The notes beneath the pieces were generated by a model. That model saw only the letters and a list, made by a program, of their open reading frames with translations. It searched no databases and was not told the DNA's origin. Below are positions 1 to 64,000 of a DNA stretch of 64,000 bases, one piece after another (position 1 is the stretch's first letter; each line of letters begins with the position of its first letter). Location of the stretch: contig JBBTWH010000003.1 of assembly GCA_038062835.1 (NCBI GenBank), forward strand, positions 2,666 to 66,665, written 5' to 3'. The stretch comes from Patescibacteria group bacterium (GTDB lineage: Bacteria > Patescibacteriota > Patescibacteriia > SG8-24 > DYFX01). The translations under genes and the position numbers were made by a program.

Positions 1-481
1 CGCGCATGGCGTAGCGGTCGAGTTCCGTCCTCGCGCTCGCCAAGCGGCCGAGCGGCGTACGGCGGTAGATGGGGATCCAAGGCGTCGGGAAGCGGTGGAC
101 GGATTCCTGTCTCGTGCCGTCGGGGTGCGTGAGCTTCGGCGCGAGCACGCCGACGTCGGGATGCGCATCCATGTACGCCGCCATCGCCTCAAGCGAGCCG
201 ATCTCGAGCATCGTGTCCGGGTTCAGCACGAAGACGTAGCGGCCCTTGGCCTTGCGCATGGCGATGTTGTTGCCCGCGGCGAAACCGACGTTCTTCGGCA
301 GCGCGAAAAGACGCGCTTCGGGGAAGCTTTCGCGGATGAGCGTCGGCAATCCGTCGCCGGAGGCGTTGTCGACGACCAGCACCTCGTAGTCGAGGAGCGG
401 CGCGGCGCGGCGGATGGATTTCAGGCACTGCTTCACGAGCCCGCGCGTCCGGTAATTGACGATGATGATGGAGATATCCAT
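1..481 (-). CDS. Family 2 glycosyltransferase (partial; C-terminus runs off left edge)
   Basis: Reverse-complement of 421-481 reads MDISIIIVNYRTRGLVKQCLK..., continuing with VVDNASGDG and NVGFAAGNN GT2 motifs; ATG at 479-481; abuts stop of upstream GT2 at 483. Confidence 0.7.
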   Translation of the reverse strand, partial: MDISIIIVNYRTRGLVKQCLKSIRRAAPLLDYEVLVVDNASGDGLPTLIRESFPEARLFALPKNVGFAAGNNIAMRKAKGRYVFVLNPDTMLEIGSLEAMAAYMDAHPDVGVLAPKLTHPDGTRQESVHRFPTPWIPIYRRTPLGRLASARTELDRYAMR

Positions 482-482
482 A

Positions 483-1538
483 TCAGGCGAACCATTTCCG
501 GATCTCCTTCGGCGAGACCTTGCGCGCCTTCATGATGACGCGGCGCTTCTTCCACATCTTCGGCGCCAGCGCAAGCGCCTCCCAGTACGCGGCGAGCGCG
601 CGGGGCGAAAACAGGAGCGTCGAGAGGAGCTTGCCGATCTCATGCGGGACGATCCAGAGCGCGTGCAGGCAGCGGCTCGACCAGTCGTCGTCCTTGGCGA
701 GCATCAGCAGATGATTGCGCGTCGACAGGCGGTTCACCATCGCCGAGCGTCCGAGGCGGCGCCGGAACATCTCGACGAGTCCGGCCTTCTCGGCGCCGCC
801 CGTGCCGCGGTAATGGTACGCCACGGCCTGCGGCACGTAGGCCGCCTTCCAGCCGAGCAGGCGCAGGCGCCAAGCGACGTCGACATCCTCCTTGTAGGCG
901 AAGAAATCCGCGTCGAAGACCTCGCCAGAGACTTCGCGCAGCATGTCGATGGCTTCCGCGCGGTAGAGCGCGAGCGCGCCCGAGACGCCGAAGACTTCCG
1001 CCGGTTCGGCGTAGGCCGAGGAATCCCTCTCCCCGGCCCCGCGGTCGGCGACGCGGCGGCTCCGCTTCATGACGAGGCCCGCGGAATCGAGGACGTCGGT
1101 GAACTCGGGGTCGCCGCCTTCGACGCGGCTCCGCCGTACGCGCAGCAGCTTGCCGCAGGCGCTGCCGACCTCGTAGCGTCCGTCGACGCCGCGCGCGATC
1201 TTCTCGAGGAAGTCCGGCGTCAGGATGACGTCGGGATTCATCACGAGGACGTAGCGGTCGATGGAACTGCGGCCCTTCTTGTCGTCGTCGGCCCAGCGGT
1301 TGCGCGCCAGCTCGATGGCCTGGTCATGCGCCGCGCTGAAGCCGAGGTTCTTGAAGTTCCGAAGGACCGTCGCTTCCGGCAATCGGCCGCGCACGACGTC
1401 GACCGAACCGTCGGTCGAGGCGTTGTCGACGACGGTCAGCGTGAAGTCCTTGAGCGTCTGCGCGCGCAGCGATTCGACCGCGTCGCCGAGGACGCGGGCG
1501 CTGTTCCAGCTCACGACATGGATGGAGAATTTCGCCAT
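483..1538 (-). CDS. Family 2 glycosyltransferase
   Basis: 351 aa; N-term HVVSWNSARVL...VVDNASTDGS GT2 Rossmann/DxD signature. Confidence 0.8.
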   Translation of the reverse strand: MAKFSIHVVSWNSARVLGDAVESLRAQTLKDFTLTVVDNASTDGSVDVVRGRLPEATVLRNFKNLGFSAAHDQAIELARNRWADDDKKGRSSIDRYVLVMNPDVILTPDFLEKIARGVDGRYEVGSACGKLLRVRRSRVEGGDPEFTDVLDSAGLVMKRSRRVADRGAGERDSSAYAEPAEVFGVSGALALYRAEAIDMLREVSGEVFDADFFAYKEDVDVAWRLRLLGWKAAYVPQAVAYHYRGTGGAEKAGLVEMFRRRLGRSAMVNRLSTRNHLLMLAKDDDWSSRCLHALWIVPHEIGKLLSTLLFSPRALAAYWEALALAPKMWKKRRVIMKARKVSPKEIRKWFA

Positions 1539-1541
1539 ACC

Positions 1542-3083
1542 CTACGTTCGGCTTTTGACCTCTTGTTTTTGACTTACGTGTTTCGGCGTCACCCAGAAGC
1601 CGAGGCGCTTGCCGAGCAGGAGGCGCGTCTGCGCCTCGATGGCCGGGACCGAGCCGAAGATGATGAAGGTGAACGGCAGGAGCATCCATTGCAGGAGCAT
1701 CACGGCGTGCAGCCAGGAGCGCTTATGCGCAGGGCGAGCAGGCAGGAGCGGCAAGGACAGCACCGCCGAGACGAAGACGCCGAGCATGGCGAAGGACATG
1801 ATCCATTGCAGCGTGAACGGCGCGTTCTGGAAGACGGCCTCCGAACGCCCGGTCGTATCGGCGATGAAGAGCGGCAGCCAGCCGAGGATGAAGATGAGGA
1901 CCGGCGCGGTCGCCCAAGTATACATGCCCTCGCTCAGGTTCCAGAGCGTCGATCGGCGCTTGGCGGCGGGAATCTTCCGGTTGGCGCGGAAGTTCAGGAC
2001 CAGATACGGGAAATGCTCGACGCCCCAGGCCCAGCGGCGCTGCTGCTTGTAGAGGTTCATCAGGCTGCCGAGCCAGGTCGGCGCCATGACGGCGTCCATC
2101 GAGACGGGCACGTACAGCGGCACGACGCGGTAGTCGCCATCGTATTTCAGGAAGCATTGCAGGAAGATGCGCGAATCCTCGGAGACGACGTCGCGCTGCC
2201 AGAAGCCGACGTCCACGAGCGCCTTGAACGGCATGCTGTGCGACGAGAAGGTGAAGAGCCGGTCCGGGCGGACGAGCTCGGAGAGCAGCCAGAAGGTGGT
2301 GCCGAAGGCCGCGATGCGCACGATGGCCGGCGCGTCCCAGATGTTGTTGGAATAGAGCACGACCGGCTGGTACGAACAGCGCAGGCGGTCCGGCGTCTCC
2401 AGGTACGTCTTGGCCAGGTGCGCGAAATACTGCGGATGCGCGATGGTGTCGACGTCGAAGGTCGAGACGATGACGTCCTCGTACGGGATGCCGAGCTCGT
2501 CGACCGTCTTCCGCGCGATCGGACCGGCATGATGCAAGTTCGAACCCTTGCCGGCGATCTCGCCGACGATGTCCGAAGGATGCGCGGATACGACGAAGCG
2601 GAGGAAACGTTCGCCGAACTCGCGGCGGATCGTCTCGGCGCGCTCCAGGAAGGCCTCGCGGCCGGCGCGCTCCTCGCCCGCCAGCACGACGATGATCGTC
2701 TTGGGGTCCGCCTTGGCCGCGACGAGGCTGCGGAAAGTGGCGCGCAAGATCTCGATGTCTTCCTTGTACGTCGGCAGGAAGATGAGGTGGCGCAGCTTGG
2801 CGGCGCCGGGCGCGTCCTTCAGCGAAGATTCCCAGTCGACGTCGAGCGCGCCGCGATGGCGCCGCCAGGCCGTCGTCAGGAAGATGACGAAGTACAGTAC
2901 GCGCAGGAACCAATAGAGGTCGAAGGCGATGATGAGATAGACCGCCGCCATCGGGTTCAGGACCGACAAGACGACCGCGCCGGCGAGCGTGACCCAGACG
3001 AGCGCCGCCGGGACGTGTTCCAGGCGGCGGTGCAGCTTCCGCTGAGCGGGCGTGTAGTCGGAGGGCGTCAGCGCGCGATCCAT
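1542..3083 (-). CDS. Membrane-bound processive GT2 synthase (cellulose/chitin/hyaluronan-synthase-like)
   Basis: 513 aa with N- and C-terminal TM helices and the QQRRW (Q-x-x-R-W) processivity motif. Confidence 0.65.
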   Translation of the reverse strand: MDRALTPSDYTPAQRKLHRRLEHVPAALVWVTLAGAVVLSVLNPMAAVYLIIAFDLYWFLRVLYFVIFLTTAWRRHRGALDVDWESSLKDAPGAAKLRHLIFLPTYKEDIEILRATFRSLVAAKADPKTIIVVLAGEERAGREAFLERAETIRREFGERFLRFVVSAHPSDIVGEIAGKGSNLHHAGPIARKTVDELGIPYEDVIVSTFDVDTIAHPQYFAHLAKTYLETPDRLRCSYQPVVLYSNNIWDAPAIVRIAAFGTTFWLLSELVRPDRLFTFSSHSMPFKALVDVGFWQRDVVSEDSRIFLQCFLKYDGDYRVVPLYVPVSMDAVMAPTWLGSLMNLYKQQRRWAWGVEHFPYLVLNFRANRKIPAAKRRSTLWNLSEGMYTWATAPVLIFILGWLPLFIADTTGRSEAVFQNAPFTLQWIMSFAMLGVFVSAVLSLPLLPARPAHKRSWLHAVMLLQWMLLPFTFIIFGSVPAIEAQTRLLLGKRLGFWVTPKHVSQKQEVKSRT

Positions 3084-3469
3084 GTCTTTTTCTTCTTGCT
3101 GATCGTGATGTTGGGCTCTCCGGCGTAGATCGGCGCCACGGTGCCGCGCGGCGCGAACGAGGAGGACGGGATCGCCGCCGCTTCTTCAGGCTTCATTTCG
3201 CCGACCGCGGCGATATCGGCGCCGAGGGAGCGCGCGAGCGCGGTCGCGACCGCCACGCGGCGGCGCACGTTCGAGAAGCCTCCCGGCCCGCGGTCGACGG
3301 CGAGCTCGCGGATGACGGACGTATCGGACTTGGCGGACTTCAGGGCGCGCTCAAGGAGCGCGAGAAGATCGTCGGTCCCGCCGCCTTCGACGCATGACAG
3401 CACCCTTCCGTCTCGCGAAAGAGAAACCGAGACTCCCCCTTCGGCGATGGCGCCGAAGTACACCCTCAT
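3068..3469 (-). CDS. tsaB: Truncated TsaB/YeaZ-like protein (t6A biosynthesis partner, N-terminal half only)
   Basis: AVDRGPGGFSNVRRRVAVATALARSLGADI matches the TsaB GPGSFTGLRIG core; only 133 aa; 4-bp ATGA overlap with upstream gene. Confidence 0.5.
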   Translation of the reverse strand: MRVYFGAIAEGGVSVSLSRDGRVLSCVEGGGTDDLLALLERALKSAKSDTSVIRELAVDRGPGGFSNVRRRVAVATALARSLGADIAAVGEMKPEEAAAIPSSSFAPRGTVAPIYAGEPNITISKKKKTWIAR

Positions 3470-4068
3470 ACCGCAGCAGCTTCGGGAGCGGCGGAGTGGA
3501 AGAACTCGTCGATGAAGACGAGCTTCGGCTGATCGAGCACGCCGTAGAGGAAGCGGTCCATGACGTCCATCCGGTAGCGCATCTCATCCTCGTCCAGCAC
3601 GGTGAAGTTGATCTCGTGTCCGAACTCGATCTCGAACTTGCGTATGAGGTCCGTGAGTTTCTTGCGGTCGACGCGGCCGACGATGAAGACATCGGTCAGC
3701 GATTCGCCGCGATCCATGAAGCGCCCCGTCAACGCGAAATATCCGATGCGGCCGACGGACTGCAGTTTCTTCACGAAATCCTTCTCGAGGAGGACGCGCG
3801 ATTTCACGAAGAGCGCGCGGAGTTCGGGGATAAGCACCGAGTTGGGCTTGAGGCGGTAATGCTTCTTCTGGACGGATTTCGGCGCCGACACTCCGACGAT
3901 CTCGACCAGTCCCAGAGCTTCGAGATTCTTGAGCTCGTGGCGGATGGCGTTGATCTGGACGTCGAGGCGGCGGGTCAGTTCCCGGACGAAAAAACTCGTC
4001 TCCGGGTTCTGGAGGAACGTCCGTAGAAGCTGGGTCCTGGTCTTTGAACCAAAGAGTTGTTCAAGCAT
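3466..4068 (-). CDS. Winged-helix (ArsR-like) DNA-binding protein with C-terminal domain of unknown function
   Basis: Table ORF 3466..4425 trimmed to internal Met (MLEQLFGSKTRTQLLRTFLQNPETSFFVRELTRRL...) because the upstream extension would overlap the divergent gene starting at 4121. Confidence 0.55.
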   Translation of the reverse strand: MLEQLFGSKTRTQLLRTFLQNPETSFFVRELTRRLDVQINAIRHELKNLEALGLVEIVGVSAPKSVQKKHYRLKPNSVLIPELRALFVKSRVLLEKDFVKKLQSVGRIGYFALTGRFMDRGESLTDVFIVGRVDRKKLTDLIRKFEIEFGHEINFTVLDEDEMRYRMDVMDRFLYGVLDQPKLVFIDEFFHSAAPEAAAV

Positions 4069-4120
4069 GGTTGGCCTCTGAACTCCGCCTATTGTATACT
4101 GAAGACGCAGACAGGTCAAA

Positions 4121-6217
4121 ATGGCGCCCATAAGCATAGGAGAAATCCACGTTCCGGGGGGTGCCGGGCTCGCCTCGGCACGTACGCTGACCCTCACTTC
4201 GACGCCGTCCGACGACGGCTGTCTGGAGCTGTTTTTCGGAATGTTCGCCGCCGAGACTCCTAAGCGCGTGCTCGAGAAGCTTTGCGACAGGCTCTCCGAT
4301 GAGTTCAGGCCGATCTTCTTCCGGCCCGGCGATCCCGAAACGCGTTTCGAGGCGGCCCTGAAACAGGCCAACAAGACCGTCCTGGCCTTCTTGTATGAGC
4401 ACGGACTTTCCCTGCCCGGCATCAAGCTCCGCGGCGCGGTCGCCGCGCTCGTCGACGGGAAACTCTATGCGGCTTCGCGCGGCGCCGTCCGCGGCACGCT
4501 CTACGTCCCGGGCGGCGCAGGTCTCGCCCCCTATGCGCTCTTAGACGACGCGGGCGAGAAGGCCGGCGAGCCGAAGTTCTTCACGTCTCTCCAGGCAGGC
4601 GCCTTCCCTGACGGCGCGCGCCTTGTCCTTGCCACGTCGGAACTGTTCCAGGCGCTCGACGACGGCTTCGTCGACGTCACGCTCGGCCAGGCGGACTTCG
4701 CCAAGGCCTCCCGCGAGATCAAGCACGCGCTGCGCGCGGGACGCTACCCGGTCTCCATCCTCTCGCTTTCTTCGCCGACGCCGGTCGGGGCCTTCTCGAC
4801 ATCGCCCGCCGAAGCCGTGCCGAAGTCCCTGCGCGCCGCAAAGGCGCCCGCCGCGCGGATAGCGCCCGCCCCGATCGTCGGGCCCGACATCGGCGAACTC
4901 GCGGCGCGCGGACTGCGCGCCGCCCTGCTCTTCGCGGGAAGCGCCCTCGCCGCCGTCTTCGGGTGGCTCTGGTGCATCCTCCGCGCCGTCGCGCTGGCGC
5001 CGCTGCGCGCTCCGCGCCTCGTCGCCGTCCTCGCGAGCCCGGACGCGCGCGCGAGCCTCGTCGACGCCTGCCGCTCCGCGCCGGACCGCTGCATGGCCGC
5101 GGCCGTCGAGCGCCTGAACGCCCTGCCCGCGCAAAGCCGCAATCACTTCCTCGCCCTCCTGCTCGTCGGCGCCGTCTTCGCGCATGGCCTGCTCTTCTCC
5201 GTCCGGCACGACCTCTCGCTCCGCGACGCGAAGGCGTACGAGGCATCGCTCGCCGAACTTCAAAGCCTCGAAGGCGATTTCGAGGCCGGCATCATCTATG
5301 ATGACGAAGGCCGCGGGCGCGAGCTGCTCGCGCGCATGGAGGCTATCGCTGCGGCGCTCCCAGCCGAGACATCGTCTCAGAAACTGGTGAAGGAAGAAGC
5401 GGACGCCGCTATCGTCCGCGCTCGGGAGAAGCTCCGCCGCGTCGTCACGCTCGATAATCCGGCGGTCTTCTCGAAAATCGAAGGCGCCGCCGCAGCGGAT
5501 CATTCGGCGATGGCGTGGTTCGACGGGAAGCTTTACGTCTTCTCGTCGACGAGCGGCCGCGTGCGCGTCATCTCTTCCGAAGGCGCGGCTGCGGCCGATC
5601 CGGACGTCGCGGCGCTCGGCTCAGGCGTGGCGTACGCGGCGGCGGCGCGTACCGGCTTGATCCTGAAGGATGACTCCGGCAAGACGGTCTACTGGAACCC
5701 GGAGACGAACGAGACGGTCGAATATCCCGATGCGGGCCTAGGCGCCTCGCCGATCCTCTTCTATCAAGCCCGACTCTACTCGGCGGCTTCAGACGGTACC
5801 GTCACGCGCCGTTCCGTCGCGGCTTCCAGCCTCGGCTCGTCCTCCGACGTCCTGCGCGGCGCTCCAGCAGACGCGACAAGCATAGCGACCGACGGCGCGG
5901 TTTACCTGTTATATAAGGACGGTTCGACTCGCAAATACATGAAAGGCGCCGTCGTCGCCGAATACGCCGCGGCCCCGATCGATCCTCCTGCCTTGGCCGC
6001 CGGACAGCTTTGGGCATCGGCCGATTCCGACAAGCTGTTCTTCATCGACGAGGACGGCGGCCGCGCCTTCACCGTCGACAAGGCCAGCGGCCGCCTGCTT
6101 GCCCAGATGACCTCACCGAAATTCCAAGGCCTCCTGGCCGGCACGCCCGACGAGAAAGGCCGCACGTTCTACCTCCTGGCCGGCGACGGCACGATCTACG
6201 CGGTGCCGATCAAATGA
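4121..6217 (+). CDS. Hypothetical membrane protein with central TM helix and C-terminal beta-propeller-like repeats
   Basis: 698 aa, protein-like composition; repeated GKLYVFS / GKTVYWNP / GAVYLLYKDG / DKLFFIDEDGG / RTFYLLAGDGTIY blade-like motifs; antisense ORF 4541..5503 is Arg-rich junk. Confidence 0.5.
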   Translation: MAPISIGEIHVPGGAGLASARTLTLTSTPSDDGCLELFFGMFAAETPKRVLEKLCDRLSDEFRPIFFRPGDPETRFEAALKQANKTVLAFLYEHGLSLPGIKLRGAVAALVDGKLYAASRGAVRGTLYVPGGAGLAPYALLDDAGEKAGEPKFFTSLQAGAFPDGARLVLATSELFQALDDGFVDVTLGQADFAKASREIKHALRAGRYPVSILSLSSPTPVGAFSTSPAEAVPKSLRAAKAPAARIAPAPIVGPDIGELAARGLRAALLFAGSALAAVFGWLWCILRAVALAPLRAPRLVAVLASPDARASLVDACRSAPDRCMAAAVERLNALPAQSRNHFLALLLVGAVFAHGLLFSVRHDLSLRDAKAYEASLAELQSLEGDFEAGIIYDDEGRGRELLARMEAIAAALPAETSSQKLVKEEADAAIVRAREKLRRVVTLDNPAVFSKIEGAAAADHSAMAWFDGKLYVFSSTSGRVRVISSEGAAAADPDVAALGSGVAYAAAARTGLILKDDSGKTVYWNPETNETVEYPDAGLGASPILFYQARLYSAASDGTVTRRSVAASSLGSSSDVLRGAPADATSIATDGAVYLLYKDGSTRKYMKGAVVAEYAAAPIDPPALAAGQLWASADSDKLFFIDEDGGRAFTVDKASGRLLAQMTSPKFQGLLAGTPDEKGRTFYLLAGDGTIYAVPIK

Positions 6218-6292
6218 CGAGCCGGCAAATCAAATGACCTAGCATTGCCGGCGAAGTCACCCCGATGAAAATCGGAGTCTAGATCACTCATA

Positions 6293-6326
6293 CGTAGAAA
6301 AAAGGACCGACCCGAGAGGGCCGGTC
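6293..6326 (-). terminator. Rho-independent terminator
   Basis: Hairpin GACCGGCCCTCTCGGGTCGGTCC directly after stop, followed by TTTTTTCTAC on minus strand. Confidence 0.55.
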
Positions 6327-6842
6327 TTATTCGAACCTGACGAAGCGCTGCAAAGTCCCGATCTTGAGGATCGACGCGCGCATGATCGCGTGCCTCCTGT
6401 AGTTCTCGGGAGTCGCCTGCGGAGTCGACGAGGTGAGGCGTAGGCCAAGGGCGCTCTCGGCACTGCCGCTCCAGCGGTTGAAACGGATCGTCTCGCCTTC
6501 CGGGTCGTACGTGCCGTCAGGAGCGAGTCGACGGGCCGCTACTCGCTCCGCGTATGCCTCGTATTTCTCATCACATTCGAAGATGCCGCCATAGCCGTAG
6601 AGCCGCCGCTCCGTCCAGGAGATGTGATCGCTGTCGCTGCGACATGATTCCTCCACGACGAACGCCGCGGTTGCCCGGACGGCGTCGCGTGCCGATTCCT
6701 CGTGCGCATTGAGCTTCAGTCCGTCGTCGTCCGTCACCCAGACGGGGCGGTTCGCCTCGTCCTTGCGGCGCCAGCCGTTCTCGAAGGCGGCGCAGGTGAT
6801 GACGTCGCCGATCTTCGGGATACCGATGCGTTCTTCTGACAT
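6327..6842 (-). CDS. Hypothetical protein
   Basis: Start moved to Met MSEERIG preceded by AGGAGG 5 nt upstream; hairpin plus T-run immediately after stop. Confidence 0.5.
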   Translation of the reverse strand: MSEERIGIPKIGDVITCAAFENGWRRKDEANRPVWVTDDDGLKLNAHEESARDAVRATAAFVVEESCRSDSDHISWTERRLYGYGGIFECDEKYEAYAERVAARRLAPDGTYDPEGETIRFNRWSGSAESALGLRLTSSTPQATPENYRRHAIMRASILKIGTLQRFVRFE

Positions 6843-6940
6843 GGTTCCTCCTGCGCCCAGTTCTCCATATTCCGAAGTCCTCGTCAAGACCCTCAAAACC
6901 CCTCGCGGGCAAAAGTATCCGGTCGCGCATTTTTGCACGC

Positions 6941-6969
6941 ATCAAAAAATCCACCGTGCAGCGGTGGAT
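6941..6969 (-). terminator. Terminator downstream of rplL (third of three consecutive hairpins)
   Basis: ATCCACCG-TGCA-GCGGTGGAT hairpin flanked by A-run and T-run; preceded by 14-bp-stem hairpin over the rplL stop codon (7007-7038). Confidence 0.55.
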
Positions 6970-7031
6970 TTTCGTTCCTGGGGTCTGGATCCCGGCATTC
7001 GCCGGGATGACCTTGAAATAACGCGACAGCG

Positions 7032-7433
7032 TTATTTCAAGGTCACCTTCGCGCCGGCCTCTTCGAGGGTCTTCTTGGCGGCTTCGGCTTCCTCCTTGGA
7101 GACGCCTTCCTTGACGACCTTCGGGGCGCCGTCGGCCAGGTCCTTGGCTTCCTTGAGGCCGAGGCTGGTGAGCGCGCGGATGGCCTTGATGACGCCGATC
7201 TTGTTGGCGCCGGAGTCCGTCAGCTCGACGGTGAAGGAGGTCTGCTCTTCGGCGGCGGCAGCGCCGGCGGCCGGGGCGGCGGCCATGGCCATCATCGGAG
7301 CGGCGGCGGAGACGCCGAACTTCTCTTCGAGGACCTTGACGAGCTCAGCGAGGTCGAGGACGGACAGCTTTTCGATGGACGAGACCAGGGAAGCGAACTT
7401 CTCCGGCACGACCACGTCTTTCATGTCAGACAT
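7032..7433 (-). CDS. rplL: 50S ribosomal protein L7/L12
   Basis: 133 aa; [23 protein letters not shown]...[40 protein letters not shown] is unmistakable bL12. Confidence 0.95.
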
Positions 7434-7455
7434 AGTATCGGTTGAATGTTTTTTC

Positions 7456-7986
7456 TTAAGCGGCGGCCTTCGAATCCTTGATCGCGTTCATGACGTTCAC
7501 GAGACCGCGGAGATTGCCGGCCAGGACGTTGACGAAGCCGGAGACCGGAGCGTTGAGGGTGCCGACCAGCTTGGCCAGGAGTTCCTGCTTGCTCGGGAGC
7601 TTCGAGAGCGCCTTGATGGCGGCGGCGTCGACAAGCTTGCGCTCGAGCACGCCGGCGACGATCTTGAGCGCTTCGTGCTCCTTGTAAAACTCAGCGGCGA
7701 GCTTGGCGGGAGCGACCTCGTCGGACATGCCGGTGATCATCACCAGCGCTCCTTCGAGCTTGGCCGGGTCGACGTTCTCATAACCGGCCTTGGAAAAGGC
7801 GAGGCGCATGAGAGTCTTCTTCGCGACGAGGACGCGGACATCCTCCTTGCGGGCCTTGTTGCGGAACTCGGTGGCTTCCTTGACGGTCAGCCCGCGGAAA
7901 TCCGCGAACACGACCGACTTGGCGCCCTCGAGCTGACCCGTGAGATCCGCGAGGGTCAGTTCTTTCTGTTGTTTGGACTTTGCCAT
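7456..7986 (-). CDS. rplJ: 50S ribosomal protein L10
   Basis: 176 aa; typical uL10 N-term ([28 protein letters not shown]). Confidence 0.9.
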
Positions 7987-8335
7987 GTGCTGATTGCGTG
8001 TGTCAGGTGGAGTGGATCCCGGATATCGCTGCGCGATTCCGGGACGAACGGCCGGCAGATGACGCTATCGTCATATTGCGCCGTCCGTTCACCACAATGT
8101 TTCGACCTTTTAGTAACAAAATCTGCGTTCCTTGTGAGACCGCAGACGCGAGGACGACGGGAAAACCCGCCGTCAGCGTTTGCCTCGATAGGATCGGATC
8201 GGCAGATCCGGTTTAGCGCTCCCAGCCGGGGGCGACCTATAGTCTTCGGTAAACGAGAAGTTGTTATCCAGAGGCTACATCAAGGCCCGAAAACCGTCAA
8301 GGCGCGTCGCTCGCGAGCGACGCGCCAAGACGTTC
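7987..8335 (-). promoter_or_regulatory. Long untranslated leader upstream of rplJ (candidate L10 autoregulatory leader) with a perfect 26-bp palindrome (8301-8326)
   Basis: About 350 nt without credible ORF between rplJ start and the next gene; contains GGCGCGTCGCTCGCGAGCGACGCGCC. Confidence 0.3.
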
Positions 8336-8338
8336 AAA

Positions 8339-8369
8339 GCCCCCGTCCACACCATTGGTGGACGGGGGC
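8339..8369 (-). terminator. Strong hairpin (12-bp perfect stem) after gene 8381..8734
   Basis: GCCCCCGTCCAC-accattg-GTGGACGGGGGC, 10 nt after the stop; weak U-tract (CTTTG). Confidence 0.45.
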
Positions 8370-8380
8370 TGACAGAGGGC

Positions 8381-8734
8381 CTAGCGGCCGCGGCGCTCGA
8401 GGCGCAGGCGGCTCTTGTGGAGCTCGTGGCTGCGAGACCTCGAACTCCATAGGCGGTTGTTCCGGCGGGTATACGTACCGAGTTCGCCGATGACCGCCAT
8501 CCGGGAGCTCACGCACGCCGACTCCAACTCACCAAGCTCGAAATCTGCATCGGCCGCGTTTGTCAGGCGGGCGACCTGGTTCTGCCATCGCCGCTCAGCC
8601 TCCTCGATGGGCCCATCGATCTGGAGCGCGCGATGGGCGTCCTCCAGGAATTCGATGACGCCATCATCGACTGGGAAACCTGCTTGGACAAGGACCCTGC
8701 CGTCCGGGCTGGCCGTCGCGATCAAGCTCGACAT
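8381..8734 (-). CDS. Hypothetical small protein
   Basis: Internal Met MSSLIATASPDGRV preceded by GTAAGGAGG SD 7 nt upstream; stem-loop follows stop. Confidence 0.5.
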   Translation of the reverse strand: MSSLIATASPDGRVLVQAGFPVDDGVIEFLEDAHRALQIDGPIEEAERRWQNQVARLTNAADADFELGELESACVSSRMAVIGELGTYTRRNNRLWSSRSRSHELHKSRLRLERRGR

Positions 8735-8879
8735 AGTTGGTGCCTCCTTACAAAGGTTCGGATTTGCTGGTTTTTGGCCGAAATGGCTCGTCAGGTACGA
8801 CTTGCCATCTGAATATCTTGGTAACGGCATGATAGCACGAAACGACATTTTTGTCAATAGTAAATGACAAAAAAGCCCC

Positions 8880-9449
8880 CTATGGTTGGGGGCGCTTGGG
8901 CGGGACGAGCTTGAGGCTCTTGGAGATCTTGTCGACCTCGGCGAACGCTTCTGCCTTCATCGAGGCGGGGCTGACGGAAAAGATCAGCACCCAGTAGTCG
9001 GCGGTCGGGTCGCCGAGGTGGCGGATGAGGCACTTGGCGGCCATCTTCACGCCCTTGTCCTCCCCTTCCAGCGTGAAGGAGCCTTCCGAATCCGACGGAT
9101 AGACGGGGTTCGTCACGCCGGTCACGCGGAAGACCATGGGGGCCGAGAGCATCATCATCGCCCAACGGTTCACCTCGTCCTCGACGACCGAGTTGAGCTC
9201 GGCTTCGCGGAAATACAGCGCGATGGCGGCGCCGCGGACGTCCTGGTGCTGGAGGACGATCGGGTCGCCGGCCTTGCGATCGAGCGGCGCCCAGACGCCA
9301 GCCGTGACGAGTACGGCGGCGCGTCCGCCCTCGATGGGCGCGACGACGGCGCGGATGACGGGGCGGTCGGGCTTGGAGACGCCCCTCGGGGCGCCGCCGC
9401 AGCAGGCGAGGACGAGGGCACAGGCGAGCGCGAGCGGGATGGGACGCAT
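8880..9449 (-). CDS. Lipoprotein (hypothetical)
   Basis: Signal peptide plus lipobox VLACC; GTAGGAGG SD before ATG. Confidence 0.6.
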   Translation of the reverse strand: MRPIPLALACALVLACCGGAPRGVSKPDRPVIRAVVAPIEGGRAAVLVTAGVWAPLDRKAGDPIVLQHQDVRGAAIALYFREAELNSVVEDEVNRWAMMMLSAPMVFRVTGVTNPVYPSDSEGSFTLEGEDKGVKMAAKCLIRHLGDPTADYWVLIFSVSPASMKAEAFAEVDKISKSLKLVPPKRPQP

Positions 9450-9498
9450 CGTGGCCTCCTACGAAAGGTCTGACGCAGGTTTAGCACGCCGACGCCTT

Positions 9499-9513
9499 CC
9501 GGTCAACGAAAAA
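9499..9513 (-). promoter_or_regulatory. Reiterated cassette CCGGTCAACGAAAAA (minus-strand reading: U-tract plus TTGACC -35) feeding gene 8880..9449
   Basis: One of four copies of the CCGTCAA(A)CGAAAA motif; TTGACC, 17 nt, TAAACC, SD GGAGG, ATG. Confidence 0.4.
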
Positions 9514-9535
9514 GCCCCCGCTCTCAGAGGGGGGC
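9514..9535 (-). terminator. Terminator hairpin of lipoprotein gene 9524..10123 (overlaps the stop codon)
   Basis: GCCCCC...GGGGGC hairpin followed on the minus strand by TTTTTCGTTGACCGG. Confidence 0.5.
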
Positions 9536-10123
9536 GACGCTGTCGAGCATGGACATCGGTCCGGCGATGTTGGCGTCATAGGCGTCCGCCGGCGCGATGA
9601 CCGCATACAAGAGATAGCGCTTCTGGCCGCTGCCGATCTCCTGGACGCCCTGGTATACCTTGATCTTCGTGCCGTCGTCCTTGGATTCCTCGGACGTGAA
9701 TGACCATCTTCCGCTTGGTTCCTGCGCGAGCGCGCCGGTCGCTCCGGCTGGCAGGGAGCCGGCGATGTACTTGTGTAAGGCCTCGGCTATGGCCTTGAGA
9801 TCAAGGTCGTCGCTGCTGACGGGGCGGAGGAAGACCGCGACTGGCACGTGCGGAAGGAAGAGCATGAACTGCATCGAGCCGTCGTCCTGGGGCAGTGGCT
9901 TGCCCTGCCAGCCATTGCCGGGGAGGGTGAGCTTGAAGCCCAGGGCGTTGAACTTGAGGGTCGCGCCATCCTGCTCGACTGCCGGCTTCTCGGCCGTATC
10001 CGGCGTCTTCGCGATCTTCTGATCCTGCTTGAGCGGCGGGTTCGACGTCTTGGGGCCAGACGCGGCGGCGGAGCCGCAGGCGGCCAGGGTGAATGCCAAC
10101 AGGACTGCCAGGATTCTCATCAT
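9524..10123 (-). CDS. Lipoprotein (hypothetical)
   Basis: MMRILAVLLAFTLAACGS signal plus lipobox; AAGGAG SD. Confidence 0.6.
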   Translation of the reverse strand: MMRILAVLLAFTLAACGSAAASGPKTSNPPLKQDQKIAKTPDTAEKPAVEQDGATLKFNALGFKLTLPGNGWQGKPLPQDDGSMQFMLFLPHVPVAVFLRPVSSDDLDLKAIAEALHKYIAGSLPAGATGALAQEPSGRWSFTSEESKDDGTKIKVYQGVQEIGSGQKRYLLYAVIAPADAYDANIAGPMSMLDSVAPL

Positions 10124-10174
10124 CTCGGACTCCTTGGAAAGGGACTTCGTCCAATCTAAAGGAGCGTACGGATT

Positions 10175-10207
10175 CCGTCAAACGAAAAGCCCGCCGTTCA
10201 GGCGGGC
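10175..10207 (-). terminator. Terminator hairpin (stop codon sits in the loop) plus CCGTCAAACGAAAA cassette
   Basis: GCCCGCC-gttca-GGCGGGC with TGA in the loop, preceded on plus strand by CCGTCAAACGAAAA; minus-strand reading gives TTTTCGTTTGACGG -35 for next gene. Confidence 0.5.
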
Positions 10208-10773
10208 AGGAGTCCGAGAATCTCTTCCGCGCGTTCGTCGACGCTCGTCGACTGCAGACGGTGTACGCGCTCGCGCGGGATTCCCAGCTGGATCAAGGCC
10301 TTGTGGATCCCGATATCGACCTGCCGCTGGATCTCGAGGTCGACAGGCCGCATGGCGTCGCCGACCAGCGGGAAGACGCCGATCGGGAAGTAGACGAAGC
10401 GGTCGATCAGGCTGACGCGGCGCCTGGCCGCGGCGCGCACCAGGGGTTCGAGCTGATCGTCGAGCGGCTTGTCGCGCAGGGTCAGGAAGTACGCCAGCTG
10501 ATCGACGCCTGCGCGATCGGCCACGGAATGCCGACGGTGGTCCAGGCCGGGGTTCATGGCCGGGTCGGCGATGCTCGACGCGTTGAGCGAAGCGAGGGCC
10601 AGGACGCCGATGCCGTACTGTCCGACGATGTCGAACGGACTGGCGAGCCCGAAGATCTCCGTCAGGCGCCGCACGTTCTCATCGTGGAACGTCATGTCGG
10701 GACGAAGCGTCTTCAGGCGTTCGAGCGCGGTCGTCTTGCCGACGCCGTGGGATCCGATGAGTCCGATGTGCAT
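10198..10773 (-). CDS. P-loop NTPase (putative nucleoside/nucleotide kinase-like ATPase)
   Basis: MHIGLIGSHGVGKTTALERL Walker A at N-terminus; 191 aa. Confidence 0.6.
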   Translation of the reverse strand: MHIGLIGSHGVGKTTALERLKTLRPDMTFHDENVRRLTEIFGLASPFDIVGQYGIGVLALASLNASSIADPAMNPGLDHRRHSVADRAGVDQLAYFLTLRDKPLDDQLEPLVRAAARRRVSLIDRFVYFPIGVFPLVGDAMRPVDLEIQRQVDIGIHKALIQLGIPRERVHRLQSTSVDERAEEILGLLPA

Positions 10774-10812
10774 GATTCCTCCAGGCGGGCATATTGGCAG
10801 GAAAACGGCGGT

Positions 10813-10843
10813 CCGTCAAACGAAAAATGACGCCTGGCGTCAT
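10813..10843 (-). terminator. Terminator hairpin (stop codon in the loop) plus CCGTCAAACGAAAAA cassette
   Basis: TGACGCC-t-GGCGTCA around the TGA stop of gene 10840..11343, preceded by CCGTCAAACGAAAAA. Confidence 0.5.
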
Positions 10844-11343
10844 GCAGTGCGGGGCGAAGCGAGCAGCTCGTACGGCTTGGTCGTGCCGTCGGCGTGACGG
10901 ATGCGGGCGCGCGTCTCGTCGCGGCTGAGACGGCGCGCGGCGTCGAGTCGCTGGATCGGGAGGATCACGCCGATCGAGCTGATCTCCCAGATCGGGAACT
11001 TCCTCGTGAGAAGCCACTCGGCCTCGCCGAAGACGCCCTTGCCGAACATGCCGTCGCGGAACGGCAGGAAGACGCCGCCTTGGCAGGTCGGCAGGATCAC
11101 CTCGAAGAAGTACCCCATGCCGGTAGGCTTGCCGTCGCCGTCGACGCGCGTCTTGGCGTACGCCTCATAGGCGGCGGAATGCTCCGGAGCGTCGGGGTTG
11201 ACGATTTCCCAGGAAGGGAAGGCCGGTCCGATGACGCTGAGCAACAGCTTCTGGAACGGCGTGCCGTAGACGTTGACGGGATGGCCGAAGTAGAGGCGCT
11301 TCGTGCGTGGCGTTTCGTGCACTGGCTGGGGCGGTTCGATCAT
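10840..11343 (-). CDS. Hypothetical protein (possibly nucleoside deoxyribosyltransferase-like fold)
   Basis: 167 aa; AAGGAG SD; no confident motif. Confidence 0.45.
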   Translation of the reverse strand: MIEPPQPVHETPRTKRLYFGHPVNVYGTPFQKLLLSVIGPAFPSWEIVNPDAPEHSAAYEAYAKTRVDGDGKPTGMGYFFEVILPTCQGGVFLPFRDGMFGKGVFGEAEWLLTRKFPIWEISSIGVILPIQRLDAARRLSRDETRARIRHADGTTKPYELLASPRTA

Positions 11344-11395
11344 GTAGTCTCCTTGGAAAGGTCTGCCGACAGGATGCGCCGGGGCGCATGCACCG

Positions 11396-12082
11396 TCAAC
11401 CGATGACGGTCCCTTGGAACGGCTTGCCGTCGAGCGCCTTGCCGATCTCGGAGAGCGAGCGGCCTTCGATCATCTTCACTTCCAGGCCGATGCGTTCGGC
11501 CATCTTGGCGGCGACGGGATCGAAGGGCACGTTGGCGCCCGGATCCCAGCGGTTCCCGACCATGCGGCGGAAGGCCTTCCAGCCGATGTATTCGAGCGGC
11601 TTCGCCTTCGGATCCTTGCGCGGGTCCGCGCTGTAGACGTGGTCGATGTCGGAGAGGTTCAGCACGGTCGTGGCGCCGAGGCTCGAAGCCAGGAGCGTCG
11701 CGCAGTAGTCGGTCGACCAGCCCGGTTTCCAGCCTGCGGCGATGAGCACCGGTTCGCGGAAGGACGGCGGCGCGAGCGGGTTCTTCACCACGGTCGCGTG
11801 CGCCATCTTGCGGAAGATCGTGCGGAGCAGGTGCGCGTTCAGGCGCGTGGAGTGGATGCCGATCCAGTCGACGTCTTCGCGCGAGAGCGGTCCGACGGCG
11901 CGGGCGGCCTTCTGATAGCTGCGGGCCGTCGAACCGCCGCCGCATATCAAGACGAAGCGCTCGCCCTTGGCGACGCGCTTCGCGATGAAGATCCTGAAAC
12001 GCCGGAGGAACGCCGCGTCAATCCCGCCTTTCGGGACGATGAGGGAGCCTCCGAGAGAGATGATGACGGGCGCTTTCTTCAT
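11396..12082 (-). CDS. pyrH: UMP kinase (archaeal-type amino-acid-kinase family)
   Basis: VIISLGGSLI...VLICGGGSTARSYQKAA...DWIGIHSTRLNAHLL matches the UMP kinase core. Confidence 0.65.
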   Translation of the reverse strand: MKKAPVIISLGGSLIVPKGGIDAAFLRRFRIFIAKRVAKGERFVLICGGGSTARSYQKAARAVGPLSREDVDWIGIHSTRLNAHLLRTIFRKMAHATVVKNPLAPPSFREPVLIAAGWKPGWSTDYCATLLASSLGATTVLNLSDIDHVYSADPRKDPKAKPLEYIGWKAFRRMVGNRWDPGANVPFDPVAAKMAERIGLEVKMIEGRSLSEIGKALDGKPFQGTVIG

Positions 12083-12211
12083 CTACTTCTTGTTGAAATC
12101 CTTGGGGAGACTCTTCCGGTTTATCGAGACTTTGCCCCGGAACGAGCTCGGCGTGCGGTAGCCGGGGCCTTTGCGGTTGCCGCCGAAGCTGCGGGAGTTG
12201 TTCTTACTCAT
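12083..12211 (-). CDS. Small basic protein (42 aa, MSKNNSRSFGGNRKGPGYRTPSSFRGKVSINRKSLPKDFNKK), unassigned
   Basis: Fills the gap exactly between upstream gene and pyrH; its ATG overlaps the upstream stop (ATGAGTAA), suggesting translational coupling. Confidence 0.35.
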   Translation of the reverse strand: MSKNNSRSFGGNRKGPGYRTPSSFRGKVSINRKSLPKDFNKK

Positions 12212-12920
12212 GGCGCGAGAGTTCGAGGCGGGCGATGTTCTCGACATAGCGCTTGGAGAGGTCGGAGCCGCCCATGGAACTGAGATCGTCGGCCTGCCGG
12301 AGGTAGACCAATCCGCAACCGAGCGCGGCGATGACCAGCGCGGCGACGTTACGGTCGGACGGGCCCATAGACATGCGGACCGCGAGCGTCGAAAGCGCCG
12401 CCATCGAGAGGAGAAGGTTCCAGAGGCTCGCTGACATACTGCTCGCCCAGAGTTCCTGGATGCGCTGGCGGGCTCCGGCGACGATACCGGCGGACTCCAG
12501 CAGTTCACGGTAGAGGACGCGCTCCTTCTCGGTGTCGAGCGACGGGATCTGATAGAGGTGGTAGCTGAACTTGCGGAAGGCGCCGTTCGTCAGCTGGTAC
12601 TGCGAGAAGTCCTTCTTGTCGAAGGACGTCAGGTAGCCGTAGAGGTGGCCGTGCAGATCCGTGAACCACTGGCGGTGACGCTCGCCGCCGAGGTTCTTGC
12701 CGAGGTGATAGACGCGGCGGAGCTTGTTGAGTTCGACGGCGACTTCTTCCACGAGGTCGTCGCGGCGCGAGAGCGCGCGGTGCGCGGAGAAGCCTACGAT
12801 GACGCCGGTCAAGACGACGGCGGCGGCGGCAAGTTCGGCCGAGCCGGCCTGGACGGGGCCGATGAGCGTGATGCCGAACGCGACCGCGAAGACGAGCAGG
12901 AGATTCTTGTTCATCGACAT
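12204..12920 (-). CDS. Hypothetical polytopic membrane protein
   Basis: 238 aa, several hydrophobic helices, tightly packed in operon. Confidence 0.5.
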   Translation of the reverse strand: MSMNKNLLLVFAVAFGITLIGPVQAGSAELAAAAVVLTGVIVGFSAHRALSRRDDLVEEVAVELNKLRRVYHLGKNLGGERHRQWFTDLHGHLYGYLTSFDKKDFSQYQLTNGAFRKFSYHLYQIPSLDTEKERVLYRELLESAGIVAGARQRIQELWASSMSASLWNLLLSMAALSTLAVRMSMGPSDRNVAALVIAALGCGLVYLRQADDLSSMGGSDLSKRYVENIARLELSRHE

Positions 12921-12921
12921 A

Positions 12922-13266
12922 TCAATAGTCTTTTGAAAGCGAGGAGTTGGTGATCCAGCTGACGGTCCAGAGGACGAGCGCGCCCCAGAAGGCGGCGGCG
13001 AAACCCGAGACCTGGAACCCTTTGACGAGGGTGGAGACGAACCAGAACAGCAGCGCGTTGATCACGAAGGTGAAGAGGCCGAGCGAGAGCAGGTTGATCG
13101 GCAGGGTCAGGAAGACCAGGATCGGCCGGATGAGCGCGTTCACGATGCCGAGGACAAGCGCCACGATGAGCGCGGAATAGAAGCCGTCGACCGTCACGCC
13201 CGGCACCACGCGGGTGACGAGCAGGAGGGCCAGCGCGTTCAGGATCCAGCGGAGAAGGAGCTGCAT
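12922..13266 (-). CDS. DUF360/YvlD-like 4-TM membrane protein (phage-holin-4 superfamily)
   Basis: MQLLLRWILNALALLLVTRVVPG...NALIRPILVFLTLPINLLSLGLFTFVINALLFW typical of the family; start trimmed to Met adjoining the xseB stop. Confidence 0.6.
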   Translation of the reverse strand: MQLLLRWILNALALLLVTRVVPGVTVDGFYSALIVALVLGIVNALIRPILVFLTLPINLLSLGLFTFVINALLFWFVSTLVKGFQVSGFAAAFWGALVLWTVSWITNSSLSKDY

Positions 13267-13267
13267 A

Positions 13268-13543
13268 TCAGATGAGGCGCGGCTGACCGTCATCCTCGTC
13301 CTCGTCCTCGTCCGAGGCCGCGCCGCCGTCGGCGAAGTCGGAGAATTTCTCCTTGATCTGCGTGACCTTGTTCTCGACTTCGGCCAGGCGCGAACGGCAC
13401 TTCTTGGCGAGCTCGAGTCCGCGCTCGAATTTCTTCAAGCCTTCCTCGAGATCGACTTCGGACGCCTCGAACCACTGGACGATGTCTTCCAGTTCCTTGA
13501 AGGCTTCGGCGAAATTGGCTTTCTTGGCTTCTTTGACGGACAT
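13268..13543 (-). CDS. xseB: Exodeoxyribonuclease VII small subunit
   Basis: FAEAFKELEDIVQWFEASEVDLEEGLKKFERGLELAKKCRSRLAEVENKV, acidic C-tail. Confidence 0.85.
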   Translation of the reverse strand: MSVKEAKKANFAEAFKELEDIVQWFEASEVDLEEGLKKFERGLELAKKCRSRLAEVENKVTQIKEKFSDFADGGAASDEDEDEDDGQPRLI

Positions 13544-13548
13544 GGTAT

Positions 13549-13642
13549 TTCCCCCTCTTGAAGCAAGAGGGGCAGGGGGAGTTATGCTCGAGGGGATAAC
13601 CCCTCCGGCCTTCGGCCACCTCCCCTTGCGTCAAGGGGAGGA
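13549..13642. repeat. GC hairpin repeat unit (family copy 1) between xseA and xseB
   Basis: TCCCCCTCTTGAAGCAAGAGGGGCAGGGGGAGTT...GAGGGGATAACCCCTC...GGCCTTCGGCC...CCTCCCCTTGCGTCAAGGGGAGG; last hairpin encloses the xseA stop. Confidence 0.6.
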
Positions 13643-14830
13643 TTCAATGGACCGTACATCTGCTTGCAAGGTTCCTTTGGCCAATTGTACGGCAATCGCG
13701 GCGCCGGTGTCCAAGGAGGCGGCGTCACGGAGGACCTTGCCGTCCGCGCCGCGGACGATGGCGTATCCCCTTCTTAAGACGGCGGCGGGGTCGAAGGATT
13801 TCAGCAGGCGTTCGTCGCGCTCGACGGCGCCGACGAGCTTCTGGACGCGGGATTCGAAACCGAACAGGCAGCGTTCAAGGTCCGACATCACGGCGTCGAA
13901 CTCGTCGCGCGCGGCGCGGACGTGCGATTGCAGCTGGTTCTCGATGTCGGTGAGCCGGTGCGACCTTGCGGCGATTTCCTTCTCCAAGGCGCGCTCCATC
14001 GTGCGCTCGAAGGCTTCGATCTCGCGGGCGACGTCGCGGCGGTCGGGCGTCAGGCGTTCGGCCGCGTTCGAGGGCGTCGAGGCGCGCACGTCGGCGACGA
14101 AATCAGCGACCGATTCGTCGCGCTCGTGACCGACGCCGACCACGACCGGGACCTTCGAGGCGAAGACGGCGCGGGCGACTTCCTCGGAGTTGAAGGCGTG
14201 CAGGTCCTCGAGCGAGCCGCCGCCGCGCGTGAGCACGATGACCTCGGCGAGTTCCGGATGCGCGTTGAAGTACGCGAAGGCGCCGACGATGTCGCCCACG
14301 GCGTCTCGGCCCTGCACCTGGACGTGCGCGGCGGCGATCTTCACCCCGCCCCAGCGGTTGCCGAGGATGCGCAGGAAATCGGTGTAGGCGGCGGATTCCG
14401 TCGAGGCGATGAGTCCCACGCGTTCGGGGAAGCGCGGAATGGCGCGCTTGCGGCCGGGCGCGAACAGGCCGTCGCCTTCGAGCTTCTTCTTCATCAGTTC
14501 GAAGGCGCGCTTCAGGGCGCCCTCCCCCACCATCTCGACGCGCTCGACCGTCACCGAGAACTTGCCGCTCTTGGCGTAAATCTTCGGCAGGCCGTGGACG
14601 CGCACCTTCATGCCGTCCTCGAGCGGCTGCTTGAGCTGCCAGGCGGTCGCGAAGCACGACACGACGGCGTTCTCGTCCTTCAGCAGGAACCAGATCCATT
14701 TGCCTTGGCTCACGTGATATTCGGCGACTTCGCCCTCGATCGTCACGCCCTGCGGGAAGACCTTGTCGGCGAAGACGATGTTCAGCGCGTCGACGAACTG
14801 CGAGACGGTCAATGCTTGGGGTTCGGGCAT
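13631..14830 (-). CDS. xseA: Exodeoxyribonuclease VII large subunit
   Basis: OB-fold N-term (LTVSQFVDALN...), catalytic core, coiled-coil tail; start set at MPEPQALTVSQF. Confidence 0.85.
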   Translation of the reverse strand: MPEPQALTVSQFVDALNIVFADKVFPQGVTIEGEVAEYHVSQGKWIWFLLKDENAVVSCFATAWQLKQPLEDGMKVRVHGLPKIYAKSGKFSVTVERVEMVGEGALKRAFELMKKKLEGDGLFAPGRKRAIPRFPERVGLIASTESAAYTDFLRILGNRWGGVKIAAAHVQVQGRDAVGDIVGAFAYFNAHPELAEVIVLTRGGGSLEDLHAFNSEEVARAVFASKVPVVVGVGHERDESVADFVADVRASTPSNAAERLTPDRRDVAREIEAFERTMERALEKEIAARSHRLTDIENQLQSHVRAARDEFDAVMSDLERCLFGFESRVQKLVGAVERDERLLKSFDPAAVLRRGYAIVRGADGKVLRDAASLDTGAAIAVQLAKGTLQADVRSIESSP

Positions 14831-14914
14831 AGCGCGACCATCGTACATCATTGACAAAGGCGTGGAAAACCGCTACGTTCGAGGCAGTCCGTACCTTCCA
14901 CCAAAGGAGCGACC

Positions 14915-15883
14915 GTGCCGAATCCCGAATCCACGCCGCCTGCCGATTCCATCGAGAACGTCCGCAAGGACAAGCTCGGCATCTTCGGCCCCCGGGCCAA
15001 GCTCGTCCCCTACACCGGCGTGACCGGCTTCATGTCCGTGGCGGACGTGAGAGCGGTCGCCGCCGACGCCTACACCGCGAGCGGCTTCGACACGCCGACC
15101 CGCGGCGGCCGCAAGCTCGCCATCGGCGTGCTCGCCAGCTGGAAGACGCTCAACGGCGAGCCGCCGGGCCAGCCCGGACGCTACCCGAAGCTCGAAGACA
15201 TCCGCGCCGTCATCGACGCCGCCGCGGAGACGTATCATCACCGCGCCGTCTGGCAGCCCGAGGGAGAAGGCGCGTCCTTCGACCTCAAGACGCGCTGCCT
15301 GCGGATGATCCACTACTCCAGCAAGGAGCCGAACCTGTCCGCCCAGATCGACCGCCTGTGCGAGATCGCCGGGCCGAACCTCGATGGCTTCCAGCTCAAC
15401 ATGACCTGGCCGCGCGAGGACGAGATCCGCGCGCTGGCGCAGGCCCGCCCGACGCTGCGGCTCATCCTGCAGATCAACAGCAGGATGTACTCGGGCGTCT
15501 CGCGAAGCCCGCAGCTGCTGGCGACCGAAGTCGCGAAGAAGTATTCGCCCTGGGTCACCGACGTGCTCTTCGACATGAGCGGCGGCTTCGGCCTGTCCGC
15601 CGACCTCGCCGAAGCGGAGTACGCGCTCGAAGCGCTCTATACGACGCTCGGCGGCGCGGACGCCGGCGGCATCAGCATCGGCGTGGCGGGAGGCCTCTGC
15701 TGGCAGTCGGTCGTCGGGCTGAAGCGCCTTTTCGACCGCTGGCCAGACCTCTCAATCGATGCCGAAGGACGCCTGCGCGACAAGACGACCGACGCGCTCA
15801 ACCGCGAGATGGCGCGCGAGTACGTCCGCCGCGCGGCGGGCGTGATGCCGCATCGGACTCCGAAAACCGAAACGACCCCGTGA
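14915..15883 (+). CDS. Hypothetical protein
   Basis: 322 aa; GTG start 7 nt after AAAGGAG; intrinsic terminator with stop codon in the loop. Confidence 0.5.
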   Translation: MPNPESTPPADSIENVRKDKLGIFGPRAKLVPYTGVTGFMSVADVRAVAADAYTASGFDTPTRGGRKLAIGVLASWKTLNGEPPGQPGRYPKLEDIRAVIDAAAETYHHRAVWQPEGEGASFDLKTRCLRMIHYSSKEPNLSAQIDRLCEIAGPNLDGFQLNMTWPREDEIRALAQARPTLRLILQINSRMYSGVSRSPQLLATEVAKKYSPWVTDVLFDMSGGFGLSADLAEAEYALEALYTTLGGADAGGISIGVAGGLCWQSVVGLKRLFDRWPDLSIDAEGRLRDKTTDALNREMAREYVRRAAGVMPHRTPKTETTP

Positions 15884-15900
15884 AGGGTCGTTTTTCATTT
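15872..15900 (+). terminator. Rho-independent terminator
   Basis: ACGACCC-gtgaa-GGGTCGT followed by TTTTTCATTTT; TGA stop lies in the loop. Confidence 0.65.
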
Positions 15901-15957
15901 TGCTTCAAGAGGGGGATTCGTTTTTCCTCCCCTTGAAGCAAGGGGAGGCGGGAGGGG
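15901..15957. repeat. GC hairpin repeat (family copy, partial)
   Basis: CCTCCCCTTGAAGCAAGGGGAGGCGGGAGGGGTTATTCGG resembles the module-A consensus. Confidence 0.5.
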
Positions 15958-16998
15958 TTATTCGGCGATGATGAGGACCTCGTTGAGGTCGCTGACGGAG
16001 AAACCGGGCCGGCGGCCGCCGCCGATCGCGTAGATGCGGTTCTTCCAGGCGACGGCGGCGTGGCCGTGCCGCGCGCTCAGCATCGGCAGCGCGAGCGTCG
16101 ACCACGACATCTTCTTCGCGTCGAGAACCTCGATTTCGGCGACGTTGCCTTGCTTGGATTCGCCGCCGAGGACGTACGCCGCTCCGCCGAGCGCGGCGGC
16201 GGCGTGTCCGCTGCGCGGAAAGGCCATGTCCGGCGCGGTCTCCCACGCCTGGCGCTTCGGGTCATAGGCTTCGGACGCGCCGAGGCTTTTCGCGACGGAA
16301 CCGCGCCGCCCGCCGAGCGCGAATATCTTGCCTCCCGCCGCGGCGGCGGCGAGATAGGCGCGCTGCGTCGGCATGGACTTGAGGCCGTTCCAGCCGCCGC
16401 GCGCCGGATCGAAATACTCGATGGCGTCGTCGGCGCCGGCTGTCGTGACGCCGCCCATGACGTAGACGGTCCCGTCGAGCGCGGCTGCCGCGGCCGCTCC
16501 GCGGAAGTCATTCAGGCGTCCGAGCTGTTCCCAGGCGTCCTTCTCGGGATCATAGGCGTAGACGTCGTCGATATGGCGCGAAGCCAGGCCCGTCAGGCCG
16601 CCGATGACGTAGATCTTCTTGCCGTCCGAAACGACGGCGGGATGATGGACGGCTTGCGGCAGGCGCGGTATGGAGCGCCAGGCGTCGGCGCCGATGTCGT
16701 AGGCCATCGCGGAGGAGAGCGTGCGGAAAAAACCGTCGATGCCGCCGACGACGTAGATCGTATTGCCCAGGACGGCGGCGCCGAACTCCGCGCGCGGGAA
16801 CGGCATCGGCGCGACCGTCTCCCAGTGCGTGCCGGTCCCGCGTTCGCCGATCGGCGTCGTGGTGGCTGAAGCGTCCTCCGGGAAGAAGTGCGTCACGGCG
16901 GGATCGCGCCGCGCTCTCGCCCAATCCCAGCCTTGGACATAGTGCAGGTACGTCCCGACGCAGACGAGCGCGAACAGGAAGGTGAAAATCTTACGCAT
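15958..16998 (-). CDS. Kelch-repeat beta-propeller protein with N-terminal signal/anchor
   Basis: Repeated GG...YV.GG, W, Y..DP Kelch blades; start trimmed to MRKIFTFLFALVCV. Confidence 0.7.
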   Translation of the reverse strand: MRKIFTFLFALVCVGTYLHYVQGWDWARARRDPAVTHFFPEDASATTTPIGERGTGTHWETVAPMPFPRAEFGAAVLGNTIYVVGGIDGFFRTLSSAMAYDIGADAWRSIPRLPQAVHHPAVVSDGKKIYVIGGLTGLASRHIDDVYAYDPEKDAWEQLGRLNDFRGAAAAAALDGTVYVMGGVTTAGADDAIEYFDPARGGWNGLKSMPTQRAYLAAAAAGGKIFALGGRRGSVAKSLGASEAYDPKRQAWETAPDMAFPRSGHAAAALGGAAYVLGGESKQGNVAEIEVLDAKKMSWSTLALPMLSARHGHAAVAWKNRIYAIGGGRRPGFSVSDLNEVLIIAE

Positions 16999-17452
16999 GC
17001 TCGTCCCAGCGCTTGCGGCCTTTCTTGATGTCGGCCAGGAGGAACTTCGCGCCCGTGTTGTCCTTGGGGTTGAGCTTGAGGAGTTCTTCAAAGCGTCTTT
17101 CCGCCTCCTTGGTGTCGCCGCGCCGATAGGCCGCCAGCGCGAGGCCGTGGAGCGCACGCAGCAGCGAGCGGTCATGCGGCGCGTCCCATTCGACGTGCGT
17201 CGGCATCCTGCCGTTGAAAGCCTTCAAGGCTTCCTTGAGAGCTTTCGCGTGCATCTCCTCGGCGTCGTCCAAGCGCTTCTCGTGGAACGCGATCGTGCCG
17301 AGGCCGTTCAGCGCGTCGGCATGGCGCGGATCGCCGGCGAGCACGCCCAAGAACGCCTCTTCGGCTTCGCTCAACATGCCCGACTGCAGCGCGGCCCAGC
17401 CGGCGGCGAAAAGATGTTCGATCTCTTGCGGAGGAAGTCTTACGTCTTTCAT
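16991..17452 (-). CDS. TPR-repeat protein
   Basis: Multiple TPR-like helices (AEEAFLGVLAGDPRHADALNGLGTIAF...); 8-bp overlap with the Kelch gene. Confidence 0.6.
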   Translation of the reverse strand: MKDVRLPPQEIEHLFAAGWAALQSGMLSEAEEAFLGVLAGDPRHADALNGLGTIAFHEKRLDDAEEMHAKALKEALKAFNGRMPTHVEWDAPHDRSLLRALHGLALAAYRRGDTKEAERRFEELLKLNPKDNTGAKFLLADIKKGRKRWDEHA

Positions 17453-17459
17453 ATCAAGT

Positions 17460-17756
17460 CTACCGAGCTTCACCCGATATTCCCCCTTCGAGTCCTTCGC
17501 ACTTCTGGACGCACATCAGGATGCAGGCCTCGGCGTCGGGCGGGCAGGCGGAGGCGCATTCGTTCCAGGTGCCGCCGGCTTCCTCGCATGAAGATCGGTC
17601 CGTGACGGGTTCCTCCGACGGAAGTTCGGCGTTCGCCGCGTCAGGGATGCCCTCGACCTGGTCCAGAGCGTTGGTATAGAACCACGCTCCGACCGCCAGT
17701 CCGGCGAGCGCGAGCGCGATGGCGAGGAGATGCGTGATGGGCGGTCGTTCTTTCAT
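17460..17756 (-). CDS. Small secreted/anchored Cys-rich protein (8 Cys)
   Basis: 98 aa; N-terminal hydrophobic helix; CEEAGGTWNECASACPPDAEACILMCVQKCEG. Confidence 0.45.
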   Translation of the reverse strand: MKERPPITHLLAIALALAGLAVGAWFYTNALDQVEGIPDAANAELPSEEPVTDRSSCEEAGGTWNECASACPPDAEACILMCVQKCEGLEGGISGEAR

Positions 17757-17757
17757 A

Positions 17758-18099
17758 TCACTGGAGGCATTTCTTGACCGCGGCTTCTTCCTGCGTGGTG
17801 TAGTTCCCGGACAGCACGGCCGAGACGCGGTCGCCCGAGATCGATGCGCTGAGGCACAGCATCTGCCGGGGCGTAAGCTCCTTGGCCTTTTCCTTCAGCT
17901 GCGCCGGCGTCATGCCCTTCAACGACTCGACATCGATCGATGGCGCGGAAGTGGCCGCTTTCGGAAACGTCTCCGCTGAAGAAGCGGCAGCGGGCCCGTC
18001 GATCCACGCGAAACTGCGTCCCGTCAGACGGTATCCGGCGTAGACGCTGGCTGAAAACCACAGGAGCGCGAGGAAAAAGGCGCCGGCTTTCATAATCAC
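17758..18099 (-). CDS. Small secreted protein
   Basis: 113 aa, signal peptide MIMKAGAFFLALLWFSASVYA. Confidence 0.45.
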   Translation of the reverse strand: MIMKAGAFFLALLWFSASVYAGYRLTGRSFAWIDGPAAASSAETFPKAATSAPSIDVESLKGMTPAQLKEKAKELTPRQMLCLSASISGDRVSAVLSGNYTTQEEAAVKKCLQ

Positions 18100-18323
18100 T
18101 TCGCGTACTGGTTCATGAGCGTCTCAAACGCCTGGGCCTGGATGTTCTCCAGGAGTTTCGGCAGAGGATTCGCGAGCAAGACCCATAGGACCCCGCCGAG
18201 CATGAGGCCGTAGAAGGCCAGCTGGACCATCAGCTTCAGGACGGTCAGGACCTTGATGAGCGTGTCGAGGCCGCTGGCGGCCGGGTTGGGATTTTCATTG
18301 AGCATATGCCGGTATCGTACCAT
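18096..18323 (-). CDS. Small membrane protein (alternative start MLNENP at about 18305)
   Basis: 75 aa with one TM helix. Confidence 0.4.
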   Translation of the reverse strand: MVRYRHMLNENPNPAASGLDTLIKVLTVLKLMVQLAFYGLMLGGVLWVLLANPLPKLLENIQAQAFETLMNQYAK

Positions 18324-18331
18324 GGACGAGG

Positions 18332-18351
18332 CCGCCCTTTACAGGGGCGGA
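18332..18351. repeat. Mini hairpin of the GC hairpin family (CCGCCCCT-ttac-AGGGGCGG) in the divergent promoter region
   Basis: 8-bp inverted repeat nested in a larger imperfect stem (CGTATCGT/ACGATACG). Confidence 0.4.
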
Positions 18352-18364
18352 CGATACGGATAGC

Positions 18365-18553
18365 ATGAGTCAAAACAATCATATGGACGCCTGCTGCAAA
18401 CACGACGACAAGGACGCGAAGAAGGACGGAGCCGAAAAGGGATGCTGCGAAGCCTGCCCGGACAAGGGCTGCGACGGCTGCGACTGCTCGAAGCCGGAAA
18501 ACGCTAAGGGCGGCTGCATGGGCGGCGCGTGCGCGTGCGAAAACGGCCGCTAA
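18365..18553 (+). CDS. Metallothionein-like cysteine-rich micro-protein (62 aa, 14 Cys)
   Basis: MSQNNHMDACCKHDD...GCCEACPDKGCDGCDCSKPENAKGGCMGGACACENGR; CC, CxC and CxxC clusters; own intrinsic terminator. Confidence 0.6.
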   Translation: MSQNNHMDACCKHDDKDAKKDGAEKGCCEACPDKGCDGCDCSKPENAKGGCMGGACACENGR

Positions 18554-18570
18554 GGCGGCCGTTTTCTTTT
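18541..18570 (+). terminator. Rho-independent terminator
   Basis: ACGGCCGC-taa-GGCGGCCGT then TTTTCTTTT; TAA stop in the loop. Confidence 0.75.
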
Positions 18571-18624
18571 CGCGTGCCGGACCACGGCATTCGTGGTAAA
18601 ATCAGCAGGCAATCGTGCCTGTGT

Positions 18625-21372
18625 ATGAGCGAATTCCGCCTCTGGGTCCATAGGAAGGTCGCGCGCCTCGACGAGACGCGCGAACGAAGGTTCGTCGCGC
18701 TCGCGTCGGCCCTGATTTTCGCCGTCCTATCGCTCGGCCCGCAGGCGCTCCGCATCGTCGACGCCGCCATCGACTCTCCCGATATCAGCATCGATGAGCT
18801 CGGTGCGGAGCCGCTCCTCAATCCGGTGCGGTTCAAGGCGACGGTCCTGAACGCCATCGTCAGCCAGGTACAATTCCTGGTGCTGGACGCATCCGGCGCG
18901 AGTACGTCCGTTCCTGGCCACCACGCCGACACCGTAGGCCTGTCTCTTTGGGAATCCGATGAATTCATGGGCGAGCCTGGACGGTCTTACACCGTCAAGG
19001 TTCGTTACGCTTCTTCGACGACGCAGGGGCAGTTCATCGATTCGTCGCAGTCCGTCGCGTTCAGCATTTTCGATCCCGCGCAGGGCGCCGGTACCGGAAC
19101 AGGGACGACTGGTTCGACCGGCACTTCCGGAACGTCCGGCACGTCCGCGAACGCGTCGGTGGAGATTTTCCAGCTCGTCGCCTGGCCAGGCACGGAAACC
19201 AGGATCGAAGCGCGCGGCATGCACGCCGGCTTCACCGCGACTTCCGCCGCCTATCGCGTCCAATCGGTCACGGGACTCGCCTTCCTCGGCGAATTCCCGG
19301 CTGCGCAGGAAGCGGGCGGCGCCTGGCATGCCCTATTCCCGATACCGGGCGGCGCGCTCTATAAGGCGACGCTCATCGTGCGCGAAGGGACTCAGGACCA
19401 TGCATCCATCCCTGCGGAAGTCGCCGTGCCGGTCGAGGACGCGACAGGGACCCAAACGACGACGCCTGCCCCGACGGCCCCGGCGCCTGTCGTTTCCTTG
19501 CTTCTCCCGAATGCCGGCGCGTCGCTCATGAGCCCTGTCGCGCTGGCGGCGCGCGTCGAGAACGCCACTGCGACATCGGTGGGGTTCGAGGTGCTTGACC
19601 CGGCCGGCGTCTCTCGCGTCGTGCTCGGCGCCGCCGTCGCCGACGGACGCTGGACGGCGATGTTCGTCGGGAATCCGGGACAATATAGCTTCGGCGTCCG
19701 TGCCGTGCTCTCCGACGGCGCCGTCATCCCTCCGACTGACTTCCGACCATTCAGCATCGCCGCTCTACCGACCGAAAATGCGACGACGACCGGAACCGTC
19801 CCGCTTCCCGACCCGACCGCGCCCGAACCCTCCCCGGCCACGACGACGCCCGTCGTCACGCCGGCCGTCGAGATCTTCTCGCCGGACCCGTCCGCCGTGC
19901 CGTTCGCCGGACCGGTGCCGATTTCCGTCCGTGTCCGCAACGGCCTGCCGGAGAGGGTCGTCGCCGTCGTCATCGGACCGAACGACCGCGAGACGATCGT
20001 CGTCGCTTCTAAATCCGCGACGGGTGATTTCTGGACGGCTCTTTTCGACGGACCTGACGGCGAATACCGTTTCCGCGTCCGCGCCTCCGTCGCGGGCGAG
20101 GATTACTTCGCGCCTGAACGCCGTTTCGCGGTGAAGCGTCCCGCCGCGACGTCCGCGCCCGTACCGGATACGGCTGGACCTGGGCCTGTCGCGAACATGC
20201 CGATCCTGCCGTCCACTATCCTCAAGGACGGACCGCCGCCCATGACGGCGATCGTACCTGTCGACGAAAACCGGGGCGGTACGTCGAGCGCGCCGACGAG
20301 GCCGGACGTCGGCGGCGAGTCGATTCCTGAAGCGCTCCGTCTCGAATGCCGCGATGGCGGCATCCTGCCGGCCCGCTGCGTGGATTGGCTCAAGGCCAAG
20401 CATCAGAGCCGCGAGTGCGCGGAAGCCGGCGCCGTCACGAGGGAAGCGTGCCTCGCTGTCCTTGGCCGGCTGAACGTCGCCGTCGACGAGACGAACGTCT
20501 TCGGCATGGCCACCGATCGCGACATACTGGACGCGGTCGAAGCCGCCCGCGAGGTCGCCGGCAAGGCCATGAAGCTGGCCGAGATGCCGCCCGCGATCGG
20601 GCGCCTCCTGGCTTTCGAACCGCGACCGGAAGAACGCTGGAGGGTGATGGCGTCCCGGGACGATTCGCCTTCCTTGCTCATCCTCGACAACGACGGCGAC
20701 GGCCTGCCTGACGACGCCGAGCGGAGGTTCGGCACCGACCCGGACGCCGCCGACACCGACGGCGACGGCTTCAGCGACGGACAGGAAATCAGGAAGGGCT
20801 ACAATCCGCTTGGCCCCGGCGCGCTGGACAGGCCGCTGCGCGGCCTCGACAAGGCGACGCTCGAAAACCGCGAGATCGCGCAGCCGCGCGGCTCTTCCGC
20901 GCCCGTCGACCCATCCTTCACCATCGCCGCCGAAGCGGCAGCGCCGGCGTCCGAAGACGAAGTCATCCGCCTCTCCGGCAAAGCCGCCCCGAACTCGGTG
21001 GTCAGCATCTTCGTCTACAGCTATCTGCCGATCGTCGTCACCACCACGACCGACGAGAACGGCGACTGGACCTACGACTTCGGAAGCAAGCTGGCCGAAG
21101 GACGCCACGAGGCCTACGTCTCGATCAACGACGACACCGGCAAGCTCGTCGCCTCCTCCTCGCCGCTCGCTTTCTTCGTCAAGGAAGCGAAGGCCGTCTC
21201 GGAGGAAGACTTCCTCCGCCCCGACATCAACGTCGAGGAGGCTCCTACGACGTTCTCGCGCTGGTTCGTCTACGGCGGCATCGGGCTCGTCGCGCTCGCG
21301 GCCATCCTCGTCATCGCCATCGTCCTGCAGACGCGCAAGTCGCCGCTGAAGGGAACCGGAGACGAGCCATGA
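18625..21372 (+). CDS. Large cell-surface protein with Ig-like repeats, thrombospondin-type-3-like Ca-binding repeats and C-terminal TM anchor
   Basis: Start trimmed to MSEFRLWV; DNDGDGLPDDAERRFGTDPDAADTDGDGFSDGQEIRKGYNP repeats; C-terminal WFVYGGIGLVALAAILVIAIVLQTRK. Confidence 0.65.
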   Translation: MSEFRLWVHRKVARLDETRERRFVALASALIFAVLSLGPQALRIVDAAIDSPDISIDELGAEPLLNPVRFKATVLNAIVSQVQFLVLDASGASTSVPGHHADTVGLSLWESDEFMGEPGRSYTVKVRYASSTTQGQFIDSSQSVAFSIFDPAQGAGTGTGTTGSTGTSGTSGTSANASVEIFQLVAWPGTETRIEARGMHAGFTATSAAYRVQSVTGLAFLGEFPAAQEAGGAWHALFPIPGGALYKATLIVREGTQDHASIPAEVAVPVEDATGTQTTTPAPTAPAPVVSLLLPNAGASLMSPVALAARVENATATSVGFEVLDPAGVSRVVLGAAVADGRWTAMFVGNPGQYSFGVRAVLSDGAVIPPTDFRPFSIAALPTENATTTGTVPLPDPTAPEPSPATTTPVVTPAVEIFSPDPSAVPFAGPVPISVRVRNGLPERVVAVVIGPNDRETIVVASKSATGDFWTALFDGPDGEYRFRVRASVAGEDYFAPERRFAVKRPAATSAPVPDTAGPGPVANMPILPSTILKDGPPPMTAIVPVDENRGGTSSAPTRPDVGGESIPEALRLECRDGGILPARCVDWLKAKHQSRECAEAGAVTREACLAVLGRLNVAVDETNVFGMATDRDILDAVEAAREVAGKAMKLAEMPPAIGRLLAFEPRPEERWRVMASRDDSPSLLILDNDGDGLPDDAERRFGTDPDAADTDGDGFSDGQEIRKGYNPLGPGALDRPLRGLDKATLENREIAQPRGSSAPVDPSFTIAAEAAAPASEDEVIRLSGKAAPNSVVSIFVYSYLPIVVTTTTDENGDWTYDFGSKLAEGRHEAYVSINDDTGKLVASSSPLAFFVKEAKAVSEEDFLRPDINVEEAPTTFSRWFVYGGIGLVALAAILVIAIVLQTRKSPLKGTGDEP

Positions 21373-22745
21373 TCGCGTTCAAGAAATACTGGCAGATCAT
21401 CTACGCGATCGTCCTGATCGTGCTGGTGCCGATCCTGATCGTCGTCAACACGCTCTACGCCGTCCGCGGCTTCAAGGCCGATACCGACGTCGCCCTCCAG
21501 CGTCAGGCGCTGATCGTCGGCCGCCTCTTCAACGTCGCGGCGCGCGAGTCGCTGGACGACGCCACGAAGCTCCAGGCGCTCATCGACGACGTCGCCGGGC
21601 AGATCGGCGAAGTCCGTGCCCTCGAAGTCCTCGTCCCCGACGGCGGTGCGCTGCCGAGCGAGCGCTTCCGCATCGTCGCGGGGCTGGACGCCTCCGCCGT
21701 CGGCAAGTCTTCGAGCCAGATCCAGAACGTCCTGGCATGGACGCAGGACGAGGCTTTCGCTTTCCTGACGCGCTCCGACGATCCCTCGTCGAACGACGAG
21801 GACGCGCCGCGCGCTTCCGGCAAGCGCTACTGGGCCGTCATCATGCCGATCGTCGACGCCGCCGGACGGAAGCAGGCGCTCGTCTACATGAAACTTTCGC
21901 TTGAGACGCTCGACGCGCGCGTGGCCTCGACGCTCTTCAGAGCGTATCTCCTGCTCTCGCTGACGGTGCTCGTGACCGTGCTCATCCTCGCCTCCAACAC
22001 GCGCCTCTTCCAATACGCGCTTCTCTTCCGGAAGTTGAAGGAGGTCGACAAGATGAAGGACGAGTTCATCTCGATGGCTTCGCACGAGCTGATGACGCCG
22101 ATCTCGGCCATCAAGGGCTTCCTTTCTCTCTTCCTCGAGAACGCCTTCGGACCGTTCCAGGGCGTGGCGCGCGAGAAGATGTCGACGCTCTACACGCTTT
22201 CGGAGCGTCTGGGCGATCTCGTCGAGGACCTGCTGAACGTCTCGCGCATCGAGCAGGGACGCCTCTCGATCGATCCGGCGCCGTCGCAGCCTGAAGAGCT
22301 GGTACGCGGCGTGATGGAGGAGCTCGAGAGCAACGCCAAGAACAAAGGCCTCGCCTTCTCTTTCGACGCGCCCGCCGCCCCGCTGCCGAAGATCTCCGTC
22401 GATCCGGCGCGCGTGAAGCAGGTGCTCGTCAACGTCATCGGCAACGCCATCAAATACACCCCGAAGGGTTCCATCACGGTCTCGGCCTATCTCGAGGAGG
22501 GCAAGGTCAAGATCAAGTGCACCGACACGGGTCTCGGCATGTCGCCGCAGGCGCGCGAACGGCTGTTCCAGAAGTTCTATCGCATCGCCACCGACGCCAC
22601 GCGAAGCATTCCTGGCACGGGACTCGGGCTCTGGATCACCAAGCAGCTCGTGGAGCTCCAGCACGGACAGATCTACGTCGATTCGATCGAAGGCGTCGGC
22701 ACGCAGATGTCGATCGTCTTCCCGGCCGTGCCCGACAAGGCATGA
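21369..22745 (+). CDS. Sensor histidine kinase (no cognate response regulator nearby)
   Basis: N-terminal TM, H-box HELMTPISAIKGF, HATPase_c (GLGLWITKQLVELQHGQIYVDS); ATGA overlap with upstream gene. Confidence 0.85.
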   Translation: MIAFKKYWQIIYAIVLIVLVPILIVVNTLYAVRGFKADTDVALQRQALIVGRLFNVAARESLDDATKLQALIDDVAGQIGEVRALEVLVPDGGALPSERFRIVAGLDASAVGKSSSQIQNVLAWTQDEAFAFLTRSDDPSSNDEDAPRASGKRYWAVIMPIVDAAGRKQALVYMKLSLETLDARVASTLFRAYLLLSLTVLVTVLILASNTRLFQYALLFRKLKEVDKMKDEFISMASHELMTPISAIKGFLSLFLENAFGPFQGVAREKMSTLYTLSERLGDLVEDLLNVSRIEQGRLSIDPAPSQPEELVRGVMEELESNAKNKGLAFSFDAPAAPLPKISVDPARVKQVLVNVIGNAIKYTPKGSITVSAYLEEGKVKIKCTDTGLGMSPQARERLFQKFYRIATDATRSIPGTGLGLWITKQLVELQHGQIYVDSIEGVGTQMSIVFPAVPDKA

Positions 22746-22832
22746 TCACGGATGCGAGGAGGCGCCCTTGACGGGGCGCTTTTTCCGAGGTACGCTCCGG
22801 CCGGTCCATTCGACAAACAAGGAGATCGCAGA

Positions 22833-24017
22833 ATGAAGAAAAGCGTGCGAAGCGACGCGGCCCCCGATGCCATCACCCCCATGCTCCTGAAGCTCAGGGC
22901 GAAGAAGACGCGCAAGGAGCCTGTCATCGTCGCCGTGGCCGGTGGTTCCGGCGACGGCAAAGGCCACCTGATCGGACGCCTGATCGAGAGGCTGGGCACG
23001 GACGCCGTCTCCGTCCTGCCGCTCGACAACTACTACATCGGCGTCGGGAGGATGCGGGAGACGGGCGTCCCGCACTTCGACCATCCCGCCGCGCTCGACC
23101 TGGCGCTCGCCGCCAAGCACCTCGCGAAGGCGCGCGTCGACGAGACGTCGAAGATCCCGACCTACGACTTCCCCAGCGGGGAACGCGTCGGCGACGAGGA
23201 CTTCACGGCCAAGGCGTTCATCTTCGTCGACGGCCTCTTCGCCTTGCGGGATTCCGACATCCGCGCCGTCGCCGACCTCAAGATCTTCGTCCGTTCCGAT
23301 CATGACAGTTCGATGCTGCGACGACTGTTCCGCGACGCCGGTCCGACCGGCCGCACGCGGCAGACGTCGAGCGAGGTGCTCGAGCAGTACTTCACGACGG
23401 TATACCCCGCCAAGAAGGAGTTCATCGATCCGACGGCATCGGCCGCCGACGTCGTCGTCGAGTCGCAGTACGATCCGGCCGTCGAAGCGCTCCTGGCCGG
23501 ACCGGCCCAGTTCCAGCTCAAGGCCCGCGGCTTCCGACCGGACGACCATGTCACGGCGCTCTGCCGCGCCGTGCGCCTCGGCGCCACGGTCACCCAGACC
23601 GACCGCTTCATGCAGCCGAAGTCGCGCGACTTCAGCGGAGAGATGCTCCGGCTGCGCATCGAGAACGGCGAGGTCCTCATGACCTACAAGGGGCCGTTCC
23701 ACGCCTCGCGCATCGGAACACGTCCGGCGACATCGCCCATCCCGCTGCCGATCGACGCGATGAAGTGGTTCCGCGACGACTACGACGTCGTCGCCACGTT
23801 CAAGAAGCGGCGAACCCTCTTCCTCGCCGACGACGTCCTCATCGCGCGCGACGAGATCGAGGGTCTCGGGAACTTCTTCGAGGTCCGCTCGACCTCCGAG
23901 CAGCGCCGGCCGCGGATGCGCGCGCTGCTCGGAAAGCTCTGTCCCAAGGAGCGCCTGCTGACGCAGAGCTACCTCGAGCTCTGGAAGGAGCGCGCCTCCT
24001 CCACGACCGCGATCTGA
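22833..24017 (+). CDS. Uridine-kinase-family P-loop kinase fused to a C-terminal CYTH-like domain
   Basis: VIVAVAGGSGDGKGHLIGRLIERLG Walker A typical of Udk/PRK; C-terminal EIEGLGNFFEVR-type CYTH strands; AAGGAG SD; start trimmed from table ORF. Confidence 0.55.
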   Translation: MKKSVRSDAAPDAITPMLLKLRAKKTRKEPVIVAVAGGSGDGKGHLIGRLIERLGTDAVSVLPLDNYYIGVGRMRETGVPHFDHPAALDLALAAKHLAKARVDETSKIPTYDFPSGERVGDEDFTAKAFIFVDGLFALRDSDIRAVADLKIFVRSDHDSSMLRRLFRDAGPTGRTRQTSSEVLEQYFTTVYPAKKEFIDPTASAADVVVESQYDPAVEALLAGPAQFQLKARGFRPDDHVTALCRAVRLGATVTQTDRFMQPKSRDFSGEMLRLRIENGEVLMTYKGPFHASRIGTRPATSPIPLPIDAMKWFRDDYDVVATFKKRRTLFLADDVLIARDEIEGLGNFFEVRSTSEQRRPRMRALLGKLCPKERLLTQSYLELWKERASSTTAI

Positions 24018-24035
24018 TCCGCGAGACCCTCCAAC

Positions 24036-24063
24036 CTCCCCTATACAGGGGAGGATTTTTTTA
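24036..24063. terminator. Bidirectional terminator between convergent genes (hairpin-family element)
   Basis: CCTCCCCT-atac-AGGGGAGG followed by TTTTTTTAT. Confidence 0.6.
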
Positions 24064-25470
24064 TTCCCCGCGGACGAGCCAGTCCTTCAGGTGCGCCGTG
24101 GCGCGGACGTCGTCCTCGTTGTAGTCCTTGATCTTGTCGAACATGGCGCGGTCCTTCTTCTCGCACCATTCCTGGAACCAGAGGACCGAGTTCGCGCCGG
24201 AAGCGTCCGACGCGCGCCAGCGGAAACCCAGGTGCTTGGCGACGTCCTTCAGGGAATAGAAGTAGAGGGGAAAGATGACGCAGCGCTGCGTCACGCGGTT
24301 GAGGTCGATCATGTTGGCGGGGTCGAGCGCCGCGGCGGCTTTCTTGGAGATGCCGTATTTGGCGGAGAGGCGGCGGATGGCGTCGAGTTCGTACCAGCCG
24401 TAGTGATAGATGGGCGTACCGGCGTAGCCTTCGATGAAGTCGCAGAACTCCGTCCAGGCGCGGCCTTCGTCGGCCGGGTCCTCGGCCGCGAAGGCCTTGT
24501 ACGTCTCCTTGCCGCCCTCGCGGATCAGGAGGCCGTGGAGATATTCGACGCCGATCATCGGGTCGCCCTCGATGTCGAAATGCAGTTCCGTGTCCGTCTC
24601 CGGAAGGCGCGGCTCGTCGATGCGGATCGTCCTCTTGTCGTGCAGGGATTGCGCCTGGAGGTGCAGGCGGTCGAGACGGTGGTCGGAGACGCCCTTCACC
24701 TCGGCGTGGACCGCGGCAAGGTCGGCTTCGGCGAGCTTCGTCAGCGTGCCGTATCCCGCCTCGCGCAGGCGGCGCATCTCGCTCTTGTAGATCTTGTATA
24801 TCAGGCTGATGTCGTCCGCTTCCTCGGCTTCCCTCTTGCACATCCCGTGCCACGGCGAATCCTTGCAGCTCGACATGAACGAGAGCGACGGCTTCTCGCC
24901 GGCGCGGATGGCCAGGATGCGATCTAAGACCTCGAAGAAGCCCGGCTCGGCGGCATCGACGGAGAACCTCCGCTCCTCGCGATCTACGTTGATGATGACG
25001 CCGTCGTCCGGCTTCACGCCCTGGATCTTCTTGAGCAGCAGCGCGTAGAAGACGAGCTGGTAGGACTGCGCCTCGGTGATCTCGCGGCTCGACTTGATGT
25101 CGATGGCCTCGTAGGACCAATCGCCGAAATCGGACGGCGTCTCGACCCGGCGCAGCAGGTCCGGACGTCCGGACCATTCCCCGTCGAGCAGCGTACCTTG
25201 GTAGATGAGCGCGGCGCCGCGCTTCATCGCCTTGAGCGTGGCGGCGAAAAGCTCCTCCGGCTCGCCCCCGGAAGGCATCTCCTCGTACGGGCCGAGCTTC
25301 TCGACGCAGCGGCGTTCGTGCAGGACGCCGTCCTCGCGTAATTTCTGCAGCATCGGCGGCACATCCCCCTTGTCCTTGGGGTCTCCGAAGATGTCCCAAT
25401 AGACCCAATGCGGGCACTTGAGATAGCGGTAGAAGGCGTCGGCGGTGAGGTGCGGAAGCTTCACGGGCAT
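24061..25470 (-). CDS. RecB-family nuclease (PD-(D/E)xK domain plus C-terminal RNase-H-like 3'-5' exonuclease domain)
   Basis: YEAIDIK PD-(D/E)xK-like motif, C-terminal HFDIEGDP DEDD-like motif; start trimmed to MPVKLPHL. Confidence 0.5.
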   Translation of the reverse strand: MPVKLPHLTADAFYRYLKCPHWVYWDIFGDPKDKGDVPPMLQKLREDGVLHERRCVEKLGPYEEMPSGGEPEELFAATLKAMKRGAALIYQGTLLDGEWSGRPDLLRRVETPSDFGDWSYEAIDIKSSREITEAQSYQLVFYALLLKKIQGVKPDDGVIINVDREERRFSVDAAEPGFFEVLDRILAIRAGEKPSLSFMSSCKDSPWHGMCKREAEEADDISLIYKIYKSEMRRLREAGYGTLTKLAEADLAAVHAEVKGVSDHRLDRLHLQAQSLHDKRTIRIDEPRLPETDTELHFDIEGDPMIGVEYLHGLLIREGGKETYKAFAAEDPADEGRAWTEFCDFIEGYAGTPIYHYGWYELDAIRRLSAKYGISKKAAAALDPANMIDLNRVTQRCVIFPLYFYSLKDVAKHLGFRWRASDASGANSVLWFQEWCEKKDRAMFDKIKDYNEDDVRATAHLKDWLVRGE

Positions 25471-25564
25471 ACGCGGATACGGTACACGACCTTCCTGAAA
25501 CGAAGAAGCGACGCCGCGAGGCGCCGCCCCGAGCTCAGTCGAGGGGACTGTCCTCGCGCCGCGC

Positions 25565-25969
25565 TCATCGAGCTTCAAGGATGACGATGGCGACGGCGGA
25601 AAGCCGGCGGTCGCCCAGGTCGCTGCCGGTCGCCGTCAGCACGGTGCCTGGCTTCAATTCGGACGCGGGAACGGGAGAACCGCCGACGGTCGTGATGGTC
25701 GTGTCGGACTCGACGATCAGCTCGTCGTACGCCTGCTTGGATTCCATCTTCACGACCCTGCCGTCGAACTCCACGACCGTGCCGAAGAGCGTGGGCGGCT
25801 GCTGCTGGAGCCCGACCGGACCCTTGGGAGGCCGCGCCTCGACCGCGCCGTTCCTCAAGCTCGAAAGCAGCGAGGCGTACGCCAGGACGGATATGAGCGC
25901 CCCGGCGGCCATCCCGACGAGGACCCATAGTACGACGGCGTGCGTGACGGGCTTCCGATGCCAGAACAT
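25565..25969 (-). CDS. Hypothetical membrane-anchored protein
   Basis: 134 aa, one N-terminal TM. Confidence 0.4.
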   Translation of the reverse strand: MFWHRKPVTHAVVLWVLVGMAAGALISVLAYASLLSSLRNGAVEARPPKGPVGLQQQPPTLFGTVVEFDGRVVKMESKQAYDELIVESDTTITTVGGSPVPASELKPGTVLTATGSDLGDRRLSAVAIVILEAR

Positions 25970-25970
25970 G

Positions 25971-26597
25971 CTACTTGGATTTCGCTTCGACGATGACGGA
26001 CGTCATCTTGTCCCCGCCGCGAAGCTTGTCGACGACGTCCTGGCCCTTGGTGACCATGCCGAAGACGGTGTAGAGCGGCAGCAGCGGCGTGTCCTCGAGC
26101 ATGATGAAGAACTGGCTGCCGTTGGTGTTCGGTCCCGCGTTGGCCATAGCGACGATGCCCTTGGCGTACGGACGCTTCACCGGTTCGTCCTCGAAACGGT
26201 AGCCGGGGCCGCCCGCGCCGGTGCCGGTCGGGTCGCCGCCCTGGATGACGAAGCCCGGGACGTACCGATGGAAGGTCAGTCCGTCATAGTAGCCGCCCTT
26301 CGTCAGGTAGACGAAGTTCGAGACGGTCTTGGGCGCTTCCTCCTCGAACAGCTCGAAGACGATCTCGCCCTGCGTGGTCATCATGCGGATCCGGCGGTCC
26401 TTGATCTGGTTCTCCGGCAGCGCGCCCGGGAACTCCCATCGCTTGTCCATATCGGCGGTATTAGGTGTTGAAGTCGGGACAGTCAGTTTGCCGGTTTCGG
26501 CGGCGAGCGGGGGCGCGGAAGCAGGTTCGGTCGGCGCGGGGGCGCAGCCGGCTCCAACGAGGAGCAGCGCCGCTATAAGAGGGTATGAGCGTTTCAT
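25971..26597 (-). CDS. ppiB: Peptidyl-prolyl cis-trans isomerase, cyclophilin type (lipoprotein)
   Basis: FHRYVPGFVIQGGDPTGTGAGGPGY...SQFFIMLEDTP cyclophilin signature; lipobox LLLVGAGCAP; start trimmed. Confidence 0.85.
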   Translation of the reverse strand: MKRSYPLIAALLLVGAGCAPAPTEPASAPPLAAETGKLTVPTSTPNTADMDKRWEFPGALPENQIKDRRIRMMTTQGEIVFELFEEEAPKTVSNFVYLTKGGYYDGLTFHRYVPGFVIQGGDPTGTGAGGPGYRFEDEPVKRPYAKGIVAMANAGPNTNGSQFFIMLEDTPLLPLYTVFGMVTKGQDVVDKLRGGDKMTSVIVEAKSK

Positions 26598-26604
26598 ATG
26601 GACT

Positions 26605-27678
26605 TCATGATACCAGCCCGATGACTTTTTCGGCCAGCGCCTCGCGCGCGCCATGTCGGAAGAGCGCCTGGAGACCGAGGCCGAGCCGTCGCGCATCTTC
26701 CGGTTTCTTCAGCAGGTCGCGCGTGAAGGTGACGAGCTGTTCCGGCGTGAGATCGAGCTCCCTGAACATCCGGGCGCCCCCCCGCTCGACGACGTATTCG
26801 GCGTTCTTCTCCTGGTGCGAATCCGGGATGGGTACGAGGATGACGGGTTTGGCCAGGGCGGCGAGCTCGGTCAGCGTGCCCATGCCGGCACGGCCGATGA
26901 CGACGTCGGCGGCGGCCATGAGATGCGCCATGTCCTTGCCGACGAAATCGAAGCGATGATACCGCTCGGGATGCGTGAGCTGCGGCAGTCTCACCGGCGT
27001 CTTTTCCAGGCCCGTGATGTGCGCCAGATCGGCGAAGCCCGTCCAAAGCGGCGACGCGGAAGCGATCAGCTCGTTCAGGAAGACGGAGCCGGTGCCACCT
27101 CCGAAAGCGAGCACGACGGGGCGCTCGCCCGTGACGCCGAGGAGCGCGAGTCCCTTGGCGCGGTCCCCTTCCTCGACGGATTTACGCACGGGATTGCCGA
27201 TGACCTCCGCCTTGCCTGGCGGGAAATCCGCGAGCGACGGTTCGAAGGCTACGGTGACGATGGACGCGGAGCCGGCCAGAAGCGTGTTGCTGAGCGAGGG
27301 TACGACGTCCTGCTGATGGATGATGATCTTCACGCCGCGCAGGCGGGCGGCGAACCCGACAGGCACCTGCACGTAACCTCCTGCGCCGATGACGGCGGCA
27401 GGCTTTTCCCTTTTCAGGATGTCGCCGGCGCGCCAGACCGATGCCGCGAATTCGAACGGCAGGGCCAGCGTCTTCAGGCTGAAGTATCGGCGCAGCTTGG
27501 GCGACGCGAGCGGCAGGAAGCGCATGCCGGCTTCCGCCACGAGGCGGGCCTCGGGGCCGTCAGGCGTGCCGACGAAGACGCATTCCGCGTCTGGCTTGAT
27601 GCGGCGGATCTCATTGGCGACCGCCAAAAGCGGCGTGACCGGCCCGAGCGTCCCTCCGCCCGCGAAGAGGAATTTCAT
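26605..27678 (-). CDS. murG: Undecaprenyl-PP-MurNAc-pentapeptide UDP-GlcNAc transferase
   Basis: MKFLFAGGGTLGPVTPLLAVANE... and C-terminal GT28 domain; start trimmed. Confidence 0.85.
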   Translation of the reverse strand: MKFLFAGGGTLGPVTPLLAVANEIRRIKPDAECVFVGTPDGPEARLVAEAGMRFLPLASPKLRRYFSLKTLALPFEFAASVWRAGDILKREKPAAVIGAGGYVQVPVGFAARLRGVKIIIHQQDVVPSLSNTLLAGSASIVTVAFEPSLADFPPGKAEVIGNPVRKSVEEGDRAKGLALLGVTGERPVVLAFGGGTGSVFLNELIASASPLWTGFADLAHITGLEKTPVRLPQLTHPERYHRFDFVGKDMAHLMAAADVVIGRAGMGTLTELAALAKPVILVPIPDSHQEKNAEYVVERGGARMFRELDLTPEQLVTFTRDLLKKPEDARRLGLGLQALFRHGAREALAEKVIGLVS

Positions 27679-27697
27679 ATCTGCCACCGTACCTTTT

Positions 27698-28807
27698 TCA
27701 TTTCCTACGGACAAGCTTGCGCTCCGACGAGATGGAGGCGAGCACGCCGACGGCGGCAAGGTTCGCCAGCATGGCCGTGCCGCCGTGGCTGATGAACGGC
27801 AGCGGTACGCCGGTCAGCGGCATGATTCCGACCATCGCCGAGATGTTCAGCGCCGCCTGGAAGCCGATCCAGGTCGTGATGCCGACGGCGGCGAAGCGCG
27901 AGAACGGATCGTGCGACTCTTCGGCGATCTTGAGTCCGCGATAGATGAGATACAGGAAGGCGAAGATCAGCGCGGCCGAGACGAGGAAACCGAGCTCCTC
28001 CGAGACGACGGCGAAGATGGAATCGCCGGCGACTTCCGGCAGGTACTGGAACTTCTGGCGCGATTTGCCGAGCCCGAGGCCGAACCATCCGCCGGAGCCG
28101 ATGGCGAGCAGGGCCTGGTTGATGTGATAGCCGACGCCCTGCGGGTCGAGGTCGGGGCGCAGGAAGATCTTGAGGCGATCGGCGCGATACGGGGCGATCT
28201 TGATGAAGACCGCGAACATCGCGGCGCCGGCGGCCAGCAGGATGCCGAGGTGCTTCAAGGACGCGCCCGCGCTGATGTACATGGACAGGAGGAAGGCGAT
28301 GATGACGGCCGTCGTGCCGAGGTCCGACTGCGCCATCATGAGCGCGATGACGAGCGCGACCGAGATCGCGAACGGCGCGAAACCGGTCCAGAAGCTCTTG
28401 ATGGCCGCCTCGTCGCGCCGCGCCAGCCACCAGGCGAAATACATCACGAGGCAGAGCTTGGCTAACTCCGAAGGCTGGAGCGAAAAGCCGAAGAGCTGGA
28501 TCCAGCTGCCGCTGCCGAAATCCGCGCGGAGCCACGGGATGAAACCGAGGCAGAGCAGCGCCGCGGCGACGATGATCATCGACGATGCGTAGCGTTTGAA
28601 GCGCTCGACGGGCGTCCGCGCCGCCAGAAACATCAGTGACAGTCCCGGCAGGACTCCGAAGAGCAGCTGGCGCTTGAAGAAGTGATAGCTGTCGCCGAAG
28701 CGCGTGAAACCGGTCGGACCGGTGGCCGACGCCAGCGCGACCAGCCCGAAGACGACCAATCCGGCCGTCACGGCGAGCAGCGGGACGTCGGGCGGGTTCC
28801 GGCGCAT
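27698..28807 (-). CDS. ftsW: SEDS-family peptidoglycan polymerase FtsW/RodA
   Basis: 369 aa, 10 TM, conserved SEDS motifs; directly upstream of murG. Confidence 0.85.
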   Translation of the reverse strand: MRRNPPDVPLLAVTAGLVVFGLVALASATGPTGFTRFGDSYHFFKRQLLFGVLPGLSLMFLAARTPVERFKRYASSMIIVAAALLCLGFIPWLRADFGSGSWIQLFGFSLQPSELAKLCLVMYFAWWLARRDEAAIKSFWTGFAPFAISVALVIALMMAQSDLGTTAVIIAFLLSMYISAGASLKHLGILLAAGAAMFAVFIKIAPYRADRLKIFLRPDLDPQGVGYHINQALLAIGSGGWFGLGLGKSRQKFQYLPEVAGDSIFAVVSEELGFLVSAALIFAFLYLIYRGLKIAEESHDPFSRFAAVGITTWIGFQAALNISAMVGIMPLTGVPLPFISHGGTAMLANLAAVGVLASISSERKLVRRK

Positions 28808-28810
28808 ACG

Positions 28811-31159
28811 CTATCGGCGCGCGAAGAGGACCGCGATGGCCTCGTCAGCCGTCTCGACCGGCACGAACTTCATCGCCTTGCGCACGTTCTGCGGTATCTC
28901 CTCCAGGTCCCTCTCGTTGTCTTTCGGCAGGACGACGGTGCGGATACCGGCGCGATGCGCGCCCAGCACCTTCTCCTTCAAGCCGCCGATCTCGAGGACG
29001 TGGCCGCGCAGCGTCACTTCGCCCGTGACGGCGACGGAGCGGCGGACCGGCTTGCCCGTGAGCAGCGAGACGATGGCCGCGGTCATGGCCACGCCCGCGG
29101 AGGGGCCGTCCTTGGGGATCGCCCCTTGCGGCACATGCACGTGGATGTCCTCGTCCTTGTTGAAGTCGCCCTTGATGCCGAGCCGTGCGGCGTTCGCGCG
29201 CACGTACGAATGCGCCGCCTGCGCGGATTCCTGCATCACCTTGCCGAGCTGCCCGGTGAGGATGAGCTGTCCTTTGCCGGGCATGCGCGTAGCCTCGATC
29301 GGCAGGATCTCTCCGCCGGCCTCCGTCCAGGCAAGTCCGGTGACGACGCCGACGGCGTCCTTCTTCTCGGCGAGCTGCTGGCGGAACTTCGGAACGCCGA
29401 GGTACTTCGGCACGTCGGACTCGAGAATCGACCACGCTTTCGAGCCGCCGTTCTCGGCGACCTTGCGCGCGATCTTGCGGAAGACCTGCGTGATGCTGCG
29501 TTCGAGATTACGGACGCCGGCCTCGCGCGTATATTCGCGGATGACGCGCTGGATAGCCTTGTCATGGATCTTCACCTTCGTGGCGGCGAGGCCGTGTTCC
29601 TTCTGCGCCTTCGGCACGAGGTAGTCGACGGCGATGCGGACCTTCTCGTCCTCGGTGTAGCCCGGATACTCGATGACCTCCATGCGGTCGCGAAGCGCCG
29701 GAGGAACGGTGTCGAGGATGTTGGCGGTGGTGATGAAGAAGACGTCCGACAGGTCGAACGGCACCTCGAGATAGTGATCGCCGAAGGCGTTGTTCTGCTC
29801 CGGATCGAGCGCTTCCAGGAGCGCCGCCGTCGGATCGCCGCGGAAATCATTGCCGACCTTGTCGATCTCGTCGAGCATGAAGACGGGATTGCGCGTCTTC
29901 GACTGCGAGACTCCCTGGAGGATGCGTCCGGGCAGCGCGCCGACGTAGGTGCGGCGATGTCCGCGGATCTCGGCCTCGTCGCGCAGGCCGCCGAGCGACA
30001 TGCGGAAGAACTTGCGACCCATGGCGCGCGCGATGGATTTGCCGATGGACGTCTTGCCGGTGCCGGGCGGGCCGACGAAGCACAGGATGGATCCGCGCGT
30101 CTTGCCGGCGAGCTTCTGCACCGCCAGGAAGTCGAGGATGCGTTCCTTCACTTTCTCCAGCCCGAAGTGGTCCTCGTCAAGGACCTTCTTCGCCTTGCGG
30201 AGCGAGATCTCGTCCCTGTCGCGGACGGTCCATGGCATGGCGATGAGCCAGTCCAGATAGCCGCGGATGTAGGAAAGCTCGGGCGAGAAACTCGGCATCG
30301 CCTGCATGCGCGCGAGTTCCTTCTGCGCCTTCTGTTTCACCTCGTCAGGCATGCCGACGGCCTCGATCTTCTTGCGCAATTCCTCGGCCTCCGATGCGCC
30401 CCCGCCGTTCATCTGCCCGAGCTCCTTCTCGATCGTCTTCATCTGCTCGCGCAGGAACATCTCCTTCTGCATCTTGTCGATCTCCTTGCCTGTCTCGGCC
30501 GAAAGGTCGCGCGCCATGCGCAGGACTTTCATCTGGCGCTGCAATCCTTCGCGGGCGCGGGCGAGCTTATCCTCGACGGTGCGGGCGGAGAGCACGGCAT
30601 AGCGCTCCTCGACGCTGAAGTCGAGGTTGACGGCGACGAGGTCCGCGAGCTGCCAGGGATCGCTGACGTTCATCACCACGAGCAGGACGTCGAACGGCAC
30701 GTTCGCGCCCATGTTCACGCATTCGCGGAACGAGTTCATCAAGCTGACGCCTTCCGCGTCGACGCGGTCGGTCTTCTGGAACTTCGGCGTCGGCATGACT
30801 TCGGCCTCGGCCCTGATGTACGGATCGACCGCCAGGATCTTCTGGACGCGGGCGCGCAGGACGCCTTCGACGACCAGGCGGACCGTCCCCTTCTGGCGCG
30901 CCGACTCGCGCACCTTGGCGATAGTGCCGATCTCGTAGAGGTCCTCGGCCTTCGGATCGCCGGCGGCGGCGTTCTTCTGCGGCACGAAGAGCACCAGCTT
31001 GTCCTTGGCAAGCGCGGCGTCGAGCGCGCGCACGGAACGCGCGCGGCGCACGGCCAGGGGCGCGGCCACGCCCGGGAAAATGACGACATCCTTCAAAGGG
31101 ATGACGGGCAGCACGCGCTTCTCGGTCGGGTGGTACAGGTCCTGGGAGGCCTCTGCCAT
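28811..31159 (-). CDS. lon: ATP-dependent protease Lon
   Basis: LON N-domain, AAA+ (GPPGTGKTS) and S16 protease (PKDGPSAGV) domains. Confidence 0.95.
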   Translation of the reverse strand: MAEASQDLYHPTEKRVLPVIPLKDVVIFPGVAAPLAVRRARSVRALDAALAKDKLVLFVPQKNAAAGDPKAEDLYEIGTIAKVRESARQKGTVRLVVEGVLRARVQKILAVDPYIRAEAEVMPTPKFQKTDRVDAEGVSLMNSFRECVNMGANVPFDVLLVVMNVSDPWQLADLVAVNLDFSVEERYAVLSARTVEDKLARAREGLQRQMKVLRMARDLSAETGKEIDKMQKEMFLREQMKTIEKELGQMNGGGASEAEELRKKIEAVGMPDEVKQKAQKELARMQAMPSFSPELSYIRGYLDWLIAMPWTVRDRDEISLRKAKKVLDEDHFGLEKVKERILDFLAVQKLAGKTRGSILCFVGPPGTGKTSIGKSIARAMGRKFFRMSLGGLRDEAEIRGHRRTYVGALPGRILQGVSQSKTRNPVFMLDEIDKVGNDFRGDPTAALLEALDPEQNNAFGDHYLEVPFDLSDVFFITTANILDTVPPALRDRMEVIEYPGYTEDEKVRIAVDYLVPKAQKEHGLAATKVKIHDKAIQRVIREYTREAGVRNLERSITQVFRKIARKVAENGGSKAWSILESDVPKYLGVPKFRQQLAEKKDAVGVVTGLAWTEAGGEILPIEATRMPGKGQLILTGQLGKVMQESAQAAHSYVRANAARLGIKGDFNKDEDIHVHVPQGAIPKDGPSAGVAMTAAIVSLLTGKPVRRSVAVTGEVTLRGHVLEIGGLKEKVLGAHRAGIRTVVLPKDNERDLEEIPQNVRKAMKFVPVETADEAIAVLFARR

Positions 31160-31193
31160 GGGAATATTCAGTGCTTACGGCTTTATTCTAACA

Positions 31194-31236
31194 GAAAAAA
31201 GCAAAAACCGTCATTCCCGCGCAGGCTGGAATGACG
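31194..31236 (-). terminator. Rho-independent terminator of small gene 31263..31643
   Basis: CCGTCATTCC...GGAATGACGG hairpin followed on minus strand by TTTTTGCTTTTTT. Confidence 0.6.
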
Positions 31237-31262
31237 GAGTAAGGTGTACGAGAATGGCGGAT

Positions 31263-31643
31263 TCAGGGGGTGATGCGCGGAAAGACGCGGGACGCTTCCA
31301 GGCGTTCGAGGTCGGAGGCGGTCAGCGCCCGACGCTCGACCAGCGCGTCCACGACGGCGTCGGTCTTGCGTTCGAGTTTTCGGTCGTAGCCGATCAAGTC
31401 GCCTTTCAGGGTGAAGAGCTTCTCGTCCAGGTAGGACTTGGTGACCATCACAGCCTTCATTCCGGTGACTTCCTGCTTAAGTCCGTCAATCTGTCCCGTG
31501 AGGCCGTCGATCTGTCCTGTAAGGCCGTCAATCTGTCCTTGAACTCCGGAGAAGCCCTTGTTGACGGCATCAAGAACGTCGACAAGTTTGTCGTCCATGA
31601 CCTCCCCGATCTGCTTCAAGTCATCTTTTGTGAGCATACCCAT
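31263..31643 (-). CDS. Small coiled-coil protein with 3 tandem heptads GQIDGLT (paralog of 55111..55413)
   Basis: MGMLTKDDLKQIGE... N-terminus shared with the paralog; in-frame 21-bp DNA tandem repeats. Confidence 0.55.
   Translation of the reverse strand: MGMLTKDDLKQIGEVMDDKLVDVLDAVNKGFSGVQGQIDGLTGQIDGLTGQIDGLKQEVTGMKAVMVTKSYLDEKLFTLKGDLIGYDRKLERKTDAVVDALVERRALTASDLERLEASRVFPRITP
31481..31543. repeat. 3 x 21-bp in-frame tandem repeat inside gene 31263..31643
   Basis: GCCGTCAATCTGTCCYKKRAS-type units encoding GQIDGLT. Confidence 0.6.
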
Positions 31644-31667
31644 ATGCGCTTAAGAATACTGCCCGCG

Positions 31668-31697
31668 TCCTAGCATGGACAACAGGCCGGGTGTCAA
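31668..31697 (-). promoter_or_regulatory. Conserved promoter TTGACACCC...TGCTAGGAC shared with the paralog at 55437..55467
   Basis: -35 TTGACA and extended -10 TGCTAGGAC about 25 nt upstream of ATG; near-identical arrangement upstream of both paralogs. Confidence 0.5.
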
Positions 31698-31709
31698 TGG
31701 TCAGTGGCG

Positions 31710-32120
31710 CTAGCCCAACGCGACCCTCAGCTTCTCCGCGACGGCCACCATCTCCCCCTCCTTATAGGCTTCCCCGTGCCACTGGGCATGGCCGTCGCCC
31801 TCGAACCGCGGGATGACGTGGAGGTGCACATGGTCGACCAGCTGGCCGGCGGCGCGGCCGTTGTTGACGGCGATATTGAAGCCCGGCGCGCCGAGCGACT
31901 TCATCATCGCCTCGCCCAGCCGGCGGGCCATGACGGCCATCTCGCGGAGCGCCTCGTCGGAGGTCGAGGCGTAGTCGGCGAAGTGCTTCTTGGGAATGAC
32001 GAGCGCGTGGCCCTGGTTCACGGGCTTGATGTCCATGAAGCAGAGCGTGCGGTCGTTCTCGTGGAGAACGGTCGCGGGGATTTCCTTGCGGGCGATCTTG
32101 CAGAAGAGGCAGTCGTTCAT
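31710..32120 (-). CDS. HIT-family (histidine triad) nucleotide hydrolase
   Basis: CLFCKI...HVHLHVIPR triad motif. Confidence 0.85.
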   Translation of the reverse strand: MNDCLFCKIARKEIPATVLHENDRTLCFMDIKPVNQGHALVIPKKHFADYASTSDEALREMAVMARRLGEAMMKSLGAPGFNIAVNNGRAAGQLVDHVHLHVIPRFEGDGHAQWHGEAYKEGEMVAVAEKLRVALG

Positions 32121-32121
32121 A

Positions 32122-32508
32122 TCATTCGTTCTTGTTGAAGGCGGCGCGGACGGACAAGGCGGCGAGCAGGATGACGACGGACGCGGCGGCGCGCCAGACG
32201 ACGGAGAGCTCGCCTGGCAGGAGGAACCAGGCGGCGACCGCGGCCAGGACCGCAGCGAGCTGGAGCAGCGCGTCGGCGTTCCTGGCGGGGCGATGCGCTG
32301 GATCCATCGCCGAGACGCCCGGATGCGTCGCCATGACCGCCAGCGACGCGGCCATGACGAAGAGCAGGAGCCATAGCACGTTGAAGAAACGCGAGACGGA
32401 CCCGCGCTCGGCGGCTTCGATGATCAGGCAGAGCGCGAGCGTGACGGCACCGGCGCCCCAGGCATCGACGGCCATCTGATGGACGATGGTCTTCGCGGTC
32501 TTCATAGG
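32122..32508 (-). CDS. Small polytopic membrane protein
   Basis: Start trimmed to MKTAKTIVHQ; upstream part of the table ORF is Arg-rich junk. Confidence 0.4.
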   Translation of the reverse strand, partial: PMKTAKTIVHQMAVDAWGAGAVTLALCLIIEAAERGSVSRFFNVLWLLLFVMAASLAVMATHPGVSAMDPAHRPARNADALLQLAAVLAAVAAWFLLPGELSVVWRAAASVVILLAALSVRAAFNKNE

Positions 32509-33695
32509 TCGAGCTTGAAAAGTTCGAGCAGCCGCTTCGCATCGAGCGGCGGGCGGCGGTATTCGACGTCGACGCGGTCCACGCTGACCTTCGCGCCCAG
32601 GTCGCGGATCTTCGGCGCGGAGACGATCATCTGCACGCGGCCCTGCGAGGCAGCGACGGCGCGAAGATTGAACGTCGCGGAGGCCGTGCGCCAGCCGTCG
32701 GCGTCGACGGTCGGGGGCGCATAGCGCGCGACGACGGCTTCGAACGGCGAGGCCGCCAAGTCCGTCTCCCACGTGAAGATCGGGAACTCGGGATCGAACT
32801 TCGTCGCGCCCGGGGGGAACTTCAGGTGTTCGCCGTCGGCGTCGACGAGCGCGACGCGGCCGTGGGCCGAGCGCACTCCGGAGAGCGTCATCGTTTCCGG
32901 CGCCGCGACGTCGATGCGATAGAGGCCGGGCTCGGCACCCGTCAGCGCGAGGTCGACCGCGCCGTCGGCTTGGCGCGTCCGGCTGATCAGGGTAGCGCCC
33001 GCCTTCCTCACGTCGATCCGCGCGACGGCGGTCGCGGGACCGCGAAAGCCGAGCGAGACGTCGAGCGGCCCTTCCTGCACGTAGACGTAGACGGTCCGCG
33101 ACCCCGCGAGCGAGAGCGTCGTCTCGAACGGCTTGTCCTCCGTCTTCGGGAGGCGCATCCCCCAGCGCGCCGGGTCGATGGCGAGGACCGCCACCTTGCC
33201 CGTCGCCGACGCGAGGATCTCCTCGGCCGGACGCGTCGTGGCCTTTTTCTCGTAGACGCGGAACTCGCCATCCTGCCTTGAGGCCCAGCCGGACTCGTCG
33301 AGCATCGGCAGATCGATCGGCTTCAGGTCGAAGCTCCAGGCCTCGAGGTCGGTGCGCGCGCCCAGCGCGAGGTACGGCTGCCCCTGGTTCTTATAGCGCA
33401 AGGTCACGCGCGCCGTATCGTACAGCCTCGGAGCGGCGACGTGGAAATAGACCGGCTCCGCCACGATTTCCGAACGCCAGAGCGCGCCTTCCCGCGTCGG
33501 GCGCGCGCGGTCGAGCGGCGTGAAGCCGCCGAAGAATCCGGACGGTTCGGCCATGCGCGCGGAAGCGGAAAGGACGCCCGACGGCGGCAGGTTGCGGGCG
33601 ACGATCAGGAGCAGGAGCCCCGCACCCGCCATGAACCACAGGAGGCGCAGGAAACTCCTGACGAACGAGAGCTGCGTGACGGCGCTGTCTTTCAT
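32502..33695 (-). CDS. Hypothetical membrane-anchored protein (glycosylation-cluster accessory)
   Basis: 397 aa, N-terminal TM, beta-rich remainder; 4-bp overlap with upstream GT-C gene. Confidence 0.5.
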   Translation of the reverse strand: MKDSAVTQLSFVRSFLRLLWFMAGAGLLLLIVARNLPPSGVLSASARMAEPSGFFGGFTPLDRARPTREGALWRSEIVAEPVYFHVAAPRLYDTARVTLRYKNQGQPYLALGARTDLEAWSFDLKPIDLPMLDESGWASRQDGEFRVYEKKATTRPAEEILASATGKVAVLAIDPARWGMRLPKTEDKPFETTLSLAGSRTVYVYVQEGPLDVSLGFRGPATAVARIDVRKAGATLISRTRQADGAVDLALTGAEPGLYRIDVAAPETMTLSGVRSAHGRVALVDADGEHLKFPPGATKFDPEFPIFTWETDLAASPFEAVVARYAPPTVDADGWRTASATFNLRAVAASQGRVQMIVSAPKIRDLGAKVSVDRVDVEYRRPPLDAKRLLELFKLDL

Positions 33696-35311
33696 AGGTC
33701 CGTTTCAAGGTCATGCGCGGCCTCAGCGCCGTATCGGTCCATCCGGAAGATCGCCTCGCCGGGAATCGGCCTTCCGACCTCGCGCCACTCCAGGCCCTGC
33801 TCGTCCGCCAGCGCGGAAAGCCTCGAGGCCTCGTCCGCGGTCGGCTGAAGGCCGTACCAGTAGACGGGGGCGAACTCCGCGGCGCGCGCGGCCGCGACGA
33901 AGGCTCCGGCGTCGGTCGCGGGGATGATGCGCATGCGTTCGGGCACGAGCAGCTTGTCGAAGCGCTCGGTCATCACGACGGCCTGGGGCTCGATCCATTC
34001 GAGCAGCTCCTGTTTCTTGGCCGCGTTGCCTTCAAGCGTCCGCCGTACGGCCCGCAGGCTCTCATCGCCGGCGAAGACCGACGCATGGACGCCGAGAAGC
34101 GCGCAGAGGACCGCGGCGACGGGCATCAGCCGAGGCGCGCGCGGGAGTTCCCCGAGCCGAACGAGGGCCAGCGCGGCGAACGGAAGCGCGGCGACGTAGG
34201 CGGGCAGGAAGTAACGGACGTAGGAGGTGCCGATCGTGACCGCGCCCGGATCGAAGCGGTCGCGGACGAACCAGCTGCCGTAGAGCAGGGCCAGCCAGGT
34301 GGCGGTCATGAGCGCCGCGAGCGCGTACGTCTTCTGCGGCGAAGTCGCCTTGCGGAACCGAGCCAGCCACCAGGCGAACCCGGCGGCGGCCAAGATCGAC
34401 TGCCACCAGAAGAGCTTCAATCCGTAGTTCCAGACGTTGCGGGCGACGAGACGCGGGTGCACGCCGAACGGCAGGAGCGCCTTGGGAGCGGCCTCGATCT
34501 CCGCGTCCGGCGAGGGAGCGGCGATCGAAGCTTCCGCGACGACGGGCGCCGGCGCGACGTAGGCGGTGCGCAGCGGCGAACCGTACAGGGTCGCGTTGAG
34601 GCGCAGGAAGACGAGGAGCGGCACGAGTCCGCCGAGGACGGCCGCGCCCAGGCGCCGCCAGCGGTCCTTGCCGGCGAACGGCAGGAAGGCCGCGAAGGCC
34701 GGGATGACCCAGATCGCTTCCGACGTGCGGACGACGAGCGCCCAGGCCAGGATGAAGCCGCCCAAGGCGTCGTCCGTCCGCGCGCGAGCGCCGAAGAAGG
34801 CGCTGAGCGGCCTGAGCGCGAAGAACGCTGCGGCGACGATGAGCGCGTCGATGAACAGCATGTTGTGGAACATGCCGCGCGCGCCGTAATACAGGACGGC
34901 GGGATGCACGAAGAAGAGCGCGGCGGCCCAGGCGCCGGACTTCCGATCGAAAAGCCTCGAGACGAGCGCGCCGAAACAGAGTCCGGCGATGGCGGTCAGG
35001 ATGGGCGTATAGAGGAAGAGCGGCAGCTTGAAGAGGAAGGTGAAGACGCCGTACAGCAGGATGATGCCCGGAAAGCTTCCCGGCACCAGCGCGTCGCCCA
35101 CGACGGCCATCGAGCGAGGGTGCATGGCGCCAGCGCCGAGTCCGACGAAGTCGTCGAAGACCTGCAACGGCTCCCCCGCCGCGACACGCATCGCCCAGAA
35201 GGCGTTGGAAGCCTCGTCCGGAGAGTTCCAGACGCCGTCGACCGGCCGGCCGTACCAGACGGCGACCGAGAGGAACAAGGCGAGGGACGCGATGACGGAA
35301 AAACGCCTCAT
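33692..35311 (-). CDS. GT-C-fold membrane glycosyltransferase (GT39/GT83-like, PMT/ArnT family)
   Basis: About 11 TM, extracytoplasmic DE motif near N-terminus (SPDEASNAFWA); start trimmed to MRRFSV, which overlaps the upstream stop (ATGA). Confidence 0.5.
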   Translation of the reverse strand: MRRFSVIASLALFLSVAVWYGRPVDGVWNSPDEASNAFWAMRVAAGEPLQVFDDFVGLGAGAMHPRSMAVVGDALVPGSFPGIILLYGVFTFLFKLPLFLYTPILTAIAGLCFGALVSRLFDRKSGAWAAALFFVHPAVLYYGARGMFHNMLFIDALIVAAAFFALRPLSAFFGARARTDDALGGFILAWALVVRTSEAIWVIPAFAAFLPFAGKDRWRRLGAAVLGGLVPLLVFLRLNATLYGSPLRTAYVAPAPVVAEASIAAPSPDAEIEAAPKALLPFGVHPRLVARNVWNYGLKLFWWQSILAAAGFAWWLARFRKATSPQKTYALAALMTATWLALLYGSWFVRDRFDPGAVTIGTSYVRYFLPAYVAALPFAALALVRLGELPRAPRLMPVAAVLCALLGVHASVFAGDESLRAVRRTLEGNAAKKQELLEWIEPQAVVMTERFDKLLVPERMRIIPATDAGAFVAAARAAEFAPVYWYGLQPTADEASRLSALADEQGLEWREVGRPIPGEAIFRMDRYGAEAAHDLETDL

Positions 35312-35874
35312 AATCCGTGGCGGAAAAGGCTGACGAGCGCGAGGACGCAAGCCGCGCCGAAAGCGGCATACGAAGCCGTCGCGAAACTTTCCGATCCCGT
35401 CTGGAGCGCGATCAAGTAGAAAGTGACGCCGATCGTCTGGCTGAACATCTTGAGCTTGCCCCACCAGTTCGCGGCGACGATCTCGCCTTGCGTCTTCCTA
35501 TACCAGCCGCCCGCCAGGAACGCCGCCTCGAGTCCGATGACGACGGCGACGAGCGTCGGCGGAAAGTGGCGCGTCAAGAGAAGCAGGGCGACCGAGCCGA
35601 TGAGAAGCTTGTCGGCGACCGGATCCCACAGGATGCCCCAAGCCGTGACTTGGCCGCGCGTGCGGGCCAGGGAGCCGTCGAGCATGTCCGTCAGGGCGGT
35701 CACGACGAAGAGCGGGGTCGCCAATTCGTAGCGACCCTCGTACAGCAGCCACAGCACCATCGGCGTCATGAACATGCGCGCGACGGTGATCTGGTTGGGC
35801 GTCGTCTCCTTCGGCACGAGCTTGAGGATCGTGGCGGCCAGGATGCGGTCGTGCAAGTAAATCTTCGCGGTCAT
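35308..35874 (-). CDS. CDP-alcohol phosphatidyltransferase family protein
   Basis: D-x2-DG-x2-AR...G-x3-D-x3-D motif (DMLDGSLARTRGQVTAWGILWDPVADK). Confidence 0.8.
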   Translation of the reverse strand: MTAKIYLHDRILAATILKLVPKETTPNQITVARMFMTPMVLWLLYEGRYELATPLFVVTALTDMLDGSLARTRGQVTAWGILWDPVADKLLIGSVALLLLTRHFPPTLVAVVIGLEAAFLAGGWYRKTQGEIVAANWWGKLKMFSQTIGVTFYLIALQTGSESFATASYAAFGAACVLALVSLFRHGL

Positions 35875-35880
35875 CTTCCT

Positions 35881-35919
35881 ATGGTAGAATCAGGTCATGA
35901 AGCCGCTTCATTCTACCAT
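35881..35919. promoter_or_regulatory. 10-bp inverted repeat ATGGTAGAAT/ATTCTACCAT bracketing the start codon of gene 35897 in the 22-bp divergent gap
   Basis: Perfect arms, 19-bp spacer, between divergent starts 35874(-) and 35897(+). Confidence 0.3.
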
Positions 35920-38023
35920 TTTGGCCTCGTTCGGCGGAGTGCTGGCCGCCTTGGGCATGGCTTCCGCGGCCTTCGCTTCCCTGAAACCGCTGGGCGGCCT
36001 GCTTTTCTTCGCCGGAACGGCCGTCCTCGTCGGACGCATGGCCTTCCCGGAGGAGCGGCGTCCGATCCGATGGACGTTCGGGCTTCTCGGCGCGTCGGCC
36101 CTGACGGCCGTCTTCGGGACCGTCGTCTACTACGCCTACAAGCTCGATACGATGGGACTTTCCTGGCTCCTGATCTCGATGCCGTGGGTCGTCTTCGCGT
36201 TCACGCCGCTCGCGAAGGACAAGCGCGAGCGCGCGGCCGAAGCGGAGATCAAGGTCGAGAAGACCGCGCCGGAGGATTCCCTTTCGGCCGTGCTTCTCGC
36301 GCTGACGGTCCTCTCCGACGCCGCCGCGCTCCGCTGGCTCGCCGGCGCGCGCACCGACGAGGCGATCCGTACGCCGTGGGAGGCGGTCCCGCCGATCTTC
36401 TTCCTCTGGATCGGCATCGCGACCGTCTGCCTCGCGGCCCTCGCGTACCGCAAGCGCTATCCGCATCTCGCCCTCGGCGCCGCGTCCCTGCATCTCTTCA
36501 CCTTGCTCGCCCCCGCCGCCTTGGTCTACGCGGTCGGATACGGCTTCGACCCGTTCGTCCACCAAGCCGCCGAACGCCTGGTCTCCGCCGTCGGCGAAAT
36601 CACGCCGAAGACGCCGTACTACGTCGGGCAGTACGCGCTCGTGACCGTCATCGCGAAGCTGTTCCGCATCGGCGCCGAAAGCGTCGACCGATACCTCCTC
36701 CCCGTCATGACGGCCGTCTTCCTGCCGGCCGCCGCAGCTTGGCTCCTGCGGCGCGGCTTCGGCGTCGCGCGCGGACTGGCGCTCGTCGGCGCCATGGGCG
36801 TGTTCCTCCTGCCGCTCGGCTCGTTCGTCTCGACGACCCCGCAGGGCGTCTCCAACCTGTTCTTCCTGCTGACCGTCATCGTCGGCGCCGCCTGGCTGCA
36901 CGCGCACCGTCCGCCGCTCGGCTTCGTGCTCGCGCTCGCCGCAGCATCCGCCGCCGCGCATCCTCTGGCCGGCATCCCGGCGCTCTTCGCGGCGGCGCTG
37001 CTCATGACCGTGAAGCTGCGCCACGACGGACTCGCGCTCCCGCGCATCTCCAAAGCGATCGTCTTCGGCATCCTGCTGGGCGCGGCGGCGCTGGCGGTCC
37101 CCTTCGCCTTCTCGCTCCGTGAAGGGACGGGCAGCCTGCCCATCGAAGCGGCTTTCAAAAAACCGATCGCGACGCTCGTCGAGAACGTGCCCTTCGAAGG
37201 GCCGGGACTCGAGACGCGCTATCGTCCCCTCCTCGACTTCGCGGAGTTCATCGACCGCAACTACGACCTCCTCTGGCTCATCATGGCCGGCGCGGGAGCA
37301 TGGCTCCTCGGCCGGCAAAAGCCTTTCCGCCGCTCGGCGCTCGCGCTCGGCGGCCTTTCCTTGGCGCTCCTGGCGGGTTCGTCCGTCCTGAGGACAGGCT
37401 TCACGTTCGAGGACGTCATCGGCTACGAGCAGGGCAACTACGCCGCCCGGCTGTATGAAGCGGGGCTCTTGGCCGCTTCGCCGCTCGTCCTGGCCGCTTT
37501 CGCCTGGTGGTGGCGCGCGCTCACGAAGACCGACGCCGCCGTGCGCTTCCTGATGGCGCTCGTCTTCGCCGCGGCCGTCGCCGCGCTGGCCTACGGCGCG
37601 TTCCCCCGCCTCGACGACTACCGCTGGAGCCGCGGGTATTCGACCTCGGCGCACGACGTCGAAGCCGTCCGCTGGATCGACACGCACGCCATCGGCCCGT
37701 ACGTCGTGCTGGCGAACCAGTCCGTCTCCGCCGCCGCGCTCCGCGAATACGGGTTCCGCACCTACTACGGCGACCAGTTCTATTATTCGATCCCGACCGG
37801 CGCGCCGCTGTATCAGAAATATCTCGAGATGGTCTACGACGCGCCCTCTCGCGCGACGATGGACGCCGCCATGCGCGATATCGGCGTGCGCCAAGCGTAC
37901 TTCGTCATCAACGACTACTGGACCGACGCGGGGCGCATCATCGACGCCGCGAAAAAAACCGCCGACGACTGGCAGGAGGTCGGCGACGGCAAGGTCTTCA
38001 TCTTCCGGTATACGCTCCGGTAG
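35897..38023 (+). CDS. Large polytopic membrane protein (putative GT-C-like glycosyltransferase/polymerase)
   Basis: 708 aa, at least 14 predicted TM helices; only plus-strand gene inside a minus-strand glycosylation cluster; antisense ORF is Arg/Gly junk. Confidence 0.5.
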   Translation: MKPLHSTILASFGGVLAALGMASAAFASLKPLGGLLFFAGTAVLVGRMAFPEERRPIRWTFGLLGASALTAVFGTVVYYAYKLDTMGLSWLLISMPWVVFAFTPLAKDKRERAAEAEIKVEKTAPEDSLSAVLLALTVLSDAAALRWLAGARTDEAIRTPWEAVPPIFFLWIGIATVCLAALAYRKRYPHLALGAASLHLFTLLAPAALVYAVGYGFDPFVHQAAERLVSAVGEITPKTPYYVGQYALVTVIAKLFRIGAESVDRYLLPVMTAVFLPAAAAWLLRRGFGVARGLALVGAMGVFLLPLGSFVSTTPQGVSNLFFLLTVIVGAAWLHAHRPPLGFVLALAAASAAAHPLAGIPALFAAALLMTVKLRHDGLALPRISKAIVFGILLGAAALAVPFAFSLREGTGSLPIEAAFKKPIATLVENVPFEGPGLETRYRPLLDFAEFIDRNYDLLWLIMAGAGAWLLGRQKPFRRSALALGGLSLALLAGSSVLRTGFTFEDVIGYEQGNYAARLYEAGLLAASPLVLAAFAWWWRALTKTDAAVRFLMALVFAAAVAALAYGAFPRLDDYRWSRGYSTSAHDVEAVRWIDTHAIGPYVVLANQSVSAAALREYGFRTYYGDQFYYSIPTGAPLYQKYLEMVYDAPSRATMDAAMRDIGVRQAYFVINDYWTDAGRIIDAAKKTADDWQEVGDGKVFIFRYTLR

Positions 38024-39278
38024 GTTTCGCGCGATACCTGATCGGTACCACGGGGCCCCGGTGTGCGAGCGCGGGGTCTTTTTCGTCATAGAGCGCGACC
38101 AGGCGCTCTGCGTGCCGGTCTTCCGTCAGGAGCTCGGCGGAGCGGCGGGCGGCCTTGGATCGGCCGGGCCAGGCACCCTTCTCGTCGCAGGCGCGCTTCA
38201 GCGCGGCGACGAGGGCGGCGACGTTCCCCGCCTCGAAGACGAGGCCGTTCTCGCCGTGACGCACCAGCTCGGCGGCGCCTCCGATGTCGGCCACGATCAC
38301 GGGCACGCCGTAGGCGAACGATTCGACGATGACGGTCGGGGCGTTCTCGTAGCAGAGCGAGGGCACGACGGCGTAGTCCGCCTTCGAGAACATCTCCATG
38401 AACTGCGTGGGGCTCTTCTTGCCGTAGAAGGCGACGCGGACATCCTTGCCGGCGGCCCGTCTGGCCTCGTCGGCGGCCGCGCCGGATCCGACCACGTCGA
38501 GACGGATCTTGGGACGGTCCTTGCTCAGGCGGCGGAACGCCTCGACGAGGAGCAGGATACCCTTGTGCGTCTCGATCTGGCCGAGGAACAGGAAGCGCGT
38601 CTCGACGGACGGCGCGTGCGGGGCGGGACGGACGCGAGGCGCGGGGTTCGGCAGGAAGACGGCCTGCGAGGCCGGGAAGAACCCGCGGACGCGGTAGAAA
38701 TCCAGCAGGAACTTCGACGGGGAGATGACGGCGTCGGGCGAACCCAACGCGCGGCGCGCGGAACGCGCGAACAGCGCCGAGACCGGGTCGGTCACGCCGA
38801 GACCGCTCTCCCTGCCCTTGATGATGAGGCCGGACGGCGCCGCGAGCTGGACGTCATGCAGGGTGTGCACGTGGCGGATGCCGAGCGAACGGATGACGCG
38901 CGGGACGGAGAGGCCGATGCCTTTGAGGCTGTGCGTGTGTACGACGTCGGGACGTTCTTTCTTCAAGATCGCCTCGACGCATTCAGCGGCGTGCGGGTTC
39001 CAGGCGTCCCATGCGTGCCAGAGCAGGCGCGACGGCGCGGAGTGGCGGCCGATGTCGCCGTAGAAGAAAAGGTTGAGCGGATGGAACCGCCAGACGCGGA
39101 TGCCGCCTTCGTCCGTCATCCGCGGAGCGACGCTCCCGTCGTCGCGCACCGGTTCGGCGGTGATGACGCAGACGTCGTGGCCGATGGCCTTGAGCGCCCT
39201 GGCTTCAGTCTCGACGACGCGCTCCGCTCCGCCGCGGGCGTAGGGAGGATATAAATTCGAAATCAGGCAGATGCGCAT
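37998..39278 (-). CDS. Family 4 glycosyltransferase
   Basis: MRICLISNLYPPYARGGAERVV GT4 N-domain, C-terminal nucleotide-sugar-binding domain; start trimmed. Confidence 0.8.
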   Translation of the reverse strand: MRICLISNLYPPYARGGAERVVETEARALKAIGHDVCVITAEPVRDDGSVAPRMTDEGGIRVWRFHPLNLFFYGDIGRHSAPSRLLWHAWDAWNPHAAECVEAILKKERPDVVHTHSLKGIGLSVPRVIRSLGIRHVHTLHDVQLAAPSGLIIKGRESGLGVTDPVSALFARSARRALGSPDAVISPSKFLLDFYRVRGFFPASQAVFLPNPAPRVRPAPHAPSVETRFLFLGQIETHKGILLLVEAFRRLSKDRPKIRLDVVGSGAAADEARRAAGKDVRVAFYGKKSPTQFMEMFSKADYAVVPSLCYENAPTVIVESFAYGVPVIVADIGGAAELVRHGENGLVFEAGNVAALVAALKRACDEKGAWPGRSKAARRSAELLTEDRHAERLVALYDEKDPALAHRGPVVPIRYRAKPTGAYTGR

Positions 39279-39285
39279 GCGCAGT

Positions 39286-39297
39286 AAGTATAGCAAA
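39286..39297 (-). promoter_or_regulatory. Extended -10 TTTGCTATACTT 10 nt upstream of the GT4 ATG (short-leader or leaderless transcript)
   Basis: Same 12-mer precedes the giant gene at 51188..51199. Confidence 0.45.
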
Positions 39298-39372
39298 ATC
39301 GTCCCCTCATTGACATCCTCATGCGTCATTCCGTAAGAACATCCCGTTACCGAAATTCAACCCCTGTCGCAA

Positions 39373-39894
39373 ATGCGTAACAAGAGGGAAACGGCACGGT
39401 TCTTGAATGAGGCTTTGGAAGCCGCTTCCTTCGGATTTGATGTGCTGCTGACGACCAGGAGCCACCAGCGCGTCCTTGCCGGACAAGGACTTGAAGGCAT
39501 ATGCAGAGTCGTCACCGAGCGCCGGGCGCGTGAAACGCGCGCCTGGCTCCGCGCCGCCAAACGAGCCCGACTTATCAAAATCACGCGCGCCGGGGATCGG
39601 ATGAAGGTCGCTTTGGCCCCGAAAGGCCGACGTATGCTGCTGGAAATGCGGATCCGTTCCGCGCCTCGTCTTCGCGGCGCGGAAAAGACATATGTCGCTT
39701 TCGATTTTCCTATCCCGCAAAGAAGCGCTCGTGACGCCTTCCGGCGTTTTCTGAAACGCACGGGATTCATAAAAATCCAAATGAGCCTTTGGTCTATTGG
39801 TCGGGACGCGGCGAAACCTATGCGGGACCTGCTCACGCGGGTAGGCGCTCGTGATTGGGTACGCGTCTTTCACGGAACCGAAAAAACGGCGTGA
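39373..39894 (+). CDS. PaaX-like/Cas2-fold small regulator (tentative), in a low-GC islet
   Basis: KTYVAFDFPIPQRSARDAFRRFLKRTGFIKIQMSLWSI resembles the PaaX C-terminal (Cas2-like) fold; local GC drop; antisense ORF 39319..39873 is junk-like. Confidence 0.4.
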   Translation: MRNKRETARFLNEALEAASFGFDVLLTTRSHQRVLAGQGLEGICRVVTERRARETRAWLRAAKRARLIKITRAGDRMKVALAPKGRRMLLEMRIRSAPRLRGAEKTYVAFDFPIPQRSARDAFRRFLKRTGFIKIQMSLWSIGRDAAKPMRDLLTRVGARDWVRVFHGTEKTA

Positions 39895-39926
39895 ACCGTT
39901 TTGCGACAGGTGACGTAAAACGGTTC
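39894..39926. terminator. Bidirectional hairpin (10-bp perfect stem GAACCGTTTT/AAAACGGTTC) containing the TTTGCGACAGG motif
   Basis: Between convergent genes; second nested hairpin AAAACGG/CCGTTTT. Confidence 0.5.
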
Positions 39927-41004
39927 AGGGTCGGTTTCCGGCGATGGCGGAGATGACGGCGCGATCGGCCGCGTGTCGGGCGTAGAGGCGTTCAGCGCGG
40001 TCGCGGGCCGCTCGGCCCATCGCGGCGGAGCGGGACTGATTATCGAACAGGCTGCCGATCGCTTCGACCAGCTTCTCGGGATCTGACGGCGGGGCGAGCA
40101 GACCAGTCACGCCCGGCTCGATGACGGAACGGACGCCGGGGAGGTCGCTGACGACGGACGGGACGCCGCTGGCCATGGCTTCGAGCGTGACGATGCCGAA
40201 CGCCTCGGAGCGGTCAATCGACGGCAGGACGTGGACGGCGGCGGATCGATATAGCGACGGGAGCTCGGCGTCCGGCACGCGTCCTAGGAATTTCACGCGA
40301 CCTTCGATGCCGAGCGCTTTCGCGCGGGCCTCGTAATCGGTACGCATGTCGCCGTCGCCAGCCACGAGCAGTCTGGCGCCGGGGACGCGGGCGACAGTCT
40401 TGGCGAACGCTTCGAGCAGGACAGTCACACCCTTGAAGTAGTGGGCACGGTCGAGACCGCCGACGAAGAGAACGGTCGGCTCGCCCTTCGGAGCATCGGG
40501 GCCAGGAACGAAACGTTCCGTATCCACGCCGAACGGCGTCTCGTGCACGCGGGCGTCGTCCTTGAAAGACGCCGCCTGCGACGAGGCGAGGTAGTCGCGG
40601 CTCGCCGTCAGGATGACGTCGGCGGATGCGAGGATCGTCCGCAGGAACAGCCTGCGGTACAGGCGGAAGACGGCACCTGCGAATCCCGTACCGACGGCGT
40701 CCATGTGGTACATGACGGCCAGGCGCGCGCGGCGGCCGAACATCTTCTTCCAAAGCCAGACCCATTCGGCGCCTCCGAAGAACGGATAGTGCAGTTCGAC
40801 GACGTCGAATCCGCGCAGTTTCCAGAGCAGCTGCGGCGCGCAAGCGGAATTTCCGACGCGGAACAGCGGACGCAGGTTCACTCCCGGCGCGAAAACGACG
40901 ACGTCATGTCCGGCGGACTTGAGCGCCTCGACGTGCGAGGCTGCGGCGTTGCCCATGCCGCCGCGATAGGGCGGATACGTCGATGCGACGACTGCGACGC
41001 GCAT
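39925..41004 (-). CDS. Family 4 glycosyltransferase
   Basis: MRVAVVASTYPPYRGGMGNAAASHVEAL...; start trimmed. Confidence 0.8.
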   Translation of the reverse strand: MRVAVVASTYPPYRGGMGNAAASHVEALKSAGHDVVVFAPGVNLRPLFRVGNSACAPQLLWKLRGFDVVELHYPFFGGAEWVWLWKKMFGRRARLAVMYHMDAVGTGFAGAVFRLYRRLFLRTILASADVILTASRDYLASSQAASFKDDARVHETPFGVDTERFVPGPDAPKGEPTVLFVGGLDRAHYFKGVTVLLEAFAKTVARVPGARLLVAGDGDMRTDYEARAKALGIEGRVKFLGRVPDAELPSLYRSAAVHVLPSIDRSEAFGIVTLEAMASGVPSVVSDLPGVRSVIEPGVTGLLAPPSDPEKLVEAIGSLFDNQSRSAAMGRAARDRAERLYARHAADRAVISAIAGNRP

Positions 41005-41006
41005 AG

Positions 41007-42101
41007 CTACCAGAAGAGGACGAGACGAACCAGCGTCCAATACATGGAGAACAGCGGGTTGGCGACGCGCGTCAGCAGCGTCGGCTGCATCTGCTGGAAG
41101 AGTATGCTTCCGGTGAAAAGCTTCGTCGCCTCTCGATCGGAAATCTTGCGGAGAGCCTGCACGCGCGCGCGGGCTTCGATCAGCTTCATACAGCCGGTCG
41201 GCGACAGGAAGTGGGCATAGGCGCGCAGCTTCTCCCGCCACCAGCCGCCCTTGAAAGCGAACGCCCAGAGGCCGAGCTCCATCGCCAGGAAGGCCGGGAG
41301 CGTCAGGAGCAGCGTCGGAAGGCGGAACATGCGCAGAATGACGATGAGCCGGTTGCGCTCCATCCAGAAATATTTCTTGATGCTGCGGGAGAACTCGTAT
41401 TTGTGGAAGACGACGGACGCCGGCGCGAGCACGACGCGCCAGCCCGCCAGGCGCGCGCGCCAGGAAAACTCGAGGTCCTCGTGATAGGCGAACAGCTCCT
41501 CGTCGAGCAGGCCGACCTCGCGGAGCGTCGCGGCGCGCATCAGCATGCCGGCGCCGCTGGCGTAGGCGATATCGCGGACATGGAGCTTCGCTTGCACCGA
41601 CGGGTCATGGAACGGCACGGACTCGCCGCCGGCGTATCCGAAGCCGAGGAAGTGGATCTCGTTGCCGTAGGTGTTCACCAGTTCGGTCCTGGGGTGGAGT
41701 CGCAAGAGGCTCTGTACGACACCGATGTCAGGGTCACCTTCGGCGACGCGCACGGCTTCCTCGAGAAATCCAGGCTGCGCTTCAGTATCTGGGTTCAGCA
41801 GATAGACGTAGTCGTAGCCCTCCTCGAGCGCGCGGCGGATGGCCTGATTGTTGCCTCCGGAAAATCCGAGGTTGTCGGCGTTCTTGAAAAAGACGCATGG
41901 GAATCCTTCCTTGGTGGCCGTGCCGTCCTCGGAAAGCAGTTCGCGCGCGATGAAGTCGCCGCTGCCGTCGGGACTGGCGTTATCGACGATCATCAACGTC
42001 GCCGCGCCGGGTTCGATGCCCGCTTCCGCGACGGCGCGAAAACAATCGGCCAGGTAGCGGCCGTGGTTCCAGGAAACGACGATGACGGCGGTCCTTTTCA
42101 T
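41007..42101 (-). CDS. Family 2 glycosyltransferase
   Basis: VIVVSWNHGRYL...IVDNASPDGS; DxD. Confidence 0.8.
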   Translation of the reverse strand: MKRTAVIVVSWNHGRYLADCFRAVAEAGIEPGAATLMIVDNASPDGSGDFIARELLSEDGTATKEGFPCVFFKNADNLGFSGGNNQAIRRALEEGYDYVYLLNPDTEAQPGFLEEAVRVAEGDPDIGVVQSLLRLHPRTELVNTYGNEIHFLGFGYAGGESVPFHDPSVQAKLHVRDIAYASGAGMLMRAATLREVGLLDEELFAYHEDLEFSWRARLAGWRVVLAPASVVFHKYEFSRSIKKYFWMERNRLIVILRMFRLPTLLLTLPAFLAMELGLWAFAFKGGWWREKLRAYAHFLSPTGCMKLIEARARVQALRKISDREATKLFTGSILFQQMQPTLLTRVANPLFSMYWTLVRLVLFW

Positions 42102-42427
42102 TCCTTGAGGTCCTTGAGCGCGAGCTCGCGGGCAAGCTCGGTGATCTGTCGTTCCTGGTCCTCGACTCGCGCGAACAGGCGGAATTGGAGATAAAAAAGC
42201 GCGGCGATGGAGAGGTAGACGACGACGTCAGCCCCGCGGCCGACGCCGAGAAGGCGCGCGGCTTCTGAAGCGGTCTCCGGACGCGTCACGACGGAGGCGA
42301 CTGCGGCCCACAGGAGCGTCCAGAGCGTGAGCTGCCGGAAGCCGATGCTTCTGCGACGGAAACGCGAGACGGCCGCGACGAAACCGAAGACGGCGACAGC
42401 GATCAGGATGATCTGGATGACGGTCAT
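42098..42427 (-). CDS. DUF2304-type small membrane protein (GT2 companion)
   Basis: 109 aa, 3 TM plus C-terminal coiled coil; overlapping both neighbours. Confidence 0.55.
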   Translation of the reverse strand: MTVIQIILIAVAVFGFVAAVSRFRRRSIGFRQLTLWTLLWAAVASVVTRPETASEAARLLGVGRGADVVVYLSIAALFYLQFRLFARVEDQERQITELARELALKDLKE

Positions 42428-42428
42428 A

Positions 42429-43103
42429 TCAGTCCAGGAAGCGGCGAAGGATGAGCTTGAGCGCCGTCTGCACGCCCACCGCGAAATTCTGCCCTTTCGA
42501 CAGGGAGTAATCGGTGTAGACGGCCTCGATCGGGATTTCCGCCAGGCGGAGGCGCTTGTCGACGATCTCCTTCACGAACTCCGAAGAGACTTCCATGCGC
42601 GAGGAGCGGAGACGGATGCGCTCGGCGGCGGCGCGCGTCATGCCGCGCAGGCCGCTCTGGCTGTCGGTCACCCATCTGCGGAAGAGGACGTAGGTGAGCG
42701 CGTTGCCGAGGAACTGGGCGAGGCGGCGGCGCGCCGGCATGTTCCCCTTGCCTTCAAGCATGCGCGAACCGATGACGAAATCGACGTCGCCCTCCGTGAG
42801 GCGATCGAAGGCCGCCTTGGCCGCCTCGGCGCGGTGCTGGCCGTCGGCGTCCATCGTGACGATGGCGTCCGCGCCGAGCCGGAGCGCGCCTTCGATGCCC
42901 GTACCGAGCGCGCCGCCGAGCCCTCGGTTGACGGCGTGGCGGACGACCGTCGCGCCCGCGGCCGCGGCGATCTCGGAAGTGCGGTCGGAAGAACCGTCGT
43001 CCACGACCAAGACGCGGTCGGCGACATGGAGCGCGCCGCGCACCGCTTCGCCGATCGTCTTCTCCTCGTTGTAGGCCGGAATGACGATGACTCTCTTTTC
43101 CAT
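42429..43103 (-). CDS. GT2 polyprenol-phosphate sugar synthase (DPM1/GtrB-like)
   Basis: VIVIPAYNEEKTIGEAV...LVVDDGSSDRT...DADGQH. Confidence 0.8.
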   Translation of the reverse strand: MEKRVIVIPAYNEEKTIGEAVRGALHVADRVLVVDDGSSDRTSEIAAAAGATVVRHAVNRGLGGALGTGIEGALRLGADAIVTMDADGQHRAEAAKAAFDRLTEGDVDFVIGSRMLEGKGNMPARRRLAQFLGNALTYVLFRRWVTDSQSGLRGMTRAAAERIRLRSSRMEVSSEFVKEIVDKRLRLAEIPIEAVYTDYSLSKGQNFAVGVQTALKLILRRFLD

Positions 43104-43104
43104 C

Positions 43105-44112
43105 CTACATGTTACGGGCCAAGCCCTTGGTCACGAGCGTGTATTCGATGGACCGCTTGAGGCCGTCTTCGAGTCGCACGAGCGGAATCCAGCCCAGCTC
43201 GTCGCCGGCCTTCCGGATGTCCGGCAATCCGAGCTGCGTCATGAAAAGCAGCGGAGCCTCGAAGACCAGTTTGGATTTGGAGTTCGTCATGGCGATGACC
43301 TTGCGCGCCACGTCCGCCAGATGGATGTCCTCGTCGCCGCCGAAATTCACGGGTCCGGGGTTCTTGCTCGTCTTCATGAGGCGCGCGATGCCGTCGACGA
43401 CGTCAGTGACGTAGACGAGCGACGTGCTGAATTTCTCGTCGCCGTAGACCACGAGGTCGCGCCCTTCGAGCGCGTCGATCACGAAGTCCGGGACCATCTC
43501 GCCGTCGTTCAGGCGCTGGCGCGTGCCATAGGTGCGGAAGATGCGCGCGACGCGGATGTCGAGGCCGAAGACGGACGCATAGGTGAAGCAGGCGCTCTCG
43601 GCCCACTTCTTGCCTTCGTCGTAGCAGGCGCGCGGCGAGGCGTGGTCGGTGACGCCGAGATCGGTCTCGACGAACTTTCCGCCTTCGGCGCGGCGCGGCC
43701 CGTAGACGACGGACGTCGAGGCGTGCAGGAGGCGCGCCTTGTGCTTCACGGCCATGTCGAGCACGTTGCGCATGCCGACGGAGTTCGCGAGGTACGTCTG
43801 GATGCGGAGGTTGTCGAACTTCTTGGCCGAAGTCGGGCAGGCCAAGTGATAGACTTCCTGGATGCCGCGGACGTTGATCTTGAAACGCGCGAGTTCAGGG
43901 AAGGACTCAAGGTCGAACGGCTCGTTGATGTCGAGCTTGATGAACTCGAAATCCGGGTTCTTCAGCATCGCTTCGATGTTGGAGACCTCGGAGGTGATGA
44001 AGCTGTCGACGCAGATGACCTGGTGGCCGTCAGCCAAGAGGCGCTCGCACAGGTGCGAACCGATGAAACCGGCCCCACCGGTCACGACTGCCACTCGTTT
44101 CTCGTCCGCCAT
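43105..44112 (-). CDS. uxs: UDP-glucuronate decarboxylase / UDP-xylose synthase (SDR epimerase-dehydratase family)
   Basis: VVTGGAGFIGSHL...RACYDEGKKWAES...RVARIFRTYGTRQRLNDGEMVPDFV matches UXS-type. Confidence 0.7.
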   Translation of the reverse strand: MADEKRVAVVTGGAGFIGSHLCERLLADGHQVICVDSFITSEVSNIEAMLKNPDFEFIKLDINEPFDLESFPELARFKINVRGIQEVYHLACPTSAKKFDNLRIQTYLANSVGMRNVLDMAVKHKARLLHASTSVVYGPRRAEGGKFVETDLGVTDHASPRACYDEGKKWAESACFTYASVFGLDIRVARIFRTYGTRQRLNDGEMVPDFVIDALEGRDLVVYGDEKFSTSLVYVTDVVDGIARLMKTSKNPGPVNFGGDEDIHLADVARKVIAMTNSKSKLVFEAPLLFMTQLGLPDIRKAGDELGWIPLVRLEDGLKRSIEYTLVTKGLARNM

Positions 44113-44156
44113 ACGGCAAAAATCGCGTAATTAAAGGGTAGGCCAAGTATACGTCC

Positions 44157-45809
44157 CTAGGTACCCGTGGGCAACAGGTTCTTGTCGTGGTCGATGGTCG
44201 GGACGCGGCTGCGCTCGGCTTCCGGCTCGTAATCGAAGACGGACTGGATGGCCGGTCCGACGCGGTAGTTGATGAAGAACGCCTCCGAAATGTCGTCGAT
44301 CTTGGTGTTCCATTCCGGGCCGTAGAGGCCCTCCGCGACCGCTTCAGACGTCACGTGCCGCAGGAGTCCGTTACGGCTCACGGCGTAGATCTTAGGATCG
44401 GTCTGGATCTTCAGCATCCTGTAGCCCGGACGGTACGTGACGTTGCCTCCGAGCTGATAGCGCGCCATCTCGTCGCGGCCGATGACGCGGACGGTCGGGG
44501 TGACGGGGAACCACGAACGGAACGTCTTCTCGTTCGGGAAGACGTAGCGGCGTCCGTCACCCGCCAGATAATAGACGGCGGAAGAAGCGGCGGTCTTGAT
44601 CAGACGTCCGCGCCACGATGGGGACTCGGGGAGCGGCGCGGGCGGATGTCCGCCGCCCAAGAGCGCGGCCTGGACGGCCTTGACGGCCGCGGCCGCATCG
44701 ACTTGTCCGGCGCCGAGATGCCCCGCGTACGGGCCGTTCAGCTGGTTCACGTCCTTGGAGGTCGCGCGCAGGACGTCGCGCAGGGCGTCGGCGTCGAGAG
44801 TCGGATCCATCGACGCGACGAGCGCGGCCACGCCGGAGACGACCGGCGCCGAGAGCGACGAGCCGAACCAGGAATCGCCGTAGGCCTGGTCGAAGCCGGA
44901 GATGGCGGGGCGATATGCCTGGGTCGTGAAGAAGCTCTCGCCAGGGGCGGAGATGCCGACGCAATCGGAACCGTAGCTGGAGAAGCTCGACTTCGCGCCG
45001 TTGCGGTCGAGCGAGGCGACGCCGAGGACGAGCCGCTCGCCGTTCGGTCCGCGATAGCAGGCGGGATACGACGGATAGATGTTGAGATCGCCTCCCTTGT
45101 CGGTGTCGCCTTCGTTGCCCGCGGCTGCGACGACGAGTATGCCGGCGTCGTGCGCCGCGCGCAGCGCGTCGGCGAGGGTCTGGCTGTAGTTCTGTCCGGT
45201 GAAGCTGACGTTGATGACTTTGGCCTTGGCCGCGACGGCGTAGCGGATGGCGCGCACGACTCCGAGCGTGTTGCCTGATCCGTCGGCATCGAGGACGCGC
45301 AGCGGCATGATGCCGACGTTCCAGTTGATGCCGACGATGCCTTCGGCGTTCCCGCCGGCGGCACCGATGATGCCCGCGACGAGCGTGCCGTGGTTCGCGC
45401 CGTCTTTGGCGCTGCCGGCACCGATTTCCGGATTCGGATCTGAATCGCCGTCGACGAAATCCCAGCCCCGCGCATCGTCGACGTAGCCGTTGCGGTCGTC
45501 GTCGATGCCGTTGCCGGCTATCTCGCCCGGATTCCTCCAGATGCGGTCGCGCAGGTCCGGGTGCATGAGGTCCACGCCTGAATCGAGCACGGCCACCGTG
45601 ACCGTCGGCGAGCCCTTGGCGAAATCCCAGGCTTCGGGAAGCCTGACGGCGTTCAGGTACCACTGCTCGCCGAAAAGCGGATCGTCAGGCACGGCGGCCA
45701 GGACAGGCTGGATGATGAAAGCGAAAAACAGGGCCGTCGTCGCGGCATATCGCGCAAAAACCTCGTAAATACGGCATTTTCCCATGCTTTTTTGTCCTGA
45801 GATTGCCAT
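44157..45809 (-). CDS. Subtilisin-like (S8) serine protease with C-terminal roughly 140-aa module shared with the giant surface proteins
   Basis: Catalytic D (VAVLDSGVD), H (HGTLVAGIIGA), S (GSSLSAPVVSGVAAL); signal peptide; C-term AVYYLAGDGRRYVFPN...GGNVTYRPGYRMLKIQTDPKIYAVSRNGLLRHVTSE; alternative start MGKCRIY at about 45785. Confidence 0.85.
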   Translation of the reverse strand: MAISGQKSMGKCRIYEVFARYAATTALFFAFIIQPVLAAVPDDPLFGEQWYLNAVRLPEAWDFAKGSPTVTVAVLDSGVDLMHPDLRDRIWRNPGEIAGNGIDDDRNGYVDDARGWDFVDGDSDPNPEIGAGSAKDGANHGTLVAGIIGAAGGNAEGIVGINWNVGIMPLRVLDADGSGNTLGVVRAIRYAVAAKAKVINVSFTGQNYSQTLADALRAAHDAGILVVAAAGNEGDTDKGGDLNIYPSYPACYRGPNGERLVLGVASLDRNGAKSSFSSYGSDCVGISAPGESFFTTQAYRPAISGFDQAYGDSWFGSSLSAPVVSGVAALVASMDPTLDADALRDVLRATSKDVNQLNGPYAGHLGAGQVDAAAAVKAVQAALLGGGHPPAPLPESPSWRGRLIKTAASSAVYYLAGDGRRYVFPNEKTFRSWFPVTPTVRVIGRDEMARYQLGGNVTYRPGYRMLKIQTDPKIYAVSRNGLLRHVTSEAVAEGLYGPEWNTKIDDISEAFFINYRVGPAIQSVFDYEPEAERSRVPTIDHDKNLLPTGT

Positions 45810-45844
45810 CAGTGTAGCCGAAGGCGATGCGCTTCACAAGCGTC

Positions 45845-48529
45845 TTACGACGTCGTCAATATCGGTGAAACGACGGGTAATCCCGTGATTTCGTCGCCGG
45901 TCCGAGGCACGTAGTAGCCGTCCGGCACGTCGCCCCAGACGAAATCCGCGCCGCCAAGCAGGCGGACCTCCAGCGTGACGCCGCTCATGACGGCGAAATC
46001 GTCGGTCTTGAGAGAAAGGGAGAATTCCGAAGTCGTGCCGGCGGCGAGGAGCGGCTCCGCATCGGTCGCGAATTCGAATTCCAGGACGCCCTCGTCTCCA
46101 TAGGCCGAAGCGAGACCCTGCGGCGTCATGTCGGCGACGCCGCCGCGTACGATGCCGTAGCGGATGGAACCCCAGACGTCCTCTCCGACGATCTCGGATC
46201 CGGACGCCAGGAAGCGGCGGAGCTCGACGATGCCGTTATCGTCGGCCGCGTCGCCGTCGACGTCGGCCCAGCGCTCCAGCGCGTCGTTGTCCGCACCATC
46301 GAAAGCGGCATCGCTCGGCTTGAGGCGAAACGTCATCTTCTTGACTCGCGACGCGCCTTCAGGAGCGGACGTCAGGCTGAAGCGCATGACCTCGACGGTG
46401 CGTCCGCGCGCGACGGTTCCGGTCGGCGTCGCGGACGCGCGGCTCGCCGTCATTTCAGTCAGGCGCACGGACAAGTCCGATGCCGCGGACGTCCGCGTGA
46501 ACGTCGCGGCGCCGAAATCGCCTTCTCCGAACGTCCTGCCTTCCGCTTCCGACGAGAACACCGTCGGACGGTCCCCGGGGAAGGCGATCTGCAAGCGCTC
46601 GCCCGAGACGGAACGGCCAGTCGCGGCGGAAACCTGACCGTATACGGCCACGGTGACGGAGCCGCCGCGAGGGACGCGGAGAGAGAGTCCGCTGAAGGTA
46701 GCGTCGTTGCCCGAAAAAACCGATGCCGCCGTGCGCACGGCGCCGTCGGCGTCCTGATAGCTCACGCGCAGCGAAGCGAGCGAGACGTGCGCCGCGCCGA
46801 CCGATGTGAAGGTCAGCATCGGGACGTCGAAGGCGTCGTGCGTCGCGGAGATATCGAGCGTGCCGATTCGCGCCTCGCGCCCCGCCACGACGGCGCCGGA
46901 GGCCCCGGTCCACTCGAAATCCAGCCCTCCGTGCTTGCGCACCGTCAGCGCGTATCTCGGCGACGTTCCGCCGTTAGGCTCGGCACCGGCGGCTTCGAGC
47001 CTGACGCCGAGCGCGTCGAATACGGCCACGTCGCGGGCGACGTCGCCGATGTCGAAGGAAAGGCGGTCGTCATGGTCCTCTATCGGCGCTTCGCGGCGCA
47101 AGTCGCCTCGGAGGACGTAGGTCGCGCTCGTGCCTGCCGGCAGGGCGAGGTCGAGGCCGCTGAAGACGGGGCGGCCATCGAACGGCATCGGCACCGGGCC
47201 GGCGACGGTGCGTCCATCTCCGTCGACGAGGCGGAGGGAGGAAACGACGTCGGAGACGCGCGTCTCCGTGCCGTTATCCGCGTCGGCGCCCGCTCGGAAC
47301 CCTGCGACGCCTTCTTGCTCGTCAAGATAGCTTTGAAACGAGACGCTCCTGACTCGCGCGACGGCGGCGGAACCCGCGCGGAAGACGAACGACGCGAGCG
47401 CGACGTCAGCCGAGCCTCGCACCCGGACGTCTTCCTCCGGCACTGGCGCGGCGGAAACCTCGAAGGTCATCTTGCCGACGGACGCCGTCGGCGCGACCAA
47501 GTCGAGCTTCGGCAGGAACGCGAGCGATGAACCGGAGGCGTCTTCGATCACGACGCGGGCGACGGGTATGCTGGCGCGATATTCCTCGCCGGAAGGAAGT
47601 TCGGGATCGAACTTCGCGACGAGCCGCAATTTCACGTCGGAACCGGCCGGAACGTCCCACGCCCCTCCGAATTCGAGCGTCTGCCGCTGGTCGAGCGCTG
47701 AGTCAAGCTCGGGGGAAATCATGCCGAAGACGTCCCTGCCGCCGGCGTCGACCCAGCGTACGTCCTTCAGGTTGAGCCGCGCGTTCACTCCACGCACTAG
47801 GCCGCCTTGATCGGAATCGGCGCCTTGGCCTGAGGCCGGCGCCCCCAGCACGGCGTCGAGGATGACGGGCAGCTGTCGGACGCGCGCCGAGGTCGCGGTG
47901 CGCAAACGGAGCTCCATCAGCGTCCCCTCCTGTCCGGCGGACGGCGAAGCGGCGGCCGCGTAAGCGCTGAAGGTCGGCGTGGCAGGGAGCGCCCCGAGCG
48001 GGACATCCTCCATATCCTTGTCCACTCCGATCGTCGGCACGGCGACGCGTTCGGCGCCGGTGTCGTACTGGGAACACAGCGTGATAGGCGCGCCGAGATC
48101 GTAGTCGACGAAAAACGCGTCCGGCACGTCGTCGATCTGGACGTTCCAGTTCGCGCCGAACAGGCAGGCGGCGACGGCTTCGGATCCGACGTGCCGAAGC
48201 ACGCCGCCCTTCGACACGGCGTAGACTTTCGGGTCGGTCCGTATCTTCACCATCCGCGTCCCGGGACGATACGTGACGTTACCGCCGAGCGCGAGCTCGG
48301 CAAGTTCCTCCGGTGATACCGTCTTCACCGTCGCGAAATCTTCGTACCACGAGAAGTACGAGGCAGCGTTCGAAAAGACGTAGCGCTTCCCGTCCGCGCC
48401 GACGTAATAGACGGCAGGGTTTTGGGGCGACTTCACCAAATCACCCGCCGAGGCCGCGAGGAGCGGCGACGGCGACAGGAAGGCGAGGAGCGCGGCGATG
48501 GCGAGTCGGATCCTCATGGTTTCGTTCAT
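45845..48529 (-). CDS. Giant secreted surface protein, paralog 1 (894 aa)
   Basis: Signal peptide; N-terminal shared module (AVYYVGADGKRYVFSN...GGNVTYRPGTRMVKIRTDPKVYAVSKGGVLRHVGSE); beta-rich Ig-like body; DGADNDALERWADVDGD motif; ATGA overlap with paralog 2. Confidence 0.7.
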   Translation of the reverse strand: MNETMRIRLAIAALLAFLSPSPLLAASAGDLVKSPQNPAVYYVGADGKRYVFSNAASYFSWYEDFATVKTVSPEELAELALGGNVTYRPGTRMVKIRTDPKVYAVSKGGVLRHVGSEAVAACLFGANWNVQIDDVPDAFFVDYDLGAPITLCSQYDTGAERVAVPTIGVDKDMEDVPLGALPATPTFSAYAAAASPSAGQEGTLMELRLRTATSARVRQLPVILDAVLGAPASGQGADSDQGGLVRGVNARLNLKDVRWVDAGGRDVFGMISPELDSALDQRQTLEFGGAWDVPAGSDVKLRLVAKFDPELPSGEEYRASIPVARVVIEDASGSSLAFLPKLDLVAPTASVGKMTFEVSAAPVPEEDVRVRGSADVALASFVFRAGSAAVARVRSVSFQSYLDEQEGVAGFRAGADADNGTETRVSDVVSSLRLVDGDGRTVAGPVPMPFDGRPVFSGLDLALPAGTSATYVLRGDLRREAPIEDHDDRLSFDIGDVARDVAVFDALGVRLEAAGAEPNGGTSPRYALTVRKHGGLDFEWTGASGAVVAGREARIGTLDISATHDAFDVPMLTFTSVGAAHVSLASLRVSYQDADGAVRTAASVFSGNDATFSGLSLRVPRGGSVTVAVYGQVSAATGRSVSGERLQIAFPGDRPTVFSSEAEGRTFGEGDFGAATFTRTSAASDLSVRLTEMTASRASATPTGTVARGRTVEVMRFSLTSAPEGASRVKKMTFRLKPSDAAFDGADNDALERWADVDGDAADDNGIVELRRFLASGSEIVGEDVWGSIRYGIVRGGVADMTPQGLASAYGDEGVLEFEFATDAEPLLAAGTTSEFSLSLKTDDFAVMSGVTLEVRLLGGADFVWGDVPDGYYVPRTGDEITGLPVVSPILTTS

Positions 48530-51180
48530 TGGATGATCATGCCCGGGGCGACGACAGGGAGCCCTCTCACTTCGCGGCCGTCCAGCGGCGCGGCGTTGCC
48601 GGAGTCCGAGTCCATCCAGAGGAACTCCTCGGCGCCGAACAGCTCGACCCCGAGGCTCCTCTGTCCGACAGGGAAGGCGCTCGTCCTCAGGCCGAGCGCG
48701 AAAGTCGCCGTCTCGCCGGCCTCGATCGCGAGCTCGGAACCCGAGGCGAAATCGATCTCGACGTAGCCGGCGTCGACCGTCGCGCTGTCGCGTCCTTGCG
48801 GCGTGGAGTCCTTGCCGCTCTGCGTGTACATGCCGTAGCGGATCGACGCGTCGCTCCCCTCTCCGATGACTTCAGCGCCGGAAACGGAAATCTTGCGCAG
48901 GTCGATGACGTCGTTGTCGTCGATGACGTCGCCGTCGATGTCGGCCCAGCGTTCGAGCGCATCGTTGTCCGCGCCATCCGTTCCCGCGTCGCCGGCCTTG
49001 ATGCGGAAGACCATTCGCTTCACGCGCGCGCGGCCTTCCGGTCCGGCCGTCAGCGTGAAGCGCAGGACTTCCTCGGACGCGCCGCGCGCGATGGGGCCGC
49101 TAGGCGTCGCGTAGGCCCGCGAAGCCGAAAGTTCCGTCAGCCGGAGCTGCAGGTCGGCCGCGACGTTCGAGGTCACGGCGAAACCATGGCCCGCAGCGAG
49201 ATCCGTCCCGCTGAAATCGCGGCCCTCCGTCACCGAGGCGAATCCGAAGTTCCGGTCCGCGGCGAACCGGAACCGGAGGCGCGCGCCGGATACGCTCGCA
49301 TACGATTCGACGACGTCAGCCTGGAAAGAGATGTAGGCCTTCTTGTCTTTTGGGACGTGGATGGCGAGGCCCTTGAAGAAGGCGTCGCCGCCGACGAACT
49401 CTCCCGTCACCGAGACGTTCGCGCCCTTGGCGTCGATATAGAACAGCCGGAGGGCACCGATCGGCGCGCGGTCCACGCCGGTGAACGGGAAGGTGAGGCT
49501 CGTGATGGTGAAATCGTCGTACGACGCCGCGGCGACGATGTTGCCGAGCTCGACCGGGCGGCCGACGACGGCCTTGGCGGAACTGCCGGCGAAATCGAGC
49601 GCCAGCGTACCGTGCTGGCGGACCGTCAGCGCGTACACGGGACGCGTGCCGCCGTTCGGGGCGGTCCCGTACGCCTCGACCGCGTCGCCGGAGGCGTCGA
49701 CGATGACGACGTCCTTCGCCGCGTCGACGACGTCGAAGGCGACGATGTCGGGGCGCGCCTCAATCTGGGCGTCGCGATCCAAGTCCCCGCGCAGGGCGTA
49801 GACGCCGGCCGAACCGGCGGGCAGGACGAGTGCGAGGCCCTCGAATCGCACGCGGCCGTCGTACGGCACCTCGACGGGCCCCGCGACGCGCGCGCCGGAC
49901 TGGTCATGCAAGCTGACGGCGCCGACGATATCGCGGACGCGCGTCTCGGTCCCGTTGTCCGCGTCGCCGCCCGCGAGGTAGCCGGCGCCGCCTTCCTGCT
50001 CGTCGAGATATCCCTGGAAAGCGATGGCGCGCAGCGTCTGCGTCAAAGCGGCGGCGTTGAACGTGAAAGCCGCGAGTTCGACGCTCTGGGCGCCGCGCAC
50101 CTGCGTCTTCGGACCATGGAACTCCGCAGCGGCGATCTCGAGCGCGTCCTTGCGCACCTGGACGATCCCGCCCGCGAGATCCGTCTTGGGAAGGAACGCG
50201 GCCGGACGTCCGTCCGCGCCGAAGACTTCCGCTCGCGAAGTCACGGCGATGGCGCGATACGGTTCGGCGATCGGCGTCTCCTCATCGAACGTCGCCGTCA
50301 GCCGAAGACGGGTCTCCCCTGCCGGAACCCTCAATCCGCCCGCGAATTCGAGGACGTACTCCTGATCGTCGGACGTGGACAAGGAGACGTCGAGCGTGCC
50401 GAAGACGGACGCGCCGCCGGCGTCGACGAAGCGTATCCTCGTGAGATTCGCACGGACGGAATCTCCGCGGACGAGGCCGCCCAAATCACGATCCGCGATG
50501 CCGGACAAGGCGGTCAACTTCACGGGCAGGCGCCGGATCTCGAGCGGAACCGACGTCGCGAGCAGGAGTTCCATCAGCGCGGCCTCCTTGCCGGCCGTGG
50601 CGATCGTGCTGACGGGCGCGAGGCTGAACGTCGGCGTCGAAGGCAGGACCGCCGGCGCCGCGCCCAGACGCCTGTCCTCGGAGATGGTCGGCGCCGAGGC
50701 TTTCTCGGCCGACGGGTCGAATCCGTCGCAGGCGATGATCGGATCGCCGAGGCGATAATTCGTGAAGGACTCGACTGGAACATCCTCGACAGCTCCGCGC
50801 CACGCCGAACCGTACAGGCAATCCGCGATGCCTTCCGAAGCGACGTGCCGCAAGACGCCGCCGCGCGCGACCGCGTAGGTCTTCGGGTCGGTGTCGATCT
50901 TGACCAAGCGCGTGCCGGGGCGATAGGTGACGTTCCCGCCGATGCGGCGCGACGACATCTCCGATGCCGAAATCGTCCTCACCGTGCCGAAGCCTTCGTA
51001 CCAGCTGAAGAAGACCGAGGTGCCGGTGAAGACGTAGCGCATGCCGTCGGTGCCGAGATAATAGACGGCGGGATCGGACGATGTCCTGATGAGATCCCCG
51101 GCGGAAGCGACCGAAAAAGGCTTGGGCGCGAAAAACCCGATGACGGCGAGAGCACAGACGATGAATAGCCACCGGCGCAT
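48526..51180 (-). CDS. Giant secreted surface protein, paralog 2 (about 884 aa from ATG MRRWLFIV)
   Basis: Same architecture as paralog 1; table start is a TTG; the ATG at 51180 lies 8 nt after a TGCTATACT extended -10. Confidence 0.7.
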   Translation of the reverse strand: MRRWLFIVCALAVIGFFAPKPFSVASAGDLIRTSSDPAVYYLGTDGMRYVFTGTSVFFSWYEGFGTVRTISASEMSSRRIGGNVTYRPGTRLVKIDTDPKTYAVARGGVLRHVASEGIADCLYGSAWRGAVEDVPVESFTNYRLGDPIIACDGFDPSAEKASAPTISEDRRLGAAPAVLPSTPTFSLAPVSTIATAGKEAALMELLLATSVPLEIRRLPVKLTALSGIADRDLGGLVRGDSVRANLTRIRFVDAGGASVFGTLDVSLSTSDDQEYVLEFAGGLRVPAGETRLRLTATFDEETPIAEPYRAIAVTSRAEVFGADGRPAAFLPKTDLAGGIVQVRKDALEIAAAEFHGPKTQVRGAQSVELAAFTFNAAALTQTLRAIAFQGYLDEQEGGAGYLAGGDADNGTETRVRDIVGAVSLHDQSGARVAGPVEVPYDGRVRFEGLALVLPAGSAGVYALRGDLDRDAQIEARPDIVAFDVVDAAKDVVIVDASGDAVEAYGTAPNGGTRPVYALTVRQHGTLALDFAGSSAKAVVGRPVELGNIVAAASYDDFTITSLTFPFTGVDRAPIGALRLFYIDAKGANVSVTGEFVGGDAFFKGLAIHVPKDKKAYISFQADVVESYASVSGARLRFRFAADRNFGFASVTEGRDFSGTDLAAGHGFAVTSNVAADLQLRLTELSASRAYATPSGPIARGASEEVLRFTLTAGPEGRARVKRMVFRIKAGDAGTDGADNDALERWADIDGDVIDDNDVIDLRKISVSGAEVIGEGSDASIRYGMYTQSGKDSTPQGRDSATVDAGYVEIDFASGSELAIEAGETATFALGLRTSAFPVGQRSLGVELFGAEEFLWMDSDSGNAAPLDGREVRGLPVVAPGMIIQ

Positions 51181-51187
51181 ATGAATG

Positions 51188-51199
51188 AAGTATAGCAAA
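51188..51199 (-). promoter_or_regulatory. Extended -10 TTTGCTATACTT 8 nt upstream of the giant paralog 2 ATG
   Basis: Identical to the element at 39286..39297. Confidence 0.45.
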
Positions 51200-51310
51200 T
51201 CTGACTGCGGGCGGCGGCCGAAACGCTTCGTGACGAAAATGCGACACCTGTCGCAAAACGGTACACGAGGGTTTTTAGCGGGGTTTTTTGAGGATGGATG
51301 AAGGAAAGAG

Positions 51311-51338
51311 AAAACCCCCTCGTTGCGGAGGGGGTTTT
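51311..51338. terminator. Bidirectional intrinsic terminator (AAAACCCCCTCGTTGCGGAGGGGGTTTT)
   Basis: Perfect hairpin flanked by A- and T-runs; 15 nt after giant paralog 3 stop. Confidence 0.7.
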
Positions 51339-51352
51339 CGTTCTCGGGATTT

Positions 51353-54300
51353 TTACGGCATCAGGACGCTCTGGGCGTCGGTCGGGAGGACTTCGACGTA
51401 GAGGCCGTTGGTCCAGTCGTCGGACGCGGCGGCGTCGGCGGCGTCGTCCGTGGCTCCGCTGACGTCGTTATGCGGGATGGCCGAGTTGTCGGACCAGGCG
51501 AAGTTGTAGATCGCGGTCGCGGCATTGGTACCGTCGAGGTCGTCGACGCCATCGGCATCCACGGCGACGCTGGCGAGTTCGCCGGTGACGAGGTCCGTGT
51601 CGGACGCGATGTTCGTGATGAGCGAGTGGTTGGAGGCCGCGCCCGCGACCGTGAGCACGAGCTCGTAGGTCTTGGAAGCGCCAGCCGAGATGACCTGCTC
51701 ACTGGTGAAGCGGCTCTGGAACGTGCAGGCGGTGCCGCCGTTCGATGCGCAGCCGATCGACTGCGTGGTCGTGCCTGAGATATGCGCCCCCTGGCCGACC
51801 TCGCGGACGGCCGACTGGCCGCCGCCGTTCGCGATGAGCATGCCCGCGTTCGACTTGGTGACCGCCCATTGGATGGCCTTGAGCGAAACCTGCTCGGCGA
51901 CGTCCGCCGTGACCGTGATGCGCGAGAGGACCATCGTGCCGTTGGTGAGCGTGGACGTCGGGAGCGACGCCAGGCTGACGGTCGGCTTGGTCTTGCGGAG
52001 GACCTTGTTGCGACCCGTGACGTCCGTCGTGGCGATCGTGGAGACCACCGTGCTGGAGCCAGTACCGCGGTACTCGAAGGTACCGGCGGTCGGGGTCGTG
52101 AGGTCTGTCGTGATCTGGAGGTCAGCGCCCGAAGTGGCGCCGCCGGAGATCGAGTTCAGGATGGCCTTGACCGTGAGGGTCTTGGAGGCATCCTTCGGAA
52201 CCACGAAGTTGAAGCCCGAGAAGTCGGCGTTCTGGCCGGACATCGGGACCGGACCGGCGACGAGCGCGGCCCCGTCGTAGAGACTCATGCTGACGACGCT
52301 GTTCTGGACCGCGCCCACGAGCGAGATACGGATCTTGGTCTGCTTCAGTTCTTCGTTGGCGGCCGTGAGGCGGATCTTGCCGAGCACAGCGGTGGTGTTG
52401 GCGAGGACGAGGCCTGCTTCGGACTCGGTGTCGTCCGGAGCGATCTGGTACGTCATCGTGCCGGAGTTCGCGGTCGTCAGGACCACGCTCGGCGTGCCGT
52501 TGATCGGGAAGGAGGCGGCGGCGAAGGAGACGCTGTTGCCGACGGCGTCCTGGACCGTGGCGTCCGTGTTGGCGACGACCTTGAAGGCGATGCGCTCCGC
52601 GTTCGAGTTCAGGTAGGCGCCGTTCGAGAGGTCGCAATACAGCAGACCTGTCGCGCCGATGGAATCGATGTCCCAGTCCAGTCCGGCGAAGGTCATCACG
52701 CCGCCGGTGCCGGAAGTCGGACTCTTCGGCTGGCCGCGCATCGCTCCGGTCGCGGCATCGATCAGCCAGCAGGAAGTGATGACGTCGGAGACGGAGACCG
52801 TGCCGGATACGTCGACGTCCTGGCCCTGCACGTAGTCGGAGGAACCGTCAGCGTCGATGAAACCCTTGATCGTCAAAGACGACAGCTTCGTGACCGTGCC
52901 GGTCTCAGAGCCGAACGAAAGGCCTAGCGCGAGAATGGAGGTCGCGCCCTTCACGTACGACTGCGAGACGGCGAGGCTATTGAGGCCGGCGCCGAGATAC
53001 GCGGAATACATCGTCTGCGCGAAACCGGCCATATCGCCCGACGGGACGACGTCCGATGACGGCGTCAAGAAGGTAGAGTTATCGGTATTACGAAGGTCGG
53101 ACGTGCCGAACGCGAGGCGCGTAGCCGTGACCGACTCGCCGCTCGTGATGGAGGTCGAGGCGTCCGCCGTGACGGCGAACTCATAGACGACTCCCGGTTC
53201 GAGCGACTGGACGTCGGTGAACGTCAGCGTCTGGTTCAGGTCGTTGGCGCCGGCGTCGCCCGTGCCGGAGAGGTCGGACGGACCCCACCAGGCGGCGCCG
53301 GAAGTCGTATTGATGATTTTTACGTCGGTGTAGTTCGGCGTGGAGGTGTTGATGAGGCCGCTGGCGCCCGCGCCGGAGGTGCTGGCGGTGAGCTTGATCT
53401 GCATGCGGCGGACTTCCGTGCGGTTCTGGACGACCATCGTGAAGCGCAGGAGCTCGGCGTCCTTAGCGTAGGTCGCGCGGTCGGTCGGGAACGGACCCTT
53501 GAGCGCGACCGTGACCGGACCCGCTTCCACCGTCGAGTACGAGCAGTCGCCAGCCGAGCTGGTGCAGCTGTCGCCGTCGTAGGCGGTGCGGGTGACGGTG
53601 ACGCCCTGGCCGAAGGTCTGACCGACGCCGCGGACGTCCGAGGACTCTTCGGTGTAGAGCTTCAGGCTGTCAGCGGCGCGAGCGCCGCCGCCGATGTCGC
53701 CGTAGACCTGGAAGGTCTTGGTGGCGCCCTTCTCGAGCAGCATGCCCGGAGCGGAGAGGGAGAACGTCGCGCGGAGGTTGGCGTCGAAGCTAGCCGCCGT
53801 CGCGATCGTGAGACCCGCCTGCTTGAGCTTGAGGTTCGTGAGGTTGGCCGCGGAGAGGTTGCCACCCTGGAAGATGGTCAAGCGCTCGAAGCGGACGTCT
53901 TCGGAGGAGCCGGCGGCGACCGTGAACTCGGCGATCTTCGCCTCCATCTCGCCGGCCTTGGGGGCCGTGATGGTGCCGGTCTTGGCGATGGTGAGAGAAC
54001 CCACCGTCGTGCCAGCCAGGGTGAAGTTGTTGCCGGTGAACGGAGAGCCGGAGAGCTGCGTGGTTCCGGACATCGCCTTGGAGAGTTCCATGGCGTGGAC
54101 GTTGCCGGCAGCCGCGCCCGTCGCGATGTCGACGGCGACCCACAGGGTGCGGGTCTGGCCGGCGGCGAGCGAGAGGTTGAGGCCCGTGAAGGTGACCTCG
54201 TTGGTGGACGAGTTGACGGAGCGGCCCGTGGTCAGACGGGAAGAGCCCTCGTACAGGTACACCGAGGAGAGGTCGGTCGTGGCGCCGGGGCCGACGCGGC

Positions 54301-55012
54301 GGAGGGTGACGGAGTCAGCCACCATCGCGGAGCCGCCGTTGTTCGAGACGTTGAACTTCAGGAAGTTCACGCCCGTCGCGCCCTTCGGAAGGGTCGCGCC
54401 AGCCGGCGAGTCAGAGGCGAGCGAGACGGAAGCCGTGCCCGAGACGCCAGCGGTCGACAAGTTCTTGTCGGCGTTGATCGACTGGGACGAGCTCATCTCG
54501 GCCGTCTTGTTGTAGTCGGAGCAAGACGCGTTGATGGCGGCGCCGACGGAGTAGTTCGTGAAGAACGCGTCCGAGACGTCGTGAATCATCGTGTTCCAGG
54601 CCGAGCCGTACAGGGTGACGGCGCAGGCCTCGGAAGGCACGTGGCGAAGGACGCCGCCGTGCGCGATCGCGTAGGTCTTCGGGTCAGACTGGATCTTGAG
54701 CATCAGCACGCCCGGGCGATAGGTGACGTTGCCACCGATCTGGATGGACGCGAGGTCAGCGTCGGAGATGGTCATGACGGACGAGAAGTCCGCGTACCAG
54801 GTCTTGTAGGCCTTGTCGTTGGTGAACACGTAGCGCTTTCCGTCGGAACCGCAGTAGTACACCGCGGGGAGGGAACCCTTGATCAAGCTACCGCTCGTGC
54901 AGCCGGCGGCAGACGCTTTCAAGGGAGCGACCAGGACGGACGCCATCATCGACCAAAGGATGGTCGAGAGGACGATGCCCACGGTCAAGCTTTTTCGGAA
55001 CGTGTCTGACAT
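51353..55012 (-). CDS. Giant secreted surface protein, paralog 3 (1219 aa)
   Basis: Signal peptide MSDTFRKSLTVGIVLSTILWSMMASVLVAPLKASAAG; shared N-terminal module; about 490 aa identical to paralog 4. Confidence 0.75.
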   Translation of the reverse strand: MSDTFRKSLTVGIVLSTILWSMMASVLVAPLKASAAGCTSGSLIKGSLPAVYYCGSDGKRYVFTNDKAYKTWYADFSSVMTISDADLASIQIGGNVTYRPGVLMLKIQSDPKTYAIAHGGVLRHVPSEACAVTLYGSAWNTMIHDVSDAFFTNYSVGAAINASCSDYNKTAEMSSSQSINADKNLSTAGVSGTASVSLASDSPAGATLPKGATGVNFLKFNVSNNGGSAMVADSVTLRRVGPGATTDLSSVYLYEGSSRLTTGRSVNSSTNEVTFTGLNLSLAAGQTRTLWVAVDIATGAAAGNVHAMELSKAMSGTTQLSGSPFTGNNFTLAGTTVGSLTIAKTGTITAPKAGEMEAKIAEFTVAAGSSEDVRFERLTIFQGGNLSAANLTNLKLKQAGLTIATAASFDANLRATFSLSAPGMLLEKGATKTFQVYGDIGGGARAADSLKLYTEESSDVRGVGQTFGQGVTVTRTAYDGDSCTSSAGDCSYSTVEAGPVTVALKGPFPTDRATYAKDAELLRFTMVVQNRTEVRRMQIKLTASTSGAGASGLINTSTPNYTDVKIINTTSGAAWWGPSDLSGTGDAGANDLNQTLTFTDVQSLEPGVVYEFAVTADASTSITSGESVTATRLAFGTSDLRNTDNSTFLTPSSDVVPSGDMAGFAQTMYSAYLGAGLNSLAVSQSYVKGATSILALGLSFGSETGTVTKLSSLTIKGFIDADGSSDYVQGQDVDVSGTVSVSDVITSCWLIDAATGAMRGQPKSPTSGTGGVMTFAGLDWDIDSIGATGLLYCDLSNGAYLNSNAERIAFKVVANTDATVQDAVGNSVSFAAASFPINGTPSVVLTTANSGTMTYQIAPDDTESEAGLVLANTTAVLGKIRLTAANEELKQTKIRISLVGAVQNSVVSMSLYDGAALVAGPVPMSGQNADFSGFNFVVPKDASKTLTVKAILNSISGGATSGADLQITTDLTTPTAGTFEYRGTGSSTVVSTIATTDVTGRNKVLRKTKPTVSLASLPTSTLTNGTMVLSRITVTADVAEQVSLKAIQWAVTKSNAGMLIANGGGQSAVREVGQGAHISGTTTQSIGCASNGGTACTFQSRFTSEQVISAGASKTYELVLTVAGAASNHSLITNIASDTDLVTGELASVAVDADGVDDLDGTNAATAIYNFAWSDNSAIPHNDVSGATDDAADAAASDDWTNGLYVEVLPTDAQSVLMP
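53519..54987. repeat. 1469-bp segment identical to 58028..59496 (5' parts of giant paralogs 3 and 4)
   Basis: Identical antisense table ORFs 53718..54515 and 58227..59024 (offset 4509) plus my own line comparison of both edges. Confidence 0.85.
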
Positions 55013-55110
55013 ACAAACGGGCCCAGGTTAGGGGTAAATGCCCGTCCAGTGTAGCAGGTACGGAAACGAAAAAGGTGTGGGTAAGACCCGCACCTTCTCC
55101 CCCGCTCCGT

Positions 55111-55413
55111 TCAGGACAGGACCAGCCGTTTGTCGGCGATCGTGATGACGTCCTTTTTTTGGAGAACGTTGATCAAGGAGTTGACCTTGCCGTCGGTACG
55201 ACCGAGGCTGCGATCAAGAGTCTCCAGGCGATGATCGACGCGGTCGAGACGGGTTTCGACGCCATCAAGACGAGTTTCGACGCCATCAAGACGAGTTTCG
55301 ACACGGTCGAGACGGCCCCGAATATCCTCGAATTGCGGCGTGATGTTGTGCTCGATGACGTTCCCCAACTCCTCGCCGATCAGCTTGATGTCTTCGGGTG
55401 TAAGCATGCCCAT
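55111..55413 (-). CDS. Small coiled-coil protein with tandem heptads RLDGVET (paralog of 31263..31643)
   Basis: MGMLTPEDIKLIGEELG...TRLDGVETRLDGVETRLDRV; conserved promoter; start trimmed to MGM. Confidence 0.55.
   Translation of the reverse strand: MGMLTPEDIKLIGEELGNVIEHNITPQFEDIRGRLDRVETRLDGVETRLDGVETRLDRVDHRLETLDRSLGRTDGKVNSLINVLQKKDVITIADKRLVLS
55243..55312. repeat. In-frame 21-bp tandem repeat (GTTTCGACGCCATCAAGACGA, 2 full copies plus partial flanking copies) inside gene 55111..55413
   Basis: Direct reading of 55243-55312. Confidence 0.6.
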
Positions 55414-55436
55414 ATGGTTAGAGGATAACATATGGG

Positions 55437-55467
55437 GTCCTAGCACAGGCAATATGTGGGGTGTCAA
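55437..55467 (-). promoter_or_regulatory. Conserved promoter TTGACACCC...TGCTAGGAC (paralog of 31668..31697)
   Basis: Same -35/extended -10 and spacing. Confidence 0.5.
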
Positions 55468-55498
55468 CGCTTAGAGTCGGCTCCGGCCTTGCATAAAC

Positions 55499-55823
55499 AA
55501 TCCCCCTCTTTGTGAAAGAGGGGGCAGGGGGAGTTAGGTCGGAGGGCCATCCGAGCTAACCCCTCCGCCCTTCGGGCACCTCCCCTTTCGCAAAGGGGAG
55601 GACGTTTAAAAGAATCCCCCTCTTTGTGAAAGAGGGGGCAGGGGGAGTTATTCGGAGGGGCGTGGGCCTACGATTCGGAGATAACCCCTCCGCCCTTCGG
55701 GCACCTCCCCTTTCGTAAAGGGGAGGACGACTGACAGAATCCCCCTCTTTGTGAAAGAGGGGGCAGGGGGAGTTATTCGGGGAGGACGTATAAACACAAA
55801 CCCCCTCCTTGCGGAGGGGGTTT
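55499..55823. repeat. Tandem array of 3 GC hairpin repeat units (about 115-125 bp period; third unit truncated and ending in a terminator-like hairpin)
   Basis: AATCCCCCTCTTTGTGAAAGAGGGGGCAGGGGGAGTTATTCGG...ATAACCCCTCCGCCCTTCGGGCACCTCCCCTTTCGTAAAGGGGAGGACG repeated; GUGA, UUCG and CGNA-type loops. Confidence 0.8.
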
Positions 55824-55900
55824 GCTCTTTCCGGGCCGCTTAGGCGAACCCTTGCGTACCGGCTAGATCCAGGCCGAAGCCCGAGGCGAGACTCGTCCTA

Positions 55901-58900
55901 TTACGGAGCAAGGGTCGTCTGAGCGTCGGTCGGGAGGACCTTGACGTACAGGCCGTTGGTCCAGTCGTTCGACGCAGCCGCGTCTTCGCCTTCGGCAATG
56001 GTGCCGGCGACGTCGTTGTGCGGGATGGCCGAGTTGTCGGACCAGTGGATGCTGAAGCCGGCAGTCGCAGTGTTCGTGCCATCGAGGTCGTCGATGGAGT
56101 CACCCGCGAGACCGTCGACGTCGTCGAGTTCACCCGTGACCAGCGCGGAGTCCGCGGCGATCGTGGAGGTGATGCTGTCGTTCGAGCCGACGCCCGTCGT
56201 CGTGACGGCGAGTTCATACGTCTTGGACGTACCCGCGGCGATCACCTGTTCAGAGGCGAACGTGAAGCGGACCGTGCAAGCGTCGGACTCGAGCACATCG
56301 CAGTCGTCGTCGCCGGCCTCGTCGAGGTCAGCGGTGCCCGAGATGGAGGAGCCGCCGACCTCGCGGACCACCGGGGTCGCGATGCCGAGCGCGGCGCCGC
56401 GAGCGAGGTTCCACATGATCGACTTGACCGAGACCTGTTCCGCGCTGTCAGCCGTGAGGGTGATGCGCGAGACCACGGGCGTGCCGTTGGTGAGCGTGGA
56501 GCTCGGGAGCGAGGCCAAGCTGACGGTCGGCTTGGTCTTGCGGAGGATCTTCGTGCGCATCGTGACGTCCGCACCGGTGGCCTGGGTGGTCACGACGGTC
56601 GAGGACGAGGTGCCACGGTACTCGAACGTGCCAGCGGCAGCCGAGGTCGTGTCAGCGATGAGCGCGAGGTCGGTACCCGTGGTGGCACCGCCCGAGATCG
56701 TGTTCAGGACGCCCTTGACCGTGAGGGTCTTGGAGCCGTCCTTCGGCACGACGAAGTTGAAGCCGGAGAAGTCAGCGTTGCCACCGGTGAGCGGAACCGG
56801 ACCAGCGACGAGCGCGGCCCCATCGTAGAGGCTCATGCTGATGACGTTGTTCGAGTTCGCCGAGGTGACGAGGCCGACGCGAAGCTTGGTCTGCTTCAGC
56901 TCTTCGTTGAGAGCCGTGAGGCGGATCTTGCCGAGGACAACCGTGTTGCCCGCGACCACGAGGCCCGCTTCGGACTCCGTGTCGTCCGGAGCGATGATGT
57001 ACGACATCGTGCCGGTGTTCTGGATGGTGTGGACCACCGTGGCGGCAGAGGCGTTGACCGTGCCGGTTTCGGTGATCGCGTTGCCATCCGCATCCTGCGA
57101 CGTGACATCGCTCGCGGCCTGGACGGAGAAGCCGACCGTGTCGGCGTCAGCGCCGTCGAAGGCGGAGTTCGAGATGTCGCAGTTGAGCTTCAGGCTCTTG
57201 GTCTGGCCAGCCGCCACCACGAGGTTGAGGCCGGTGAACTCAAGGAGACCGCCAGAGCCTTCCGTCGAGGAAGCGGTCGGAGACTTGGCCGTGCCAAGCA
57301 TCGTCGCGCCATCCATGAGGCGGCACTGGGTGATGACGTCGCGGACCGCGGCGTCATCCGTGTTGTCGTCGAAGCCCTGGATCATCGTGGTGCCGCCATC
57401 GGCGTCGATCCAGCCCGTGGCCGTGATCGCCGTGATGGTGACAGGCGCGGCATCGCCGGCCTTCAGGTTGATGCCAGTGAAGTCGACGTTCGAGGAGCCC
57501 TTGATGAAGGTCTGGCTGACCGGGGTCGAGCCAAGCGAGTTCGTCATGGACGCCACACGGACCGTCATCGCGTTACCCAACAGCGAGCCGCCCGGGACGA
57601 CGTCGGTGGACGGCGTCAGGAACGTGCTGTTGTCGAGGTTGCGGAGGTCGGAGGTGCTGAAGGCTTCGAGGGTCATGGTGACCGTGTCAGCATCGTCAGC
57701 GCCGTCCTCCACGTCGAGCGAGACGGAGAACGTGTACAGGACGCCGGCCTGGAGGGTCTGGACGTCGTTGAAGACGAGATCCTCGGAGCCGTCATCTTCC
57801 GTCACGTCCTTCGGGCCCCACCAGACGGAACCGGAGGCGACGTTGGTCACCTTGATGTCCGTGAGGTTAGCCGTAGTCGTCATGAGGTCGGTGCCGTCAA
57901 TCTGCATGCGCAGGTTGCGGACTTCGACGTTGGACTGGGCCACCGCGGTGAAGCGGAAGACCTCAATCTCGTTCCCCTTCTCGCTGATGTCCTTCGAGGA
58001 AGGGCCCAGGAAGTTGAGGGTCACCTGTCCCGCTTCCACCGTCGAGTACGAGCAGTCGCCAGCCGAGCTGGTGCAGCTGTCGCCGTCGTAGGCGGTGCGG
58101 GTGACGGTGACGCCCTGGCCGAAGGTCTGACCGACGCCGCGGACGTCCGAGGACTCTTCGGTGTAGAGCTTCAGGCTGTCAGCGGCGCGAGCGCCGCCGC
58201 CGATGTCGCCGTAGACCTGGAAGGTCTTGGTGGCGCCCTTCTCGAGCAGCATGCCCGGAGCGGAGAGGGAGAACGTCGCGCGGAGGTTGGCGTCGAAGCT
58301 AGCCGCCGTCGCGATCGTGAGACCCGCCTGCTTGAGCTTGAGGTTCGTGAGGTTGGCCGCGGAGAGGTTGCCACCCTGGAAGATGGTCAAGCGCTCGAAG
58401 CGGACGTCTTCGGAGGAGCCGGCGGCGACCGTGAACTCGGCGATCTTCGCCTCCATCTCGCCGGCCTTGGGGGCCGTGATGGTGCCGGTCTTGGCGATGG
58501 TGAGAGAACCCACCGTCGTGCCAGCCAGGGTGAAGTTGTTGCCGGTGAACGGAGAGCCGGAGAGCTGCGTGGTTCCGGACATCGCCTTGGAGAGTTCCAT
58601 GGCGTGGACGTTGCCGGCAGCCGCGCCCGTCGCGATGTCGACGGCGACCCACAGGGTGCGGGTCTGGCCGGCGGCGAGCGAGAGGTTGAGGCCCGTGAAG
58701 GTGACCTCGTTGGTGGACGAGTTGACGGAGCGGCCCGTGGTCAGACGGGAAGAGCCCTCGTACAGGTACACCGAGGAGAGGTCGGTCGTGGCGCCGGGGC
58801 CGACGCGGCGGAGGGTGACGGAGTCAGCCACCATCGCGGAGCCGCCGTTGTTCGAGACGTTGAACTTCAGGAAGTTCACGCCCGTCGCGCCCTTCGGAAG

Positions 58901-59530
58901 GGTCGCGCCAGCCGGCGAGTCAGAGGCGAGCGAGACGGAAGCCGTGCCCGAGACGCCAGCGGTCGACAAGTTCTTGTCGGCGTTGATCGACTGGGACGAG
59001 CTCATCTCGGCCGTCTTGTTGTAGTCGGAGCAAGACGCGTTGATGGCGGCGCCGACGGAGTAGTTCGTGAAGAACGCGTCCGAGACGTCGTGAATCATCG
59101 TGTTCCAGGCCGAGCCGTACAGGGTGACGGCGCAGGCCTCGGAAGGCACGTGGCGAAGGACGCCGCCGTGCGCGATCGCGTAGGTCTTCGGGTCAGACTG
59201 GATCTTGAGCATCAGCACGCCCGGGCGATAGGTGACGTTGCCACCGATCTGGATGGACGCGAGGTCAGCGTCGGAGATGGTCATGACGGACGAGAAGTCC
59301 GCGTACCAGGTCTTGTAGGCCTTGTCGTTGGTGAACACGTAGCGCTTTCCGTCGGAACCGCAGTAGTACACCGCGGGGAGGGAACCCTTGATCAAGCTAC
59401 CGCTCGTGCAGCCGGCGGCAGACGCTTTCAAGGGAGCGACCAGGACGGACGCCATCATCGACCAAAGGATGGTCGAGAGGACGATGCCCACGGTCAGAGC
59501 CTTGCGGCTCATTTTCAGGACTTCGGTCAT
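55901..59530 (-). CDS. Giant secreted surface protein, paralog 4 (about 1209 aa from MTEVLKMSRK)
   Basis: Same signal peptide and module as paralog 3, divergent central region, conserved C-terminus (NGLYVKVLPTDAQTTLAP). Confidence 0.75.
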   Translation of the reverse strand: MTEVLKMSRKALTVGIVLSTILWSMMASVLVAPLKASAAGCTSGSLIKGSLPAVYYCGSDGKRYVFTNDKAYKTWYADFSSVMTISDADLASIQIGGNVTYRPGVLMLKIQSDPKTYAIAHGGVLRHVPSEACAVTLYGSAWNTMIHDVSDAFFTNYSVGAAINASCSDYNKTAEMSSSQSINADKNLSTAGVSGTASVSLASDSPAGATLPKGATGVNFLKFNVSNNGGSAMVADSVTLRRVGPGATTDLSSVYLYEGSSRLTTGRSVNSSTNEVTFTGLNLSLAAGQTRTLWVAVDIATGAAAGNVHAMELSKAMSGTTQLSGSPFTGNNFTLAGTTVGSLTIAKTGTITAPKAGEMEAKIAEFTVAAGSSEDVRFERLTIFQGGNLSAANLTNLKLKQAGLTIATAASFDANLRATFSLSAPGMLLEKGATKTFQVYGDIGGGARAADSLKLYTEESSDVRGVGQTFGQGVTVTRTAYDGDSCTSSAGDCSYSTVEAGQVTLNFLGPSSKDISEKGNEIEVFRFTAVAQSNVEVRNLRMQIDGTDLMTTTANLTDIKVTNVASGSVWWGPKDVTEDDGSEDLVFNDVQTLQAGVLYTFSVSLDVEDGADDADTVTMTLEAFSTSDLRNLDNSTFLTPSTDVVPGGSLLGNAMTVRVASMTNSLGSTPVSQTFIKGSSNVDFTGINLKAGDAAPVTITAITATGWIDADGGTTMIQGFDDNTDDAAVRDVITQCRLMDGATMLGTAKSPTASSTEGSGGLLEFTGLNLVVAAGQTKSLKLNCDISNSAFDGADADTVGFSVQAASDVTSQDADGNAITETGTVNASAATVVHTIQNTGTMSYIIAPDDTESEAGLVVAGNTVVLGKIRLTALNEELKQTKLRVGLVTSANSNNVISMSLYDGAALVAGPVPLTGGNADFSGFNFVVPKDGSKTLTVKGVLNTISGGATTGTDLALIADTTSAAAGTFEYRGTSSSTVVTTQATGADVTMRTKILRKTKPTVSLASLPSSTLTNGTPVVSRITLTADSAEQVSVKSIMWNLARGAALGIATPVVREVGGSSISGTADLDEAGDDDCDVLESDACTVRFTFASEQVIAAGTSKTYELAVTTTGVGSNDSITSTIAADSALVTGELDDVDGLAGDSIDDLDGTNTATAGFSIHWSDNSAIPHNDVAGTIAEGEDAAASNDWTNGLYVKVLPTDAQTTLAP
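58028..59496. repeat. Second copy of the 1469-bp identical block
   Basis: See 53519..54987. Confidence 0.85.
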
Positions 59531-59723
59531 AAGTTGAGAACCTTTCTTCAAGTTTAGTGCCGACAGTACGGCCTTGCGGCCTCGACCTTGTGATACTGCC
59601 AGTGCCCCAAAGGGGCGGGCCCGTCCGGAGATTTCCTCCTGGATCGGAGCGCGGGGCGTACTCACATAGAGGAGTAGGCCACGAGCTTCGATCCAAGAAG
59701 CTTCCTGGACGGACGGTGGATAT

Positions 59724-60791
59724 TTATGGTTGGGAGGAAGCGGGCTCGATCTCGGGCGCCGGGGTCTCGGAGACCTCTTCGGTGCTCGTCGCGGCTTCGG
59801 TCTCCGCTTCAGCGGGTTCCTCGACGGGCGGATTCTTGTCGGCGGACTCGGCTTCGGTGACGAGGTCGGCGCCTTCGCTGACCTTCTTTACGGCGGCGCG
59901 GAAGTCGCCTTGGGAGAGCAGTTCTTTGGCCTCGTCCACCGCGGCCTGGGCTTTAACGGTCAGGAGCTGGCTGGGAGAGGCGGCGCCGCTCGTCAGGCCG
60001 TCCTGCGTGGTGGCCACGTGGGCGGCGAAGGCGTCGATCTTGCGTCCGACGGCCGAGGAGAGCTGGGCTTCAGGTAAGACGTTCGAGGCGAAGCTTTGTT
60101 TCTCGACCAGGATTTCGAGCGCCTTCACGGAGACTTGGTCCAGGTTCAGGAGCGCCATCCGGAAGGAGGGGCGTCCGACGAACAGTCCGTGTTTGAAGAT
60201 CGCTTGGTATTCGTCGGCTTTGGATTCGACCCGGCTGGCGATGCGGACGGCTTCGTCGGCGTCCTTTTCATCCTGGAGGTCGGAGAGGTCCTTGCGGACG
60301 GCGTTCATCTCGTCGGAGAAGAGCGCGGCGACCATCTCGATCTTCCCTTCCCTGCCGAGGTCGGGACTGGAGGCGAGGCGGGCCATCTCGTTGAGACGGC
60401 GGCCGGCGATCTCGACGCGGCGCTCGGTGCGGTCCGACTTGCGGGAGAGCTTGAGGTTCAGAGACTCCGCGGCGAGCTTTACGTTATAGAGGGGGTGGCC
60501 AGGCAAGGTGTCGTGCGCGGCGGCGACGACGGCCGTGGAGCCGACGCCGGTGCCGACGACCAGGAGCAGGACCATCGCGGGAATGGCCATGGCCTTGGCG
60601 AGGTTTTCAGGGAAGAAGACGCGCAGGGATTCGGCGAATGCGCGAAGACCGGTCCGGCGCTCAGCGCCGACCGTGTTGCCGATCTGCATCATCAGGGTCT
60701 CTTTCGTGGAAACGAGCCATTGCGCGTCCGGGCTTCCGCCCGCACGCTCATGCTTCAACGCCTTCAGTTGTTCCACGATCTGGGTCCGCAT
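59724..60791 (-). CDS. Putative anti-sigma factor (single-pass membrane protein immediately downstream of the ECF sigma)
   Basis: Position downstream of and overlapping the sigma gene; TM helix MAIPAMVLLLVVGTGVGSTAVVAAA; Ala/Glu/Thr-rich acidic C-terminal tail; start trimmed to MRTQIVEQ. Confidence 0.5.
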   Translation of the reverse strand: MRTQIVEQLKALKHERAGGSPDAQWLVSTKETLMMQIGNTVGAERRTGLRAFAESLRVFFPENLAKAMAIPAMVLLLVVGTGVGSTAVVAAAHDTLPGHPLYNVKLAAESLNLKLSRKSDRTERRVEIAGRRLNEMARLASSPDLGREGKIEMVAALFSDEMNAVRKDLSDLQDEKDADEAVRIASRVESKADEYQAIFKHGLFVGRPSFRMALLNLDQVSVKALEILVEKQSFASNVLPEAQLSSAVGRKIDAFAAHVATTQDGLTSGAASPSQLLTVKAQAAVDEAKELLSQGDFRAAVKKVSEGADLVTEAESADKNPPVEEPAEAETEAATSTEEVSETPAPEIEPASSQP

Positions 60792-61356
60792 GGGATTTTT
60801 CGTCAGTCGCGACCAAGTCGCGCAGGGCGTCAGTCGCGCGATGCAGGAGCACGCGCACGTTGCCGTTGGTCTTGCCGAGGATCCTGGCGATCTCCGAAGT
60901 CTCGAGTTCATCGAGATACTTCATCACGAGCACTTCGCGATATTCATCCTTGAGCAGGCGAAGCTTCTTCTCCAGCATCTTCGCGTCGATGGCCGCGTTG
61001 ACCTTCTTGAGATCCATGCGGTCGTCGGCGATCATCTCCTCGGCCCCTTCGGTCAGAGGGAGAGTCTCGCGGTTCGCGCGCGACCGATAGAAATCGATCA
61101 CGCGGTTGCGGGCGATGCTATAAAGGAGCGCGCTCAAGTGGCGGACCTCTCCGCCCTTTTCGTCGAGAAGGAAGGACCAGGCCTTCAAGAAGACGTCAGC
61201 GGTGAGGTCTTGCGCCTCTTCCTCCGACGAAACCTTAAAGTACACGAAACGATAAATCCGGCGTGCATAGAGGTCGTAGATCTTCCCGTATGCTTCCGGA
61301 TCCTTTTTCGCGCGTACCCGATACAACAGCAACTTCTCTTGGAGTGGGTTGCTCAT
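60748..61356 (-). CDS. ECF-type RNA polymerase sigma-70 factor
   Basis: Region 2 (IYDLYARRIYRFVYFKVSSEEEAQDLTADVFLKAW) and region 4 HTH (LDELETSEIARILGKTNGNVRVLLHRATDALR); start trimmed. Confidence 0.85.
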   Translation of the reverse strand: MSNPLQEKLLLYRVRAKKDPEAYGKIYDLYARRIYRFVYFKVSSEEEAQDLTADVFLKAWSFLLDEKGGEVRHLSALLYSIARNRVIDFYRSRANRETLPLTEGAEEMIADDRMDLKKVNAAIDAKMLEKKLRLLKDEYREVLVMKYLDELETSEIARILGKTNGNVRVLLHRATDALRDLVATDEKSHADPDRGTTEGVEA

Positions 61357-61500
61357 GACTTTAGACGGGCGACCGAGTGATACCGTTACAGTCAGCCCTA
61401 TAACGAGGTTCAGGCTATCATGAAAGGTAGGCAGAGTCAAAGGTATAACTTCGTAAGAATAAGGCTACGGAGCTTAACCGAAGAGGTAACATTAGGGACG

Positions 61501-61567
61501 GAACTCCCCCTTGGCACCCCGAATAACTCCCCCTGCCCCCTCTTTCGCAAAGAGGGGGATTTTTTTA
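61501..61567. repeat. GC hairpin repeat (module A, reverse orientation) ending in a plus-strand intrinsic terminator
   Basis: AACTCCCCCTGCCCCCTCTTTCGCAAAGAGGGGGATTTTTTT. Confidence 0.65.
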
Positions 61568-61575
61568 GGCCTATT

Positions 61576-61616
61576 TGACAAAATGTGGTTGTTTGTCTAC
61601 ACTGGAGTAGACAAAT
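61576..61616 (+). promoter_or_regulatory. Promoter (TTGACA, 17 nt, TACACT) overlapped by the 9-bp inverted repeat TTTGTCTAC-n6-GTAGACAAA upstream of the HTH gene
   Basis: Direct reading; dyad centred on the -10. Confidence 0.45.
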
Positions 61617-61628
61617 AGATTATCCCCC

Positions 61629-61928
61629 ATGGACTCCCCTAAACACATCATTCGCGTCTCAGTTTCGGAGGCGGCCAAGCTCTTCGGCATTTCCACGCGC
61701 ACGCTCCGCCGCGCCATCGCCGACGGCGAGGTGGCCTATGTGGTGGTGCGGGGAAGGTATAAGCTGAACTTCGAGAGCCTCGTGAAGTGGTCGCAGGTCC
61801 GCCCGACCGTGCGCAACAAGCTGGCCACGACCGGCATCGGCCAATTCGTGGAGCAATGGAAGATCAGGAACAAATTGTTCAGTCCCAATCCGAAGGTGTT
61901 CGAGAAGAAGGATGGGGAGGAGAAGTAG
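61629..61928 (+). CDS. Helix-turn-helix DNA-binding protein (excisionase/MerR-like HTH_17)
   Basis: SVSEAAKLFGISTRTLRRAIADGEV; 99 aa; lower-GC context. Confidence 0.6.
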   Translation: MDSPKHIIRVSVSEAAKLFGISTRTLRRAIADGEVAYVVVRGRYKLNFESLVKWSQVRPTVRNKLATTGIGQFVEQWKIRNKLFSPNPKVFEKKDGEEK

Positions 61929-61942
61929 AGCGGCGATTCGGA

Positions 61943-62036
61943 AATAACCCCTCCGCCCTGCGGGCACCTCCCCTTTCGTAAAGGGGAGGGTATACAAAGG
62001 ATCACCCTCTTTGTGAAAGAGGGGGCTGGGGGAGTT
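61943..62036. repeat. GC hairpin repeat (module B followed by module A)
   Basis: ATAACCCCTCCGCCCTGCGGGCACCTCCCCTTTCGTAAAGGGGAGG...ATCACCCTCTTTGTGAAAGAGGGGGCTGGGGGAGTT. Confidence 0.65.
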
Positions 62037-62062
62037 CGATCCGGGCTGGGTCGCCCCGCCGA

Positions 62063-62091
62063 TCTGACGGTTGACATTCGGCCTTAAACGT
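62063..62091 (+). promoter_or_regulatory. Promoter TTGACA, 17 nt, TGCTAGAGT (extended -10) for gene 62117
   Basis: Direct reading; same TGCTAG-type extended -10 as the heptad-gene promoters. Confidence 0.4.
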
Positions 62092-62116
62092 GCTAGAGTC
62101 CCCCGTTAAAAAGCGA

Positions 62117-64000
62117 GCGGTTCCCATGCATGACGCCCGCGTACAATCCGTCGCTTTGACCCTCGCGATCGTGACGATCGTGAGTTTCGTCGTGCCTGCG
62201 GAGACGCTGGCGGCCACGGCCTCGGACAAGTTCGTCCGCCTCTCCAACAACTACATGAAGGCGGGCATCACGCTCCCCTCTTCTGACTGGGCGACGCTCT
62301 CGAAGTACGACGTGCTCGTGCTTCCGGCCGAGGCGCAGATCTTCAACCCGGATTTCTTCCCGACAGTGCGCCGCTTGAACCCGGACATCGTCATCTTGGC
62401 GTACATTCCCACCAAGAGCTACGCGCAAGTCTGGAGCGACAACCCGATGGACACGCTCCATCCCAAGCTCAAGGCGCGCACCGACGAATCGATGCGGCTG
62501 CGCGAACCCGGAGGCAAGATCCTGTCCGTCTGGCCGGGGACGCTTTCGTATAACGTGAACTCCGGTTGGGCCGATGCGCTCCCCCGCTTCGTGAAGGAGG
62601 ACATCATGGCCTCCGGCAAATGGGACGGCATCTTCTACGACGAGACTTCGGCCACCATCTCGTGGCTCAACGGCGGCAACGTCGACGTGAGCGGCGACGG
62701 TTTGAAGGACGATCAGGCCACGGCTGACCGACTATGGGAGGCCGGGATGGTCAAAATTTTGAAGACCACCCGCGAACTGCTCGGCGCTTGCGCGGTCATC
62801 ATCACCAACGGCGATTCCGACCCGGACCTCCAGCCGTACGTCAACGGCCGCATGTTCGAGACGTTCCCGACGCCGTGGGAATACGACGGCAGCTGGGCCA
62901 CCGTCATGAACAACTATCTCGGGTTGCAGAAGAAAGTCGGCTACCCGGCCGTCTTCCTCATCAACAGCAACACGAACAACACCGGCAACAGGGACGATTT
63001 CCAGAAGATGCGCTTCGGACTGGCCTCGACCTTGATGGGCGACGGCTTCTTCCAGTTCGACTACGGCGACAACGATCATGGCCAGACCTGGATGTACGAC
63101 GAATACGACGCCTACCTGGGCAAGCCTGTCGGCGAGGCGCACAACCTGACGGGTCAGACCAATCCCGTGAGGGACGGCGTCTGGCGCCGTGACTTCCAGC
63201 ACGGAACCGTCATCGTGAACTCCACGAACGAAGCCAAGACCGCGGACCTCGACGCCGATTTCGAGCGCCTGCACGGCGCGCAGGATCCCGCCGTCAACAA
63301 CGGCGAGATTTCCAGCGTCGTGACGATTCCCGCCAAGGACGGCCTCATCCTCCTGCGTCCGCTCGAGCGCGTCTCCGAAGCCGCCTACAGGAACGGCGCC
63401 TTCATGCGCATCCTCACCGGCGAAGGCGCGGTCCATCGCAACGGCTTCTTCGCCTACGACGAGCGCCGAAAGGGCGGCGTCGACCTGGCCGAGTTCCGCC
63501 CTGCGGCGTCGAGCGAGAAATCCACCATCGTCGCGAAGGGCAATCACCTCGAACTCTACGACGCGCAGGACCGGCTCGTGCGTTCCGTCGCCCCGTTCGG
63601 CGACAGCTGGAACCGCGGACTGACCTTCGGCTACGGCAAGGCCGGCGGCAAGACCTACGTCGCCGCGGGCGCGGGGCAAGGCGGCGCTCCGTACGTGCGC
63701 ATCTATACGGAAGGTCTCGAGCCCGTCACCGACGCGTTCTTCGCCTACAGCGAGCGATTCCTGGGCGGCGTGAACGTGGCGGTCGGCGACCTCGACGGAG
63801 ACGGAAGTCCCGACGTCGTAGCCGGCGCCGGTCCGGGCGGAGGGCCGCACGTGCGCGTCTTCAACAAGGACAAGGCCGTGATGGCGCAGTTCTTCGCCTA
63901 CGACCAGCGGTTCCGCGGCGGCGTGTACGTCGCGATGGGCGACGTCGACGGCGATAAGACCCAGGAAATCGTGACCGGTCCGGGCTTCGGCGGCGGACCG
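62117..64000 (+). CDS. Secreted glycoside-hydrolase-like (GH114/GHL-type TIM barrel) protein with C-terminal FG-GAP repeats (partial; runs off right edge)
   Basis: My own translation of 62117-64000 gives 628 codons without a stop: signal peptide, then VLVLP...IVILAYI...GIFYDE...NGRMFE barrel-like strands, then GDLDGDGSPDVVAGAGPGGGPHVRVF / GDVDGDKTQEIVTGPGFGGGP FG-GAP repeats; absent from the ORF table because there is no stop in the window. Confidence 0.55.

Follow-up and report, generated by a model that had tools for sequence, protein, structure and literature searches.

Palindromic repeat units at five loci

The window, by which we mean the whole 64-kb stretch of DNA analysed here, contains 11 complete units and one half unit of a repeat family, spread over five loci beside genes that include xseA, xseB, a Kelch-repeat gene and an ECF sigma-factor gene (Table 1); 0.03 units would be expected by chance. 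A finder for hairpins with a mirrored tail returned exactly the same 11 units, against 0.03 per simulated window. Searched as strings, the 43-nt module A has 3 matches with at most 3 mismatches in the window and the 49-nt module B has 2, with 0 expected for each, and the diverged copies were added by blastn-short and a repeat search.

An earlier note on this DNA had read these modules as a family rather than as chance, and both the copies found elsewhere and a covariation test clearly favour a real family. The competing view, that the elements resemble one another by chance as generic GC-rich terminators do, fits three of the sites listed in that note (18332-18351, 51311-51338 and 55793-55823), which are indeed ordinary, unrelated terminators: simple hairpins that lack a tail and show no blast similarity. 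For the 11 units, chance resemblance is already refuted by the string matches, by their number and by the hundreds of relatives outside the window, and we give this view practically no probability. Modules A and B were otherwise confirmed where the note had placed them, with the exception of a site at 24036; because the tail at 24034-24055 matches at only 6 of 8 positions, this hairpin is at most a decayed relative of B. The array at 55499-55823, described before as a triple tandem array, really consists of two and a half A+B pairs, the hairpin at 55793-55823 being a separate terminator outside it; Tandem Repeats Finder reports a period of 125, 1.8 copies and 94% matches over 55553-55780.

Some units enclose the stop codon of a gene, as had been noticed before (that of xseA in a B hairpin and that of the Kelch-repeat gene in a B tail), and one A-B pair does lie inside the xseA-xseB operon. 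Such stop-codon and terminator roles are real but incidental. Most units do not qualify as intrinsic terminators, since a T run is missing, and several are found ahead of genes or within an operon; the pattern of a hairpin followed by a T run is seen at 61536-61565 (plus strand) and 24034-24065 alone.

Table 1 Repeat units and adjoining features in the window.
Locus	Feature	Position	Strand	Remarks
13551-13585 (A) + 13595-13641 (B)	Unit A (variant)	13551-13585	+	CCCCCTCTT-GAAGC-AAGAGGGG-CA-GGGGGAGTTA; mirror score 7/8; minus-strand G-rich arm 7 nt upstream of xseB ATG (13543)
	Unit B with mini-hairpin (GGCCTTCGGCC) in linker	13595-13641	-	Mirror score 8/8; tail-to-tail with the A unit at 13551, 14 nt between
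	xseA stop codon	13631-13633		At loop/arm junction of the B hairpin 13595-13641
15901-15920 (truncated A) + 15926-15960 (B)	Truncated A unit	15901-15920	-	C arm and loop only; head-to-head with B at 15926-15960
	Unit B, no mini-hairpin	15926-15960	+	Linker CG; mirror score 8/8
	Kelch-repeat gene	15958-17175	-	Stop codon 15958-15960 is the TTA of the B tail at 15926-15960
55502-55775 (A-B-A-B-A array)	Unit A, first in array	55502-55536	+	Mirror score 8/8
	Unit B with mini-hairpin GCCCTTCGGGC	55556-55601	-	Mirror score 8/8; tail-to-tail with A at 55502, 22-nt spacer
	Unit A	55616-55650	+	Head-to-head with B at 55556, 14-nt spacer
	Unit B with mini-hairpin	55681-55726	-	Tail-to-tail with A at 55616, 33-nt spacer
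	Unit A, last in array	55741-55775	+	Followed by an unrelated terminator hairpin
	Terminator hairpin	55793-55823		Belongs to gene 55901-59665 (minus strand)
61524-61558 (A, inverted)	Unit A, inverted	61524-61558	-	About 85 nt ahead of the minus-strand ECF sigma-factor gene (61440-60748); plus-strand reading gives a hairpin and then a T run
61944-62037 (B-A)	Unit B with mini-hairpin GCCCTGCGGGC	61944-61989	-	Directly after stop of HTH_17 gene (61629-61928)
	Unit A variant (CACCCTCTT)	62003-62037	+	Linker CT; head-to-head with B at 61944, 13-nt spacer
	Possible decayed B-like unit, outside the five loci	24034-24055	-	Stem matches B (CCTCCCCT/AGGGGAGG); partial C-rich tail ACCCTCC, 6/8 by eye; terminator of udk-like gene

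Architecture of the units

Each unit consists of a hairpin of 9-10 bp formed by a C arm and a G arm, a short linker, and a G-rich tail, the mirror image of the G arm. The linker, or second loop, has 2 nt in A; in B it has either 2 nt or 12 nt folded as a mini-hairpin, which is predicted to position the tail along the G arm. Modules A and B are one kind of unit in opposite orientation, with coordinated shifts in the C arm, the G arm and the tail. The third segment is an exact mirror of the purine arm (AAGAGGGGG mirrored by GGGGGAGTT in A, AAGGGGAGG by GGAGGGGTT in B), at 8 of 8 positions in 10 units of the window and 7 of 8 in one. Across diverse families, the G arm matches its own tail with a mirror score of 7.52 out of 9, compared to 6.30 +/- 0.07 for shuffled partners, and none of 500 shuffles reaches 7.52. 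Given this exact mirror, a purine-motif triplex could form within one strand. The units could adopt such a fold in cells, as a candidate structure whose hairpin part is predicted; the mirror symmetry could instead reflect recognition by a protein.

Folding with DNA parameters gives 10-bp stems with 3-nt loops and z-scores of -3.4 to -6.0. Of 119 A units, 108 have a Watson-Crick pair at the tenth stem position (T-A 55, A-T 47, C-G 4, G-C 2), and the hairpin is under selection. The loops, on which the earlier description in terms of GNRA and UUCG tetraloops had relied, have 3 nt in the DNA folds and vary freely among relatives, so that this description fails. The units reach from -15 to +20 around the core, the conserved extension being the G-rich tail, with no conserved head.

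In the window each adjacent pair joins an A unit with an opposed B unit, with spacers of 8-14 nt head-to-head and 14-33 nt tail-to-tail, and this alternation of A and B builds BIME-like mosaics that include the A-B-A-B-A array. Neighbouring units in relatives form 52 head-to-head pairs, 21 tail-to-tail pairs and about 8 pairs in the same orientation. The B-A pairs, which are about 85-95 nt long and so below 300 bp, are bounded by TAACCCCTCC...GGGGGAGTTA as terminal inverted repeats, as is expected of a MITE.

Hairpins as stable as these might also act as RNA, either as a structured small RNA, which the earlier note had suggested, or as cis-regulatory RNA that serves as a terminator or stabiliser or sequesters ribosome-binding sites. 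T runs follow some copies (61536-61565 and 24036), and in 16 of 118 relatives, compared to 6 of 118 in the control, a start codon follows the G arm or tail after 0-12 nt, as does that of xseB in the window. Rfam, however, holds no match at gathering thresholds, a permissive E-value scan giving only sub-threshold, mutually overlapping matches; the units face both ways relative to transcription, and the loops are not conserved. Mismatches of the C.A type (49) are about as common in the stems as those of the T.G type (38), so neither strand is favoured as RNA by a wobble bias. A simple RNA hairpin has no use for the conserved mirror tail, and the purine-motif triplex reportedly does not occur in RNA (PMC4666352); moreover, Maher's group saw neither promoter nor terminator activity of PIT elements. 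The mismatch statistics and the mirror tail point to an element that acts at the level of DNA and not of RNA. The small-RNA proposal is accordingly unsupported, and we regard an RNA function of either kind as very unlikely.

Relatives in other genomes

Beyond the window, units are found in many genomes. The 19-mer core occurs at more than 116 loci in many phyla (Patescibacteria, Proteobacteria, Nitrospirota, Planctomycetota, Omnitrophota, Chlamydiota, Bacteroidota/Chlorobi and Cloacimonadota), with several loci per MAG, and the unit sequence is near-identical across phyla that span 32-65% GC. A scan of viral contigs with the core 19-mer gave no match and thus no sign of a phage origin. A literature search with the exact sequence of the window family returned no paper.

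The units belong to a class that is known, as BoxC, PIT or TM_ECO intrastrand triplex motifs (Bergler 1992; Hoyne & Maher 2000; Holder et al. 2015, PMC4666352). Repeats of this class, described since 1992, form triplexes in vitro and have been tied to genome instability, while their origin and spread were left open. TM_ECO has the pattern CCCTCNCCC-N3-6-GGGNGAGGG-N3-GGGNGAGGG, is present in 23 copies in K-12, which has 18 TM loci, and pairs a type A with a type B in inverted configuration (PMC4666352). All 11 window units combine a hairpin of C-rich arm, loop and G-rich arm with a mirrored second G-rich segment, and they share with the class its dimensions (a 9-nt C-rich arm, a loop of 3-6 nt, a 9-nt G-rich arm, a short second loop), its two subtypes in inverted pairs, which in the window account for all adjacent pairs, and its intergenic, multi-copy occurrence, patchy among strains, with no transposase nearby. 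Because the arms and tails in the window (CCCCCTCTT/AAGAGGGGG/GGGGGAGTT and CCTCCCCTT/AAGGGGAGG/GGAGGGGTT) differ from the TM_ECO consensus (CCCTCNCCC/GGGNGAGGG), we assign them to the same class as a separate sequence family and not to TM_ECO proper. They differ further in a second loop of 2 nt or a 12-nt mini-hairpin, in their longer alternating arrays, and in their host, a Patescibacteria MAG, with relatives in many phyla, whereas only Proteobacteria were surveyed for TM_ECO. As to triplex formation, Holder et al. found that the double-stranded form is dsDNA and not triplex, and saw no DMS protection in vivo (PMC4666352).

Association with DUF559 endonuclease genes

The 2015 survey explicitly reported no mobility gene for TM repeats (PMC4666352). 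Among the relatives of the window units there is a gene-carrying form, in which two inward-facing tails exactly bracket a gene for a DUF559 (Vsr-like PD-(D/E)XK) endonuclease of about 115 aa; the ribosome-binding site and the start codon come from the A tail (GGGGGAGTT-ATG), and the gene enters the B unit and stops there. At 11 of 116 repeat-selected loci, 12 DUF559 genes abut units or related hairpins. As an independent test, 69 DUF559 genes were picked by a core protein motif alone, and in this set 65 genes lie within 150 nt of one unit or more, while 46 are flanked by units on both sides. Upstream of the gene the tails are directed at it in 56 of 61 cases, and downstream in 53 of 57; unit density is 5.5 per kb near the gene compared to 0.21 per kb elsewhere at the same loci. 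Tails point outward around a few DUF559 genes (L032, L060, Deinococcus and Azospirillum), so the cassette geometry is not universal. At L179, B units with the GCCC-TTCG-GGGC mini-hairpin flank the DUF559 gene.

The link between gene and units also holds in cultured Neisseria, Deinococcus, Azospirillum and Sphingomonas. In E. coli the representative is ycjD, found in 3378 of 5426 genomes (62%); a decayed unit lies at the 3' end of this gene, and TM_ECO #9 follows 170 nt downstream. Searches of the literature on DUF559, ycjD, boxC and intrastrand triplexes found the BoxC/TM papers, none of them linking the class to DUF559. Profile matches of DUF559 include PDB 3HRL (7e-27) and the homing endonuclease I-Bth0305I (3R3P; 1.4e-3), which makes a nuclease role plausible from sequence, and in Caulobacter a protein with DUF559 has proved genotoxic in vivo (PMC12907096). 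This class of repeats almost always flanks the small DUF559 endonuclease gene, which may encode its long-missing partner enzyme. The linkage could instead come from units that accumulate around, or regulate, a horizontally moving gene.

A tblastn search to E = 10 found no DUF559 gene or remnant in the window, none was found in a further 8 kb of the contig either, and the source genome may lack one. A weak DUF559 match at 27689 was set aside, as it is antisense to ftsW.

Gene-less copies and insertion into a coding sequence

Among gene-less A>B arrangements, 7 of 17 spacers keep GTTATG, and within one MAG such spacers retain, in addition, the final ~10 nt of the DUF559 gene of the same MAG. At one locus (L094), a Dus gene carries two intact B-A pairs as in-frame insertions. 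The closest uninterrupted relative of this gene, only 74% identical to it, is too distant to define insertion boundaries, a target-site duplication or a filled/empty pair. The gene-carrying relative encodes a nuclease from a family not known to transpose, and a 115-aa nuclease alone cannot account for insertion at new sites.

Relation to other mobile and palindromic elements

The architecture of the window repeats also bears out part of an earlier characterisation as REP-, BIME- or MITE-like, namely short palindromes in alternating orientation, two spacer classes and multiple copies; the closer match is the BoxC/PIT/intrastrand-triplex class and not REP. Were they classical REP/BIME elements mobilised by a RAYT (Y1 HUH) transposase, one would understand both the alternating short palindromes with distinct head-to-head and tail-to-tail spacers and the presence of one nuclease gene between inverted repeat copies alongside many gene-less copies, the signature that tied REPs to RAYTs. 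But the units have a mirror-repeat tail and no GTAG-type head, the flanked gene encodes a DUF559 PD-(D/E)XK (Vsr-like) nuclease and not a Y1 transposase, and the unit sequence is kept across phyla whereas REPs are lineage-specific. A tblastn search with E. coli RayT of 1.24 Mb (the window and 208 loci) gave one weak match (5.5e-7), 4.4 kb from a partial unit, and no RAYT beside any unit. We consider mobilisation by a RAYT highly improbable.

Free-standing homing endonucleases (Vsr-like, I-Bth0305I, PDB 3R3P) offer another parallel, as small, sporadic nuclease genes with a related catalytic domain; the DUF559 gene sits precisely inside a conserved repeat, which would be a possible recognition site and homology arm. 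Unlike the contiguous 14-40 bp sites of homing endonucleases, this putative site is a structured repeat pair with a variable spacer, and the repeats that flank DUF559 genes are dispersed at many non-homologous loci. With Rickettsia palindromic elements (RPE) and MITEs (Correia, ERIC) the repeats share modules of ~85-125 bp whose inverted ends fold into hairpins, in-frame residence in protein-coding genes with the ORF intact, as in the Dus gene, and the supply of stop codons and ribosome-binding-like sequences. They differ from these in having no established target-site duplication and no known DDE transposase relative, and in a basic unit that is a single 35-45 nt triplex-type palindrome, also found alone. 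Two further candidates were rejected: an integron attC site, since the GTTRRRY core fits one copy only and there is no single long imperfect hairpin, and a CRISPR-like array, since the spacers are too short and the orientation alternates.

A proposed origin of the window repeats

We consider it probable that the window repeats are DNA-level palindromic units of the BoxC/PIT/TM class and gene-less derivatives of a DUF559 cassette, copied by way of the nuclease. We infer that the DUF559 nuclease would recognise or cut the flanking units, and that break repair or gene conversion would then copy units, with or without the gene, to unit-bearing or new sites. The copies in the window would be non-autonomous and MITE-like, either internal-deletion derivatives or empty sites of the cassette, which may have settled in intergenic positions and at the ends of genes and would bring incidental stop codons, hairpins and purine-rich, ribosome-binding-like runs there. 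The wider claim, that BoxC/triplex-motif repeats as such are the non-autonomous partners of the DUF559 endonuclease in a selfish system that crosses phyla, the arrays of the window being its gene-less footprints in a CPR genome, we put forward more tentatively, as somewhat short of an even prospect.

The units might alternatively be structural DNA useful to the host, selected for pausing of replication or transcription, for binding of nucleoid proteins as BIMEs do, or for local rearrangement, with DUF559 serving as a repair nuclease for such structures or being an unrelated gene that happens to travel within the units. Consistent with a host role, Holder et al. observed increased rearrangement at TM loci as well as polymerase stops in vitro, the window units occupy operon junctions, promoters and the ends of genes, and the Caulobacter DUF559 protein VsrA is SOS-induced and was read by its authors as a repair nuclease (PMC12907096). 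Copy number, however, varies from 1 to 29 between close E. coli strains, with none in Salmonella; the sequence is near-identical across phyla of widely different GC content; units lie in frame inside a conserved enzyme gene; and neighbouring genes fall into no prominent functional class. These features argue for selfish spread rather than a conserved host function, which we regard as unlikely.

The window adds to the BoxC class a new sequence family in a candidate-phyla-radiation bacterium, near-unchanged across many phyla, and a candidate for the missing partner in an uncharacterised endonuclease. If the proposal is true, DUF559, including YcjD of E. coli, would gain a function and the 30-year-old BoxC elements a mode of spread, in a system comparable to REP-RAYT or to a homing endonuclease with structured repeats as its home. 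For annotation, the units add stop codons, ribosome-binding-like runs and in-frame insertions of 29-30 aa, and metagenomic assemblies are broken by them.

Repeat units in the window

The two modules described in the earlier note are indeed present where it placed them and recur far above chance: at up to three mismatches the module A string has three matches in the window and the module B string two, where shuffled sequences are expected to give none. Blastn-short and a repeat search of the window added more diverged copies at 13.5, 15.9 and 62.0 kb, and with each listed site read, five loci of the window contain 11 complete units and a further half unit. The source is a Patescibacteria-group metagenome-assembled genome (MAG) from Hainich groundwater; GC content is ~65%. 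Three other hairpins on the earlier list (18332, 51311 and 55793–55823) are ordinary terminators with neither family similarity nor a tail, those at 51311 and 55793–55823 belonging to paralogous genes. The site at 24034–24055 has the B stem in common with the family; its membership is not demonstrable because the tail is only partial, which makes it a candidate at most. The "triple tandem array" placed at 55499–55823 is real as an array, although Tandem Repeats Finder gives it 1.8 copies (period 125, 94% matches) and its last hairpin lies outside the family.

Repeat units in the window, in window coordinates
Units	Position
A, B	13551–13641
half A, B	15901–15960
array A, B, A, B, A	55502–55775
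A, inverted	61524–61558
B, A	61944–62037

Units A and B follow a common plan in the same orientation, namely a C-rich arm, a loop, a G-rich arm, a linker and a G-rich tail with a terminal TTA. Specifically, unit A reads CCCCCTCTT - loop - AAGAGGGGG - CA - GGGGGAGTTA and unit B, on its own strand, CCTCCCCTT - loop - AAGGGGAGG - linker - GGAGGGGTTA, with a linker of either 2 nt (at 15926) or a 12-nt mini-hairpin (GCCC-TTCG-GGGC). The tail is the mirror image of the G arm (8/8 positions in 10 window units, 7/8 in one), T faces A at both outer mirror positions, and the lone A/T interruption, whose position differs between A and B, shifts jointly in C arm, G arm and tail. A structure-based finder, which required nothing but a pyrimidine/purine hairpin with a mirrored tail behind it, picked exactly the 11 units from the 26 such hairpins in the window, as against 0.03 in each simulated window; that the units are terminators alike by chance is a negligible prospect. 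Folded with DNA parameters, the units have 10-bp stems, 3-nt loops and energies of −10 to −14 kcal/mol (z ~−3.7), and the description of them as GNRA/UUCG-type tetraloop hairpins therefore fails.

In the window and in 116 related loci, collected through the core 19-mer of unit A, neighbouring units are nearly always opposed in orientation: 52 pairs are head-to-head (hairpins facing, tails outward, 5–14 nt apart) and 21 tail-to-tail (tails facing, 13–55 nt apart), versus ~8 pairs that share one orientation. Repetition of this alternation makes up the array at 55.5 kb. In six cases in the loci one hairpin serves two opposed units, with a C-rich tail on its left and a G-rich tail on its right, and the A−/A+ calls overlap by 23–26 nt.

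One A-B pair lies, as had been noticed, inside the xseA-xseB operon, at the junction of the two genes, with the G arm of the A hairpin 7 nt ahead of the xseB ATG. The observation that units enclose upstream stop codons also holds, since the xseA stop falls at the B loop/arm junction and that of a Kelch-repeat gene is the TTA of a B tail (15958–15960). On one side of the array is the terminator of a gene for a 1254-aa surface protein, and on the other an XhlA-like gene begins; an ECF sigma-factor gene has an inverted A upstream of it, and an HTH_17 gene is followed by a B-A pair. Units thus occur in either orientation relative to transcription. The HTH_17 gene (99 aa, excisionase-like) has, within 61524–62037, the inverted A on one side and the B-A pair on the other, and an inverted repeat around it, I5, is 88% identical over 41 nt. 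On the minus strand, 44157–59665 holds five large paralogous genes (550–1254 aa, no Pfam hit) that have a conserved N-terminal region in common (repeat families D1, D3 and D6) and look like a variable surface-protein cluster behind the ECF sigma factor and a DUF5667 gene; 51353–55012 and 55901–59665 are the two copies of a recent tandem duplication, 94% identical across 300 nt.

The units are of the BoxC/PIT class

The repeats named BoxC in 1992, PIT elements in 2000 and intrastrand triplex motifs by Holder et al. in 2015 have the pattern CCCTCNCCC-N3-6-GGGNGAGGG-N3-GGGNGAGGG, with 23 copies counted in E. coli K-12 and 3610 across 262 proteobacterial genomes (PMC4666352). Their two types occur paired in inverted configuration, copies are intergenic and patchy among strains, and the single-strand motif forms a purine-motif triplex in vitro, a triplex in vivo not having been shown (PMC4666352). 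The window units agree with this class in every structural criterion and differ from it in sequence, and an Rfam search with the window repeats gave no match. We are confident that they are BoxC/PIT-class units; the kind of repeat is known, and the sequence family and the phyla it occupies are new. The earlier proposal of a REP/BIME/MITE-like element is right about the architecture, multi-copy units of alternating orientation. REP elements with a RAYT transposase are highly improbable: unit-bearing loci totalling 1.24 Mb gave a sole RAYT-like (Y1 transposase) match (L042:4800–5135, from an Omnitrophota MAG), 4.4 kb from a partial unit.

The proposal of a structured small-RNA family, which would place the hairpins in RNA and for which Rfam offers no match, is very unlikely, because the conserved mirror tail would have no role in a plain RNA hairpin, because stem mismatches (C.A 49, T.G 38) are without bias to G.U-compatible changes on either strand, and because units point either way with respect to genes. 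Purine-motif triplexes, moreover, do not form in RNA (PMC4666352). The repeats are probably DNA-level, horizontally spreading selfish repeats, not RNA genes or host signals. Certain copies do double as terminators, as the note had said of several (the plain terminators excepted), or put purine runs ahead of start codons; in 16/118 relatives, versus 6/118 on the control side, an ORF of 80 aa or more begins 0–12 nt past the A tail. We read the terminator and purine-run effects as incidental or co-opted, and a structural DNA role useful to the host is unlikely.

Related units in other genomes

The family has further copies elsewhere and shows covariation, against the outcome that would have refuted it. 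The 19-mer AGAGGGGGCAGGGGGAGTT (G arm, linker and tail of A) is present in at least 116 stretches of a collection of species-representative genomes, where an unbiased 19-mer would, on a rough estimate, be expected only a handful of times; a scan of viral contigs gave no match. Among the matches listed, hosts are MAGs labelled Patescibacteria/CPR lineages, Delta-, Gamma- and Alphaproteobacteria, Nitrospirae, Planctomycetes, Omnitrophota, Chlamydiae, Chlorobi, Prevotella, Cloacimonadales and others, with locus GC of 32–65% and frequently several loci per MAG. Conservation runs from ~15 nt before the 19-mer to +20, giving a unit of ~36–38 nt. Loops vary, and the loop-closing pair covaries, being Watson-Crick in 108/119 A units (T-A 55, A-T 47, C-G 4, G-C 2).

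In two loci (L019, L093) the G arm, linker and tail of A are preceded by another conserved double hairpin (GTCCCGCAAACGGGATCCCGCTTCGCGGTGA) in place of the usual C arm, which suggests chimeric units or a further module type. At L096:3602–3700, in a locus of 64% GC, the 19-mer occurs without a hairpin beside tandem GGAGGGGTGGAGTGAT repeats, probably an unrelated G-rich satellite.

Units flank DUF559 nuclease genes

Examination of unit pairs 150–3000 nt apart within the 116 repeat-selected loci revealed 12 genes of ~110–130 aa, in 11 loci, that Pfam assigns to DUF559 (PF04480, E 1e-30 to 1e-34), a family of small Vsr-like endonucleases. Most abut one or two units, the exceptions being one that ends at a locus edge (L039) and one flanked by a related hairpin type (L057). 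In the commonest layout the gene occupies the tail-to-tail slot, running from hairpin-CAGGGGGAGTT|ATG into TAACCCCTCC-hairpin, and its stop codon is often within the hairpin loop.

In an independent test we aligned DUF559 cores alone and scanned metagenome contigs with a pattern from the catalytic core, which holds no repeat-encoded sequence. The 80 loci listed contain 82 genes, 69 with both flanks present; of these 69, 65 have one or more hairpin-plus-mirror-tail units no farther than 150 nt away, and 46 are so flanked on both sides. Tails face the gene upstream in 56/61 cases and downstream in 53/57, and unit density is 5.5 per kb beside the gene versus 0.21 per kb in the remainder of the same loci. 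Unit sequence goes by DUF559 clade (CCCCCTCTT/GGGGGAG; CCCTCTCCC/GGGTGAGGG, the E. coli type; CCCCCCTTT/GGGGGGAT; CCTCCCCC/GGTGGGGG) and the tail follows the G arm within each, with 7.52/9 for a unit's own tail versus 6.30 ± 0.07 for shuffled partners. The same arrangement is found in cultured Neisseria gonorrhoeae, Deinococcus proteolyticus, Azospirillum lipoferum and Sphingomonas. A physical association of this repeat class with DUF559 genes is nearly certain; literature on DUF559, ycjD, boxC and intrastrand triplexes, in a coverage without most subscription journals, yielded no connection between gene and repeat. No DUF559 gene occurs in the window or the further 8 kb of contig examined, so the window copies are gene-less.

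The second loop of the downstream unit, from G arm to tail, often has its own small GC hairpin (L147, L148, L150, L167, L179, L185, L191 and the window B units). These sequences are unrelated between DUF559 clades, making them a structural feature that recurs and not one shared by descent, and their recurrence fits a need to keep the tail beside the G arm.

Spread of the units and the E. coli gene ycjD

A tRNA-dihydrouridine synthase (Dus) ORF of another genome (L094, 3195–4370) stays open, in frame, across two intact B-A pairs, each ~87 nt or 29–30 aa (SKPLPASPFEKGEGTDTPSLQKRGQGEF and RKNNPSQPPLLQRGGALKTPSFQKRGQGEL), in loops where relatives at 74% identity have nothing; in the same two loops, repeat-like peptides also occur in several further CPR Dus orthologues. 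Of the gene-less A>B spacers, 7/17 start with an ATG straight after GTT, and those of MAG JACRNO01 end with the same ~10 nt (GCAAGACTAAC) as its DUF559 gene, as would be the expected remnant of an internal cassette deletion. Units also coincide with breaks in other assemblies of this organism (L207, L208); such breaks fall exactly at the units that bracket the HTH_17 gene, with L207 beginning at the gene itself. The loci compared defined no target duplication or filled/empty site pair. Tentatively, DUF559 may be the enzyme that recognises, cuts or propagates the units, which would then spread through nuclease-triggered repair or gene conversion, a partnership with the logic of REP-RAYT or homing systems. 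Among PDB structures the DUF559 profile hits 3HRL (7e-27) and, with a weak score of 1.4e-3, 3R3P, which is the catalytic domain of the homing endonuclease I-Bth0305I. In Caulobacter a DUF559 protein, VsrA, damages DNA in vivo (PMC12907096).

The E. coli DUF559 gene, ycjD, is carried by 3378/5426 (62%) complete E. coli genomes and adjoins fabI/envM, presumably the region in which BoxC was first described. In this region (K-12 NC_000913.3 1351150–1351830, L201:7030–7840) its 3′ end is overlapped by a decayed BoxC unit with the stop codon in the loop, and TM_ECO #9 is located 170 nt downstream. The DUF559 association could make the long-open question of what BoxC is and how it spreads directly testable in E. 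coli. Between ycjD and TM_ECO #9 lies a degenerate partial duplicate of the ycjD 3′ end plus unit.
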